A stretch of 55,408 bases of DNA, filler included, from Jimgerdemannia flammicorona (Eukaryota), in assembly GCA_003990765.1 (NCBI GenBank). It is 2 parts of 2 records of this genome, joined end to end, with 100 filler letters (N's around TTAATTAATTAA, not from the genome) between each part and the next. Parts side by side here need not be neighbours in the genome. Positions count along the whole stretch, not along the records: positions 1 to 27,658 come from RBNJ01000614.1; 1 more part is not named here. One strand, written 5' to 3'. Shown here one piece after another: positions 1 to 55,408 of this stretch (its first letter is position 1; each line of letters opens with the position of its first letter). A model generated the notes under the pieces. The model worked only from the letters and a program-made list of their open reading frames with translations, ran no database searches and had not been told where the DNA came from. The position numbers were made by a program, and so were the translations under genes.

Positions 1-273
1 CCTTCTCCGCAAAGCTCACCCTGCCAGACCCTTGACCTCCAGCTCCACCCCCTCCTCCACCATGGCCCCCCACCAGCAGGCCTCTCATACTTCCCCCCAA
101 GCCGGGGCCTTTCCCAACTTGCTGCCATTCAAAAGCTCCAGGGCCACCCTGCTCAGTATGCACCTCCGGATGCTCATTGGTCGCCATGATACTAGTAGCT
201 TTTCTCCAGAAACTGTGTCGAAAGTGTTGCCAAAGGGTTGTGTAACCTGAATGTTATTGGAGAAAGATGTCCG
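1..273 (-). mobile_element. 5' end (5'UTR + ORF1 start) of an L1/Tx1-like LINE nested in the RT region of the next copy; runs off the window
   Basis: The reverse complement begins TCTCCAATAACATTCAGGTTACACAACC, the same 5' head seen at ~4308(-) and ~21665(+). ATG at 187 opens MATNEHPEVHTEQGGPGAFEWQQVGKG. Track ORF 85..336 is a chimera of RT (NLLEESRAALMCNGH) and this head. Confidence 0.8.
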
Positions 274-3200
274 TGCCACTCCTCTATGTCCATTGCACAT
301 GAGTGCAGCCCTACTCTCTTCTAGTAGGTTGATCATTGCTGACTGGAACTGTTGAGGTAAACATTCCTATCGAATACCTTCACCAACCAGACCCACTGAA
401 CCTGGTCATATGCCTTCTCCTGATTCAAGAAGACCAGTTGCCCATTCAGTCCACAGGCTCAAGCCCCTTCAATAACTCCATATACCCAAGCCATGCCATC
501 CCTAATGAGCTGGCCTTCTACAAAGCCCTGCTGCTCCACTCCTAAGACTTGCTGGGCCATCTTCTGCAGCCTTGTGACCACCACCTTAGTAACAAACTTT
601 CTGTCCATGTCCAACAGCATGATTGGCCACCAGTTCTTCCAGTCCTCCCTCCTTTTCTTATTCTTATAAAGCAGTGTCACCAACCCCAGATCCTGCTCTC
701 CCACCCATCTCCCTGACTATAGTATCAAGTCACACAGTGCCATCAACTCTCTCAGTACTCCAGAGACTCTCACCATCTTCTTCCAGAAGTCCCAGGGCAG
801 AACATCCTCCCCCAGCACCATGTCCAGTGTAGTTGTGACAAGAACCTGGCAGATCTCCTCCTCCTGTACTGGCATCACCAACCTACCCAGCCCTTCTGCC
901 TGTGGTAGGTGCCAATCCTCCAAAGCACAGTCAATGGTGGCAGCATCAGCCCCACCCTCCTCCTTACTCTGTAACCCACTCCATCTCTCCTTTAATGATC
1001 TGAGAATGTCTTGTATACTATGCATCAGCAGACAATCAGAATCTAGTACCCTCTCCTACTTCTGCTTTACTCTCCTTATCTGAAGGGCCCTTGTGAGATA
1101 CTTAGAAGGCCTTTTCCCTTCCTCCAGCCCCTGCCAATGTAACTGTGCTACCAAAATCTGTACCTGTGTCTTCTCCTCTTCCTGCAACACCTGTTGTAAT
1201 TCCCCAATCTCTATTTTTGCCTGCATTAATCTCCAGTCCTCCCCCACCTCCTGTGCCACCAGACCTACCCAATCTTCCAGGAGTCTAGCCAGTCTCACAG
1301 AAGCCCATCTCACTCTTCTCCTTCTCTATCTTCCAGCCACCTTGCCAGCCTCACTCCAGTAGGCCATAGCAGCTCTTTCATCCTCATCTACTAGGCACCA
1401 ATTGGGGCACCTTCCTGTATCCAGCCCTCCACCTTCTGCTGAATGTCCTCAGCCCACTTATCCCACAGCACTTATTATCTAACAAAGAGGAATTGAGGTG
1501 CTAATGTCCAGGCCCATCCCCACTCTCCCCAAAATGACCCCAGACACCACTCTGTCTCCAGCAACTTCCAAATATCCAAACCCCAGCAGCTGACCATCAG
1601 AATCCAGTTAATCCACATCCCCAGACCACCTGCCCAATACATGTATACCCTCCTATCACCCCAGAACCCCCTGCTAGTATCCACCAGAGCACTTATCCTT
1701 TCTATGTCCTCCCACACCTTCAGCCCTCCACTCCTACCCTCAGCTCCCCTCCCTCCATCAGTTCTATCTACCAGCACATCTCTGACCATATTGAAGTCCC
1801 CACCCACTCCAGCCTCTGTGAGGGCTCCACTCTCTGAGAGACCCTTCATCCAATCTACATACTCCCTCCATACAGCAGGAGTAGCAGGAACCCACTGTAA
1901 CTGGCTCCCAACCTGTTCATAACCACTCTCTCCAAACCAGCCTGTCTCCCCAGCTCCTCACATCTCGTATCTCCCCTCTGTCTCTCCAAACCAGAATCCT
2001 GACCTTGCTCTTCCAAACTGCCTCACCTCTCCATTCCTTCATCCATTCTAGTCTATCCAAATCATCCTCACATCTGATATCCTGCAAAAGAAAGAGTTTG
2101 GCCTCCAATCCCTTCAGCCAAGTATAAATGTTTCTCTACTGAAAAGAACCCCATAGCCTAATCACATTCAAAGAAAAAATGTTGGTTGTATTGTTCATAA
2201 AGAAAATTGTATGATATCAAGTCTATTCTCTACTGCTCTATATTCATTGTCTCTTGTACCATATCCAGATTGTGTTCAGCAGACACCTCCTCCACTTCAG
2301 CCCTCTTAGCCTCCAATCCAACCAGTAGTTCAGTCATCTCCCTATCCTCCTTTTTCTCAAAATCTTTACAATATTCCAGACAGGCCTCCTGCCAGAGCTG
2401 TAATCTGTGATGCTTAGCTCAACAGTAGGTGGCCCACTCACCAGCAACAACTACCAGCTCAGCCACTCTCTCCTTATCAATCTCATACCCTTCCTCCTCC
2501 AAGTATACTGCAAGTATTTCTGCCTTCAATGCCACCACCACTCCATCACTCTGCAGGATCCATGCCCAATACTCATCACTCATCACTCTAAGGTCCACTT
2601 CCCCCAAATCTTCAGCCACCAAGTTGTTCATCATCTGGCACACCCATAGTAGGTTCCCCACCTTCTTCCCCCCTAGAGTCACTGGCCTTCCTCTATCCAG
2701 TATTGTGGTATCAGCCCCAGCACTCGTAGACTCATCCCACTCTTCCTCTGAGACATCCACCAATTCCTCTTCACCAGCTGCCACCACCTGTCCCCTCTTC
2801 GCCACATTAGGAACTCTAAAGTGCACTTGCTGGGCACCACACATTGGTATATCCTCTGCCACCCAGTCTCTTGCAGCTGGTCTCTGTCTGATAAGAGAAG
2901 AAGGTATATCCTCCCAGACTTCAAATGTACCATCCTTATACAGGTCCTTGCTCAGCACCTTCCTGGCCTCCTCCAGACCCACCTTCTCATTCCCTCCACT
3001 TCCACTGGCCTAGACACTCACCTTGGCACCTCCAGTATCTTTACTACCACCAGCATTCCTCTTCACCTCTTCCTCAATTTTTGCCAGCAACTCCCTCTGC
3101 CTCCCGCATCCTTAGGACCTCTTCCACAGCTCCTTATCAATGTGGACCTGCTTCCCATCCACCATCTCCAGATGCATCAACTCCACAAATAACTTCCAAG

Positions 3201-4310
3201 CCTTCACCCTCTGCTCTACTGCACCACTCAACTTCTCCAGTGTCTCCAACTAGTTCTCTTCCTCCTCCTCACTCTCCTTCACTCTCTCAGCTTGCATATG
3301 AAGGCTCCCTACACCATCACTGAAGGCCAGTTCCAAGCCTTCCCAGTAGCCTCCCTTTCTGCCAACTGAATCTGGATGTTAACATCCTCTGTCTGAAAGG
3401 AGGTTCCTTCCCACACTCTGAACTCTATATTGACCACCTCTCTATACTCAGCCATAACTTCCTCTACTCTCCTCCTTGTCTCTACTGTGGTCACCATAGG
3501 AACTCCTTTTAGCAGGAGCTGCACCACTCTGGGATCCTACCTCAGGCAGCACACCATTGGTACACACACCTCTCCAACTATCAACCCAGCCTTCAATGCA
3601 TCCTCCAATAGTCCAGCCTCCTCAAAGCCCACCTCTACCCCTTCTAGGCCTCTTAGGAACTTAACAGATACCATGTCACTCATCTGCTTTGAGATCAGCC
3701 CCAGGACTATTTTTGCTATCACCAACAAGCCCTGGAAGCACAAAGTGATTGTGAACTCCAAAATCAACTTCTTGAGTAATGTGGCCACCACTACTTCCAT
3801 TACACCATCAGCTAGATCACTAGGCCTTATGCTCTTCCCACAACTCGATCTACTATCAGTAGTCCCATCTAGTTTTTTTCTAGATTGCCCATCACACTCC
3901 CATCAGCAGTTACCCCCTCAGCTTTCACACCACCAGCCCCACTACTCTGGCCACTCAGTGAGGCTCCCCCTGAGTGCTGCAGCTCTGCATTCTTCACAAT
4001 CTCCTTGGCCAGCCCTCAAGTCTGGTCACCAGCTGTCTCCCCTTCACCTTATCTGTGAAGCTCACTCTTCCACTCTCCTGCCCTCCAACACTGCTCCCTC
4101 TCCTTCCTCATCTACCCACCAGCAAGCCTCTCATTCTTCCCCCCAAGCTCAGTCTCCTCCCAACATGTTGCCAATTGAATGCACTTGGGCCTCCCTGCCC
4201 AGTATACATCTTGGAATACTAGTTGCTCACTATGTTACTAGTATTGTTTCTCCAAAAACTGTATTGTGAGTGTTGTTGAAAGGTTGTATAACCTGACTAT
4301 TATTGGAGAT
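274..4310 (-). mobile_element. Degenerate L1/Tx1-like LINE: 5' head, ORF1, APE endonuclease and N-terminal RT, interrupted at ~274
   Basis: Minus-strand fragments: LLKKLILEFTITLCF and VQLLLKGVPMV (ORF1); LFLLQDIRCED and GGDFNMVRD (APE endonuclease); GEDVLPWDFW, NWWPIMLLDMD and EQQGFVEG (RT). Collinear with the copy at 21934-27658; many stop codons. Confidence 0.9.
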
Positions 4311-4689
4311 TCATTAAGATCTTAGTAGATTTGATCTACAAGCCATTGATTGAGATCTAGATCAGTGTTTTTCTAGTTCTATCTAGTCCTAATAGCTGTT
4401 GTAAGATAGGTCCTAGTCTGTCAATTAATTTTTAAATTACATATATAATTAGTTCTAAATATTCTCCTATCTAAGATTAGGTCTTAGTTCCAATTCACAG
4501 AATGGTCTTGATACTATCTTGGCTGAAAATTCTACTCTTACTAAGTTGTAATAATACTTATTTGAACCTCTTTTGTATTCTTGAATAACTTAAGTAATAA
4601 GATATTACTTAGAGCCTTGATATATATATATATCACGAAGTCATTCAATTGTTCTTTTATGTAGTAATATTTACTAAGATTGAGAAAGC

Positions 4690-5926
4690 AACATTCATAT
4701 CACACAAACTTCAAAACACACTTTTGAATCATTTATTGGAGAAAGCTACTAAGGACATAGAAACCAACAAGTGAGTCAACACATGTACTGGGTCGGGTGG
4801 ACATGGGGCCTTCAACTGGCAATACATTAGAAGAGAGTATGGATTGGGAATTGGGTCTTTTGGTGGTCCAAGTGGGCAGAGAAGTTCAGGTAGTGGTGGA
4901 GGGGCAGGAGGACAAGGGGGGAGAAGTTTTGCAGATATGCTGAAGGCTGGGGGATAGCCTGCTGGGTCTTGTAGTGGTCAGGCAGGGGGGAAGGGAAAAC
5001 AAAGAGAAGTGGGGGCAGGGAGTTCAGCAGCTCAACTGATAGATAGAAGAGCTAGTGGTGCAGTTGTGGGGGTGGAGGGGGGACTGCTGATGGGGGTGTG
5101 ACTGTAGATCGGGAAAAAAATCCAGATGTAATGGTTGATGGAAGAGCAGGGCTGCCAGGACCAAAGCAGATAGAGGACCTGACTGATGGTGTAACAGGGC
5201 TGGCAGTGGCACTGTTACTCAAGAAGTTGATATTAGAGTTTGCTATAACCTTGTGCTTCCAGAGCTTAGTGGTGACAGTAAGGATGGTTCTGGAGCTTAT
5301 CTCTAAGCAGGTGGCTGAAGCCACCTCCATGAGATTTCTGAAGGAGCTGGAGGGGGTTCAAGTGAGATTTGAGGAGGTGGGCCCAATAGAGAAAGTGTTG
5401 AAGACAAGAGTAGTTGTAGGTAAGGTGGTGGTCCCTATGGTGTATTGCTTAAGGTGATATCCCAGAGTGGTTCAGCTTTTGGTGAAGGGGGTGCCTACAG
5501 TGATGATGGCTGAGACCAGGAGGAGGGTTGAGGAGGTGATGGCAGAGTATGGTGATGTAGTTGATATTGGATTTCAGATATAGGAGGAGACTACTCTCAG
5601 GACTGGAGATGTGGATGTCAGGATCTGGCTAGCTGGGAAAGAGGCCACTGGGAAGTCAAGTGACTGACCTTTGGTTATGCTGTGGGGAGCCTTCATCTGA
5701 AAGGTATCAAGAGTGAAGGGGAGGGAGGAGGAGGAGGAGGATCTGCTGGAGGTATTGGAGGATTAGAGTGGAGTGGTAGAGAGGAAGACAAAGGCCTGGA
5801 AGGCATATATAGAGGTAACACACTTGGAGATTGTTGAAGGGAAGCATATTTGGGTTGACAAGAAAATGTGGAAGAGGTCCCAGGGCCACAAGTTGCAGAG
5901 GGAGCTACTGGTGAAGCTAGGGGGAG
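4690..5926 (+). mobile_element. 5' fragment of LINE (second 5' head type, ORF1 only), 3'-truncated against Gypsy sequence
   Basis: Head ACATTCATATCACACAAACTTC matches 21934. ORFs 5098..5457 and 5773.. match ORF1 of the other copies. The sequence switches abruptly to Gypsy RT at ~5927. Confidence 0.85.
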
Positions 5927-6860
5927 ACTATAAAACCCATCATATCACCCAATATAAATTCAGAAAATACAACACCTATCTGGCAGAAACTCTATAGAAT
6001 ACCCCATCTCTTAAAGACATTTGAAAAGGAACACATTCAAGAACTCTTAGACAATGGAGTCATCTGATCCTCTACTTGCCCTTGGGCCAGCCCCATACTT
6101 ATTGTACCAAAGAAAGGAGAATGGAGACTCTAGATAACAGAAAACTCAATTCAGTCACTAAGAAGGATACTGAGAATCAATGACCTCTTAGAATAGTTAC
6201 AAGATACCAAATACTTCAGCAGTATGGACCTTTTTACAGAATTCTATAAGAGCTCCATAGATCCCAAAGACTTTCAGAAGATAGCCTTTCTTACTCTAGG
6301 AAAACTGTTTGAATACCTCCAAATACTCTTTGGACTTTGCAATGCATCCACCATCTTTCAGAGAATGATGAACTCAGTCTAAGGTCTACTGATCTACCAC
6401 TGTCTAATTGTATATATTGATGATCCTAATAGCTATTCAGCAAATTTCAAGGAACACTTGCACTACCAAAAAGAATTCTTTAAGCTCACCCACAAGAACT
6501 ACCTGAGACTCAATACTAAGAAATACTACTTTGGAAAACAGAAACTTGAATTCCTTAGATTTATAGTTTCAAAAGAAGGAACTTATGTAGATATAAAGAA
6601 AACAGAGATAATTTACAACTGGCCAGTACTCAAGACCCTAAAGGAAATACTATTATTCCTGATACTAGTGTCTTATTATAGAAGATTTATCAAGGACTTT
6701 GCCCAAATTGCTACTTTAATCTGGATTCTTCTCAAGGAAGGAATACCATATAAATAGATAGAGTCACAAGTACTAGCCTTCAAGGAACTTGAGCATTACA
6801 TGACCACAGCACTAATCCTTATATATCCCAATCTATAGAAGCCATTCATCTTATATATAG
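5927..6860 (+). pseudogene. pol: Left half of an older Ty3/Gypsy pol (RT to start of RNase H), split by the younger full-length copy
   Basis: Collinear with 12635-13537 (LDNGVI, PWASPILIVP, VYIDD, LEFLRFIV, SYYRRFIKDFAQIA). It ends in FILYI immediately before the LTR. Confidence 0.9.
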
Positions 6861-8030
6861 TGTGACAAGCAATAGAATTGTACCACCAAATTCATAAATT
6901 AGCCATATACCACATCTAGTACACTAAGCAACCAAGACTACTTTACTGCACCAACTTGTATATTTAGCCAGAGACCCCAGAAACCATATGTTTACCTGTA
7001 CCCTCCAGGTATACCATACCCCCAAGGTACACCATACCCTTAAGGTACACTGTACCCTTCAGAAACACTTGCTGTAGATAGAAATCTATAGTTAGCAACA
7101 TAGTAACCAGTAGCAACCACAACTATATAAAATACCTCAGAGCTAAGAGTGAATAAACCTCAGTCTGAATTGAATTCAAAGCAAAAGTCAAGTCTGCCCA
7201 CCATACTTCAAGAGGAACTCTACAGCTACTGCTAGGAGATTGTGAGTAAAGCATTCCTTTTCACTCTGGTCTACTTTCTGATATAAAGAAGAGTTTGTTA
7301 TGTTTTTGGTTTGCTTGCCAGATATACCTGAAGAATCTGAGTTTGCTGTCAAGTTCAAGGAAGGACTTCACCACCATTTGAGTAATCCACCACTTAAGGA
7401 ATAAGCTGCCATTTCCAAGTTATCTGCACTCCCAGAAAGCTTACTATCCTTGCTACAAAGCCAGTCTGTTGATGCAACTTCACAGTAGAGTCAGTCTACC
7501 AATACAACTCCATGCAAGCGAAGCCAGTCTTGATGCAACTTTTCTCAAGAAAGTCCGTGACATCCAAGTTATCTGAGTTATTTAAATTATCCATGACATC
7601 TGAGTGATCCACACCATCTGAGTTATTTAGTGAGAAGAATCTGCCACTAGTGTAATTCCCAGTAAGCTGATTCAGGAGAATCCACGCGAAATTGAGTTAT
7701 CTGCCAAATTGGCAGAACGTCACACATAAGGAATCCACTATGCTATACAGTGACCATCACACTATACAAGAGATCATCATGCAGAAATCATATAAGAAAA
7801 ACTGCTAAATTACCAGACTGTCACCTATATACAAATCACTGCTATACCCAGAAGAACCATCCCAATAAGGAAATCAATACATAAATCACTTGCAGATATC
7901 CAGCTTTGACTATTATACTACTAAATACCAAGAACATTTTATTGCTTTTAACAAAGTAACTGGGGGCTCAAGGCAAACTACACCAACCTCCAACATTGTA
8001 ATTTATCTCCATTGAGGCAGGCATATTACA
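6861..8030 (+). repeat. 5' LTR (1170 bp)
   Basis: Starts TGTGACAAGC, ends ATATTACA and aligns end to end with 19056-20269. TATA-like TATATAAAA at 7124-7132 and AATAAA at 7152-7157 are similar in both LTRs. Confidence 0.95.
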
Positions 8031-8049
8031 TTTCAGGGCTCAACTAGGA
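8031..8049 (+). promoter_or_regulatory. Possible decayed primer-binding site (tRNA-Pro-like)
   Basis: TTTCAGGGCTCAACTAGGA directly follows the 5' LTR. It resembles the tRNA-Pro-type PBS TGGGGGCTCGTCCGGGA once CpG decay is allowed for. Confidence 0.35.
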
Positions 8050-8059
8050 AGATTTCATA

Positions 8060-9900
8060 ATCGACATAACTTTTTATCTCACAAGAACCTACAGTCAAAC
8101 TGGATACATTTGATACAACACCAATTTCTGCCACCACAGGAGAACCAGTCATCACCAGCATCTGGACAGAAAGAGAAGTAATTACTTCACTATACAGCAT
8201 AAGAAGGATCCCAACTGGAATCCAGTACAGCTCGAAATCCCTAACCAGATCAACCAGATAACACAGGTGGCCCTTTTGGAGACTTTGAAGAACTTGCCCA
8301 AGAACTAGAAGATCTTATTGCATAAGGCCGAAATCCTGCATCCAGGTACCCCAGAGCAGTTCCACCAATCTCACCCATTGAACCCTTACCATCAGCCCTT
8401 GCAGAACTGGAAACAGCTCCTTCAAGAATACCTAGGCTTATTCCATTTCGTCCAAGGTCCAGAACACCATCCTCAAGATACCCAAGCAACCCCATCTCCA
8501 GTGACAGTTCAGAAAGTGAATCAGAGTCAGAAACTGAATCAGAATCTGGACCAGAACCAGAATTAGAAGAAAGTGATAATGAAATGGCCACCTCATTGCC
8601 AATCTTTACAGGATATCTGAAGGAAGACCCTAGAAAATTCCTTGATGGAATTGAAGAAATTGCAGCTCTGGGAAATCTCTCAAATGAAAGGAAAATCACC
8701 TCTATAAGCCCCAGCTCAGAGAACCAGCCAGAGGAATTTTCCACTGAACAGCAAATGATCCAAATTCAGAACTGGCAATAGAAATACAAGCAGCAGTATC
8801 CTATTAGCTAGAATACATAGCTATGGCCCACTGGCTCATTGAAAAATATGCAGGAAATGAAACCCACCACAAGGCTCAAGAATTCATTATGGGGATGAGG
8901 ATGAACCTTTGTGAATTGTCCAGAGAATTTTTCACAAGAATCCAGAAGAGAATGCATGCAGCCAGGTTCAATGCCATCAACTAAGATATCATAGGTCCAA
9001 TGATCTTCATGAATGGAATTTTCTCAAACATTGCCCAGTATATCCACACTATAGGTATCAGAAGGTCTAAAGAGCAAGTAGATACAGCCTAAGGATTCTT
9101 TGATATCAGACAAGGAACTACCTGGAGTGATCATGACAAGAAGGATGATAAAGAAGACATCCTGGTCAAAGCCCTACAAGGACTCCTTCAAGGACAAGAG
9201 AGATCTGAAGAAAGAAGGCCAGCCAAAGAAGGAAAGAAGGACAGGAGCAAAATCTAAGATCTCAGCTCCAAGTTAGACAGATTGGTTGGACAGATTGAAA
9301 AGCTCCCCATATGTGAAAATTGGAGTTATCAAGACAACAGAGAATAACCACCACAAAGGAGCCAAAGTTATCCACCAAGAGATAATAAGAACTACCAGTA
9401 AGAAGAAAGAAAATATCCTGTCCAAGATAGAACCCAAGTTCAATACTTCCACTGTGGACAATTTGGACACTATGCTACCAAATGAGACAATAAAAGAAGT
9501 GACTGAAGGGACTCAGAACCACCAAACTGAAGGAATGACACCAAGTACAAGAAGACTGAAGCCCATCCTGTCCAAGATTTTGGGGAAGGAAGCAACAGTG
9601 AAGACAACAGTGACCTAGAATTGTACTCAGCCAAAGTCACTACCCAAAGACAGTTTACCCAGCAGACAAAAGAAAGAGATCTGTAGGAAGGCAGCAGAAG
9701 GATTGTCCAAGAAGAAGACGAAGAATATGAGGAGGAACAAGTAGAAACACCTCCCCAGACTCCTCCACTGTCTCTGAGACAAATGAGATGCCACTAGAGA
9801 ATGAAGAAATGGAACAAGAAGAATGGGAACCTGCTCCCAAGAAGAAGTATGCCTCAAAGACTATGCCCAGAGACATCTATAATGAAGCCTGGCAGAAGAT
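8060..9900 (+). pseudogene. gag: gag (capsid + CCHC zinc knuckle), interrupted
   Basis: MATSLPIFTGYLKEDPRKFLDGIEEIA at 8584 is a capsid-like start preceded by a Pro/acidic extension. A decayed knuckle YFHCGQFGHYATK* lies at ~9440-9485. Boundaries approximate. Confidence 0.75.
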
Positions 9901-10059
9901 CCAAGAAGCCAGGATAGAAGTCGTTCTCCTACAGTTCCTGCGACTGATACTAGCTGGAGTCTGAAACAAATTGCTGAGGACCACAAGGTCTAGCACTGGC
10001 CAAGTCCCCATCCCACAGCAAGAGCCAGCTCCTACACCTATCTAAGCTGCAGAGAAACA

Positions 10060-10430
10060 TATCAGCACCTACGTATATGGAGATATTAGAGGACAAAAGA
10101 CAAAAATCTTCAAAGACACAGAAGCAGCCATCTGTGTCATTGCCAAACAATTCCTGGATACCCTCCATTGGCCCATTAATGGACCATCCAATCACAGCAT
10201 CATAGTAGCAGATGGAGCCCAAACTCAACCCCTTGGAGAAATATGAAATATTATTATCTCTCTTGGACACATTTAGTTCTCAATCCCAAAAGCTATTATC
10301 ACCAAAGCTATCATCTATGACATGATCCTTGGCACCAACTGGATGAAGAAAATGAATGCAGTTGTTGATATCAGTCAACAAGTACTCAAGTATGACTACT
10401 GAGGCAAGAAGTATAGGGTTAAGGTGACCA
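10060..10430 (+). pseudogene. pol: Retropepsin-like aspartic protease domain
   Basis: IFKDTEAAICVI (DTG to DTE by GGA>GAA), IIVADGAQTQPLGEI and YDMILGTNWMKK. Confidence 0.85.
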
Positions 10431-11739
10431 GCTGTGAACAATCAAAGAAGAAGAAGAAGGTCACTATCTAGGAAGAATATGCCAGCAGTAAAGAATCTAT
10501 CATAGAAGAGAAAGAGGAATCCGAAGATGGAAATGATCCCAGACTCAATCCCCAAATCAATCTGGTGGATGATAGGCCAGAAGACAATATAAGGGCCAAG
10601 AACACTATCTCCATTACTATTGGAGCAATTGCAGGAGAAATGAAGGGATGCCCTACCTGCCTCAAGAGATATAAGTGCCCTAAGCACTCCTCCAAGATCA
10701 TTGGGACAAGGAATTCGCCTGGTACAGCCTGCTCTGAGTACAGAAAGAAGAAGAAGAAATGCAGACATATTCCAGAGACACCTGTAGCCGAAGCTGCAGA
10801 AGTACAAGCAATCTGGGGTCAAGAGTCATTAGAGAAAGATGAAATCCCCAAACAGGAGGTTCCTGAACAAGAAGCATCCAAAGGAGAAGAAGTCCCTGAA
10901 CTCATTCCCTGGAATAACCCTAACTGGACACCACCTGAAGATAATGACTCTTGGAAAATAGAAGAAGGACTCAGCACAATCTCCATTATTCCCAAGAAAG
11001 AAACTCACCAAGAAAGAGTTTTTTGGCTAAGAAGATGTCCACACCAAATGGTCCTCTACTCTCCCCAAGATTACTGCTATCAGTATCACCTACTAGACCA
11101 GCAGGAAAGATAGAGACCCCAAATACCAGAACCCCTGACTATAGTTGCACAGTCAACTACCTTCCAAAAGTTACTACCAAGTTACAAAGTTGATTTAGAG
11201 GATAAGGTCTCTTCACCTGAATAGAAGTATACTCTTTTCCAAACTTATGACTAAGTTGGGTACTGATTCCTGAGACAACAAGAGATCAACAACCAGGAAC
11301 AGCATTTTCAAGCAATGGGATATTGTAACCATAGAAGACATCCAGACTGCAGAGATGGCAGATATCAGAAGATTCACCTCAGTCATGATGTTGTGATTCA
11401 CACCTTGAAGAGAGGAGATAACAGAAGCTAGATCTGAAAAAACCAGACCAAAAAGAAAGGAAAAAGGACCCTCAAGATCTATGATTTAGGAGAAGACATC
11501 CTAGCTCTCATCAGAAATACAACCCACCAAGGATGGGTAGAAGATGCTACCAACTTCATGAAACCCTAGACCCTACAGGAAAAAGAGGAATCAATCACCT
11601 CTGAGACCCCTATATAGGAGCCAGATGGCCACACCTCAACCTCAGAGCCTGAAGGCTCTCTGCTAGTGGAGCTTCAGCCCAAGGACAGCCCAAACTCAGT
11701 AAGGATATTGCCCAGTATGCCCTGCTACATCTCAAGGTG

Positions 11740-12115
11740 AAACCCCTGACCAAAGCTCACCCAGAAGATGTAAAATATGATCTTCACAGTCTGGAGGATG
11801 AATCCAACAAGCCTGGAAGAACATTCATGATCAGAACTATACTAGCTATATGACCACTCCAAAACTTACATTCAACTGACATCAAGGTCTAGACTTGTCA
11901 GACAAGGAATAACCATAGAAGGAGGAACCATTGACCCAAGATATACAGGCAAAATCAAAGTCATCCTGCACAATAGCAGCACAGAATAGCACCAAATCAT
12001 AAGAGGACAGAAGATTGCCCATGCAGTCTTCATAATGGTCAAAACCCCACAATTACAAAAAGTCTCCAAATTGACTGAAGGAACAAGGCTAGCCAAAGGA
12101 TTTGGAAGCTCAGAC
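11740..12115 (+). pseudogene. dut: Trimeric-type dUTPase domain within pol (between protease and RT)
   Basis: All five motifs in order: EDVKYDL, TSRSRL, EGGTIDPRYTGKIKVILHN, RGQKIAH, RLAKGFGSSD. The second copy at 35315-35690(-) gives EDIGYDL, SRSGLARQG and EQKIAQV. Confidence 0.92.
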
Positions 12116-12519
12116 AAGAAGGAAGTATACCTCCTTCAGGTCAATTTCCTCAAGAGGAATGTTCCCCAGCAAGTGTACTGCCAATCAGTCAAACTGCACA
12201 AGAATCTCATCCTAGAGCCTAGAGAGCAAACCACCTTCGAAATCTTTGCACCACCAGACCCCACAAACCTCTTCTTTGAACCCAATGAAGATATCCCACA
12301 TCTGGACATTGAAGGACACACATTCCCCAACAAGATGAATCCAGTGCACTCCCAAGCAACCAATCAAAGTTGGGAAACCATCATCTTGCCAAAAGGAACC
12401 ATCATAGGACACCTGGTGCCTTTTCTTAACTGAACTCATAGAGAGGTTTATGAACTAAACTTATTGGGAAATGGCAAAAGGTCCCAGAAGAAAGGAAAGG
12501 CCCCTCTGCGACCCAGTAG

Positions 12520-13562
12520 ACAGTGAAGCCTTCCACCAACATTGGAGAAGAATTGCCACCTCAGCAATGGCAACAACTAGTTGAACTCCTCAACAAATAT
12601 CAAGATATCTTCACTACAGTCCATGGCAACCTGCCATACAATCCATCATATCACCGCAGCATAAATACAGGAAATGCAACACCCAACTGGCAGAAACCCT
12701 ATAGAATACCCCATCACTTAAAGATATTCAAAAAGGAGCACATTCAAGAACTCTTAGACAATGGAGTCATCCGACCCTCAACTAGCCCCTGGGCCAGTCC
12801 TATACTTATTGTACCATAAAAAGGAGGATGGAGACTATGCATAGATTACAAGAAACTCAATTCAGTTACCAAAAAGGATACCTATCCTTTGCCCAGAATT
12901 GATGACCTCTTGGACCAGTTGCAAGATACCAGATACTTCAGCAGTATTGACCTTTTCATAGGATTCTATTAGATCCCTATAGACTCAAAAGACATTCAGA
13001 AGACAGTCTTTCTTGCCCTAGGAAAACTGTTTGAATATCTCTGAATGCTCTTTGGACTTTGCAATATACCCCCCACCTTTCAGAGGTGATGAATTCAGTC
13101 TATGCCCCCCTGATCTACTCCTACCTGATTATATATATAGACAATTTAAGAATACTTCAGGCTCATCTGCCAGAACCACCTGAGACTCAATGCTAAGAAA
13201 TATTACTTTGGGAAATAGAAACTTGAATTCCTTAGATTTATAGTTTTGAAAGAAGGAACTCATGCAGACCCAAAGAAAACTGAGAAGATCAAAAACTGGC
13301 CAGAACCCAAGACCCCAAAGGAAACACTATCCTTCCTAATACTAGTATCCTACTACAGAAGGTTCATCAAGGACTTTGCCCAAATCACAGCCCCAATCTG
13401 AGTCTTTCTCAAGAAAGGAGTGCCTTATAAATAGATGGAATCACAAGAAAGAGCCTTCAAAGAACTCAAGAACTATATGACCACAGTACCAATTCTTATG
13501 CACCCCCATCTATAGAAGCTATTCATCTTATATACAGATGCTTCTAAAGATGGCCTTGGAGC
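12520..13562 (+). pseudogene. pol: Reverse transcriptase and start of RNase H of the Gypsy element
   Basis: [66 protein letters not shown] and FILYTDASKDGLGA. Confidence 0.95.
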
Positions 13563-16500
13563 GCTGAAGGGATTGGAGGCTGATCTCTTCCTCTTGCAGA
13601 ATGTCAGGTATGAGGATGATTCTGATAGGATGAAATGGATGAAGGAATGGGGAGGTGTGGCGATTTGGAAAGGCAAGGTTGGGATTCTGGTTAGGAAAGG
13701 CAGAGGAGAGATAAGGAATATGAGGAGCTGGGGGGAGAGACTGGTCTGGGGTGAGTGAATTCATGCAGGCTGGGGGCCTGTAACAGTTGGCTCCTGTTAC
13801 TGCCCTGTAGTACAGGGTGAGTATGTAGATTGGGTGAAGGGTCTCCAGGAGAGTGGGATCCTTGCAGAGGCTGGGGTGGATATGCTTGGAGGAGATTTCA
13901 AAATGGTTCGGGATATACTGATGGATAGAACAGATGGAGGATGGGGTGCTGAGAGCAGGAGTGGAGGGCTGGCAGAGTGGGAGGAAGTAGAAAGACTAAG
14001 TGTGCTGGTAGATGCTGGTAGGGAGTGCTGGGGGGATAGGAGGGTTTATATGCATTGGACAGGGGGCCTGGGGACAAGAATTGACTGGATTCTGATGGCC
14101 AGTTACTGGGGCCTAGATGTTTGGAAGTCGCTAGAGGTGGAATGGTGTCCATGGTCGGATCACTGGGGGCTTTGGGACAGGGGCACTTTGGGGGGAGTGG
14201 GGATGGGCCTGGACATTGGTGCCTAAATTCCTCTTTGTTAGATGATAAGACCCAGTGGGATGAGTGGGCTAAGGACATTCAACTGAGGGTGGAGAACTGG
14301 CAGCAGGAAGGTGCCTCAGTTGGTATTCGGTGGATGAGGATGAAAGAGATGGCCAAGATCTACTGGAGTGAGGCCAGCAAGGAGACAGGGAAGCAGAGAA
14401 GGTGAAGAGTGCATTGGGCTTCTACTAGATTGGCTAGGCTCCTAGAGGAGTGGGTGAGGCTGGTGATGTTGGAGGGGGAAGAAGATTGGAGATTAATGAG
14501 GGCAAAGATGGAGGTTGGAGAACTACAACAAGTGCTGTGAGAAGAGGAAGAAGCAAGGGTACAAAGCTTGGTAGCATGGCTTCATTGACAGGATCTGGAG
14601 GAAGGGGAGAGGCCTTCTGAGTTTCTTATGAGGGCCCTTTGGGCAAGAAGGGTACAGCAATGGTGAGAAGGAGTACTTGACTCTGATGGTGTACTAGTGC
14701 ATAGTGTACAGGACATTCTTGGATCGTTGAAGGAGTGATGGAGTGGATTGTGGAGTGAGGAGGAGGGTGAGGTGGATGCTGCTGCCATTGACTGAACATT
14801 GGAGGATTGGTACCCACCATAAGTAGAGGGGCTAGGTGACTTGGTGATGTCTGTACAGGAAGATGAGATCCACCAGGTTCTTGCTGCAACAACACCAGAT
14901 ACAGAACCTGGGGAGGATGGTCTGCCCTGGGACTTCTGGAAGTGAATGGTGGGAGACCCAGGAGTGATGAGAGAGGGCATTGTGTGATTTTATCCTACAG
15001 ACAGGGAGATGGGTGGGGGAGCAGGATCTTGGGCTGGTGATGCTGCTGTATAAGAATAAAGGAAGGTGAGAGGATTGGAAGAACTGACAGCCAATAATGT
15101 TGCTAGATATGGACAGAAAGTTGGTGACTATAGTGGTGGTTGCAAGGCTACAGAAGGTGGCCCAGCAAGTTGTAGATGTTGAGCAGAGGGGATTTGTGGG
15201 AGGTTGGCTCATTAGGGATGGCACAGCCTGAGTACATGGAGTTATTGAAGGGGCAAGGGCCTGTGGACTGGATGGGCAATTTATCTTCTTGGACCAGAAG
15301 AAGGCTTACAACTGGGTGTGATGAGTTTGGCTGGCAAAAGTATTGGATAGAACTGGGGTTCTGCACTAATTCTGGTCAGCAATGGTCAGCCTACTGGAAG
15401 GAAGTAGGGCTGCACTCATGTGTAATGGACATAGTGGGATAGTATTCCCCCTGGATAGAGGGGTGCCCCAGGGAGACCCACTGTCCCCCATTCTGTATGC
15501 TCTTTCCCTGGAACCCCTAATGGACAGAATTAGGCAGAGGATAATGGGGCTCCCTGTTTTCGAAATTGGGTGGAAAGTTGGGACCTTTGTAGATGACATG
15601 GTGGTTGGCTTGGGATCAATTGCTGATGTTGAGAAGCTCAAGAAGACAGTGGAGTGGTATGAGGAGAACTCTGGGGCTAAGCTTAATTGGCACAAGTGTG
15701 AAACAATGGTGCTAGATAATAGCCTGGTGGGAGGAGAGGTTATAGGAACAATCATCCCCACTGGTGAGGCAGTGTGGTACTTGGGCATCTATTTGTCAGT
15801 CTATGGGTCAGTTCTTCCCAGGCTTTGGTGGAAGCAGAGGATTGGAATCTGGGAGGAGGCCCTGCAGGATTGGGGGGAAAGATACTTTTCTCTGGCAGGG
15901 CATGTCTTGATTTTGAATATCTATTGGCTGCTGAAGTTATGGTATCTGGCTTATCATCTGGACTTCCTAGCTTGGGTGGTGAAAAGATTGATGAAGCTGG
16001 CTAAGGGATGGATCTGGGCTGGCAGAAGGAGTCAGATTGGTTGGGAGACCTTGTCCTTACTGGTGGCAAGAGGTGGCCTTGGGTTGGTTGACTTTCCAAA
16101 ATGGCTACACTGCTTGAGAGCATGGTGGCTAAAGAGAGCAGTGGAGTTGAGAGGAGGTGGTTGGGTTTCCCTACTGCAGAAGGTCTGGGAGAGGCAGTCA
16201 TCACCAAGAGGCTTGACTGGCAATCTCCTTTCATTGGTTAGACTTCAGAATACTGAACAATTGTGATATAAAGGATTCTGGTGGGAGAAAGCAGAGGGGG
16301 TGCACCACATTGGAATTTGTTGGCAGGAGAATAAAGGGGAGGTGGCTTGGGACCTGGTGATGTAGAGGTGGGATCATATACTGCTGGGTGGCATTCCTTT
16401 AATTGAGTTCAACATTAGTGATGGAATGGAATGCCAAAGGGGACCAGGCCAGGATCTGTGGCCTAGCAGTTGACAAGGAGTTGGAATTGGAGAAGAGTGG

Positions 16501-17192
16501 AACTGGTATAGTGTTTGGACCCGGAGTACCACAGTGAGAAAGTGGATGCTGCTGAAGTACTGAGTGGTCTGGTGGTGCATGCTGAGGAGGAATGTAATGC
16601 TCAACTTCCACTCGGGTCAGCTTATCATAGGGGGTTGCTTCGACTGTGAGGAGTGCCATAATGTAGAGCAGGAAGAGAGTTATGTACAGATGCCAGAATA
16701 TTGGCTAGGAGAGTGTGAGGTGATGGGGGACTTTTAGTGGGCCATTGGGGATCACTTGGGGGTAAGGAGTAGGGGAGATGAAGTACAGGGGTGGTGGGAG
16801 AACTTGAGGGATTGATTGGTAGGGGGGGTAGATAAGAAGTGGCTTACCTTAGGCTGGGCTTTGGCCATTTGGGTGGGGCTGGCCAGTCACTGGCTATTTG
16901 TTTTTAAGGATGGAAGGAGACAGGGCTTGGGAGACCAGTTGTTGTGGTGGTATAGTCTTATGGAAGACACCTTGACAGGCTGGTGGCTTGGTTGGGGGCT
17001 GCAGGGTGATCAGAGGCACCACTTAGTGAAGAAAATCTGTGGACAGAGTGGGGGAAGAGTTGGAGTAGTGGGTGAGAGAGTGATCTTCATTTGTGAGAAG
17101 GTGTAGAGGGGCTCCCCTATGGGGATTGGGTAGTGGGTGGTGATACTGTATACTTATTCATAGACTGGTAATAAAGATGGAGTCCAAGTAAC

Positions 17193-17220
<28 letters not shown>
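13563..17220 (+). mobile_element. 5'-truncated L1/Tx1-like LINE (EN-RT-Cys domain, 3'UTR, poly(A)) inserted in Gypsy RNase H
   Basis: 17-bp TSD AAAGATGGCCTTGGAGC (13546-13562 and 17221-17237), AATAAA at 17170-17175 and poly(A) from 17196. Motifs: GGDFKMV, RIDWIL, WSDH, GPGHWCLNSSLL, GVPQGDPLSPILY, FVDD, YLGI. Confidence 0.95.
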
Positions 17221-17223
<3 letters not shown>

Positions 17224-17237
17224 GATGGCCTTGGAGC

Positions 17238-18600
17238 ATCTCTAGCCCAAGAAGGACCTGACCAACAGTACTATATGGTAGTTTATAATAACTGACCATA
17301 CAGCCCTCAAATGGCTATTCAACCACAAAGAACCTACTGGAATCCTAGTCTACTGGACCCTTATCCTCCAGGATTACAAAATCACTATTATTCAAAAAGC
17401 AGGGAAAGCTCATGATAATGTTGATGTACTTTCCTGCCAACTCCAATATACTGGAAGAAGGGTGTCCTGAGGAACTATACCCTAAAGGAAGCTCCTCAGA
17501 TCATTAAGGCATAAGAAGACCTCATCTGGAAAGAACATCAGAAAGCCCATCAAGAATAGGTGAACATAGAAGAAAAGTTATAAACAACATACCAACTTTG
17601 GCCCAATCTCAGAACATAAGTCTGAGATATACTCAAGAAGTAAGATGTCTGTCAGAAGTACTAAGGAAGGAAGAACTACCAAGTATAACTACATCAAATT
17701 GTCCCATCAGACAACATTTTCCAGAAATGGAGAGTAGATGTAATTGGACCTTTACCTGTTATACTAAGAAGAAACAAGTACATTCTTATATTTGTAGAAA
17801 ATCTGACTAAGTGGCCTGAGGCTTTCTCAATGGAAATTGCAGATACCTTAATCATTGTAGGCCTTCTCCATAGACTCACTCTCAGATATGGACCTCCAGA
17901 AGAACTCATCTCTGATGGAGGTAGAGAATTCATCAACAACATAATCACAAGTTATATCTAAATTCACAAGATCCACCTCAAACAGACCTCATCATATTAC
18001 CCCCAGACCAATGGAATGACAGAAAGAATGAATCAGACCATCAAGAAAGAACTTGCCCCAGTCAATTCTACCAACTGAGAACTCTGCTTACCTGAGATCC
18101 TATGGGAAATTCAGAACACCCCTGCTGCCCCCACCAAACAAAAGCCATTCAAAATAGTGTTTGCCAAGAGAACTAGAACTGCTGATCATGAAAATCTAGA
18201 GAACCTTCCCAAGAAGGCAGAACAGTTATATAATCAGGCTTGAGTTCAGATTTTTAAAGCCCAAGAAAGACAAAAGTACTATGACCAGAAGCAGAAGGAT
18301 CAGGATATCAAGATTGGAGATCAAGTACTAGTTTGGAGAAGTATGATTGAAACGAATTCTGCTGCCAAACTGGAGCCCAAATGGGAAGGATCTTATCTTG
18401 TACACAACATCAGAGAAACCAACATCTATTTAAGAAGCATAGATGGATGGACCCTCAGGACACCAGTATACATCAATCGCCTCAAGATATATCTCTCCCA
18501 TCATAAACCAGACAATTGACCAGCACCTCTAAACTCTTATTTTGAGTTCATTCCAATCACTCCCAGTTCCCCTTCCACAATTCCAACAAGCCAATAGAAA
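17238..18600 (+). pseudogene. pol: RNase H C-terminus and integrase (HHCC, DDE, GPY/F) of the Gypsy element
   Basis: GKAHDNVDVLS, VDVIGPLP, PEELISDGGREF, YPQTNGMTERMNQTIK and KLEPKWEGSY; no chromodomain visible. Confidence 0.92.
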
Positions 18601-19027
18601 CCCCCTTCAGTGAATTCAGACCTATCAAGAGAACCTCACCTTGGCCAGATGTTTACTCTAAGTCCACCAGCTATAGGCCTACTATGCAATTGAAGAACAG
18701 TTGCAGAACCCACCAGCAGCAGACCTGACCTACATCAGAAACTCTACTGGCCTCACCTGGAAAAATATCACTGCTGCAGACAGATTATATATAATCTACA
18801 AATAAAATGTCACAGTACTGATATAGGCACAATTCCTCCTGAATGACATCCAAAACATGAATCCTGCCACCTACTAGAGCATTATCAACCATGTTGAGAT
18901 CCTGTTTCCAGAGGAAGAGGAAAAATCTGTCAAATGGAGTAACTCCGATCCAAATGAAGATACTGGTTCAGGTATTGATGCTGAAGATGCTTATGCATAT
19001 TGAAATGATGACTAAAGGATTGTCTGA
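18503..19027 (+). pseudogene. Extra ~174-codon ORF (ORF3) between integrase and 3' LTR, unknown function
   Basis: One frame without net frameshift; its stops are mostly explicable as CAA/CAG/CGA/TGG transitions. The start ATA-AAC-CAG corresponds to ATG-AAT-CAA at 21633 in the older copy. A homologue lies at ~31806-32329(-). Confidence 0.7.
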
Positions 19028-19055
19028 AGACAAACCATCCTTTAGTAGGAGCTGA

Positions 19056-20269
19056 TGTGATGAGCAATAGAATTGTACCACCAAATTCATAAATTAGCCA
19101 TATATCATATCTAGTACACTAAGTAACCATGACTGCTTTACTGTGCCAACTTGCATATTTAGCCAGAGATACCAGAAATAGTATGTTTTCTTGTACCCTC
19201 TAGGTACACTGTACCCTCAAGATACACTGTACCCTCAAGGTATACTCTACTCTCTAGGAATAATTACCATAGATAGCAATCTATAGTTAGCAACATACTA
19301 ACCAGTAGCAACCACAACTGTATAAAATACCCCAGAGACAAGAGTGAATAAACCTCAGTCTGAATTGAATCCAATACAAAAGTCAAGTCTGCCTACCACA
19401 CTTCAAGAGAAACTCTATAGCCACTGCTAGGAGATTGTGAGCAAAGCATTCCTTTCCACTCTGGTCCACTTTTCAATATAAAGAAGAGTTTGTTACATTT
19501 TTGGTTTGCTTGCCAGATAAGCCTGAAGAATCTGAGTTTATCACCAAGTTCAAAGAAGAACTTCACCACTATTTGAGTAATCTGCTGCTTAAAGAATAAG
19601 CTGTCATTTCCAAGTTATTTACACTCTCAGAAAGCTCACTATCCTTACTACAAAGCCTGTCTGTTGATACAACTTTACAGTAGAGCTAGTCTAATGATAC
19701 AACTCCATATAAATGAAGCCCATCTAGATGCAACTTTGCTCAAAAAAGTCTGCAACATCCAAGTTACCTGAGATATCTGAATTATCCACAATATCTGAGT
19801 TACTCGAGTTATCTGAATTATCTATAACATCTGAGTAATCCATGCCATCCAAGTTATTTATCCATTTCTAGTGAGAAGAATCCACCACCAGTATAATTCC
19901 CAGTGAGCCAATTCAGAAGAATCCAGGCCAAATTGAGTTTTCTGCCAAATTGTCAGAACATCAAGCATAAGGAATCCACTGCACTATACAGAGACCATCA
20001 TGCTATGCAAGAGATCATCACATGGAAATCATATAAGGAAAACTGCTAAATTGCCAGACTGTTACCAATATACAAATCTCTGCTATATCCAGAAGAACCA
20101 TCCCAATAAGGAAATCAACACATAAATCACTTGTAGATACCCAGCTTTGACTATTATACCACTAAAACCAAGTATATTTTGTTGCTTTTAACAAAGTAAC
20201 TGGGGGCTTAAGCCAAACTACATGAACTCCCAACCTTGTAATTTGCTCTATTGAGCCAAGCACATTACA
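19056..20269 (+). repeat. 3' LTR (1214 bp)
   Basis: TGTGATGAGC...CACATTACA, preceded by a weak purine tract (TTAGTAGGAG) and followed by TSD ATAG. Confidence 0.95.
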
Positions 20270-20273
20270 ATAG

Positions 20274-21655
20274 ATACTTTGAAAGATAGCCTTGGAGCAG
20301 TTCTGATTTAGAAAGGACCTGACCAACAATATCATATGATAGATTATGCAAGCCAAGCTAATAATCAGCAGCAGATCAACTATGGTAGTACTAAATTAAA
20401 ATACCTTGTAGTCATTTGGATAGTTACCCTATTTAAACATTATCTTATTGGAAAAAGCTTCACCCTGATAACTGACTCTACTGCCCTCAAATGACTATTC
20501 AACTATAAGAAAATGACTAGAATCCTGGCCTACTAGATTCTTATCCTTTAAGATTACAAAATCACTATTATTCACAATATAGAAAAAGCTCACAATAATG
20601 TTAATATACTTTCTCACCAACTCTAATGAACCAGAAAAGGGGTGTACTGAGGAACTACACCCTAAAGAAAGCTCTTCTGATTAGCAAGGCACAAGAAGAT
20701 CTCATCCAAAAAGAATACCAGAAAGCCCACCAAGGAAGGTAAATATAGAAGAAAAACTGCAAATAATATACCAACATTGGCCCAATCTCAGAACTCAAGT
20801 CTGAGACATACTTAAGAAACATGATATCTGCCAGAAGTACTAAGAAAATAAGAATTATTAAACACCATTACAACCAATTGTACCACTAGACAACATCTTC
20901 CAAAGATTGGGAGTTGACATTATTAGAACTCTATCAATTATATGAAGAAGAAACAAGTATATACTAGCATTTGAAGAACATCTGACCAAGTGGCCTGAAG
21001 TCTTTCCAATAGAAATCCAAGATTTCCTGACCATTATTGGCCTTCTCCATGAAGAACTCATCTCTAACTAAGGTACAGAATTCATTAACAATATAATCAC
21101 AAGTTATACTCAAATTCACAAGATTCATCTTAAGTGTACCACATCATATCACTCTCAGACCAATGATATAGAACAAATGAACCAGACCATTAAGAAAGAA
21201 CTTGCCTGTGTCAATCCTACCAACTGGGACCTTTGCTTACCTGAGATCCTATGGGAAATTTAGAACACTCCTGCTGTCTCTATCAAATGAAAGTCATTTG
21301 AGATAATGTTTGCCAAGAAAACCTGAACAGCTGACCATGAGAACCTCAGAGACCTCCTCAAGAAGGCAGAATAGTTATATAATCTGAGTTCAGATTATCA
21401 AGACTGAAGATAGACAAAAGAAGTACTATAATCAGAAGTGAGATTGGAGATCAAGTACTAGTTTGGAGAAAGGATAATTGAAAAACACTTTGCTGCTAAA
21501 CTAGAGCCCAAATGGAAGGATCTTATCTTGTACACTATATTAGAGGAACCAGCATCTATTAAGAAGTATGGATGGATAAACCCTAAGGATACCAGTATAC
21601 ATCTTGTCTTAAGAGATACCTCTCTCCACATAATGAATCAAGGATTTACCAGGAT
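20274..21655 (+). pseudogene. pol: Right half of the older Gypsy pol (RNase H + integrase), cut off by a LINE
   Basis: FKHYLIGKSFTLITD, LGVDIIR, SYHSQTN and KLEPKWKDL; continues in frame from 6860. Confidence 0.9.
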
Positions 21656-21659
21656 CAGA

Positions 21660-21933
21660 TCTCTCTCTGGTAACATTCAGGTTACACAACCTTTGGAAAG
21701 TACTTACAATATTATTTTTGGAGTAAAGAGACTAGCAACATGGCAACTGACAGAAAATCTGAAGTGCATACTGGGCAGAGTGGCTCAAGTGCATTTGACT
21801 GGCAGTATGTGGAGAGAGAAGGGGGAACATAAGGGGACTGCTGGCAAGAGGACACAGAAGGGGAGGGAGCAGTGGTAGAGGACTGGAGTCAGGGAGAGCA
21901 AGCTTTGTAGAGACAGTATAGGTGAGACAGCCA
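21660..21933 (+). mobile_element. Short LINE 5' fragment (first head type), interrupted by the next LINE
   Basis: TAACATTCAGGTTACACAACC head and ORF1 start ATGGCAACTGACAGAAAATCTGAAGTGCATACT, homologous to 187(-). Confidence 0.75.
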
Positions 21934-24900
21934 TACAATTCACATTACACAAACTTCAAGCAATAGTTTTCAACACAACTCAGAGAAAAGGTACTATAAA
22001 AATATCATCAAGCAAGAGTTCTGAAGGACATGCTGGGTCGGGTGGACCTGGGGCTTTCAGCTGGCAGCATGTGGGGAGAGGTTATGAATTGGGAATGGGG
22101 GCTTTTGGAGGGTCAAAGGGTGGCAAAGGCTCTAAAGGAGGACCAGTGTCAGGTGGATCTGGGGGAAGGCCTGGTCCCTCTAGCTTTGCCAACAAGATGA
22201 AGATGAGAGGATGGCCTGCTTGAACCAGGGCTGATACTGCTGAGGGAAAGAGCAAGGCTAGCATCAGGAGGGAGAGTGGCCCTCAGGTGGGAGATGTGAG
22301 CATAGGGGCTAAAGGGGCTGTGGCTGGGGGTGTGACTGTTGATGGGAGTGTGATGGAAAATCAGAAAAAAAAAAGAGATGTGACAGCTGATGGCCAGATG
22401 GGGCAGGGGTTCCCAATGCGGAAGTGGGACCTGGCGGATGGTGTAATGGGGCTGGTGGTGGCCCCATTGCTCAAGAAGTTGATCTCAGAGTTTGTAGCTA
22501 CCTTGTGCTTTCGGGACTTAGTGGTGATAGCGAGGATGGTCCTGGGGCTTATTTCGAAGCAGGTGGCTGGGGCAGCCTTGGTTAAGTTCCTGAAGGGTCT
22601 GGAGGGGGTTGAGGTGGGCTTTGAGGAGGCAGACCCACTGGACGAGGCCCAGAAGACTGGAGTAGTGGTGGGGGAAGTGGTCATCCCCATGGTGCAGTGC
22701 TTGAGGTGGGACCCCAGAGTGGTGTAGCTTCTGGTGAAGGGGGTGCCTATGGTGATAAGAGAGGAGACTAGGAGGAGGGTGGAGGAAGTGATGGTAGAGT
22801 ATGGTGATGTAGTTGACATTGGCTTCCAGATTTGGGAGGGGACCACCTTCAGGATGGGTGATATTGATGTCAAGATTCGGCTGGTAGGAAAGAGGCCACA
22901 GGGAAGATGAGTGACTGGCCCTCAGTGCTGATGTGGAGGGCTTTTGTCTGTAAGGTGTCAAGGGTGAAAGGGAGTGAAGAGAAGGAGGAGGACTTGTTGG
23001 AGGCTCTGGAGGAGTTGAGTGGTGCTGTGGAGAGGAGGGCAAAAACCTGGAAGCTATATGAAGAGTTAACACATCTGGAGGTTGTCGATGGGAAATGTAT
23101 CCATACTGACAGGAGGCAGTGGGAGTGGGCCCAGGGGCGCAAGAGGTAGAGGGAGCTTTTGGCTAGTATGAAAGGAGGGGTGAAGAAGAAGGTAGATAGG
23201 TCTAGAGGAGTCGAAGCCAGCATCTGGACTACCAAAGGAGGAGAGGAGGTGGAGGTGAATGAGAAAGGGGCTGGGAAGGTACTGGGCAAGAATCCCTATG
23301 CTGATGGTACATTCAAAGTTTTGGAGCAGGATTTGGATGACACCCCCCCCCCCACTTATCAGAAGGGGCCCAGTTGGGAAAAGAGGGACAGCGGAGGATG
23401 TGCTGATGCAGGGGGCTCAGCGATTTCACTTTGGGGCCCCAGATGTGGTGAAAGGGGGCCTGGTGGTGGCAGTTGGTGAGGACAAGCTGGTGGATGTCCC
23501 AGAGGAGGAGTGGGATGAGGCAGCCAGTGTGGGAGCAGATACCACAATGCTGGAGGCAGGGTGGCCAGGGACTCCTGGAGGGAAGGAGGTGGGGAACCTG
23601 CTGTGGATGAGTAAGGTGATAGATAACCTCATGGCTGAGGAGTTGGGAGAAGTTGACCTGCATGTAATGCCAGAGGAGCATTGGGCATAGATTCTGCATG
23701 GGGATGGAGTGGTGGAGGCACTGAAGGTGGAGATTCTGGCTATTTTCCTAGATGAGGAGGGATACGAGGTTGATAAGGTGAGAGAGGCAGAGCTGGCAGT
23801 GGTTGCTGTTGAGCGAGCTGCCTACTGTTGGGCAGAGCATCATGGTTTGCAACTCTGGCAAGAGGCATACCTGAAGTATCATGAGGACTTTGAGGAAAAA
23901 GAGGATGGGGTGATGGCTGAACTTCTGAAAGGGTTGGAGGCATGGACAGCTGAGGAGAAAGTGCTGGCTACAGAACATGACTTGGACTCGGTACAAGAGG
24001 AGTTGAATGTGGATTTGTAGAGGCTGTAGCTGATAAATTGACATTATTCCTAATGAACAGTACAACTGACATTTTCTCTCTGAATGTGAATATATTGTGG
24101 GGTTCTGGGTAATGCAAGAACATTTTTACTTGGCTTAAGAGATTGGAGGCTGATCACTTTTTACTGTAGGATGTATGGTGTGAGGATGAGATAGATCGTG
24201 GAATGGACTAGAGAATGGGGAGAAGCTACTGCTTGGAATGGCAAAGTAGCAATTCTGGTGAGGAAGGGTAGAGGGGACTTGAGTGGGATTCAGAGCTGGG
24301 GTGACTGTTTGGTCTGGGGAGAATGGTATTGATCTGGGTGGGAATCAGTGAGGGTTGGCTCCTGCTACTGCCCTGCAGTTAGGGGTGAGCAGATTGAGTG
24401 GATTAGGGATCTGTTAGAGGAGGGTGTCTTCTTGGAGGAAGGTGTCAATGTTCTAGGGGGTGACTTTAATATGGTGCAGGATCCACAGCTGGATTGAACT
24501 GATGGAGAGAGGAGTGCCATTGGAAGAAGTGGTGGACTGGATAAGTGAGAGGAGGTAGAGACCCTTAGCTCCTTAGGGAATATGGGCAGAACATGGTGGG
24601 GTGACAGGAGGATCTATACACACTGGGTAAATGGACTGGGTACAAGAATTGACTGGATTCTGATGGCTGAATGTTGGGGTGTTGATGTTTGGAGGACATT
24701 AGTGGTAGAGTGGTGCCCTTGGTCTGACCACTGAGGGCTATTGGGGCAGGGACAGTTTGGGGGGAGTGGAGATAGACCCAGACATTGGCACCTTAACTCC
24801 TCTCTGCTGGCCACACAGGGTTTGTGGGATCTATGGGTGGCAGATGTCCAAGTGAAGATACATCTGTGGGTGTCCAGTGGATGAGGCTAAAGGAGGCAGT

Positions 24901-27658
24901 GAGGGTTTATTGGAGAGGAGCTAGTAGAGAGGCTGGGAGGCAGAGAAGAAAGCAAGTACAGTGTGCTTCTGATAGGCTGATTAGATTGCAGATGGAGTGG
25001 GCCAAGTTGCGTTGCTCTGAAGCAGTGGAGGATTGGAGGTTGGAGCAGGCAAAATTGGAGATAGTAGAGCCACAACATATATTGCGAGCTGAGGAGGAGA
25101 TTCACATTAAAGGAATGGCTGCCAGACTACAGTGGCAGGGAATTGAGGAGAGGGAGTGGCCCACTAGGTACCTGTTAAGGCTCCTCCAAGCTAGAAGAGT
25201 GCAACACCAATGGCATGGGGTCTCGGATGCCAAGGGAGATATGGTGCATGGCATGCAACAGATCTTGGGAGTACTGAAGGAAAGATGGAGGGGTCTGTGG
25301 AGTGAGGAGGAAGGGGGTGCTGATGAAGAGATGATTGAAGACTCACTGGAGGAGTGGGGGCTGCCACAGGTAGAAGGACTGGATAATTTGATCTTACCAG
25401 TCCAAGTGGAGGAAATCCAGAGAGTTCTTGTAGCAACTAAGCTGGGGACAGCGCCTGGTGAGGATGGGCTACCTTAGGACTTCTGGAAGAAATGGCACAG
25501 ATCCCTGGAGTGTTAGGAGAGATGGCTGCTCTATGTGACTATGTTCTTCTAAATGGCAAGTGGGTTGGAGAGCAGGACTTGGGGCTGGTGGCCTTATTGT
25601 ACAAAGATAAGGGGAGGAGGGAGGACTGGAAGAACTGGAGGCCAATCATGCTTCTGGATATGGACAGGAAGATGGTGACTAAGGTGATTGTTCCAAGGCT
25701 TCAGTAGGTTGCCCAACAGGTGCTAGGTGAGGAGCAGCAGGGCTTTGTAGGAGGCAGGCTTATCAGGGATGGAACTGCCTGGGTGCATGGCATCATTGAA
25801 GGGGCCAGGGATTGCAGACTGGATGGTAGATTGGTCTTTTTGGACCAGGAGAAGGTCTATGACTGTGTTTGGCAGGTTTGGCTAGACAAGATGCTGGACA
25901 GAATTGGTGTTCCCCTGTGGTTTCAGGCTTCTATATTGAATTTGTTGGAGGGTAGTAGGGCAGTGCTAATGTGTAATAGTCACCATGGTTTGGTATTTTC
26001 CTTGGGAAGAGGAGTTCCTCAGAGAGACCCACTGTCTCCTATTCTTTATGCTCTCTCATTAGAACCTTTGATGGATAGGATACATCAGAGGGTGGCAGGG
26101 CTCTCTGTGTATGGTGTGGTGTAGAAGATGGGGGCTTTTGCGGATAATATAGTAGTTGGACTTAGATCAGAGGCAGATGTTGAGGCACTTAAGGCAACAG
26201 TGGAATGGTATGAGGCACACTCTGGGGCAAAACTCAACTGGCATAAGTTTGAGACAATGGTGTTAGGGAATGGGCTAGTGGGAGAGGACATTATTGGAAC
26301 AATTGTCCCCACAGGAGAGGTGGTGCAGTATTTGGGCATCTTTCTTTCAATATATAGTTCTGTCTTGCCTCGAGTGTGGTGGTAGAGGAGAGTGGCCATT
26401 TGGGGGGAGGCTCTTAGAGGTTGGGGGGGTCGCCACATCTCCCTGGCAGGGCAGGTGTCGATTCTGAATGTCTACTGGTTCCCCAAACTATGGCATGTGG
26501 CCTATCACTTAGATTTCCCAGCTTGGGTAGTGAGGAGACTGACAAAACTGGCTAGGGATTGGATTTGGGCAGAGAGGAGGTCCCAGATCAGTTGGGATAC
26601 TCTTGCAACATTGGTGGTTAGGGGAGGACTAGGCCTTGTGGATTTCCCTAAGTGGCTGTACTGCCTGCAAGTCTGGTGGTTGAAGAGAGCTGTTAAACTG
26701 CAGGGAGGAGGTTGGGTGCCACTGATGCAGAAGGTGTGGGAGATGAGGTACTCTCCTTGGGGTCCTCAGGAGATTTACTCTCTCTGGTAGACCAGACTGG
26801 AAGCTAATGGCTACAGTATAAGGGTTTCTGGTGGAGGGTGGTAGAGGGAGCACACCAGATAGTCCTGCACTGATGAGGAAACAAGGGGGAGGTGCTTGGG
26901 AGTCCAGCTATATGGAGGTAAGACAGACTCCTTCTGGAGGGTATTCCACTTGCTGAGTTTGATATTAGTGATGGGGTGGAGTGTCAGTGAGGACTTGGCC
27001 AGGATCTTTGGCTGAGTAGTTGGCAGGTGGTGGGGATTGGCAAGGAGTGGGACTGGGCAGGAGTCTGGTCATGGAGTGCTGAGGTGCAGAGGTGGCTTCC
27101 TCCGAAGTTCTGGGTAGTATAGGGGCAGATGCTGAGGAGGAATGTCATGCTAAATTTCTGTACTAAGTATCTGGTGGATGGTGGCCAATTTGATTGTGAG
27201 GAGTGTTACAATGTAGGGCAAGTTGGGGGATTTGTACAAATACCAGAACATTGGCTAGGAGGGTGTGAAGTTCTTGGGGACTTTTGGATAGCAGTAGGGG
27301 ACCAGCTGGGTGTGGTGAGGAGGCTGGATGGAGAGAGAGATCACTGGGAGGATTTGAAATCTCGTTTAGTGGGGGGGGTTGGGAATGGTTGGCTTACTAT
27401 AGGGTGGGTTTTAGCAGTGTGGGTAGGGCTGGCTGGACATTGGCTCTTTGTTTTTGAGGAGGGACACCAGATAGGTGTCCAGGAGAAGTTGTTAAGGTGG
27501 GAGGGGTTGTTGAGTGATTTGCTGACTGGGTGGTGGGTTGGTTGAAGTCCCCAGGGTGGGCAACATTGCCAACTGGTGGAAGGGATTTGTGAACAGAGTG
27601 GTGGGTGAGTGGTGCTGGTGTCTGACAAAGTAGTCTTTCATTGTGAGGGAGTGGGGGG
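21934..27658 (+). mobile_element. Near full-length degenerate L1/Tx1-like LINE (ORF1 ~22000-24020; ORF2 ~24050-27650), 3' end lost in the gap
   Basis: ORF2 motifs FFSLNV, GGDFNMV, RIDWIL, WSDH, WHLNSSLL, TAPGEDGLP, NWRPIMLL, GVPQRDPLSP, FADN, YLGI, and C-terminal CEEC...EHWLGGC. Confidence 0.93.
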
Positions 27659-27758
27659 NNNNNNNNNNNNNNNNNNNNNNNNNNNNNNNNNNNNNNNNNN
27701 NNTTAATTAATTAANNNNNNNNNNNNNNNNNNNNNNNNNNNNNNNNNNNNNNNNNNNN
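27659..27758. other. Assembly gap/artificial contig spacer
   Basis: 44 N + TTAATTAATTAA (27703-27714, stop codons in all six frames) + 44 N = exactly 100 bp. Confidence 0.97.
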
Positions 27759-29080
27759 GCAGCAATTTTCTGGTATCGTGGAACACTGGGAAGCCTGGTG
27801 CGCCGACCACGCCAACCCCGCAACTTACTCAAATCGAATTTGGTACTCTATATAATAAAAGTATCGATTCGGAAAGAACAAAGACGATGGTCTAACGGAG
27901 TGGTCTACCAAGCGGAGGGCCTCACCACGATCAAAGTGCTTGCCAAGGACGATTGCGACACCGAAGGACTAAGGGATCCCCGTGCAGAGGTAGACCTCAA
28001 CTATCTCAATATTCTCGGCGCGATTGATGACGACCATCGAATCATGCTGGTTATTGGACCGTGTGGACGAGAATCTGCGTTCGACTCTACACCGCGAGAT
28101 ATTTGTTCACGATGTATACCCGCAGATTCTGGTAACGGGCCGCATTTTGCACTCTTTGAATCTGCAGCACAACGACATCAAGTGCAGCAATTATCTGGTA
28201 TCGTGGAACACTGGGAGGCCCGTGGTGAGCCTGGTGCGCCGACCACGCCAACCCCGCAACTTACTCAAGTCGAATTTGGTATTCTATATAATAAAAGTAT
28301 CGATTCGGAAAGAACCAAGACGAGGGTCGAACGGAGTGGTCTACTAAGCAGAAGGCCCCACCGGGAGAGTCGCGATCAAAATGCTGGTCAAGGACGACTG
28401 CGACACCAAGGGAATAAGGGACCTCCTTGCAGAGGTAGACCGCAACTATCTCAACATTCTCGGCGCGATTGAGGACGATCACCGAATAATGCTTGTTATG
28501 GACTGTGTGGATGAGGATCTGCGCTCAACTTTACACCGCGATATATACCCGCAGATTCTGGGTGCCGTCGGCGTTTTGCACTCACAGAAATGCAACACAA
28601 CGATAGCAAATGTGGAAATTTCCCGGACTGGGAGGCCCGTGGTGAGCCTGGCTGATTTGGGGTTTGCGGGATCGCCCGAATGGCAGAAAAGAGAAGGGAT
28701 TTAGGGTTTTCTCGATCACCGCAAGAGCAGTCCTAGGAAAGAGCGTTTTCTTTCAGCTCCCGACCATACATGAGCTCGGAGATTCTTTCGGACGGGTCGG
28801 CAAACTGGCGACCGTTTTCCGGCGACGTTTGGGCTCTCGGAATTATGTTTTTGAGTTGGCTAACGGTTCCAGGCCTTGGAAGGAGGGACGCAACGATGAT
28901 CCCGAATATAAGGAGTTCCTACACCACCGGCGCAGATTTATGAGTCGCACAACACTCCCCTAGACTACATGCATCTCGCCCTTTAACCTAACGCCAGCCG
29001 CTGCAGGGTATCCGGACGTTGGTGAAGCGCTTCAAGTCAATGTATGCAATTTTGTCATTCTGTTCGAGATGAGATAGAGA
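27759..29080 (+). pseudogene. Ser/Thr protein kinase pseudogene with a tandemly duplicated N-terminal half (Ran1/Ksp1-like C-lobe)
   Basis: RGSNGVVY (G-loop), VAIKML, QHNDIKCSNYL (catalytic loop), LADLGFA, DVWALGI and GSRPWKEG are spread over shifting frames. The repeat period is 425 bp (27759 vs 28184). Confidence 0.8.
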
Positions 29081-29949
29081 GGTGGCATCGCTTGGAGCCA
29101 GATGAAATCCCTGCCGCACCCATCGATAAAGCTGCAGAAATTCCGATGAAGACCGGGAATACCGTTTTATTGCACAAGATAATTTTTATATTAGGAGTTG
29201 TTTCATACAAATGTTTCTAAGTGTATCCTGAATAACCCGAATGGTTCCTAATGCATAAATCTACCTTATTTCATTCCTATTGCTCACCAGGGTCCTGTCG
29301 TCTTCGGTAATATGGAGAATACCGCACGTTGCAACCTGGGACGCGAAAGAATATCCAATATGGTATGAACCTGGCGCTCCACGCAATATCCCCATAAAAT
29401 TCAACGACGTCATCGTCCCTGCACTCATCATTCCCCTCTCACGCAAAAAACATGTCTTCCGACCACGAGTGAAGCTCGGGAACTTCCGCAAAAGATCGAA
29501 AACGCTGTTCCTATGCATTAGGTAATTTATTATTCAGAAATTGTTTCGTATCAGGCCGGTTTTTTTTTTTTTTTTTTTTTTGAATATATTAGTTATTAGA
29601 TGTTCTTTTTGCATCCCATCATAACCAGGTTGAAACACGACGGCGTTATCCACTTGCATCGAGCACCAAGTTCAAGTTTATACCAGCTATTGGATGTTCT
29701 TTCGTATCCCCATCCTGAGCATGAGAAGGTTGAAACACGACTGCATTCTCCTTATTACCCAGGACGACAGGACCCTGGAAATCAATCGAAAAGAGGTAAG
29801 GCATAGGAACTATGGGTTATTCACGATACACTTGTCCGAGACGAGATGATTCCCTAATATAAAAATTACCTTGTGCAGTGTTCGTCTTCATCGGAGATTC
29901 GGGAGCTTTATCGATTGTTGCGACAGGGATTGCACCTCGCGCAAAGCAA

Positions 29950-30300
29950 TGCTCCTTCTCAATCCCAACTAGGACAGATTGAGGTACTGCATCGAACGAC
30001 TTGAAGTGCTTCACCAACGGGCCGGATGTCCTTTCGGTGACTGGTGTTAGATTTCAGGGCGAGAAGCATAAAGTCTATGGCTGCGGTGGTCAACTTGTGA
30101 GACCTAAAAACCTGCAAGAACTCCTTATATTCGGGCTCATTGTCACGCGCCTCCTTCCAAGGCCTGGAACCGGTAACCAACTCGAAAAACATTATTCCGA
30201 GTGCCCAAACGTCGCCGAAAAAGGTCTCCAGTTTGCAGACTCGTCCGAAGGGATCTCCGGACTCATGTAAGGGACCGGGAGCCGAAGTAAAACACTCCTT
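29950..30300 (-). pseudogene. Kinase C-lobe fragment (inverted duplicate)
   Basis: GDVWALGIMFFELVTGSRPWKEARDNEPEYKEFL in ORF 29959..30339; no N-lobe or catalytic loop upstream. Confidence 0.8.
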
Positions 30301-30432
30301 CCTTGGTCTGCTCCTGCGGCCAGCGAGCAAAGAACACAAGCGCGACGAACTCTACAATTTCAGGAATCTGTGAAAAAATACATGTATATATGTTGTATCA
30401 AGTTCATAAATAATAAATATTCATATATGTAT

Positions 30433-31777
30433 TGTAACGTGCCGGCTCAATGGAGGCAAATTACAAGGTTGGGGGTTGATGTAGTTTGGCTTGAGCCCTC
30501 AGTTACTTTGTCAAAAAAACAATAAAATATTCTAAGATTCCTTGTTGGTGTTTAGTGGTATAATAGTCAATCTGGATACAATAGTTGATTTCCTTATTAG
30601 GATGGTTCTTGGGTGTAGTGGTGATTTGTGTGTGGTGCAGGCAATCTGTATGATAGTTTCTGTGCAGTGCCGTGGTTTCCTTATGTGGGATGGTCTGGTA
30701 ATTTAGTAGTTTCCTTCCTGAGTATTGGGTGATCTCTGTGTAGTATGACAATCTTCAAAAGTATGTGATTTCTGCAGATAACTTGATTTGGCACAGATTC
30801 TCCTGAATCAGCAAACTTCTTGAATAACTTGGATAACTCAGGTGGATAATTCAGATAACTCAGGCAGATAATTCAGATAACTTAGATAACTCAAAAATAG
30901 TGAATAATGCAGATTCCTCCTAAATCAGCAGATTCCTCCTGAATCAGCAGATTTCTGGGAAATAACTTGAATGGTGTAGATATCTCAGATAATGCAGATT
31001 CTTCCTAAATCAGCAGGTTTCTGGAAATGATAGATAACTTGATAACTCAGATAGCTTGAATGGCAGATTCTTAGTAAGTTACATTAAAGACTAGCTTCAT
31101 TTATACAGGATTATATCAGATGGACTGGCTCCACTGCAAAGTTATATCAGATAGACTGGCTTATGGCAAGGTTTCTTAAGACAGGCTCTCTGGAAATAGC
31201 AAATGGTACAGATTCTTTCTGAACTGGCAGACTTCTTAAATAACTTGGATTTTCTTCTCTTAGCAAAGTTATATCAAAGACTGACTTTATTTGTATAAAT
31301 AAGTATATTGCAAAGTTGCATTGAAAGACTGACTTTATAATAAGAGAGACTTCTTGAAATGATAGCTATTCCTTAGTAGTAGATTACTTAAATAGCAGTT
31401 CTTTCTTAAGTGGCAGATTTTACTCAAATTCTTTAGACTTATCTAGTAAGTAAACTAAAGCTTTATATCAGAAAGAGGACCAGAGTTGAAATATGTTGTG
31501 AATTTCAGACTGAGGTTTATTCACACTTATCTCTGGAGTATTTTATATAGTTGTAGTTACTATCTAGTTACTATATTACTAATTATAGATTGCTATCTAT
31601 AATAAGTATTTTTGGATAATATAGTATACTGGACCAGTATAGATAAATATACTGTTTCTGATATCTCTGGCTAATTATACAGATTGGTACAGTAAAGCAG
31701 TCTTGATTGCTTAGTGTACTAGATATAGTATATAGCTAATTTATGATTTTGGTAGTATAATTCTACTGCTTGTCATA
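30433..31777 (-). repeat. 3' LTR of the minus-strand Gypsy copy (1345 bp)
   Basis: Minus strand TATGACAAGC...GCCGGCACGTTACA, homologous to the other LTRs with expanded internal short repeats. Confidence 0.88.
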
Positions 31778-32663
31778 TCAGCTCTCACTAAAGAATGGTC
31801 TGTCCTCAGACTATCTTTTGGTCATCATTACAATATATATAAGTATCTTCAGCATCAATATCTGAACTATTATCTTCATTTGGATTAGAGTCACTCTATT
31901 TAACAAGTTCTTCTTCTTTCTCTAAGAACAGGATTTTGATATAGTTAATAATACTCAGATAGATAATAGGATTTATTTGTTATATATCATTTAGAAAGAA
32001 CTATGCCTATATCAGTACTGGGATATTCATTTGTAGATTGTATATAATCTGTTTATAGCAGTGGTGTTTTTCTAAGTTAGATCAGTGGAGTTTCTGATGT
32101 AGATTAGGTCTGGGACTGGAAGGTTCTGTAACTGCTCTCTAATTATATAGTAGACCTATAGCTAGTGGACTTGCAGTAAATGTCTGACCAGAGTGAGATT
32201 CTTCTGATAGATCTGAATCCATTGGAGGGGATTTTCATTGGCTTGGCAAAATTGGTATAAGAAAACTAGAAGTAATTAGAATGAACTCAGGATAAGAGTT
32301 TAGAGATACTGATCAATTGTCTAGTTTATAGTATAGAGAGAGATATATCTTGAAGCAGTTGATATATACTTGTATTCTCAGAGTTCATCTATCAATACTT
32401 CTTAAATAGATGCTGGTTCCTCTGATATTGTACACAAGATAAGATTCTTCCCATTTGGGCTCCAGTTTTATAGCAAAGTTTATTTCAATCATACTTCTCC
32501 AAACTAGTACTTGATCTCCAATCTTGATCTTCTAATCTTTCTACTTCTAGTCATAGTACTTCTTTTGTCTCTCTTGAGTCTTGGTAATCTGAACTCATAC
32601 TTGATTATGTAACTATTCTGCCTTCTTGAAGAGGTCTTTGAGGTTCTTATAGTCAGTAGTTCT

Positions 32664-32763
<100 letters not shown>

Positions 32764-35314
32764 TAGTTCTAGTTTTCTTAGCAAACATCATCTCAAAGGG
32801 CTTTTATTTGGTAGAAGAAGCAGGAGTGTTCCAAACTTCTCATAGGATCTTAGGTAAGTAGAGGTTCTAGTTAGTAGGATTGACTTGAGCAAGTCCTTTC
32901 TTGATGGTCTATTTTATTTGTTCTATTATACCATTGATCTGAGAGTAGTATAATGTAGTTTATTTGAGATGGATCTTATAAATTCAGGCATAACTTGTGA
33001 TTATATTATTGACGAATTCAGTGCTAAAGTCAGAGATGAGTTCTTCTGAGGGTCCATATATGAGTGTGAGTCAATAGAGGAGACCTATAATAGTCAAGAT
33101 ATTTGTGATTTCTATTAGAAAAGCTTTAGGCCACTTGGTCAGATATTTTACAAATACTAAGATATATTTATTTCTTTTTGATATAACTGATAGAGGTCCA
33201 ATTATATCTACTCTTCATCTCTAAAAGATATTGTCTAGTAGTATAATTGGTTGTAGTAATACTTGATAATTCTTTCTTCCTTAGTACTTCTAATAGATAT
33301 CACATTTCTTAAGTATGTCTCAGACTTATGTTTTGAGATTAGGTTAATATTGATATATTTTTCACAATTTTCTTTTATATTTGCCTGTCTTTAATAGGCT
33401 TTCTGATGTCCTTTTTAGATGAGATCTTCTTATGCTTTGACAGTCTGAGGAGCTTCCTTTAGGATACAGTTTCTTAGTATACATATCCTTCTTCTGGTTC
33501 ATTAGAGTTGGTAGAAAAGTATATCAATATTGTTGTGAGTTTTCTCTACTTTGTAGATGATAGTAATTTTGTAATCCTAAAGAATAAGGATCTAGTGGGC
33601 TAGAATTCCAGTAGGTTTCTTATAGTTAAATAGCTATTTGAGAACTATATGGTCAGTTATCAGGATGAACCTTTTTTTAATAAGATAATGTTTGAATAGA
33701 GTAACTGCCCATATGACTATAAGATATTCTAATTTGGTACTACCATAGTTAGTTTGTTACTAATTGATTGCTCAGCTTGCATAAGTTATTACATAATACT
33801 GTTGGTCAGATCTTTCTTAGGCTAGAACTGCTCCAAGGCTATCTTTGGAGATATCTATATATAGAATGAATAACTTATGTAGATTGGGCCAGATAAAGAT
33901 TAGTACTATGATCAGTGCTTGAGTTCTTTAAAGGTTTTTTCTTGAAATTCTGTTCATTTATAAGATACTTCTTTCTTGAGAAGGATTCAAATTGAGACAG
34001 AAATTTAGGCAAAGTCTTTGATGAATCTTCTGTAATAAGATACCAATATTAGAAATGATAGTATTTCCTTTGGGGTCTTGAGTACTAGCCAATTGTTGAT
34101 CTTCTCAGTTTTCTTTGGGTCTGTATGAGTTCCTTCTTTCAAAACTATAAATCTAATGAATTTAAGTTTATATTTCCCAAAGTAGCATTTCTTGGTATTG
34201 AGCCTCAGGTGATTCTTATAGATAAGCTTAAAGAATTCTTTTAGATAGTATAGATATTCCTCAAAATTTGCTGAATAGATATTTAAATCATCTATATATA
34301 CAATTAGACAGTAGTAGATCAGTGGACTATAGATTGAGTTCATCATTCTCTAGAAGGTGAGTGGTATATTGTAGAGTCTAAAGGACATTCAGAGATACTT
34401 GAACAGTTTTCTTAGAACTAGAAAGACTGTCTTCTGAATGTCTTTGAGATCTATAGAGATCTTATAGAATTCTGCAAAAAGGTCCATACTGCTGAAGTAT
34501 CTGATATCTTATAACTAGTCCAAAAGGTTATTGATTCTGAGCAAAGAATAGACATTCTTCTTAATGACTGAATTGAGTTTCCTATAGTCTATACAAAGTC
34601 TCCATCCTTTTTTCTTTAGTACAATAAGTATAGGCAGACTCAAAGGCTAGTAGAGGGTTAGATGACTTTATTGTCTAAGAGTTCTTAAACATATTTCTTT
34701 TCAAATATCTTTAGATGATGGGATATTCTATAGGATTTCTACCAAATAGGTATTACTTTTTCTGTATTTATATTATAGTAGTATGATGAGTTATATGGCA
34801 GATTACTATAGTCAGTGGTGAAGATATCTTGATACTTAGAGAGGAGTTCTACTAGTTGTTGCTATTGCTGAGGTATCAATTCTTCTTCAATATTAGTGAA
34901 AGGCTTTACTTTCTCTTGGATCACAGAGAGGCCTTTTCTTTCTTCTGAGATCTTTTACTGTTTTCTGATAAGTTTAGCTTATAGACTTCTCTGTAGGTTC
35001 AGTTGAGAAAGAGTACTAGATGTCCTATGATAGTTCTTTTTGGTAAGATAATGCTTTTCAGCTATAGTTGGTTGCTCAGGAGTATACTGGATTCATCTTA
35101 TCAGAGAATATGTACCCCTCAATGTCCAGATTTGAGATATCTTTATTGAGTTTGAAGAAGAGATTTCTGGGGTCAGGTAGTATAAAGATTTTGAGAATAA
35201 TTTGCTCTCCAGACTCCAGAATGAGATTTTTGTGCAGTTTGACTAGTTGGTGATATACTTGCTAAGGGGCATTCTTCTTGAGATAATTGATCTGAAGAAG
35301 ATATACTTCTTCTT

Positions 35315-35690
35315 GTCTGAGCTTCCAAATCCTTCAGTATACCTTGTTCTTTTGGTCAGTTTGGAGACTTCTTATAATTGAAGGGTCTTGACTTTTATGA
35401 AGACTACTTGAGCAATCTTCTGTTCTTTAAAAATTTGATACTATTCTATACTACTATTATATAGGATGATCTTGATTTTATCTGTATATTCTGGATCTAT
35501 GGTTTCTCCTTCTATAGTTACTCCTTGTCTGGCAAGTCCAGACCTTGAGGTCAGTTAGATGTAAGTTCCTTTATTTGGCTATATGGCTAGTTCAGTTCTG
35601 AACACCAATATTCTTCTAGGCTTAATGAGTTTATTTTTTAGACTATAGAGGTCATACCCTATATCTTCTTAGTGAGCTTTAGTCATGGGT
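35315..35690 (-). pseudogene. dut: dUTPase domain of the minus-strand Gypsy copy
   Basis: EDIGYDLYS, SRSGLARQG, TIDPEYTD, EQKIAQVV and EGFGSSD. Confidence 0.88.
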
Positions 35691-36216
35691 TTGGCCTTTG
35701 GATGTAGCAGTACATACTGAGCTAAGTTTAGACTATCTTTGAGCTAAAGCTTTACTGGCAGAAATTCTCCAAGCTCTGAGGTTGAGATGCAGCCTTCTGG
35801 CTCTAGTAGAGAGATCTCAGAGATAATTGATTTCTCTTTTTTCTATAGGGTTTAAGACTTCTATAAAATTAGTAATATCTTCTATCCATACTTGATGAGT
35901 TATATGTCTGATGAGAGCTATGATGTCTTCTCCCAAATTAAAGATCTTGAAAATTCTTCTTTCTGGTTTCTTAGTCTAACTTTTTTTGGATCTGGATTCT
36001 GTTGTCTCTTCTCTTTAGAGTATAGACTACAACATTCTAACTGAGGTGAATCTTTTAGTATCTGCAGTCTTAGCAGTCTGGGTGTCTTCTATGGTTGCAA
36101 TATCCCATTGCTTAAAAATAATATTCCTGGCTATTAATCTCCTATTGTTTTGAGAATCAGTATCCATCTTAGTTATAAGTTGAGAGAAGGGTAACCAAGA
36201 AATATACTTCTGTTTG

Positions 36217-38165
36217 GAAATATATAGAAGATTGAAGTCTTCAGAGATAATATAGTAGTTGGTCTAGATTCAGTTATTGATGTTAAAGTACTGAAAAAGA
36301 TAGTAGAATAATATGAGAAGCACTCTGGGGTAAAGCTTAACTGGTATAAATATAAGATAATAGTATTAGAGAATAAACTGATAGGTGGGGACATTATTGA
36401 AACAATTGTCTCTATAAAGGAAGCTATCAGATATCTGGACATCTTCTTATTAGTATATAGATCTGTCTTACTTAAAGTTTGGTAAGAGAGAAAGATGACT
36501 GAGTGGGGAGAGACCCTTTGAAGCTGAGAGAGATATCATATATCTCTGGCAGAGCAGGTATCAATATTGAATATTTACTAGTTACTAAAGCTATAATATC
36601 TGACTTATTATTTGAATTTTCTAGCCTAAGTAGTGAAGAGGTTTTTGAAGTTGGCTAAGAACTAGATCTGGGCTAGAAAATGATATCACATTAGATGAGA
36701 GATTTTAGCAATACTGGTGAATAGGAGAGGTCATAATTTGGTAGACTTCTCTAGAAGAATGTATTATCTGAGAGCTTGGTGGTTGAAGTGGGCTATTGAA
36801 CTATAAGGTAGTGAGTGAGTACTACTGATGCAGAGGTCTAAGAGAGGGGTTTTTCTCCAGAGGCTCTTCAGATGATCTACTATCATTGGTTAAACTGAGT
36901 AGCAGTAGATACTTATAGTATAAGGGCTTCTGATAGGGGGTGGCTGATAGTGCACATTATATAGAGTTCTACTAAAGGAGTATAAAGAGAGAGATAAATT
37001 GGGATCTAATAATATAAAGATAAAATAGATTACTATTGAGTAGTTTTCTACTAATTGACTTTGACATTAGTACTGAAGTAGAGTACTAAAGGAGAATGGA
37101 TCAGAATTTATAGTCCATGGGCTGATAGATGGCTGAGATTAATAAAGAGTGAGACTGAGCTGGGGTTTGGTCCTAAAGTACAGAGATAGAGTAGTAGCTT
37201 TCTCTAAAGTTCTGGATAGTATAATAGCATTTGTTGTAGAGGAATATCATATTAAATTTTCAGTTAGATCACTTAGTAGCTAAAGGGCTCTTTAAGTATA
37301 AAGAGTATTATAATATTGAGCAAGAGAGGGGTTTGTACAGATATCTGAACATTGGCTAGATGAGTATAAGATACTTGGTAATTTTTGAATAGTAGTTGAG
37401 AATAGTACTCTTAATAAATTGAATCAAAGGTCTAATTCAATTTAAGATTCAATTTGAACTCTATTTTTTGAAATATAATAACTCAATGAAAATATATCCA
37501 AATTTAATGATCTTTAGATTGTTAGATTCCTCTATATAAGAGAGATCTACCAAGCTATAGATTATTAAATTTGGATGTATTTTCATCAAGTTATTATATT
37601 TCTAAAAAAATCTCCAATTTGATTCTATTTGAATGACCCCCAATTTAATTAAATTTGAATTGATTTGATTCATTTGAGAGCACTAGTTGGGAAATATCTG
37701 AGAGTAGTGAGAAGAGAGAATAGTGAGAGAGATAGATAGGATGATTTGAGAGAGAGATTGGTAGACTATATTGATAATAAGTAGCTCACCATTAGGTGGG
37801 TTTTGGCAGTATAGATAGGGCTGACTAGACACTGGTTATATATTTGAAAAAGATAGACAGATGAGTTTAGAGGAGTACTTAGTGAGATAGAAAGAATTAT
37901 TGAGAGATGTTTTGTCTGACTGATGGGTGAGGTAGGGCCCCTAGAGTAGTTATTGCTACTGTCTAGTAGAGAAGATTTGTGAGCAGAGTAGAGAGAGAGT
38001 TGTAATAATTAATAATATAGTGGCCTTTAATTATAGAGAGGTGAGGAGTAGTTCCCTAAGAGAGATTAGTTAGAGAGAGAGATTACTGTAATATATTAAG
38101 TAGTATAGATTAGTTTGATAATAAATAACAGTCTAAAGAACTAAAAAAAAAAAAAAAAAAAAAAA
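36217..38165 (+). mobile_element. 5'-truncated, heavily mutated LINE (RT C-terminus to poly(A))
   Basis: Collinear with 26120-27658 and 15570-17220; AATAAA near 38120 and poly(A) 38143-38165; no TSD found. Confidence 0.88.
37403..37685. mobile_element. hAT-type MITE (283 bp) inserted in a LINE
   Basis: Termini TAGTACTC...GAGCACTA, 8-bp TSD GTTGAGAA/GTTGGGAA and a palindromic core. The LINE sequence resumes after it. Confidence 0.85.
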
Positions 38166-39274
38166 CACACCTGTGCTTATCAGATATATCTAAGCTCAGT
38201 AGATATATCTGGTTATCTCTCTTTTCAAAATAGTATTACTGTGCATTATAAAGTCTGAGATTTGTTATCCAGTTTAAGTAAAGAACTTTACCACTATTTA
38301 AGAAGTCCATCTGTATTTCCAACTAGTGCTCCCAAACGAGTCAAATCAATTCAAATCAAATCAAAAGTTGAATAAAATTGAGGGTCTGATTCGAACCCTA
38401 AATTTCAAATGCAATAACTCAGCATAAACACATCCAAATCTAACGTACTTTAGCTTGTTAGAATCACATTAATATGGTGAATCTAACAAGCTAAAATATG
38501 TTAAATTTAGATGAGTTTATGTCGAGTTATTACATTTTGAAAATTAAGGTTTGAATCAAACTTTGAATTGAATTGGACCTTTGATTCGATCAAATTGAAT
38601 CAAGTTTGGGTCAAATTCAATTCGATTCGATTTGTTGGGAGTACTATTTCCAACACAAAGTCAGTCTAGTATAAGATATACCTTTATAGTGAATATCTAT
38701 TCACATAACTGATGTAGTCTTATATAACTTTGTTCAAAAATCTGTACTATCTAAGTTATCCCAGAAGTCTACTAGTTTAAGAAAAATTTATATTATCAGA
38801 TATTTTTCAAGTAATTTGCTAATTCAGGAAGAATCTGTATCCTCTGAATAGTTAGTCAAATTGTCAGCTCACTGTCTATTAAGGAATACCATTAAGATCA
38901 ATAGATCATAATGCAGAAATTATATAAGGAAACTGCTATATAGAGATCATCATACCAAAATTCCATATATGAGAAACTACTCATATTATATAGAAATTAT
39001 CATTATCTCTTTTAATAAGAAGACTTCAAATTACTCACATTATGTAAAAACTCCAAGAATACAATTTAATTAAGAATTTGTTGAAATAATCCATTATATA
39101 AACAAAAAGAACTTACTTAAGAATCTAGTAATATCTTTATATCACTAAATACAAACAAAGATATTAGAAATCATTGAACATTTTTTTGCTTATAAAAAAG
39201 TAACTGGGGGCTCAAGCCAATCTACATAGTAGTCTCAATCTTATAATTTACCTTTATTGAGCTGATATATTACA
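38166..39274 (+). repeat. Degenerate partial LTR related to the dUTPase-Gypsy family (a further LTR-end-like fragment follows to ~39682)
   Basis: Ends AAAGTAACTGGGGGCTCAAGCCAATCTACA...ATTGAGCTGATATATTACA like 7954-8030; shares AGATCATAATGCAGAAATTATATAAGGAAACTGCTA. Confidence 0.7.
38324..38646. mobile_element. hAT-type MITE (323 bp), least mutated copy
   Basis: TIRs TAGTGCTCCCAA...TTGGGAGTACTA, perfect 8-bp TSD TTTCCAAC (38316-38323, 38647-38654) and a long central palindrome. Confidence 0.9.
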
Positions 39275-40250
39275 ATATGTATATAAAATATCTCAGAGTT
39301 ATAAATAAATAAACTTTAGTTTAAAATCTATATTAAAAGTAAAAGATATATCTTTCTATAATATATTTTAAGGGATATATCTGCTCAAAAGACACTTTAT
39401 CAAAGAAAAGATATATAATATTTAAGAGAAATACTTAACTTAAAAGTTACTATTAAGAAAATTATAAGTTTTTACTCTAGTCTTCTTGCTAAAACTAAAT
39501 CAAGTTCATTTTAAAATTCTTTACATTTGGTCTACTTATCAGATTAAGTCCAAAGATTTGCTACCAGGTTCTAAAGAAAGAACTTTATCTACTTAAGATA
39601 ATTTCAAAGATTTGCCAATATAATCTATTATATATTATGTTACTTTTGATAAAGTAACTGAGAGCTCAAGCCAATCTACATTGCTGTCATTGTTTCTTTC
39701 ACTGCCATCCTGATTTTACTATGTGTCGTTTATTATTAATATTGTTGTAGGCAATGAAAATGGAAAATCTATAGAAGAAAGGGGGTTCGGTGTCCCAATG
39801 AAAATATGGCAAGGCTAGATACAGTTAGGAATTGCAACCACAACTCAAAATAAATAAATAAAAGAAACAATCAGGAATTTAGATGACATTCGTTGTTGTA
39901 ATATCAGTTATGATTGACATTCCTTGGCGTGTTTCGTCTCCCCGATTTAAAGCATAACTTTGTTTTTAATTGTGATTCACCACTTTGTTGTCACGTGTCT
40001 CTACCAAATGTATATGAAGGACAAGCTACATACTCCTCTGACAATCTGGCGCATAGATATTGTAGAATAGTTTATTTAATATGTGCATATGTTACCACAT
40101 AATCGTGAGAGCCTGTACCTTATGGTCGCTCACTCTTCTCACTTACTTGTGGCGACTCGGCTTCTATAGTATCGTGATAACTTACATGTGTATGGCGGAG
40201 AAATAATAAGCCACATACTCACGTGAATTGGTAATAAAAAATACCAAAAA

Positions 40251-40339
40251 TGCTAGCGGTCGGGCTTTGAACCCTGCACCAGTTAGACCAGCCACCCAAT
40301 TTAGGATTGCTCGAAGCGTAACCGATGCACTACACTAGC
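40251..40339 (-). pseudogene. tRNA-like sequence (pseudo-tRNA or SINE head)
   Basis: 7-bp acceptor stem GCTAGTG/CGCTAGC+A, A-box-like TAGTGCATCGG, B-box-like GGTTCAAAGCC and a TTTTT terminator. No canonical anticodon arm and an imperfect T stem. Confidence 0.45.
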
Positions 40340-41109
40340 TTATATGCATATTTACAAAAATTCCGTTATGTAGGATCAAATTCCATCACGTGATTTGAAG
40401 AGGATTCGCACACGTAATATTTCTGGTTGGTTGTCCGTATTTCTCAATAATCATAAGTTCAGTCGTGGCTTTGAAAACCCTTCCGTCTTGTGTTCCACTC
40501 CACCATTCTGCCTTCCATCTTCCTTATGTGGCCCATCACCGTCCTCAGTCGTTTATCGTCCCTTTACTACTCACCATTCCACGACGACTAACCATCCTCA
40601 ACGGGATCTGAAGGTACAGATTGGTTAAAACCTCCCTCTCCCTAGTTATCTATCATAATTCTTATTATCACCTACACTGCGCATGGTACCAACGGATAGA
40701 GGTATCCGAAGACTTAGAGCAATATGTAGGACCGATGAGCTCCGGTTTCGCCCTCCGGAAGTTCGAAAGCTCTATTAGGCTTCACTGCTGGATCATCGAG
40801 TAAACTGTTTAAATGGAGCTCGAGCCTCAAGTTCTGGGTTGCCCTTGCCGCCATCACCTCCTCTGATCACCTACGTCCACTGCCGTACTCGCCGGGATCA
40901 AAGAAAAGGTTCCGCTTGTGAAAGGAGAGAAGCATTCCTTCTGCCGAGAGAGCCGCAAAAATCGATTCCACATCCGTGTCAATGATGGTGTTGCCTAATA
41001 TCTAGGACACATCGTTCGCAAGCCTCCCTCGGACCCTCTTCAGCTCAGGCACCTTTTTCTTCTCAACCGCGCCACCGAACCCTCCTTTTACCACCGGAAC
41101 TTGGCTCTC

Positions 41110-41600
41110 TTCAGTTCAAGTTCACACTCCTTATCACCGGCATACCCAGGCCTATTTCTGCTCCTTCTCGGCCGCGGCCACGGGCCTTCTTCACGTTCCC
41201 TCTCACCCACGCCCCCAGGTCCTCTTCACGCTGCTTCTCACCCGCGCACTTGGGGCGTTTCACGCTCCATCTCACCGGCATATTCGTGTCCAATTTACGC
41301 TCTTTATCATCCGTGGCCCGGGCCTTCTTCACTCTCCTTCTCATACGCACCCCGGGGCACAATCTCACCCGCGCCTCCAGACCCGCTTCGCGCTCCTCAC
41401 TCTCACCCCCCTCATTAGCGCCCCGGCTCCCTATTCAAGTGCCTTACACGTTCTTCACCTCATCCTCCTTCTACCGCCCTCTTCACGTTCCTTCACACCC
41501 ACAATCCTAGACCCTTTTCGTGATTTTTCAACACCCGTCCCCGGGCACTTTTGACACTCCTTCTGGCCCCCGCCCCCTGGCCTTCTTCAGCCCTCACCTG
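41110..41600. repeat. Degenerate GC-rich minisatellite, ~34-35-bp unit
   Basis: Minus-strand units such as GTGAAGAAGGCCCGTGGCCGCGGCCGAGAAGGAGC, GTGAAGAGGACCTGGGGGCGTGGGTGAGAGGGAAC and GTGAAACGCCCCAAGTGCGCGGGTGAGAAGCAGC. Confidence 0.7.
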
Positions 41601-41619
41601 CGCCGAGATCGTAAGCCAT

Positions 41620-44600
41620 TAAGCACAGTCTCACACTTATGCCAGTTGAGCTTAGCCCTGGAGTACTCCTCATACCAATCCATAGCAGCCCACAGTTCAC
41701 CAACATCACTAACAGATCTAAGGCCAACCACTATATTATCAGCAAAGGCCCCCAACCTTCCAGACAACCCCTAAGACTGGAAGTCCTGACACCTTGCAGT
41801 GAATCCTATCTATCAATAGCTCTAATAACAAAGCATACAGAATAGAGGACAGTGGATCTCTCTGGGGGACCCCTCTCTCTAACAAAAATGAAACACCACA
41901 ATAGTCATTATACAAGATAGTAGTCTGGCTATTCTCTAACAAACTGATTATTAATAGTTAGAATAAGTGAGGGACATCAATCCTCTCTAACACCTTTCTC
42001 AGTCAGATATACTGTATATAATTATAGGTCTTTTTTTAATTTAAGAAGACCAATCTTCTATTTAGTTTACTAGCTTAGCTTTCTCAATCACTCTATGAAT
42101 CTCTAATCAGTCTACTACTAACAAATCTCCTCTACTTAACTCCTAATATCTGTTGAGTCACCTTCTGTAATCTTACAATAATTATCTTTATAACTAACTT
42201 CCTGTTTATATATAAGAGTATAATCAGACTTTAGTTTTTTCAATTCTCTCTCTTGTCCTTCTTTATATATATATATAGTAATACTATTAGTCTGAGATTC
42301 CAATCTCTAACTTACTTCCCAGACTTAAGAACTAAGTTATAAAGTACTATCATCATCACTAAGATCTTCAGAACTTTTATCATTTTCTTTCAGAAATCTC
42401 AAAGTAAGCTATCTTCTTCAGGAGCTGTGCTCTGTTTCTTAGTTAATAAGACATCTAAAATTTCAGTCTCCTGAATTGGCAAAATTAAGTCTCCAAGATC
42501 ATCAATCTGGAGAGAGTACTAATTCTCCAGAGAGTACTCAATTGTCTTCTTATTAGAACTATCTTTCTTCTTACTCTATAGTCTATTCTATCTACTCTTC
42601 AAAGAATATAATATTCTCTATATCTTATTTATCAGTATATCTTCCTCATCTAATACTCCATTCTACTACTACATATCTCGCCCTCATTGCTTAAAGAAGC
42701 CTAGACAGATATTTGGTAGACTCCTCACTTTTCTCAAGCTTCTATCACTATAGCTGAATTATTATATTCTATATATATTTCTTTTCTTTCTCTCTCAATA
42801 CTCTCTTCAACTCTTCTACTTTTAGCTATACTTATTCTAGTCTCTAATTTTTTACATTCTTTTACTCTAATATCTAAGCCCACTTTATCTATAATATCTC
42901 TATTCTGTAAAAGACCCACCTTATCTACTATCTTCAGTGAGTCCCTTTAGACTACTTTAATATAATTTGGTAGCCTTCTTCAACTTCATCCAATAGACCT
43001 CCACTAGAGATCCCATGCTTTTCCAGTGAGCAATCTTTATCCCAATATCCTCTACTCAAGTATTTCACAACCCCTTCTCCTCTAACAAGAAGAAATTAAG
43101 ATACTAATATCCAGACTTATCTCCACTTCTCTCAAACTAGCCATATCTCAATAGCTCTCAATAATCTGACTATAGAAACCACTCTATCTCTAATAACTTC
43201 CAGATATCTATCTCTCAATAGTTAGTAGTTAGCATTCAATCAATTCTTATTCTAAGTCTATTTATCCAGTGAGTATAACTCCTCTAGTCACCCTATACCA
43301 TCCTGCCAGTATTTACTAATAAACTTAACTAAATATCTAGACTACTATATATTACAGCTTATAGTATATCTCCCTTTATTAGTTTAATCTAATAATCTAT
43401 TCTATACTATGTTAAAGTTCCAATCTAGTACATTTATACTAGCTTCAGCAAGTGTACTATACTTCTATTACTCTACTTAGTTACTTCTAATAACTAGATG
43501 ATAATAAGAGCTAACTACTACTAACTCTCACTCTAGTCTTTACCACTCTCTCTAAACTAAGTAGTCTCTCTATCTTCCAACCTCATATAGTTTCTCTTTG
43601 CTACTCTGCATCAGAATTCTTACCTTACTCCTTCAAACTACTATACTACTCCATTTTTCATCTACTCCTGCTTATCTAAATTATCCTTATAATATATATC
43701 TTATACTATAGTAGAAAGATATCTACCTCCAAACTCTTTAGCTAAGTAAAAATATTCTGATGACTCACAGAGTCCCTCAGACTATTTATATTTAGTAAGA
43801 AAATATTATTAATATTATTTATAGAAAATTATTATTATATTATAATCTTATCTCACTCATAGTTCTATACTTATCTTCTTTTAAGAAAAATCCAAACTAT
43901 GTTCCCTTCTCCTTAACCTTCTTAGTATTCAATTCAGCCAGTATCTCAGTAATGACTTCATTATCCTTAGCCTCTATCTTCTTCTAATACTCTTTATACA
44001 TATATTGTCTACCAGAGCTATACTCTATACTTCTGCCTCTACCAAAAGACAATATGCTCTCTAGTAGTTACTGCTAATTCAGCCTCTTTTGTAGTATTTA
44101 CCTCATAATCTTCCTCCTCTAAAAATACTATCAAAATCTCTACTTGACCACCCTATCTCTCCTCAATACTCTCACCTAATACTCCTTACTAACAATATAC
44201 AAATCCACCTCTCTCAGCTCCTCTGTAGTATTATTGTAATTATCTATCATAAATCACCAGAATGTTTTTCATCTAGAGTTATAGGCCTTCTCTTATCAGT
44301 GGTATAGCATTAGCACTCATACTTGTAGACTTATCCCACTTCTTCTCAGAAATGATATACAGTATATTCTTCTCTACTCTAACTATCTGCTCTTTCTTAG
44401 CTATATCTGATACTCTGAAATAGATTCTATATATATCCCTCATCTTTATATTTTCTCCAATCCTCCTTTTCTAAGCTTTGGTCTTCACTATATACTCTTT
44501 CTCCTCCTTCTTTCAGACTTTAAGTATACCATTATCATAGAGCCTCTGACTCTTTTTCTCTCAGCTCTCTGCCATATCCTCCTCTTTCTTTCCTATTTGA

Positions 44601-46000
44601 TCTTCTGTTTAAACACTTATAATTACTTCTTCTGAATCCTCTCTAGCTCTATTTAATAACCTCTTCTTTATATCTACCATTAGATCTCTCTGTTTCTTTC
44701 TCTCTTGAGCCCTCTCTCATATTATCTTATCTACTCAGATCTATTTATCATTGACTACTTCCAGATATATTAATATCTCATAATACTGTCATACTACTGT
44801 ATAATACTCTACTACTATACTGAGATCCTCCAGAGTCTCCAGTAAATCCTCCTCATCTTTCTTACTTCCTTTTACCTTTATTATCTTGTAAATAAAAACA
44901 CCTCACATTAGTACTGAAGACCAGTCCCTAGCCTTCACAGTGGCCTTCTTCTCAGTAAGCTAGAGCTAGATATTTATATTCTCTACCCTAAATGAGATCT
45001 CCTAGATCTAAAATTCAATATCTACTAGTACTTAGAATAAATCAAATTTAATCAATTTAAATTAAGGCTCAATTTGATTTAATTTAAATCAAATTGAGGT
45101 TCAATTCAATTTAAAGTCCAATTCAAATCTAATTTTTCAAAATTCAATAACTTGACCAAAACATATCCAATTTTAATAAATTTTAGCTTGTTCAATATAC
45201 TTTATAATAGAGAATCTAGTATAATAAAGAATATTAAATTTAGATATATTTACATTGAGTTATTATATTTTGAATTTGGAATAAATATTTTAAATTGAAT
45301 TGGACCCCAATTTGATTTGAATTTAAAAATCCCCCAATTTGATTTAATTTGAATAACTTTCAATTCAATTTAATTTGAATTGATTCTATTTGTTTGAGAG
45401 TACTAATATCTACTATCTCACCTTATTCTCTCATAACCTCCTCCATACTCCTCCTCATCTCAACAACTGTCATCATAGATATTCCTTTTATCTAGAGCTG
45501 AACTATTCTCAGATCCCTCCTCAAATACTGAGCCATTGGTACTATTACTTCACTAACAGACAGCCAAGTCTTCATAGTCTCTACTAATAGTCTCTTTCCC
45601 TTAAACTCCACTTCAACTCCCTCTAGTCCATATAGGAACTTCACCAAGACAGCTCTTATCAACTTATTTGTAATTAGATTCAAGACCATCTTAGCCATCA
45701 CTACTAGTCCTCAGAAGTACAAAGTAACTATAAATTTTGAGATTGACTTCTTAAGTAGTGATATCACTATCAGATCTATTATACTATCTATTAGATTATT
45801 TTTCTCTATATACTCTACTCTCTCAGTCTTACCATCAATAGTTATATCTGGATTTTTTTCTAGATCTACTCTAACCCTACCATCAGCTATCATACCCCTG
45901 CTCTCAGTAATAGCCCTACCAGCTCCTATGTCTGCTTTACCAGACATTGATCTTCTAGTTCTCCCAGTACTTAACTTTTTCTTCTCTTCTAACTTGCTGT
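41620..46000 (-). mobile_element. Heavily mutated LINE (ORF1, EN, RT), 3'-truncated
   Basis: ERGVPQRDPLSSILYAL (41739..41942) and ORF1 SLLKKSISKFIVTLYF and VLVKFLYGLEGVEVEF; collinear with 22280-26255. Confidence 0.88.
45026..45405. mobile_element. hAT-type MITE (380 bp) inserted in LINE ORF1
   Basis: Termini TAGTACT...GAGAGTACTA, perfect 8-bp TSD ATATCTAC (45018-45025, 45406-45413) and the same palindromic core. Confidence 0.85.
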
Positions 46001-46039
46001 CAACAGCCAGTATTAGTGAGACTTAGAACTGAGCTAAAC

Positions 46040-46745
46040 TATAGTATTGGAGTGCTGAGCTTTCTCTGAAGTTCTGAGTAGTATAGTGGTATCTTCAGAA
46101 GAAATGTCATATTGAACTTTCAGTCAGATCACTTAGTAGATAGTAGAAGTTTTAAGTATAAAGAATGTTTTAATATAGGGCAGAAGAGAGGAGTAGTACA
46201 GATACTTAAATATTGATTAGATAAGTATAAGATTCTTGGTAACTTCTAAGAGAGAGTTGGAGACTATCTGGGAATATAGCAGTGATAAAGATAGATGAGA
46301 TAACTTGAGAGAGTAGTTGATAGGGTGTATTGATAATAAGTAACTTACTGTTGGATGGATATTAGTAATATAGGTGAGGCTAGCTAGATATTAGATATAT
46401 ATATTTGAGAATAAAAGATAGATGGTCTTAGGGGAAAAGGTGACAAGGTGAAAGGAGCTGATAATAGATATTCTGTCTAGCTGGTAGCAGGAATGGGGCC
46501 CATGGGGTAATTGCTATCAGTATCTGATAGAAGGAATATATGAGAGAAGTAGTGAGTAAATTACTATAGTTAATAGTATAGTTATTTTTGAGAGAATAAA
46601 GATGAGAGAGAGAGAGTATATTGGGATAAAATAGGGTAGAGGGATTGGATTGGAGCTATCAGTATAATATGAGAACTGTGGATTTGTTATAGAATAGTTA
46701 ATAAAAAAAAAAAGTGCAAAAAAAAAAAAAAAAAAAAAAAAAAAA
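46040..46745 (+). mobile_element. LINE 3' terminal fragment with poly(A)
   Basis: Collinear with 27060-27658 and 16510-17220; AATAAA near 46700 runs into an A tract ending at 46745. Confidence 0.8.
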
Positions 46746-46749
46746 CAGT

Positions 46750-47330
46750 ATCAGTAATATAAAAAGTTACTGATACTATACAAGATATTATCCAGCAAGT
46801 ACATGATACTATTATAGAAATATATATAAAGAACATAAGTAGTATATATTGATAAAAATAGAAGAGAAGTTATGTATAAAAAAGGTAAATAGATATTACT
46901 CAATATATGATACCTAATCTTAAAAAAATACAGAATTAAAGAAAAAACTTAAACTCTACTATATTAGACTATTTAAGATCTTGGAAAAGTATAGTCCTAT
47001 TATATATAAGTTAGATCTCCTAGCAACTCTAAGAAAAATCCACCCAGTATTTCATATATCTCAACTCTAGCTATATACTAAAAACATCTTTGAAGAAAGA
47101 ACAATATCACTCTCAAATCTGATTATCATTAACTAAAAACTAGAATATGAAGTTAATTACATTTTAGATCACAAGAACTACAAATTTTGATAAGCTACAA
47201 GCCCACCTAGTACTACTTTATAAAATGGAAAGGATATTCTAAGTATGATACTATATATCTGAAAAAAAAAAAAAAAGATAACCTTTTTCCAAATATAGAA
47301 AAAGTAGTAACCTAATATAAATATCTAGTA
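46750..47330 (+). pseudogene. Chromovirus-type Gypsy integrase C-terminus + chromodomain relic (different family)
   Basis: FKILEKYSPIIYKLDLLATLRKIHPVFHISQL (GPY/F region), then EYEVNYILDH...YFIKWKGY (chromodomain). Confidence 0.8.
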
Positions 47331-49200
47331 TAATGGAAATTTCAATAGAATTTCTAAAAGATAGTCATATCTATAAATATCTCTGATGAAGAAAGTATAA
47401 ATAATCCAAATAATCCTATATAAATAATCTATTACAATATAAGTATCCAGTAAAGACATTAAGAATAAACCAAGAATAATATCACTACAACTATCCTTAT
47501 AGCTATTAAATACTAATAGAATTCTACTAACTACTCTTTATTAATATATAAATATCTAAAGACTCAGATCTAAATAAATCTAATAATATCTTAGAAGAAT
47601 TTAATATTTTTAGGCTTTCTAAATTAAAGGAGTACTATGAGATTGGATACCTCATTTATCAATAAACTACTCTCAGTAGTATAAAGTAATGAGCCTATTT
47701 TTTATTAATAACTATATCTATATTATTGCTAAGAGACTTTATATTCTTTTCTTTATTTGATTCTAAGTTCTCAATTATCTTTATAGAGTATCTTCTGAGA
47801 ATATTGCTAATTTGAGTAATGAATAATAGAGTGATATTATCTCTCAAGTAGTCTAGTATAATGTTCTTTAATTTGATGAGTATCTAGAGATTAGTACTGA
47901 ATTCAATGAGTAAGTTCAGATAAAGAAGAGAAGGATATAATAAATTATTATATATAAGCTACCAGAATTTTTAATAGAAATTCTGACAGAAATTTCTATA
48001 AAAATTCTTATTGAATTTCTAAATAATAGTTATAGATATCTTATATAGTATAGTTGTATATAGATTTATCCAATATATTATATTTAGTTATAGCTTCAAA
48101 TCTATATAAATACTCTTTATACTAAGTATATTATAACCTTAGCTCTACTTTTTCCAAACATGAGAATAAAGTAGTTCTTATTACAGAACTCTCAGATCTG
48201 ACTTATTAATAATTCAGAGTCTGATTAATTTAGAATATAAGTATAGTCTTTTTACTAGTATAAGAACTTAAAAGTAATACTTAGACTACTCTACTATAAT
48301 AGATAATTGAAACTTAGTACTTTTTCACAAGTACTCAGAACTTAGGACTGATAATTATTTCAATTATCTGTAATATATTAATTCTATCAGTATATAGTTT
48401 TAATATAATAGAGTTTACTTATAGTATATATTAGAAGTATATTTCTATAGCTACTTAGTACTCTTCAGAACTTATAATCTTTATTATAAAAGAGATTATA
48501 TATTACTAATGAATAATATAAAACTAATAGAATAGTATATAAGTTATATACTGATATATCAAGTTACCATCTTAATAAAATTTACTACTCTTGTTATTTT
48601 TGAGATCTTAACTATTATATATTCTTATATATAAGTATTTTTTTTTCTCTCTCTTTATTATTCTATATAACTGCTTTTAGTTTTATTCTCAAAACTCTAT
48701 TCTTATCTTCTGCTCTTCTCTCTACTAGTATAGACTTATCACTCTCTATTATATCTCTCTTATTACTCTTATCTTTACTCTTTTTTACTCTACTTCAGTA
48801 TACTCTTACTCTATTTTCTCTTCTTTACTTCACTTTCAGCTTCACCTTATCCTCCAGGATACTTTACTATAGCTTAGTATATTTCACTTCTGTTTTCTCT
48901 ACTTTACTATAGCTTACTATATTCTAAGTTTTTGAGGTCATATTTTCTTAGTTCAATATTTTTCATTTTTATTATTTATTATATTTTTTTCTCTTTCCTC
49001 TATTCTGATTAGCTATTATAGTAATCTTTAATTATAATATATCATCTCTTATGAGATAGTATAAATTTATATATATATAAGAATAGTATTCTCCTGTGTT
49101 AAATAAATAGTTACTGCATTTTAGTACTTATTCTTTTATTCATCCTTTTTACCTTATCTATCTCCATAACTTCCTTTTCAGCTCTCTTTTGTGGCAAGGG
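47330..49200. repeat. Extremely AT/TpA-rich decayed repeat DNA, family not identified
   Basis: Essentially no CpG, dense TA dinucleotides and the same texture as the identified relics; no recognisable motif. Confidence 0.5.
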
Positions 49201-50390
49201 TTTTGCCTCACTTTCTGGCCCCTCTGTACCTACTGTTAGAGGGCTTGGATATGGATGAGGGGGTTGGAGGCCAGGAGAGAAGTTCAATACTTTCTCGGGG
49301 TATCTGAGGAAGAAATATTACTCGAAGGAGTGTCATTGGGCGGATTGGAAGATACATAAGCCGGAGTGTGTCAAAGTGTGAGGAAATGTGCATAATGTGG
49401 CCTCGTCAGACAATACGAATCCCGTCAAAAAGATTGTAAAAAAAATAAAAAAAATAAAAAAAATAAATAAAAGGAGTGCATTCTCTAAAAGACCAATCCC
49501 AACAACAGTGGACGGCGGCTCGACCTTTTCAACTGACACGTCTCCAGCCGGTTAAATAACAGTCAGCCGTTTCAATCCATGTCGACAGGAGGGTCTAGTT
49601 GCATTCCTTAGAATGACGCACCCCGCAGGCTCGAATGTCATGGCTACAACCATGAAATGCAAGCAAGAGGCTTATCTCTTAAGTATTTCGGACAAGCGGA
49701 AGTAGTGCAGAGAGTGTGAGTAGGCAAAAAAAAGTTGAAAGGGGCGACTGAGAGTGTGAACAAGCAAAAAGTTGAAAGGCATTTGTTTCAGCGCAGGGCG
49801 AGCGCGGTGAAGTAGTTTCCTTGCCGTTCTAGCCAAACTGATATTTGCATGCCTTTAATAATGATTGTTTATTTTTGCGAAGGATTGGACATTGCTTGCA
49901 CTAACTTGTTGACAATAATTCACTGTTCTCCCCAATTCCCGTTTCCACTTCTACGGATTGATTGTATTTCAGTCCGTCTGTGGACACGCGTCACAAGTCG
50001 TAAACTTCCTCTGGCTCGGGCTCGGAGAGGGAGCGCCGTTCTCACGCCGGCAAGCACCAAACTGGCAGGCGCCCGTTTGCGGAATGCCGTACCGACCGTT
50101 GAAGTTGAGCTTGGTCGGGGTTAATCTCCCCGTTGATGATCCATTCTATATTGAGGGAAACTCGCGTGTTTATGGTTGAACCTCATACTCAATAGGAAAA
50201 AAATTGTCCACGGACACAGCTTTGACCCCCTTGTTACTCTATTAAAGTACACACATATGTATAGTTATGATCCGGGTTGGGCCCATCTTCTCGGAATTGA
50301 CGCTTGCACACTGTAATAAGACTCACCAGGGGGAATGGCGTGGAACGGGAACGGTTGTGAGGTAAACCCTACGGGATATATATCGTAAAA

Positions 50391-50625
50391 TTCTGGTACC
50401 ATACATTGAGTACCTTTGAGTACCTGTGCTATACATTTATGTACATGTGTGCTCCAAGTATGTCATGTATATGACATGGTTTTATATAGGCGCGAGGAAG
50501 ATTATTGACAATGTTGCTTATCCCTCGGATCTACCGAAGATATCCTAGTTGTCTGGGAGATTGACTAGTCAGATTCTCTATAAAATATAGAAATGAGATC
50601 AAGAGTATTATATATGGTACCAGAA
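50391..50625. repeat. Small inverted-repeat-bounded segment (possible MITE)
   Basis: TTCTGGTACCATACAT (50391-50406) and ATATATGGTACCAGAA (50610-50625) are 15/16 reverse-complementary; no TSD seen. Confidence 0.35.
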
Positions 50626-50832
50626 GGACTTATTTCAGATTCTCAAATTAATTCCTCTTTGTTTCATATATAATATATTTCTTGTCTCATAAATAGCTGA
50701 CAATATACTCCAATAATAGAACTATATTCCTCTCTGAAAATTTGAATTAACTTCATAGTTCAATTTTGCTATATGGAATCTTAGAGTTGTATATGTATGA
50801 TAATGCCTTGCCTCTGATATCACATTTTTACA

Positions 50833-50872
<40 letters not shown>

Positions 50873-52569
50873 TGATAAACAATCAATTTTCCAACTTGAT
50901 AAAGAAAGCATTCAACCATTTGCCTTTTCCTTTTGCCCTGCTGAATGAATTCCCACCGTTGGAAGTTTGTTCCACCAAATCTCCAAGTCGAAGCCTGGGA
51001 AATCTGGACTCTAGGATGGGTTGTCAAGACTGGAATGAGAGACAATAGCATTCAATTTTTTTAGTTAAATGTGTTCCGGATTGATTGGCTCGTTTTATGT
51101 GCCCTGCGCAGATCGACACCGCGCGCACCGGGATCGGGTTGAATGGCGCATCAGATCTAGATATCGAACCGGGGCAATTTGGATTTTGACTATTGTTTTC
51201 GACATTTTGTGCCTAATTCCATAACCTGAAATTTGTCGCTAAATGAAGCGGTCTGTCGCCAGAAATAAGTCGGATCTATTGGGACGCTTTTGTTAGTAAA
51301 TTCGTTAGGTAAGTCGTCGGAAGGTGACCTGTCAGGCTTGAAAATGAATTTTGATGATAAGGGGTCCTGGCTTTGGTTGCACGCATTCTTATTACGAATT
51401 CACCTAGTTGCAATTAATTCTTTTTTGTTCCGATAACATATTTATACATTTCTCTTCTCCTTTTCTAACCGATACTACGTAAGAATGCCACGTAAGCGTA
51501 GAGGATGGTGGAATGCACGAATAATATAATGTTTTCGCACGCCTTCTTTAATTTGAACGCGTCAAGTCCAAACACGTTGGTCACACTAGGGCGTTGGCAT
51601 TTTGCTCTACGAACGCAGAACGCTCTACGAACGTATTTCGCTCTAAAAACACATTTTGAAGTCCCTCACATTTCTCTCATCGTTTAATATATAATTATCC
51701 AAATTACCTAACGGGCTCCCCCCCGAATTCTATGGGGATCGCGCTTTACCAACCATCGACAACACCCTCTTCCATCGCAGATGCATGAATGAGGTCCACC
51801 CCAAATCATTCGCTCGTATTCTATGGCGTGCGTATACACTGAAACGCATGAATGGCGCATGGGAAACCAATCACGTCATCCCACTCCCTCGCCATATTAA
51901 CCCCCACCATCACCGTATTCATCCATTCCTCATTTCCATCTACAATCCCATCTAAAAGTCCTATACTTATTTCGAAAGACGAACTTCTCTGCTTGCAGGG
52001 GTACCTTGGCCTAAATGTGCCTTGGCCTACAGCTTGTAGATACGGCGTAGGTTTGGATGATGGGGTACTAGATCCCACCCAAGATAAGTCCAAGGAGAAT
52101 GCCATGGCGAGGACCGTTACTCCCGTGATAGGGGGGCACTATAAATATATAACGCTGGGTGGCACGGAAGACATGCAGCAAGATATCAACGGTCCACGGC
52201 GCAAGTAGGTTTTCTTTCCCAACATATTATGTGAGTAGGCCCTTTGGCAAGGGTCGAAACCGCGTCATACGTTTGCATTTGACGCGTCACGCGCCCGACT
52301 GTAAATAGAATAGATTGCCAGAATAATAAAGCACAGATTTGTACTATCGCGTATAATAGGTCACTTTTCAACCTTGTCAGGTTACCCTGCGAAGGAATTT
52401 ACTAGTAAAAGCGTCACGATAGATCCGACTTTTTTAGACACTCAACCGCTCATCGCACTCGGTCTTTAAGGTCTTTGGTACAGAGCACGTGCGCGCGATT
52501 TCTTGTATGCTCTAATTAATTATCCAGTTTTTTATGTGCTGTACACCATCTTATCTCATCATACAATAT

Positions 52570-52631
52570 TCTTCGAACGCGGTCATGGTCTTCAGACGCG
52601 GTCATGGTCTTCGGACGCGGTCATGGTCCTT
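52570..52631. repeat. 19-bp tandem repeat x3 upstream of the gene
   Basis: TCTTCRRACGCGGTCATGG three times. Confidence 0.85.
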
Positions 52632-52920
52632 GGGCTCATTTGAAATTATCACAGCCGACGGCGGATGGACTGCCCGAAAGTAGCAAATTGAGTGTTGTAT
52701 TAATAGCGAATGTTTTATTGCTAGGGTTGCTTTTGCTGTGCGACATCAAATTAGGGAAAAAGCCGATTAATGTTGACTCCGATCAAATTTATTACGCAAC
52801 AAAGATTATATAATTCATATATATATGTGACAGTGAATTTAGTTAAAAGTGTACAGGCAGGCAAGAAGAAAAAAAATCTTCATATTCTTGTTTGATGCTC
52901 TACAATTGATAACGCTTCCG

Positions 52921-54157
52921 ATGGCAACAAGACTAACTCGGAAAGGGCTCTCGGCCTTCATTGTCTTTATAGTTTTAGGTGCGACGTTGGTAGCCACCGA
53001 TCTAGGTCCGTCGGGTTTCTGATTTGGTGACTCCTACAGAACATCCTCGTTGAGATTCTCTTCTGCTTTCTAATCCTCCGCCATTTGGCAAACAGGGCCC
53101 CGTCAGTATGGCTGCACCTTCGTCTACAACAACCGCTTCCACGTCCTCGGCGGCGAAGGAGTCAACAGCACCACTCATGTCGTTTTCGCCTACACTGAAT
53201 TCCCCCTCGACCTCACCAAAGGCCCGCCCACCTGGCACGCTCTATCCATCAATGAAACCTTCCTTAGTTCTTCCCACAACAACAGCGCCACCATTATTCA
53301 ATCCTACCTGAATCCCTGCGTTGTGACACCGAACGGCACCCTGATCGTCGGTGGCAGCGACTGGATCGGTTATGACATCGCCAAAGATAGCTGGCTGGGC
53401 CCTTTGAACCTCGTCGGCAACGTCTCCTCCCGTTTGTCCCCCTCCTGCGTCGACTGGGACAGCTGCTGGAAACCCATGGTCCAAGTGAATGATTCACTGT
53501 GGATATTTCAGGAGTTCGGCAACACTAGCGCCTCCGTATCAGAGACAGATATCGACATCCTCAACTTGACGACGTTTACGTGGACCACTAGGCAACAAGA
53601 TTTCACCCGCACACCCATACCGTTAGAAATGCGTTTCACCGCACTCTATTACTTGTCGCCCGCAGACCTTGCCATTTCCGCAAACGGGGTGATATTCATG
53701 ATTGGTGGAGTGACGCAGTTGAATGCGACAAAGTCCCAATATAACCAGATTATTTGGATGTTCGATTTGCAATCGTACTCGTGGGGTTCGTCACCGACGA
53801 CGCTTCCTATAGGAGTCAGCCACCATCATCTATTCTATCACTCTGCCACCCAAAAACTGTACGTCTACCCAGGTAAATTAAAACCGTCTCTGTCACGCAC
53901 ATGGTTGTTAGGAATTGGTAGCCCCTTTTTCAATATTGCTGAACCCAAATTCAACCTTCTTCATCATGGTCAAAATCAAAACAGGAGTATTGGATAGCGG
54001 CCCCACTATCCCAAATAATAACATGCAAGTGCTGAGCATCACGTTTGCCGGTATCAACGCATCACTTCTTCCCGCGCCACCTGCACGAGTTGGAGGATGT
54101 GTAGCACAACAGGGGAACATGGTGAGTTTGCAGTACGATTCGCATCATATCAAACCG

Positions 54158-54188
<31 letters not shown>

Positions 54189-55021
54189 GACTCGTGAAGT
54201 GTGTTAATTAACTTGGTTTGGTTTTACCTTAGTTTGTAAGTTACGGAGGGAACAACGGAACGACAATCGATGACAAGGTAAATTAGAAGGAAAATCCCCA
54301 ATCCGCATGTTTTATTTATTTATTTATTTTTGCAATCTCATGATTGTTTCCATTCCTTTTATCGACCAGTTTTTTATATTCGATATGGCAGGAGCGCAAT
54401 GGTAATTATAGTAATTTGTTCAGAATAAGCCAATGGTTCAACAAAACAACATAACTCTCACACATTTTCTGTTATACACATAAATTTCATAGGACTTTTA
54501 AAGCTCCCGCAGTCAACAACATGATTCCCGGCATGGCCACTCCCACCAACACGCCATCAGCCAATAAAAATGGCGGCCTCTCCGACATCCTCGGCATCAC
54601 CGGCGGCGCGGTCGTCGCCGTCCTCCTGCTCATAGGCTGCATATTCTACTGCACGCAAAAGCGAACCTCGCAGGAGGGTCGAAACTCGGACAGTCGCACC
54701 GCGGAGATCAGCACCACGCATCCCCGGGCTGCGGATCAGGGCCCCGACTCCGACTCGCAGCGAAGCCGGGCCAAAAGCGTCGATTGTGCCACGCAGACTT
54801 CCTACACGTCGCTATATCAGGTCCACTTGCCGTCGGCGACAACGAGCGGGATTGTATTGACCGAGGTCGTGGACGAGAGAGGGGCCGATTTGTCGCAGAA
54901 ACCGGATGAAGGAAAGGTCACGTCAACAGCGGAAAAGATAAGAAAATCGTTGAATCGATTTTCGGAATTTTCGTTGTGGAAGCCCGAAGAAATTGACATC
55001 TCGCACCAGGATAAGGTCTAG
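52921..55021 (+). CDS. Type I membrane protein with kelch/galactose-oxidase-like beta-propeller ectodomain (534 aa). Exons 52921-53005, 53096-53872, 53985-54121, 54233-54277, 54370-54401, 54493-55021
   Basis: Five GT-AG introns give a continuous 1605-nt frame. Hydrophobic N-terminus (LSAFIVFIVLGATLVA); kelch-like motifs FHVLGG, IFMIGG, FVSYGG, WMFDLQSYSW, FIFDMAGAQW; many N-x-S/T sites; TM ILGITGGAVVAVLLLIGCIFYC followed by basic residues. CpG is retained. Confidence 0.85.
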
Positions 55022-55408
55022 ACTGGTGTGTTTGGCACTTGCGGAGTACTTGTTTACAGACTTAATTTCAGTCCATTTTTGTGTTGTTGAAAAAGGTGGT
55101 GGTGACGTTGTTTGGTTTTAATTAATTATTTCTATTAGAGTGCTATTTTGGTATAGTTTATATTTTCCGAACACATTGCTCCACAGAGAATGTATGGTGC
55201 CTCTCTTCCCGAAACAAAGGAAATATGTCCGAATGTGCTTGCTTGACCAACATGACTCAGCCACTTGATGACCTTACGTCCCCTGCGATCTTTAGGTAAT
55301 CAAAGCCTTTCGAGGGCACAACTATTTCACATCACAACTATTTCGGGCGTTACACAACTTCCAGATGCGTCACGCTCGCAAAATTAAACGAAAATTCTAT
55401 ATCGTATG

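Follow-up and report, generated by a model that had tools for sequence, protein, structure and literature searches.

What has stripped cytosines from the transposable elements (TEs) at this locus: a RIP-like defence directed at repeats, or the ordinary decay of methylated DNA? The window, by which we mean the whole stretch of 55,408 nucleotides analysed, comes from Jimgerdemannia flammicorona, whose genome is reported at 240 Mb with more than 77% repeats. A preliminary description had surmised an early-diverging fungus from a kelch gene and L1-clade LINEs, and both pointers hold. The kelch ORF (53074-53997) finds its best match in a J. flammicorona protein at 83% identity, with further matches from Endogone, which places the host in Endogonales (Mucoromycotina); relatives of the LINEs show an APE+RT+zf-RVT, L1-like architecture.

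The features are collected in the table below, where light and heavy refer to the load of C>T change outside CpG. The LTRs of element A start with TG and finish with CA between two copies of a 4-bp target site duplication, ATAG, and a weak protease-like match (12520-12816) lies in the 5' internal part. Element A inserted into copy B: the two flanking stretches, 5930-6860 and 20270-21328, are directly adjacent in copy C (33855/33858). Among the LINEs, Lb carries RVT_1 in an ORF at 15370-16266 (E 7.7e-15). The unclassified block at 46600-49295 has no reference copy elsewhere within the window, and LTR fragment D is too diverged to serve as an outgroup.

Table. Features of the window, with coordinates, strand and supporting observations.
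Feature	Position	Strand	Observation
LINE copy La (light)	281..3922	-	matches 13563-15437 and 22323-25863; GC 0.493
LINE fragment Ld, 5' piece (light)	5067..5906	+	74% match with 22319-23157
Copy B (LTR family of element A), left half	5930..6860	+	interrupted by inserted element A
Element A (Ty3/Gypsy-like, light), 5' LTR	6861..8030	+	82.8% blastn match with 19056-20269
Element A internal, 5' part	8031..13562	+	every ORF broken; collinear with copy C
LINE copy Lb (light), 5'-truncated, nested in element A	13563..17097	+	matches 24133-27647
Element A internal, 3' part with integrase	17098..19055	+	rve match 17689-17958, E 5.5e-7
Element A, 3' LTR	19056..20269	+	against 5' LTR: 132 transitions, 29 transversions, 20 reciprocal CA/TG pairs
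Copy B, right half	20270..21633	+	GC 0.352, CpG o/e 0.00
LINE copy Lc (light), longest LINE copy	22319..27647	+	RVT_1 in ORFs 25708-26121, 26125-26382
Unique CpG-retaining DNA with kinase-like duplicates (non-TE control)	27759..30432	.	CpG o/e ~1; weak Pkinase match
Copy C (LTR family of element A, heavy): 3' LTR 30433-31775 and internal part	30433..36193	-	blastn and transition-tolerant alignment
LINE copy Le (heavy)	36211..37874	+	C>T 0.31, each strand
LTR fragment D (heavy)	38486..39274	+	alignment
Unique CpG-retaining island separating two heavy blocks	39727..41610	.	CpG position list
LINE copy Lg (heavy), 3' part, adjoining unique DNA at 41610	41624..45027	-	transition-tolerant alignment to Lc
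LINE copy Lg, 5' end	45402..45906	-	aligns with reference positions 1-505; MITE-like insertion splits off rest of Lg
LINE 3' fragment (heavy)	45989..46594	+	alignment
Unclassified CpG-free AT-rich block	46600..49295	.	GC 0.241, CpG o/e 0.00, CA/TG 0.62, TpA/ApT 1.22
Unique CpG-retaining DNA with kelch gene	49296..55408	.	CpG 323/306 obs/exp; GC3 0.63

Two layers of cytosine loss can be told apart, the first being the loss of CpG. Across all TE DNA, where about 1723 CpG would be expected, 79 are present (o/e 0.01-0.05); observed/expected counts are 77/1421 at 1-27650, 1/166 at 31481-38300 and 1/136 at 42001-49200. Adjacent unique DNA keeps its CpG (o/e 0.82-1.05), as had been proposed; the unique-rich intervals give 170/178 (27651-31480), 89/108 (40001-42000) and 323/306 (49201-55408). 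At both borders read base by base (30433 and 41624), no more than about 20 bp separate the switch from the end of the TE; at the latter, the last CpG of the unique island is at 41610 and the LINE begins at 41624. Light copies show an excess of TpG/CpA (CA/TG o/e 1.22-1.30). A LINE relative from a metagenome (locus L001) is less decayed (CpG o/e 0.37-0.72), and 100 of its CpG that could be aligned read TG/CA in light copies at 45/100 and 39/100, and TA in the heavy copy at 33/100. The pattern is demonstrated; its mechanism, as far as sequence can tell, would be ordinary TE-targeted CpG methylation followed by deamination of 5mC. This layer matches plain TE-directed 5mC deamination, and a new defence is not required for it.

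Comparable decay is familiar from other systems of TE CpG methylation, and the likeness extends to the confinement of CpG loss to TE DNA, the TpG/CpA excess in less decayed copies (o/e 1.2-1.3) and the normal CpG content of genes. Excerpted accounts describe CG methylation that is high and bimodal at most TE loci in Rhizophagus irregularis, and mainly CG methylation in Phycomyces, with DNMT1 plus a DIM-2-like enzyme; CpG and TpCpG biases of basidiomycete repeats are cited in an excerpt of the Rhizoctonia paper. Unlike such systems, however, the window combines near-total erasure (o/e 0.01-0.05) with sharp bounds and a second, non-CpG layer that, in some blocks, takes as many as 45% of the cytosines still left. 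According to that same excerpt, genes and repeats of Rhizoctonia AG8 are affected alike, unlike the TE-limited pattern here. A literature search found no report of such decay for Endogonales, the Chang 2019 genome paper and Bewick 2019 being outside its scope.

The LTR pair of element A displays both layers, the second at low intensity. Their alignment spans 1216 columns, of which 1007 are identical, 132 are transitions, 29 are transversions (1.24% per branch) and 48 are gaps; the initial 100 positions contain 9 transitions and 1 transversion, exactly the 10 differences originally counted. Twenty reciprocal CA/TG pairs account for 40 of the transitions and represent the same CpG lost independently on either strand. 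The motif pairs quoted for them, GACAAG/GATGAG and TGCACC/TGTGCC, are both present in the alignment, as are TCCACCACT at 7386 and TCTGCTGCT at 19581. Three further transitions are C/T preceding G. In the remainder, C/T stands before A 49 times (CA/TA or TG/TA, the non-CpG differences noted at the outset), before C 19 times, before T 8 times, and before a variable neighbour 13 times; normalised by our own arithmetic, the order A > C > T becomes 0.198, 0.109 and 0.024. As this signature separates LTRs that belong to a single element, it arose after integration.

In the AT-rich blocks at 30.4-39.7 and 41.6-49.3 kb an additional 20-45% of non-CpG cytosines have been converted C>T. This and all that follows draws on a single window of 55 kb, with three heavy copies for which a reference exists and two borders that can be measured. 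On the branch to copy C, non-CpG C>T affects 140 of 734 sites, T>C 35 of 1274, and transversions number only 12; the excess is not confined to CpG. Both strands are affected alike: the per-site rates are 0.207 (87/420) and 0.169 (53/314) in copy C, and 0.329 and 0.326 in Lg. The 3' neighbour matters strongly in the three heavy copies pooled: CpA is hit at 272/730 (0.37), CpC at 263/773 (0.34) and CpT at 153/912 (0.17; chi2 p 1e-22). In the same pool the effect of the 5' neighbour is weak (p 0.03, rates 0.25-0.32) and a CHG effect is absent; nor do the heavy copies contain strand-coordinated runs, C>T being evenly distributed (z 0.6, 0.2, -1.0). The excess of heavy over light copies runs at roughly CpA 4 : CpC 3 : CpT 1. 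The combined CpG plus CpA defence signature originally suggested thus survives in part: non-CpG C>T is real and numerous, but it is not CpA-specific.

Duplicated DNA outside TEs provides a control. A tandem duplicate (27759-28234/28184-28651) differs by 34 transitions and 22 transversions and shares 24 CpG, and an inverted duplicate (28707-29373/29673-30331) differs by 79 and 71 and shares 20. These pairs of 470-670 bp and 72-88% identity have kept their CpG at a transition:transversion ratio of 1.1-1.5 and show no duplication-triggered C>T, although they are short, perhaps coding, and in one case have by now dropped below 80% identity. Excess C>T is limited to TE DNA, as the preliminary description proposed, and the spectrum of unique DNA differs.

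Could heavy copies simply be far older, having drifted to an AT-rich equilibrium under an ordinary AT-biased spectrum, with only the CpG layer TE-specific? Unique non-coding patches are AT-rich too (GC 0.29-0.36). Nevertheless, where unique DNA is as AT-rich as heavy TE DNA (GC 0.33), its dinucleotide profile is the reverse (CA/TG 1.15 vs 0.76, TA 0.83 vs 1.18, CT/AG 0.81 vs 1.74), and the non-TE duplicates have a transition:transversion ratio near 1. One insertion has one age, yet C>T load shifts five-fold across 300 bp while transversions stay flat. From the border inward, Lg carries 4/49, then 14/52, then 0.45-0.61 (Fisher p 1.5e-8), and copy C 5/54, then 0.23-0.41 (p 4e-4); the load is thus 8-9% in the 150-200 bp nearest unique DNA, and the fade spans the last 150-300 bp of the TE, at 2 of 2 borders tested. 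With the metagenome outgroup, transversions in light copies vs heavy Lg are equal (over all columns, 171 against 167 and 168 against 178; over reliable columns, 75 against 66 and 82 against 81), whereas C>T counts are 142 vs 466 and 135 vs 525, or 3.3-3.9 times more in the heavy copy. For the LINE, the power of this relative-rate test is limited: were active lineages to evolve at roughly half the neutral rate, an insertion five times older would, by our estimate, gain only about 25 transversions on top of about 170, and poorly aligned columns give heavy LINE copies more of them. In the LTR family, copy C has 12 transversions on its terminal branch (0.6%, vs 1.24% per branch for the light element A LTRs), copy B 41 and element A 66. 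The ratio of GC>AT transitions to transversions is 11.6 (6.6-24.7), 1.9 and 1.4, in that order. The ancestors behind these figures were reconstructed using three or four copies, all decayed, and polarity errors are visible, such as a surplus of 'T>C' on branch A. Because transversions to the outgroup are equal, the load fades within single copies and non-TE duplicates keep their CpG, the second layer is not simply age; heavy copies are more C>T mutated, not demonstrably older, and their early designation as 'older' has to be dropped. Age as the sole cause is improbable. Editing of retroelement cDNA before integration by an APOBEC-like enzyme is scarcely credible, even though every affected element of recognisable family is a retroelement and APOBEC3 hypermutation likewise yields massive C>T (read as G>A) with few other changes. 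Per-site sense-strand C>T and G>A are equal, the 5' neighbour is nearly without influence, the same signature, acquired after integration, separates the LTR pair of a single element, and load varies with distance to flanking host DNA. Strand symmetry and the border effect together contradict it.

A true RIP-like process is possible but on the unlikely side: an episodic, enzyme-driven C>T mutator acting on repeated or heterochromatic DNA, for instance around zygospore formation, which may depend on DIM-2 and heterochromatin, not RID, and would leave the first layer as ordinary CpG methylation decay. As in the RIP of Neurospora crassa and other Pezizomycotina, C>T strikes both strands of repeats far above other changes, leaves AT-rich relics beside GC-normal genes, and hinges on the 3' neighbour. 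Heavy and light classes coexist within 55 kb, copy C pairs the heaviest load with the shortest transversion branch, and the lower load at repeat ends also suits homology-dependent targeting. Yet the order here is CpG >> CpA >= CpC > CpT, with CpG saturated and CpC nearly equal to CpA, where RIP is CpA-dominant; strand-coordinated runs are absent, linked non-TE duplicates are untouched, and La, Lb, Lc and A, long repeats resident for long enough to lose all CpG, escaped heavy mutation. The host also lies outside Dikarya. RID is reported, second-hand and in excerpt, as lost in Mucoromycota except AM fungi and absent from Mucoromycotina; Mucoromycotina are likewise said to be without RIP signatures (Venice 2020, as excerpted in a citing paper), and kingdom-wide screens confine such signatures to ascomycetes.

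The explanation we prefer, to which we give not quite an even chance, is that the decay of silenced TEs in this Endogonales fungus proceeds in two layers, each directed at cytosine and each probably a result of DNA methylation. All TEs of the window, whatever their family, would be CpG-methylated up to their very ends, and spontaneous deamination would turn nearly every TE CpG into TpG/CpA, unmethylated unique DNA retaining its own. Inside some TE blocks, non-CpG cytosines have also become T on both strands, with the 3' preference A >= C > T and an intensity that varies from block to block, most likely through dense, heterochromatin-guided methylation in all contexts by a DIM-2-type enzyme, then deamination. 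Such methylation would weaken at heterochromatin borders, and site-autonomous CpG maintenance would reach the edge. Mucoromycota relatives encode DNMT1 and a DIM-2-like enzyme, according to excerpted sources. The one Mucoromycotina methylome quoted, that of Phycomyces, as excerpted, argues against it with low non-CG methylation (CG 2.2%, CHG 0.3%, CHH 0.5%), as does the 27-kb TE block at 1-27650, devoid of CpG but with little of the second layer, which an 'interior of heterochromatin' rule does not predict. In copy C, moreover, every transversion-equivalent is matched by 26 or more C>T, vs about 7 in element A, which resembles bursts more than steady decay.

Neurospora offers a functional parallel to this methylation-based reading, by analogy. 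A methyltransferase active in all contexts and guided by H3K9 methylation could produce both-strand, context-relaxed C>T in heterochromatin cores, and the split into heavy and light classes could reflect feed-forward, in which AT-rich DNA attracts more heterochromatin. In that fungus, RIP reportedly has a branch dependent on DIM-2 and heterochromatin, and AT-rich relics are reportedly methylated. It is conceivable, though we rate it unlikely, that a heterochromatin-coupled, RID-independent mutator acts on TE cores in Endogonales, a RIP-like defence with its own signature of CpA >= CpC > CpT plus CpG; mutagenic repeat defence would then be older than Dikarya or have evolved twice. More broadly, the window appears to carry the footprint of long-lasting, sharply TE-limited CpG methylation, with a second, position-dependent C>T process turning some TE blocks into AT-rich relics. 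Together they suggest a genome defence linked to methylation, of a kind that has received little study in these fungi; should the pattern extend across the genome, it would provide a concrete, testable system for genome defence in a TE-swollen mycorrhizal lineage. The footprint contrasts with recent reviews, which in excerpt credit early-diverging fungi with almost no 5mC, and with screens that find RIP-like mutation in ascomycetes only.

Composite RIP indices deserve caution in this setting. The AT-rich copies had been called saturated with TpA, which is true of the heavy LINE copies and of 46600-49295 (TpA o/e 1.18 in each) and not of the LTR copy at 31481-36193 (only 0.97); ACAGTGGAATGG at 26197 and ATAGTAGAATAA at 36300 occupy equal offsets in aligned LINE copies. 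The usual thresholds are TpA/ApT >= 0.89 and (CpA+TpG)/(ApC+GpT) <= 1.03. The outcome is mixed: heavy LINE copies (1.24 and 0.93) and 46600-49295 (1.22 and 0.74) pass both, in line with a RIP-like process, and neither heavy LTR copy C (1.07 and 1.13) nor any light copy (0.75-0.96 and 1.28-1.54) does. Composite indices are blind to signatures of this kind where CpG decay inflates CpA/TpG, and a RID-independent mutator, if real, would be missed by screens built on them because CpG>TpG/CpA decay masks its signature.

Most of the window consists of copies of two retroelement families, as delineated by self-comparison and transition-tolerant alignment. Pfam searches over 22 broken TE ORFs returned rve and RVT_1, with all other matches below threshold. 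Because the window's own LINE copies lack a Pfam APE match, assignment of this family as L1-like rests on remote homologues, in which an APE+RT+zf-RVT architecture is present. The LINE sense strand is unusually G-rich and C-poor, with a GC skew of +0.35 to +0.52 at ~50% GC (1-4000, 13563-17097, 22319-27647, and 1-4546 of L001, a metagenome contig carrying a related LINE); heavily mutated copies and the metagenome relative retain this skew, which therefore characterizes the family itself rather than resulting from the mutation process. The kelch ORF at 53074-53997 is matched by a J. flammicorona protein at 83% identity over 85% of its length, with weaker matches in the same species and in Endogone sp., which places the window in an Endogonales fungus (Mucoromycotina) or something closely related.

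Retroelement copies, unique DNA and CpG counts (observed/expected) along the window
Feature	Position	Strand or arrangement	CpG
Ty3/Gypsy-like LTR family	17689-17958	integrase match	
Element A (LTR family)	6861-20269	LTRs 6861-8030 and 19056-20269	
Copy B (LTR family)	5930-6860 + 20270-21633	A inserted into B	
Copy C (LTR family)	30433-36193	minus strand	
LINE family		G-rich sense strand; RVT_1 matches in window copies	
La (LINE)	281-3922	minus strand	
Ld (LINE)	5067-5906		
Lb (LINE)	13563-17097	nested in element A	
Lc (LINE)	22319-27647		
Le (LINE)	36211-37874		
Lg (LINE)	41624-45027 + 45402-45906	minus strand	
Unique DNA	~27.76-30.43 kb, 39.73-41.61 kb, 49.30-55.41 kb		
TE interval	1-27650		77/1421
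Mostly unique interval	27651-31480		170/178
TE interval	31481-38300		1/166
Mostly unique interval	40001-42000		89/108
TE interval	42001-49200		1/136
Unique interval	49201-55408		323/306

Two layers of change can be distinguished in the TE DNA: a near-total loss of CpG over all of it (layer 1) and additional non-CpG C>T in some blocks (layer 2), the copies with and without a strong layer 2 load being termed heavy and light. CpG loss reaches the edges of the insertions, with the final CpG of the unique island adjoining Lg at 41610, and with CpG kept only in the first 11 bp (30438, 30443) at the LTR end of copy C. The products of CpG decay are in excess in light copies (CA/TG o/e 1.22-1.30). A metagenome scan for LINE relatives yielded one, L001, among 60 candidate stretches; at 68% nucleotide identity and with the same GC skew, its LINE still has a CpG o/e of 0.37-0.72. 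At 100 aligned L001 CpG sites, La reads 23 TG, 22 CA and 5 TA, Lc reads 21 TG, 18 CA and 6 CG, and Lg reads 33 TA, 12 TG and 8 CA. Layer 1 appears to be the trace of symmetric CpG methylation directed at TEs, with later deamination of 5mC, a phenomenon already known in other fungi. Positions 1-94 of L001 are 81-91% identical to the terminal part of the LTR family seen here, so both TE families co-occur in another, related genome.

Layer 2 was examined by aligning element A with copies B and C (2234 full columns) and counting the changes private to one of the three. Copy C carries private C>T at 140/734 non-CpG C/G sites—CpA 68/232, CpC 38/175, CpT 34/327—alongside T>C at 35/1274 sites and 12 transversions, and the two strands are alike (87/420 vs 53/314). 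The heavy LINE copy Lg has a GC content of 0.333 vs 0.49-0.52 in La and Lc, with C>T at 0.33 on each strand (CpA 0.45, CpC 0.36, CpT 0.21). Pooling C, Lg and Le, the only three heavy copies with references in this single 55-kb window, and taking ancestral states as the majority among decayed copies, with polarity errors visible, the 3' neighbor has a strong effect (CpA 272/730, CpC 263/773, CpT 153/912; p 1e-22) and the 5' neighbor a small one (0.25-0.32, p 0.03). In the same pool, no effect of the plant-like CHG context was found, CAG (0.32) and CTG (0.16) being no higher than CAH and CTH. Mutated sites are evenly spaced at near-binomial density, and a runs test against 2000 site-resamplings detected no strand-coordinated clustering of C>T vs G>A (z 0.63, 0.19, -1.03).

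The preliminary description had proposed a RIP-like or methylation-driven C-to-T hypermutation limited to transposons, pointing to the LTR pair of element A. These LTRs start with TG, end with CA, and are flanked by a 4-bp duplication (ATAG). The 1168 bases aligned between them contain 132 transitions and 29 transversions. LTR alignment bears out the nine transitions and one transversion counted in the first 100 positions, and all the quoted motif pairs recur at homologous positions. Forty of the transitions form 20 reciprocal CA/TG pairs; the remaining C/T differences precede G (3), A (49), C (19), T (8) or a variable neighbor (13). Normalized by our own arithmetic, the non-CpG differences by 3' neighbor are A 0.198, C 0.109 and T 0.024. 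The A > C > T order is thus seen again, at low intensity, between the LTRs of light element A, which suggests that layer 2 is a continuous process whose intensity varies, not an all-or-none one. Polarizing the C/T differences before A via C3' and the LTR fragment D gave outgroup C/G in 19 cases, T/A in 15, another state in 11 and none in 4, these outgroups being too diverged for the purpose (transversions 14-22%).

Layer 2 is not merely a matter of age or background. With L001 as outgroup, relative-rate comparisons gave transversions of 171 vs 167 and C>T of 142 vs 466 for La vs Lg, 168 vs 178 and 135 vs 525 for Lc vs Lg, and 147 vs 129 and 223 vs 170 for La vs Lc, or, over reliable columns only, 75 vs 66 and 67 vs 235 (La vs Lg, p 5e-23) and 82 vs 81 and 56 vs 280 (Lc vs Lg, p 6e-37); yet, should the rate in active lineages be roughly half of neutral, a five-fold older insertion would add only ~25 transversions, and this test therefore cannot by itself exclude age. 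The LTR-family ratios and the position effect within insertions are free of this weakness. GC>AT transitions per transversion reach 11.6 in copy C (bootstrap 6.6-24.7) vs 1.9 in B and 1.4 in A, whose branches carry 41 and 66 private transversions, respectively, and the private transversions of copy C (0.6%) fall below the 1.24% per branch between the light LTRs of element A. Most telling is position dependence inside single insertions: C>T at ancestral G/C sites of Lg is 4/49 in the 150 bp adjoining the unique island, rises to 14/52 over the following 150 bp and is 0.45-0.61 farther in, and in copy C it is 5/54 in the 200 bp adjoining unique DNA, then 0.23-0.41 (Fisher p 1.5e-8 and 4e-4). Transversions are flat over the bins, and the fade is seen at both borders measured, the two that have a reference copy.

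Background composition differs as well. AT-rich unique DNA (GC 0.33) has CpG 0.90, CA/TG 1.15, TA 0.83 and CT/AG 0.81, whereas heavy LINEs of equal GC have CpG 0.01, CA/TG 0.76, TA 1.18 and CT/AG 1.74. Two pairs of kinase-like non-TE duplicates, which may be coding, show transition:transversion counts of 34:22 and 79:71 and share 24 and 20 CpG. In light LINE copies the most mutated context is CpT (0.11-0.15 vs 0.06-0.08), so the excess process in the heavy copy is ordered CpA > CpC >> CpT.

What generates layer 2? We favor, at slightly less than even odds, a process in which heterochromatin would guide dense methylation in all contexts, with subsequent deamination. Such methylation would explain the TE limitation common to both layers, the even spread of hits over both strands, the fade at borders that CpG loss nonetheless reaches, and the sparing of non-TE duplicates, and it fits the DNMT1 and DIM-2-like repertoire reported for Mucoromycota relatives. 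A RIP-like episodic mutator seems a less likely source: it better accounts for the extreme C>T:transversion ratio of copy C and for heavy and light classes, especially the 27-kb light block with CpG loss only, but CpA dominance is absent and long repeats have long survived unmutated. The methylation and RIP-like explanations would merge into one should the mutating be done by a DIM-2-type enzyme, as described in Neurospora. The composite RIP index, by our own subtraction, is -0.67 to -0.79 in light copies and -0.06 to +0.48 in heavy ones; it would miss the pattern because CpG decay inflates CpA/TpG. Editing of cDNA is excluded, as both strands are symmetric, a 5' motif is absent, and the signature is post-integration (LTR pair) and dependent on distance to the border.

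RIP-like signatures are confined to ascomycetes according to Badet and Croll 2025 (PMC12543289), and Hane 2014 (PMC4014442) describes hypermutation biased toward CpG in Rhizoctonia, along with the biases of basidiomycetes. R. irregularis TEs carry CG methylation (Dallaire 2021, PMC8647823), and the same article, citing Venice 2020, has RIP signatures undetected in Gigaspora and Mucoromycotina. Citing Bewick 2019, Chaturvedi 2021 (PMC8298701) lists DNMT1, 2, 5, DIM-2 and RID in AM fungi, with DNMT5 and RID lost in sister Mucoromycota clades. The Phycomyces methylome and its DNMTs are treated by Nai 2021 (PMC7862722), and a 2026 review (PMC13297926) describes 5mC as near-undetectable in early-diverging fungi. 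The J. flammicorona genome spans 240 Mb with >77% repeats (PMC10386755). Literature searches, largely outside subscription titles and not covering the genome paper on Endogonaceae, turned up neither methylation nor RIP-like mutation reported for Endogonales.

Several further features were observed. Right beside the end of Lg, 40986-41554 is GC-rich (0.56-0.61), CpG-dense and open in three plus-strand frames, with no Pfam match; it is a candidate gene, low-complexity region or CpG island. Duplicated protein-kinase-like fragments in 27759-30351, tandem (27759-28234/28184-28651) and inverted (28707-29373/29673-30331), all keep CpG; their Pkinase match is weak (E 6.6e-6, under the Pfam cut-off), and they could belong to an expanded kinase family and be in decay. 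Two 44-N runs (27659-27702, 27715-27758) just beyond the 3' end of Lc, at the unique-DNA border, may mark either an assembly gap or sequence that was masked. Copy C is interrupted at 32666-32761 by 96 nt of poly(T) (poly(A) on the sense strand), which separates segments lying next to each other in element A. Short CpG-free repeats, in neither analyzed family, are common to 0-5 kb and 21.6-22.1 kb (1-263, 4032-4309, 4693-4881, 21659-22128). Finally, a ~300-bp palindromic MITE-like repeat occurs at 37405-37705, 38305-38645 and 45035-45335; the copy at 38305-38645 has kept 7 CpG at a GC of 0.31, against 0 CpG at a GC of 0.20-0.24 in its two counterparts, and it is either younger or a methylation escapee within a heavy block.

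What the first reader, a model, noticed from the sequence alone, without database searches (positions are those of the whole stretch)
18503..19027. Hidden third ORF after integrase: non-env protein of unknown function
Seen: a frame missed by the ORF track because of stops, overlapping the end of pol in +1 with no net frameshift: (M)NQTIDQHL*TLILSSFQSLPVPLPQFQQANRNPLQ*IQTYQENLTLARCLL*VHQL*AYYAIEEQLQNPPAADLTYIRNSTGLTWKNITAADRLYIIYK*NVTVLI*AQFLLNDIQNMNPATY*SIINHVEILFPEEEEKSVKWSNSDPNEDTGSGIDAEDAYAY*NDD*RIV*. The older copy keeps ATG-AAT-CAA at 21633. The minus copy has TGG and CAA where this one has stops (NPLQWIQ, LLQVH, DDQKIV). No signal peptide, TM segment or chromodomain; it looks helical with an acidic tail. 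Inference (speculative): an accessory gene such as an anti-silencing or targeting factor (cf. VANC of VANDAL transposons), in a genome that mutates its repeats heavily.
Basis: partly seen in the sequence, partly recalled or inferred. Interest (0 to 1): 0.75.

Follow-up and report, generated by a model that had tools for sequence, protein, structure and literature searches.

The report
Fungal retrotransposon's extra regulatory-looking gene
A decayed jumping gene of a fungus carries a real, conserved extra gene of an undescribed family behind its integrase, and its build, together with family-specific repeats in the element's own promoter, suggests (unproven) that it switches the element on.

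Summary
The ORF is real, but it is 170 codons (18503-19015), not 174: the ninth 'stop' is the family's true stop. The other eight are decay. It is the last gene of a dUTPase-bearing Ty3/Gypsy element, probably of an Endogonales fungus. All 20 copies picked for having one stop are open; dN/dS between subfamilies is about 0.1-0.2. It is the fourth ORF, since integrase has its own frame, and both junctions have stop-start geometry. No Pfam, PHROG, PDB or fold match was found. The protein has a basic helical core and an acidic, aromatic tail. Each subfamily's U3 carries its own array of dyad-symmetric 16-19 bp repeats; helix type and repeat type agree in 60 of 60 callable copies, though linkage alone could give that. 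Best guess (0.4): a self-encoded LTR activator or anti-silencer, like Tas or VANC. Two open stand-alone copies sit among host genes. This scan reported this ORF and the split integrase before on other DNA of the same genome; the repeat match, the stand-alone pair and a hairpin at the stop did not appear in the notes I saw.

The parts
18503..19015 (+). This copy is dead: 8 internal stops, start codon reads ATA
   Evidence: 19 of 30 subfamily-A copies begin with ATG
17446..18519 (+). Integrase as its own ORF (HHCC, DDE core, GPY motif, no chromodomain); its stop lies 11 nt after the ORF3 start codon
   Evidence: (rve E 5.5e-7, under the Pfam cut-off)
19011..19046 (+). Conserved hairpin running from the ORF3 stop codon to the purine run before the LTR; explains why RIV looks conserved
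   Evidence: (z -2.5)
19047..19055 (+). Short purine-rich run in the polypurine-tract position
   Evidence: label by position, recalled
19056..20269 (+). 3' LTR (TGT...ACA), followed by target duplication ATAG
19192..19258 (+). U3 array, 3.7 copies of an 18-bp dyad-symmetric unit, about 60 nt before a TATA-like box at 19319; proposed ORF3 target
6861..8030 (+). 5' LTR, preceded by ATAG; holds the same array at 6999-7069
8031..8041 (+). Primer-binding-site position (TTTGGGGGCTC in younger copies; tRNA-Pro-like from recall)
8080..12526 (+). Decayed ORF1: Gag with zinc knuckle, protease, dUTPase (5' end approximate)
   Evidence: (dUTPase E 0.0035)
12466..12472 (+). -1 slippery-site position between ORF1 and RT-RNase H (G GGA AAC in younger copies and in L111)
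12473..17450 (+). Decayed RT-RNase H ORF, interrupted by the LINE
13563..17223 (+). LINE inserted into RNase H, with poly(A) tail and target duplication
   Evidence: (RVT_1 E 7.7e-15)
21633..21650 (+). Start of ORF3 in the older copy into which this element is nested; truncated after a few codons
31818..32329 (-). Second, frameshifted ORF3 copy on a different contig of the joined window

Best explanation
SHOWN: this is a dead copy of a real accessory gene, the last of four ORFs (Gag-PR-dUTPase / RT-RH / IN / ORF3) of a Ty3/Gypsy clade; it is kept by purifying selection and encodes a soluble protein with a mildly basic helical core (about residues 1-135) and a disordered acidic-aromatic tail. 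INFERRED (likely): it is translated from the genomic RNA by stop-restart after integrase. INFERRED (the committed guess): the core binds, as a dimer, the dyad-symmetric tandem repeats in the element's own U3, and the tail recruits host transcription or chromatin machinery, so each subfamily activates or de-silences its own LTR in a genome that decays its repeats at CpG and CpA. This would work like foamy-virus Tas or VANC without being homologous to either.
For: Gene: open in 20 of 20 copies picked for a single stop; transversion pN/pS 0.18-0.20 between subfamilies A and B against 0.92 and 1.67 in the other two frames; NG86 w 0.08-0.25 in the 17 of 28 subfamily pairs where it could be computed; same layout on 3 metagenome contigs. 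Anatomy: core pI 9.1-9.9, tail net charge -11 to -18 with 3-7 W/F/Y/L, no hydrophobic segment; AF2 model with core pLDDT about 70-85 and a helix-turn(G)-helix at 72-101. Target: 16-19 bp tandem arrays upstream of TATA, different in each subfamily, rich in 5-bp dyads (typically 2-24 per copy against 0.5-0.7 in shuffles). Match: 60 concordant, 0 discordant of 90 copies (4 helix not parsed, 26 no repeat called). Flanking segments are mosaic (1, 1, 2 and 4 of 43 copies nearest to another type) while repeats are not (0 of 43); L091 carries BC core and BC repeats in C-like flanks. Residues 81-90, the start of the second helix, are the least conserved block (0.38; 0.33). Precedent: Tas has a DNA-binding domain and an acidic activation domain (PMC3798896); VANC targets are tandem repeats that differ between related TEs (PMC5735166).
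Against: No binding or expression data. Core and repeats lie about 450 nt apart, so one block moving together gives the same concordance; the repeat patterns were written after seeing the subfamilies; copies are related, not independent. U3 repeat arrays are common in LTRs as host-factor sites (own knowledge). No significant likeness to any DNA-binding family: DUF1016_N probability 1-2% with 5 of 100 and 2 of 40 shuffles as good, DUF3102 0.2%; no HTH protein stands out in fold searches (best Z 5.7-5.9, generic bundles). The core is only mildly basic (net +2 to +4) and has no basic cluster that would serve as a nuclear signal. Acidic tails also serve many other roles. A gene translated from the LTR-driven RNA can only give positive feedback unless an internal promoter exists, which was not tested.
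Confidence: 0.4

Rival explanations
1. Integrase partner. Because integrase is made as a free protein here, ORF3, translated right after it, packages it into particles or tethers it to chromatin, standing in for the missing chromodomain.
For: ORF3 follows the split integrase with stop-start coupling in all subfamilies seen and in 3 metagenome contigs; integrase has no chromodomain.
Against: ORF3 type is uncoupled from integrase 3' type: BC cores occur behind B-type (4 copies) and C-type (1 copy) integrase ends, and ORF3 cores differ by 45% where the integrase end barely differs. Two open copies persist with no integrase nearby.
Confidence: 0.2
2. Non-sequence-specific counter-defence: the acidic tail mimics nucleic acid or binds histones, or the protein suppresses RNAi or methylation in general.
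For: Strongly acidic conserved tail; heavy CpG and CpA decay of repeats shows strong host silencing (CpG o/e 0.29); faster evolution than integrase (transversion ratio 0.18-0.20 against 0.05).
Against: Does not explain why core type tracks the U3 repeat type or why variation peaks at residues 81-90.
Confidence: 0.17
3. Self-limiting factor: ORF3 binds the LTR or the particle and represses the element (copy-number control); the host has kept copies as restriction factors.
For: Two open stand-alone copies in a single-copy, gene-rich region; the closest element relatives of one of them carry 7-8 stops. DNA binding to U3 would fit repression too.
Against: Acidic-aromatic tails are typical of activators (PMC3798896 for Tas; otherwise own knowledge); the family reached at least 150 scored copies.
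Confidence: 0.13
4. Env-like or cell-to-cell transfer protein.
For: It sits in the env position.
Against: No hydrophobic segment (best 19-residue Kyte-Doolittle mean 0.6-1.4 in 7 proteins); no env family in Pfam.
Confidence: 0.03
5. Not a gene: conserved 3' non-coding DNA that happens to be open.
For: This copy has 8 internal stops and no ATG; the 3' end abuts a conserved hairpin.
Against: Frame-specific purifying selection, in-frame length changes between subfamilies, fixed start and stop.
Confidence: 0.01

Closest known systems
dUTPase-bearing fungal Ty3/Gypsy elements (PosPlaTy3-5 of Postia placenta) and the 'add. ORF with unknown function' drawn for fungal Gypsy elements (PMC2864245, passages read)
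   Same: LTRs, PR-dUTPase-RT-RH-IN order, an extra ORF of unknown function
   Different: Here no chromodomain, integrase is a separate ORF, and the extra ORF family matches no library entry. Whether the paper's add. ORF is homologous was not tested; its figure and supplements were not seen.
Non-env ORF3s of bdelloid rotifer LTR elements (Juno, Vesta, TelKA; PMC5408684, passages read)
   Same: dUTPase-bearing Ty3/Gypsy elements with a 3' extra ORF
   Different: Those ORF3s are env, GDSL esterase, DEDDy exonuclease, coiled-coil or TM proteins and are said to come typically from spliced messages; this one has none of these domains and stop-start geometry.
VANC of VANDAL MuDR transposons (PMC5735166 abstract and section 9; PMC6719617 passages)
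   Same: Element-encoded accessory protein; related families differ in tandem-repeat motifs
   Different: DNA transposon of plants, DUF1985/DUF287 domains, binding and demethylation shown; here a 170-aa unrelated protein, repeats only looked for in U3, nothing shown.
Foamy-virus Tas (PMC3798896, PMC12789967, passages)
   Same: Small 3' accessory gene with a proposed DNA-binding part and an acidic tail acting on its own LTR
   Different: Retrovirus, expressed from an internal promoter; no sequence or fold likeness found.
Coupled termination-reinitiation (AUGA, UAAUG, AUGnxUGA; victoriviruses, CHV1, SART1; PMC5972666 passages)
   Same: AUGA or AUG-n11-UGA at the IN/ORF3 junction, AUGA at the RH/IN junction
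   Different: Two such junctions in series in an LTR element; no cis-element identified, no translation data.

Membership tests
Ty3/Gypsy LTR retrotransposon | Paired TG...CA LTRs with target duplication | tested here: met
   6861-8030 and 19056-20269, 83% alike, ATAG on both sides
Ty3/Gypsy LTR retrotransposon | Order PR-RT-RH-IN | tested here: met
   motifs read; rve hit
Ty3/Gypsy LTR retrotransposon | Integrase in frame within one Pol polyprotein (usual state) | tested here: not met
   RH ends at a stop; IN starts at an overlapping ATG in 16 of 17 copies and 2 of 3 metagenome contigs
Ty3/Gypsy LTR retrotransposon | Placement by RT phylogeny | not tested
   no tree built
Env-like ORF3 | Signal peptide and transmembrane segment | tested here: not met
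   hydropathy maximum 0.6-1.4; no dedicated predictor run
Chromovirus chromodomain | Chromodomain after integrase | tested here: not met
   no Pfam hit in ORF3; all-helical model; integrase ends shortly after the GPY motif
VANC | DUF1985 / DUF287 domains | tested here: not met
   Pfam scan of 10 members to E 1
VANC | Family-specific tandem-repeat targets | tested here: inconclusive
   family-specific arrays present; binding not tested
VANC | Induces loss of DNA methylation on cognate elements | not testable with these tools
   needs expression and methylome data
Tas-like transactivator | Acidic activation domain | tested here: inconclusive
   composition fits; activity not tested
Tas-like transactivator | Sequence-specific binding to own LTR | not testable with these tools
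   only covariation
Tas-like transactivator | Internal promoter | not tested
   no RNA data
DUF1016_N (PF17761) / DUF3102 (PF11300) | Profile-profile similarity | tested here: inconclusive
   DUF1016_N aligns on the expected motifs but at probability 1-2%, 5 of 100 shuffles as good; DUF3102 0.2%, 19 of 100; the two families against each other 28%
DUF1016_N / ParB-type helix-turn-helix | Shared fold | tested here: inconclusive
   no such chain among the top rows; model pTM 0.52
Termination-reinitiation | Start codon overlapping or just before the upstream stop | tested here: met
   geometry from PMC5972666
Termination-reinitiation | Dependence on upstream translation and a cis RNA element | not testable with these tools
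   needs reporter assays

The most novel reading that the evidence does not exclude
An LTR retrotransposon clade of early-diverging fungi encodes its own sequence-specific activator or anti-silencing factor, of an undescribed helical family, that co-evolves with palindromic U3 arrays so that each subfamily runs a private promoter circuit; it is made as the last cistron of a four-ORF RNA with two stop-restart steps, and the host has domesticated copies of it.
Probability: 0.3. Interest if true: 0.82.

Novelty: new variant of a known kind. Interest (0 to 1): 0.55.

Why it matters
Self-encoded sequence-specific regulators are known from complex retroviruses (Tas) and from plant DNA transposons (VANC). 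My searches showed none described for a fungal LTR retrotransposon, though subscription journals and Repbase are not covered. Five or six natural protein/repeat pairs make a ready specificity matrix, so the idea is cheap to test and would give small orthogonal regulators. Even if the function differs, the gene is a conserved, unnamed part of a very abundant element family, and the stand-alone pair may be a domestication.

Tried and rejected
Pfam on the X-read window protein and on 10 natural members: nothing under E 0.06. PHROGs on 13 members: best E 0.06. PDB sequences: best E 0.2 and 0.057. ESM Atlas with two natural members: no usable hit. HMMER over 1.8 billion representatives: 5 true hits, all unnamed, and 1 spurious repeat protein; this also failed to reach the Glomeromycota post-integrase proteins that I recalled as look-alikes, so that lead is untested. 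First AF2 run pLDDT 42, discarded. Foldseek PDB and BFVD: no match at E 0.001 or better; VIA best Z 5.7 and 5.9 to generic bundles. DUF3102 and DUF1016_N: no match in the own genome and no significant profile match. ORF3 scans of metagenome and viral contigs: 0 of 409 and 0 of 41 candidates confirmed. RNA runs: none was listed. Complex prediction (ORF3 with integrase, ORF3 dimer) was not available, so both remain open. No perfect family-type dyad was found within C2821:3001-7500 around the stand-alone pair. The 174-aa reading was rejected.

Full report
Setting. The window joins two contigs at an N spacer; only 1-27658 is G000:C614. It is a nest of decayed Gypsy elements and LINEs with CpG o/e 0.29. 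A kelch gene at 53074-53994, on the other contig, is 83% identical to a Jimgerdemannia flammicorona protein, so the host is probably an Endogonales fungus. The finding lies in an element at 6861-20269 with 1.2-kb LTRs and an ATAG duplication, nested in an older relative and itself hit by a LINE.

The observation. The quoted translation is exact. In 30 close copies the frame holds 2-11 stops per copy before codon 175 (mean 6.4), at shifting places; only codons 171 (28 of 30) and 175 (30 of 30) are shared, whereas the other frames have 5 and 9 near-fixed stops. In the columns where some copy stops, the others mostly carry Gln or Trp codons, and C-to-T differences between copies are commonest at CpG (0.44) and CpA (0.24). 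A protein search scored 150 of 1627 candidates. I took 20 of those 150 that had a single stop in the match; all 20 are open from ATG to a stop after WDDD-like ends, 171 codons (169 in one). That sample is chosen for openness, so it proves existence, not frequency. Database homologues P0002 and P0003 end at the same place. The ORF is therefore 18503-19015. The RIV that follows is part of a hairpin from the stop to the purine run: 88% of cells pair, and one pair switches G-C to A-U in 12 of 29 rows, 0 of 500 shuffles as high, though one slid control had a higher covariation score and both changes are of the common decay type.

Selection. Between subfamilies A and B (570 non-independent pairs) the transversion pN/pS is 0.20 overall and 0.18 in the core, against 0.92 and 1.67 when the core is read in the other frames and 0.05 for the integrase end. 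Between single representatives NG86 w is 0.08-0.25 in 17 of 28 pairs; the other 11 are saturated.

Layout. Younger copies show four ORFs: Gag-PR-dUTPase; RT-RH entered at a G GGA AAC site in the -1 frame; integrase, whose ATG overlaps the RH stop as ATGA in 16 of 17 copies; and ORF3. ORF3 starts in an ATGA overlap in 19 of 20 B copies and in subfamily C, and as ATG-n11-TGA in A, D and E. Of 14 metagenome loci found with the integrase, 3 are close (84-87%) and all 3 carry ORF3 directly behind it; 2 of 3 keep ATGA at each junction. I looked at 6 of the 11 distant loci (26-34%); none showed this ORF among frames of 100 codons or more, one has an env-like ORF. These geometries fit coupled termination-reinitiation (PMC5972666, passages). 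The start context is also a good scanning context (ACC ATG), so a subgenomic RNA is not excluded; no RNA run was listed.

Protein. Homologues are few and unnamed: 5 true hits among 1.8 billion representatives and 16 with a wider profile, 53-85% identical. AF2 on 11 sequences gave mean pLDDT 64.8, pTM 0.52, with helices 34-68, 72-81, 86-101, 103-109, 113-118, 121-132 and a disordered tail from 138. Family, sequence and fold searches gave nothing significant. From memory the pattern resembled DUF1016_N and DUF3102; tested against alignments of 34 and 25 natural members, DUF1016_N aligned on the expected motifs but at 1-2% probability with 5 of 100 shuffles as good, and DUF3102 failed. The core is basic (pI 9.1-9.9), the last 36 residues carry -11 to -18 with several aromatics, and no segment is hydrophobic.

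A candidate target. Tandem Repeats Finder found a 16-19 bp array of 2-5 units before the TATA-like box in 26 of the 27 LTR starts examined; the unit differs by subfamily: GGTAC-n3-GTACC (A), GTACAG-n3-CTGTAC (B), TGACAG-n3-CTGTCA (C), GGACAG-n3-CTGTCC (BC), TGTCC-n3-GGACA (D), GTACC-n5-GGTAC (E), read by eye through the decay. Of 90 distinct copies, 60 had both helix and repeat callable and all 60 agree; 4 had an unparsed helix and 26 no called repeat. In 43 copies (5 of 48 dropped for missing flanks, including both D), the nearest neighbour belonged to another helix type for 1 integrase end, 1 N-terminus, 2 intervening segments and 4 TATA regions, but for 0 repeat regions; L091 has BC core and BC repeats within C-like flanks. 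Residues 81-90 are the least conserved block. Against this: types are defined by the core, patterns were post hoc, and a single linked block explains concordance equally well. It is a lead that makes the model testable, not proof.

Stand-alone copies. G000:C2821 holds two open ORF3 genes head to head (4543-5019 minus, 159 aa; 5424-5915 plus, 164 aa), 55% identical to each other, in single-copy DNA (next best 73%) among host-like genes with far less CpG loss; no other part of the element matched the contig apart from a few integrase-end codons. The element relatives closest to the minus gene carry 7-8 stops, and the plus gene has lost the hairpin. Domestication is plausible, but escape from methylation would also spare them; w against element copies mixes in the element's own history.

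Mechanism and verdict. Gene real: about 0.97. Stop-restart translation: likely, unshown. LTR-binding activator or anti-silencer: 0.4; integrase partner 0.2; general counter-defence 0.17; repressor 0.13. Extra ORFs in Gypsy elements are known (PMC2864245, PMC5408684, passages; figures and supplements not seen and could bear on homology). Tas (PMC3798896, PMC12789967, passages) and VANC (PMC5735166 abstract and one section; PMC6719617, PMC13547354 passages) are functional analogues only. Eight paper searches (listings only unless named above) showed no description of this family. Earlier notes of this scan on other pieces of this genome already report the ORF and the split integrase; a word search for the U3 repeat link returned nothing. 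Class: new variant of a known kind; interest 0.55.

Noticed in passing
G000:C2821:4543-5019 (-) and 5424-5915 (+), loci L097/L099: Two open, diverged, stand-alone ORF3 genes head to head in single-copy host DNA; possible domestication. A short tail-like remnant also lies near 6777-6821.
   Followed up: partly
window 17446 and 20625 region; loci L059-L078, L111-L113: Integrase is a separate ORF whose ATG overlaps the RNase H stop (ATGA); already noted by earlier scan reports.
   Followed up: yes
window 19011-19046: Conserved 36-nt hairpin joining the ORF3 stop to the polypurine-tract position, with one compensatory pair; role unknown (plus-strand priming or packaging are guesses).
   Followed up: partly
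window 10600-11500; L073, L078, L111: Long Cys/His-rich and acidic region between protease and dUTPase in ORF1, with no Pfam hit in the piece scanned.
   Followed up: no
window 19350-20269 and LTRs of L059-L098: The LTR downstream of TATA is built from short modules shuffled in order and number between copies, unlike the stable U3.
   Followed up: no
whole window: Repeats decay by C-to-T at CpG and also CpA (0.44 and 0.24 against 0.09 at CpT), a RIP-like or methylation-driven spectrum in a Mucoromycota-type genome.
   Followed up: partly
window 27659-27758: N spacer with TTAATTAATTAA: the window is two joined contigs, so cross-half neighbourhood means nothing.
   Followed up: yes
window 53074-53994: Kelch-repeat host gene fragment, 83% identical to a Jimgerdemannia protein.
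   Followed up: partly
L117:6173-8710: A distant Gypsy element on a metagenome contig has in-frame integrase and an 846-aa env-like ORF.
   Followed up: no
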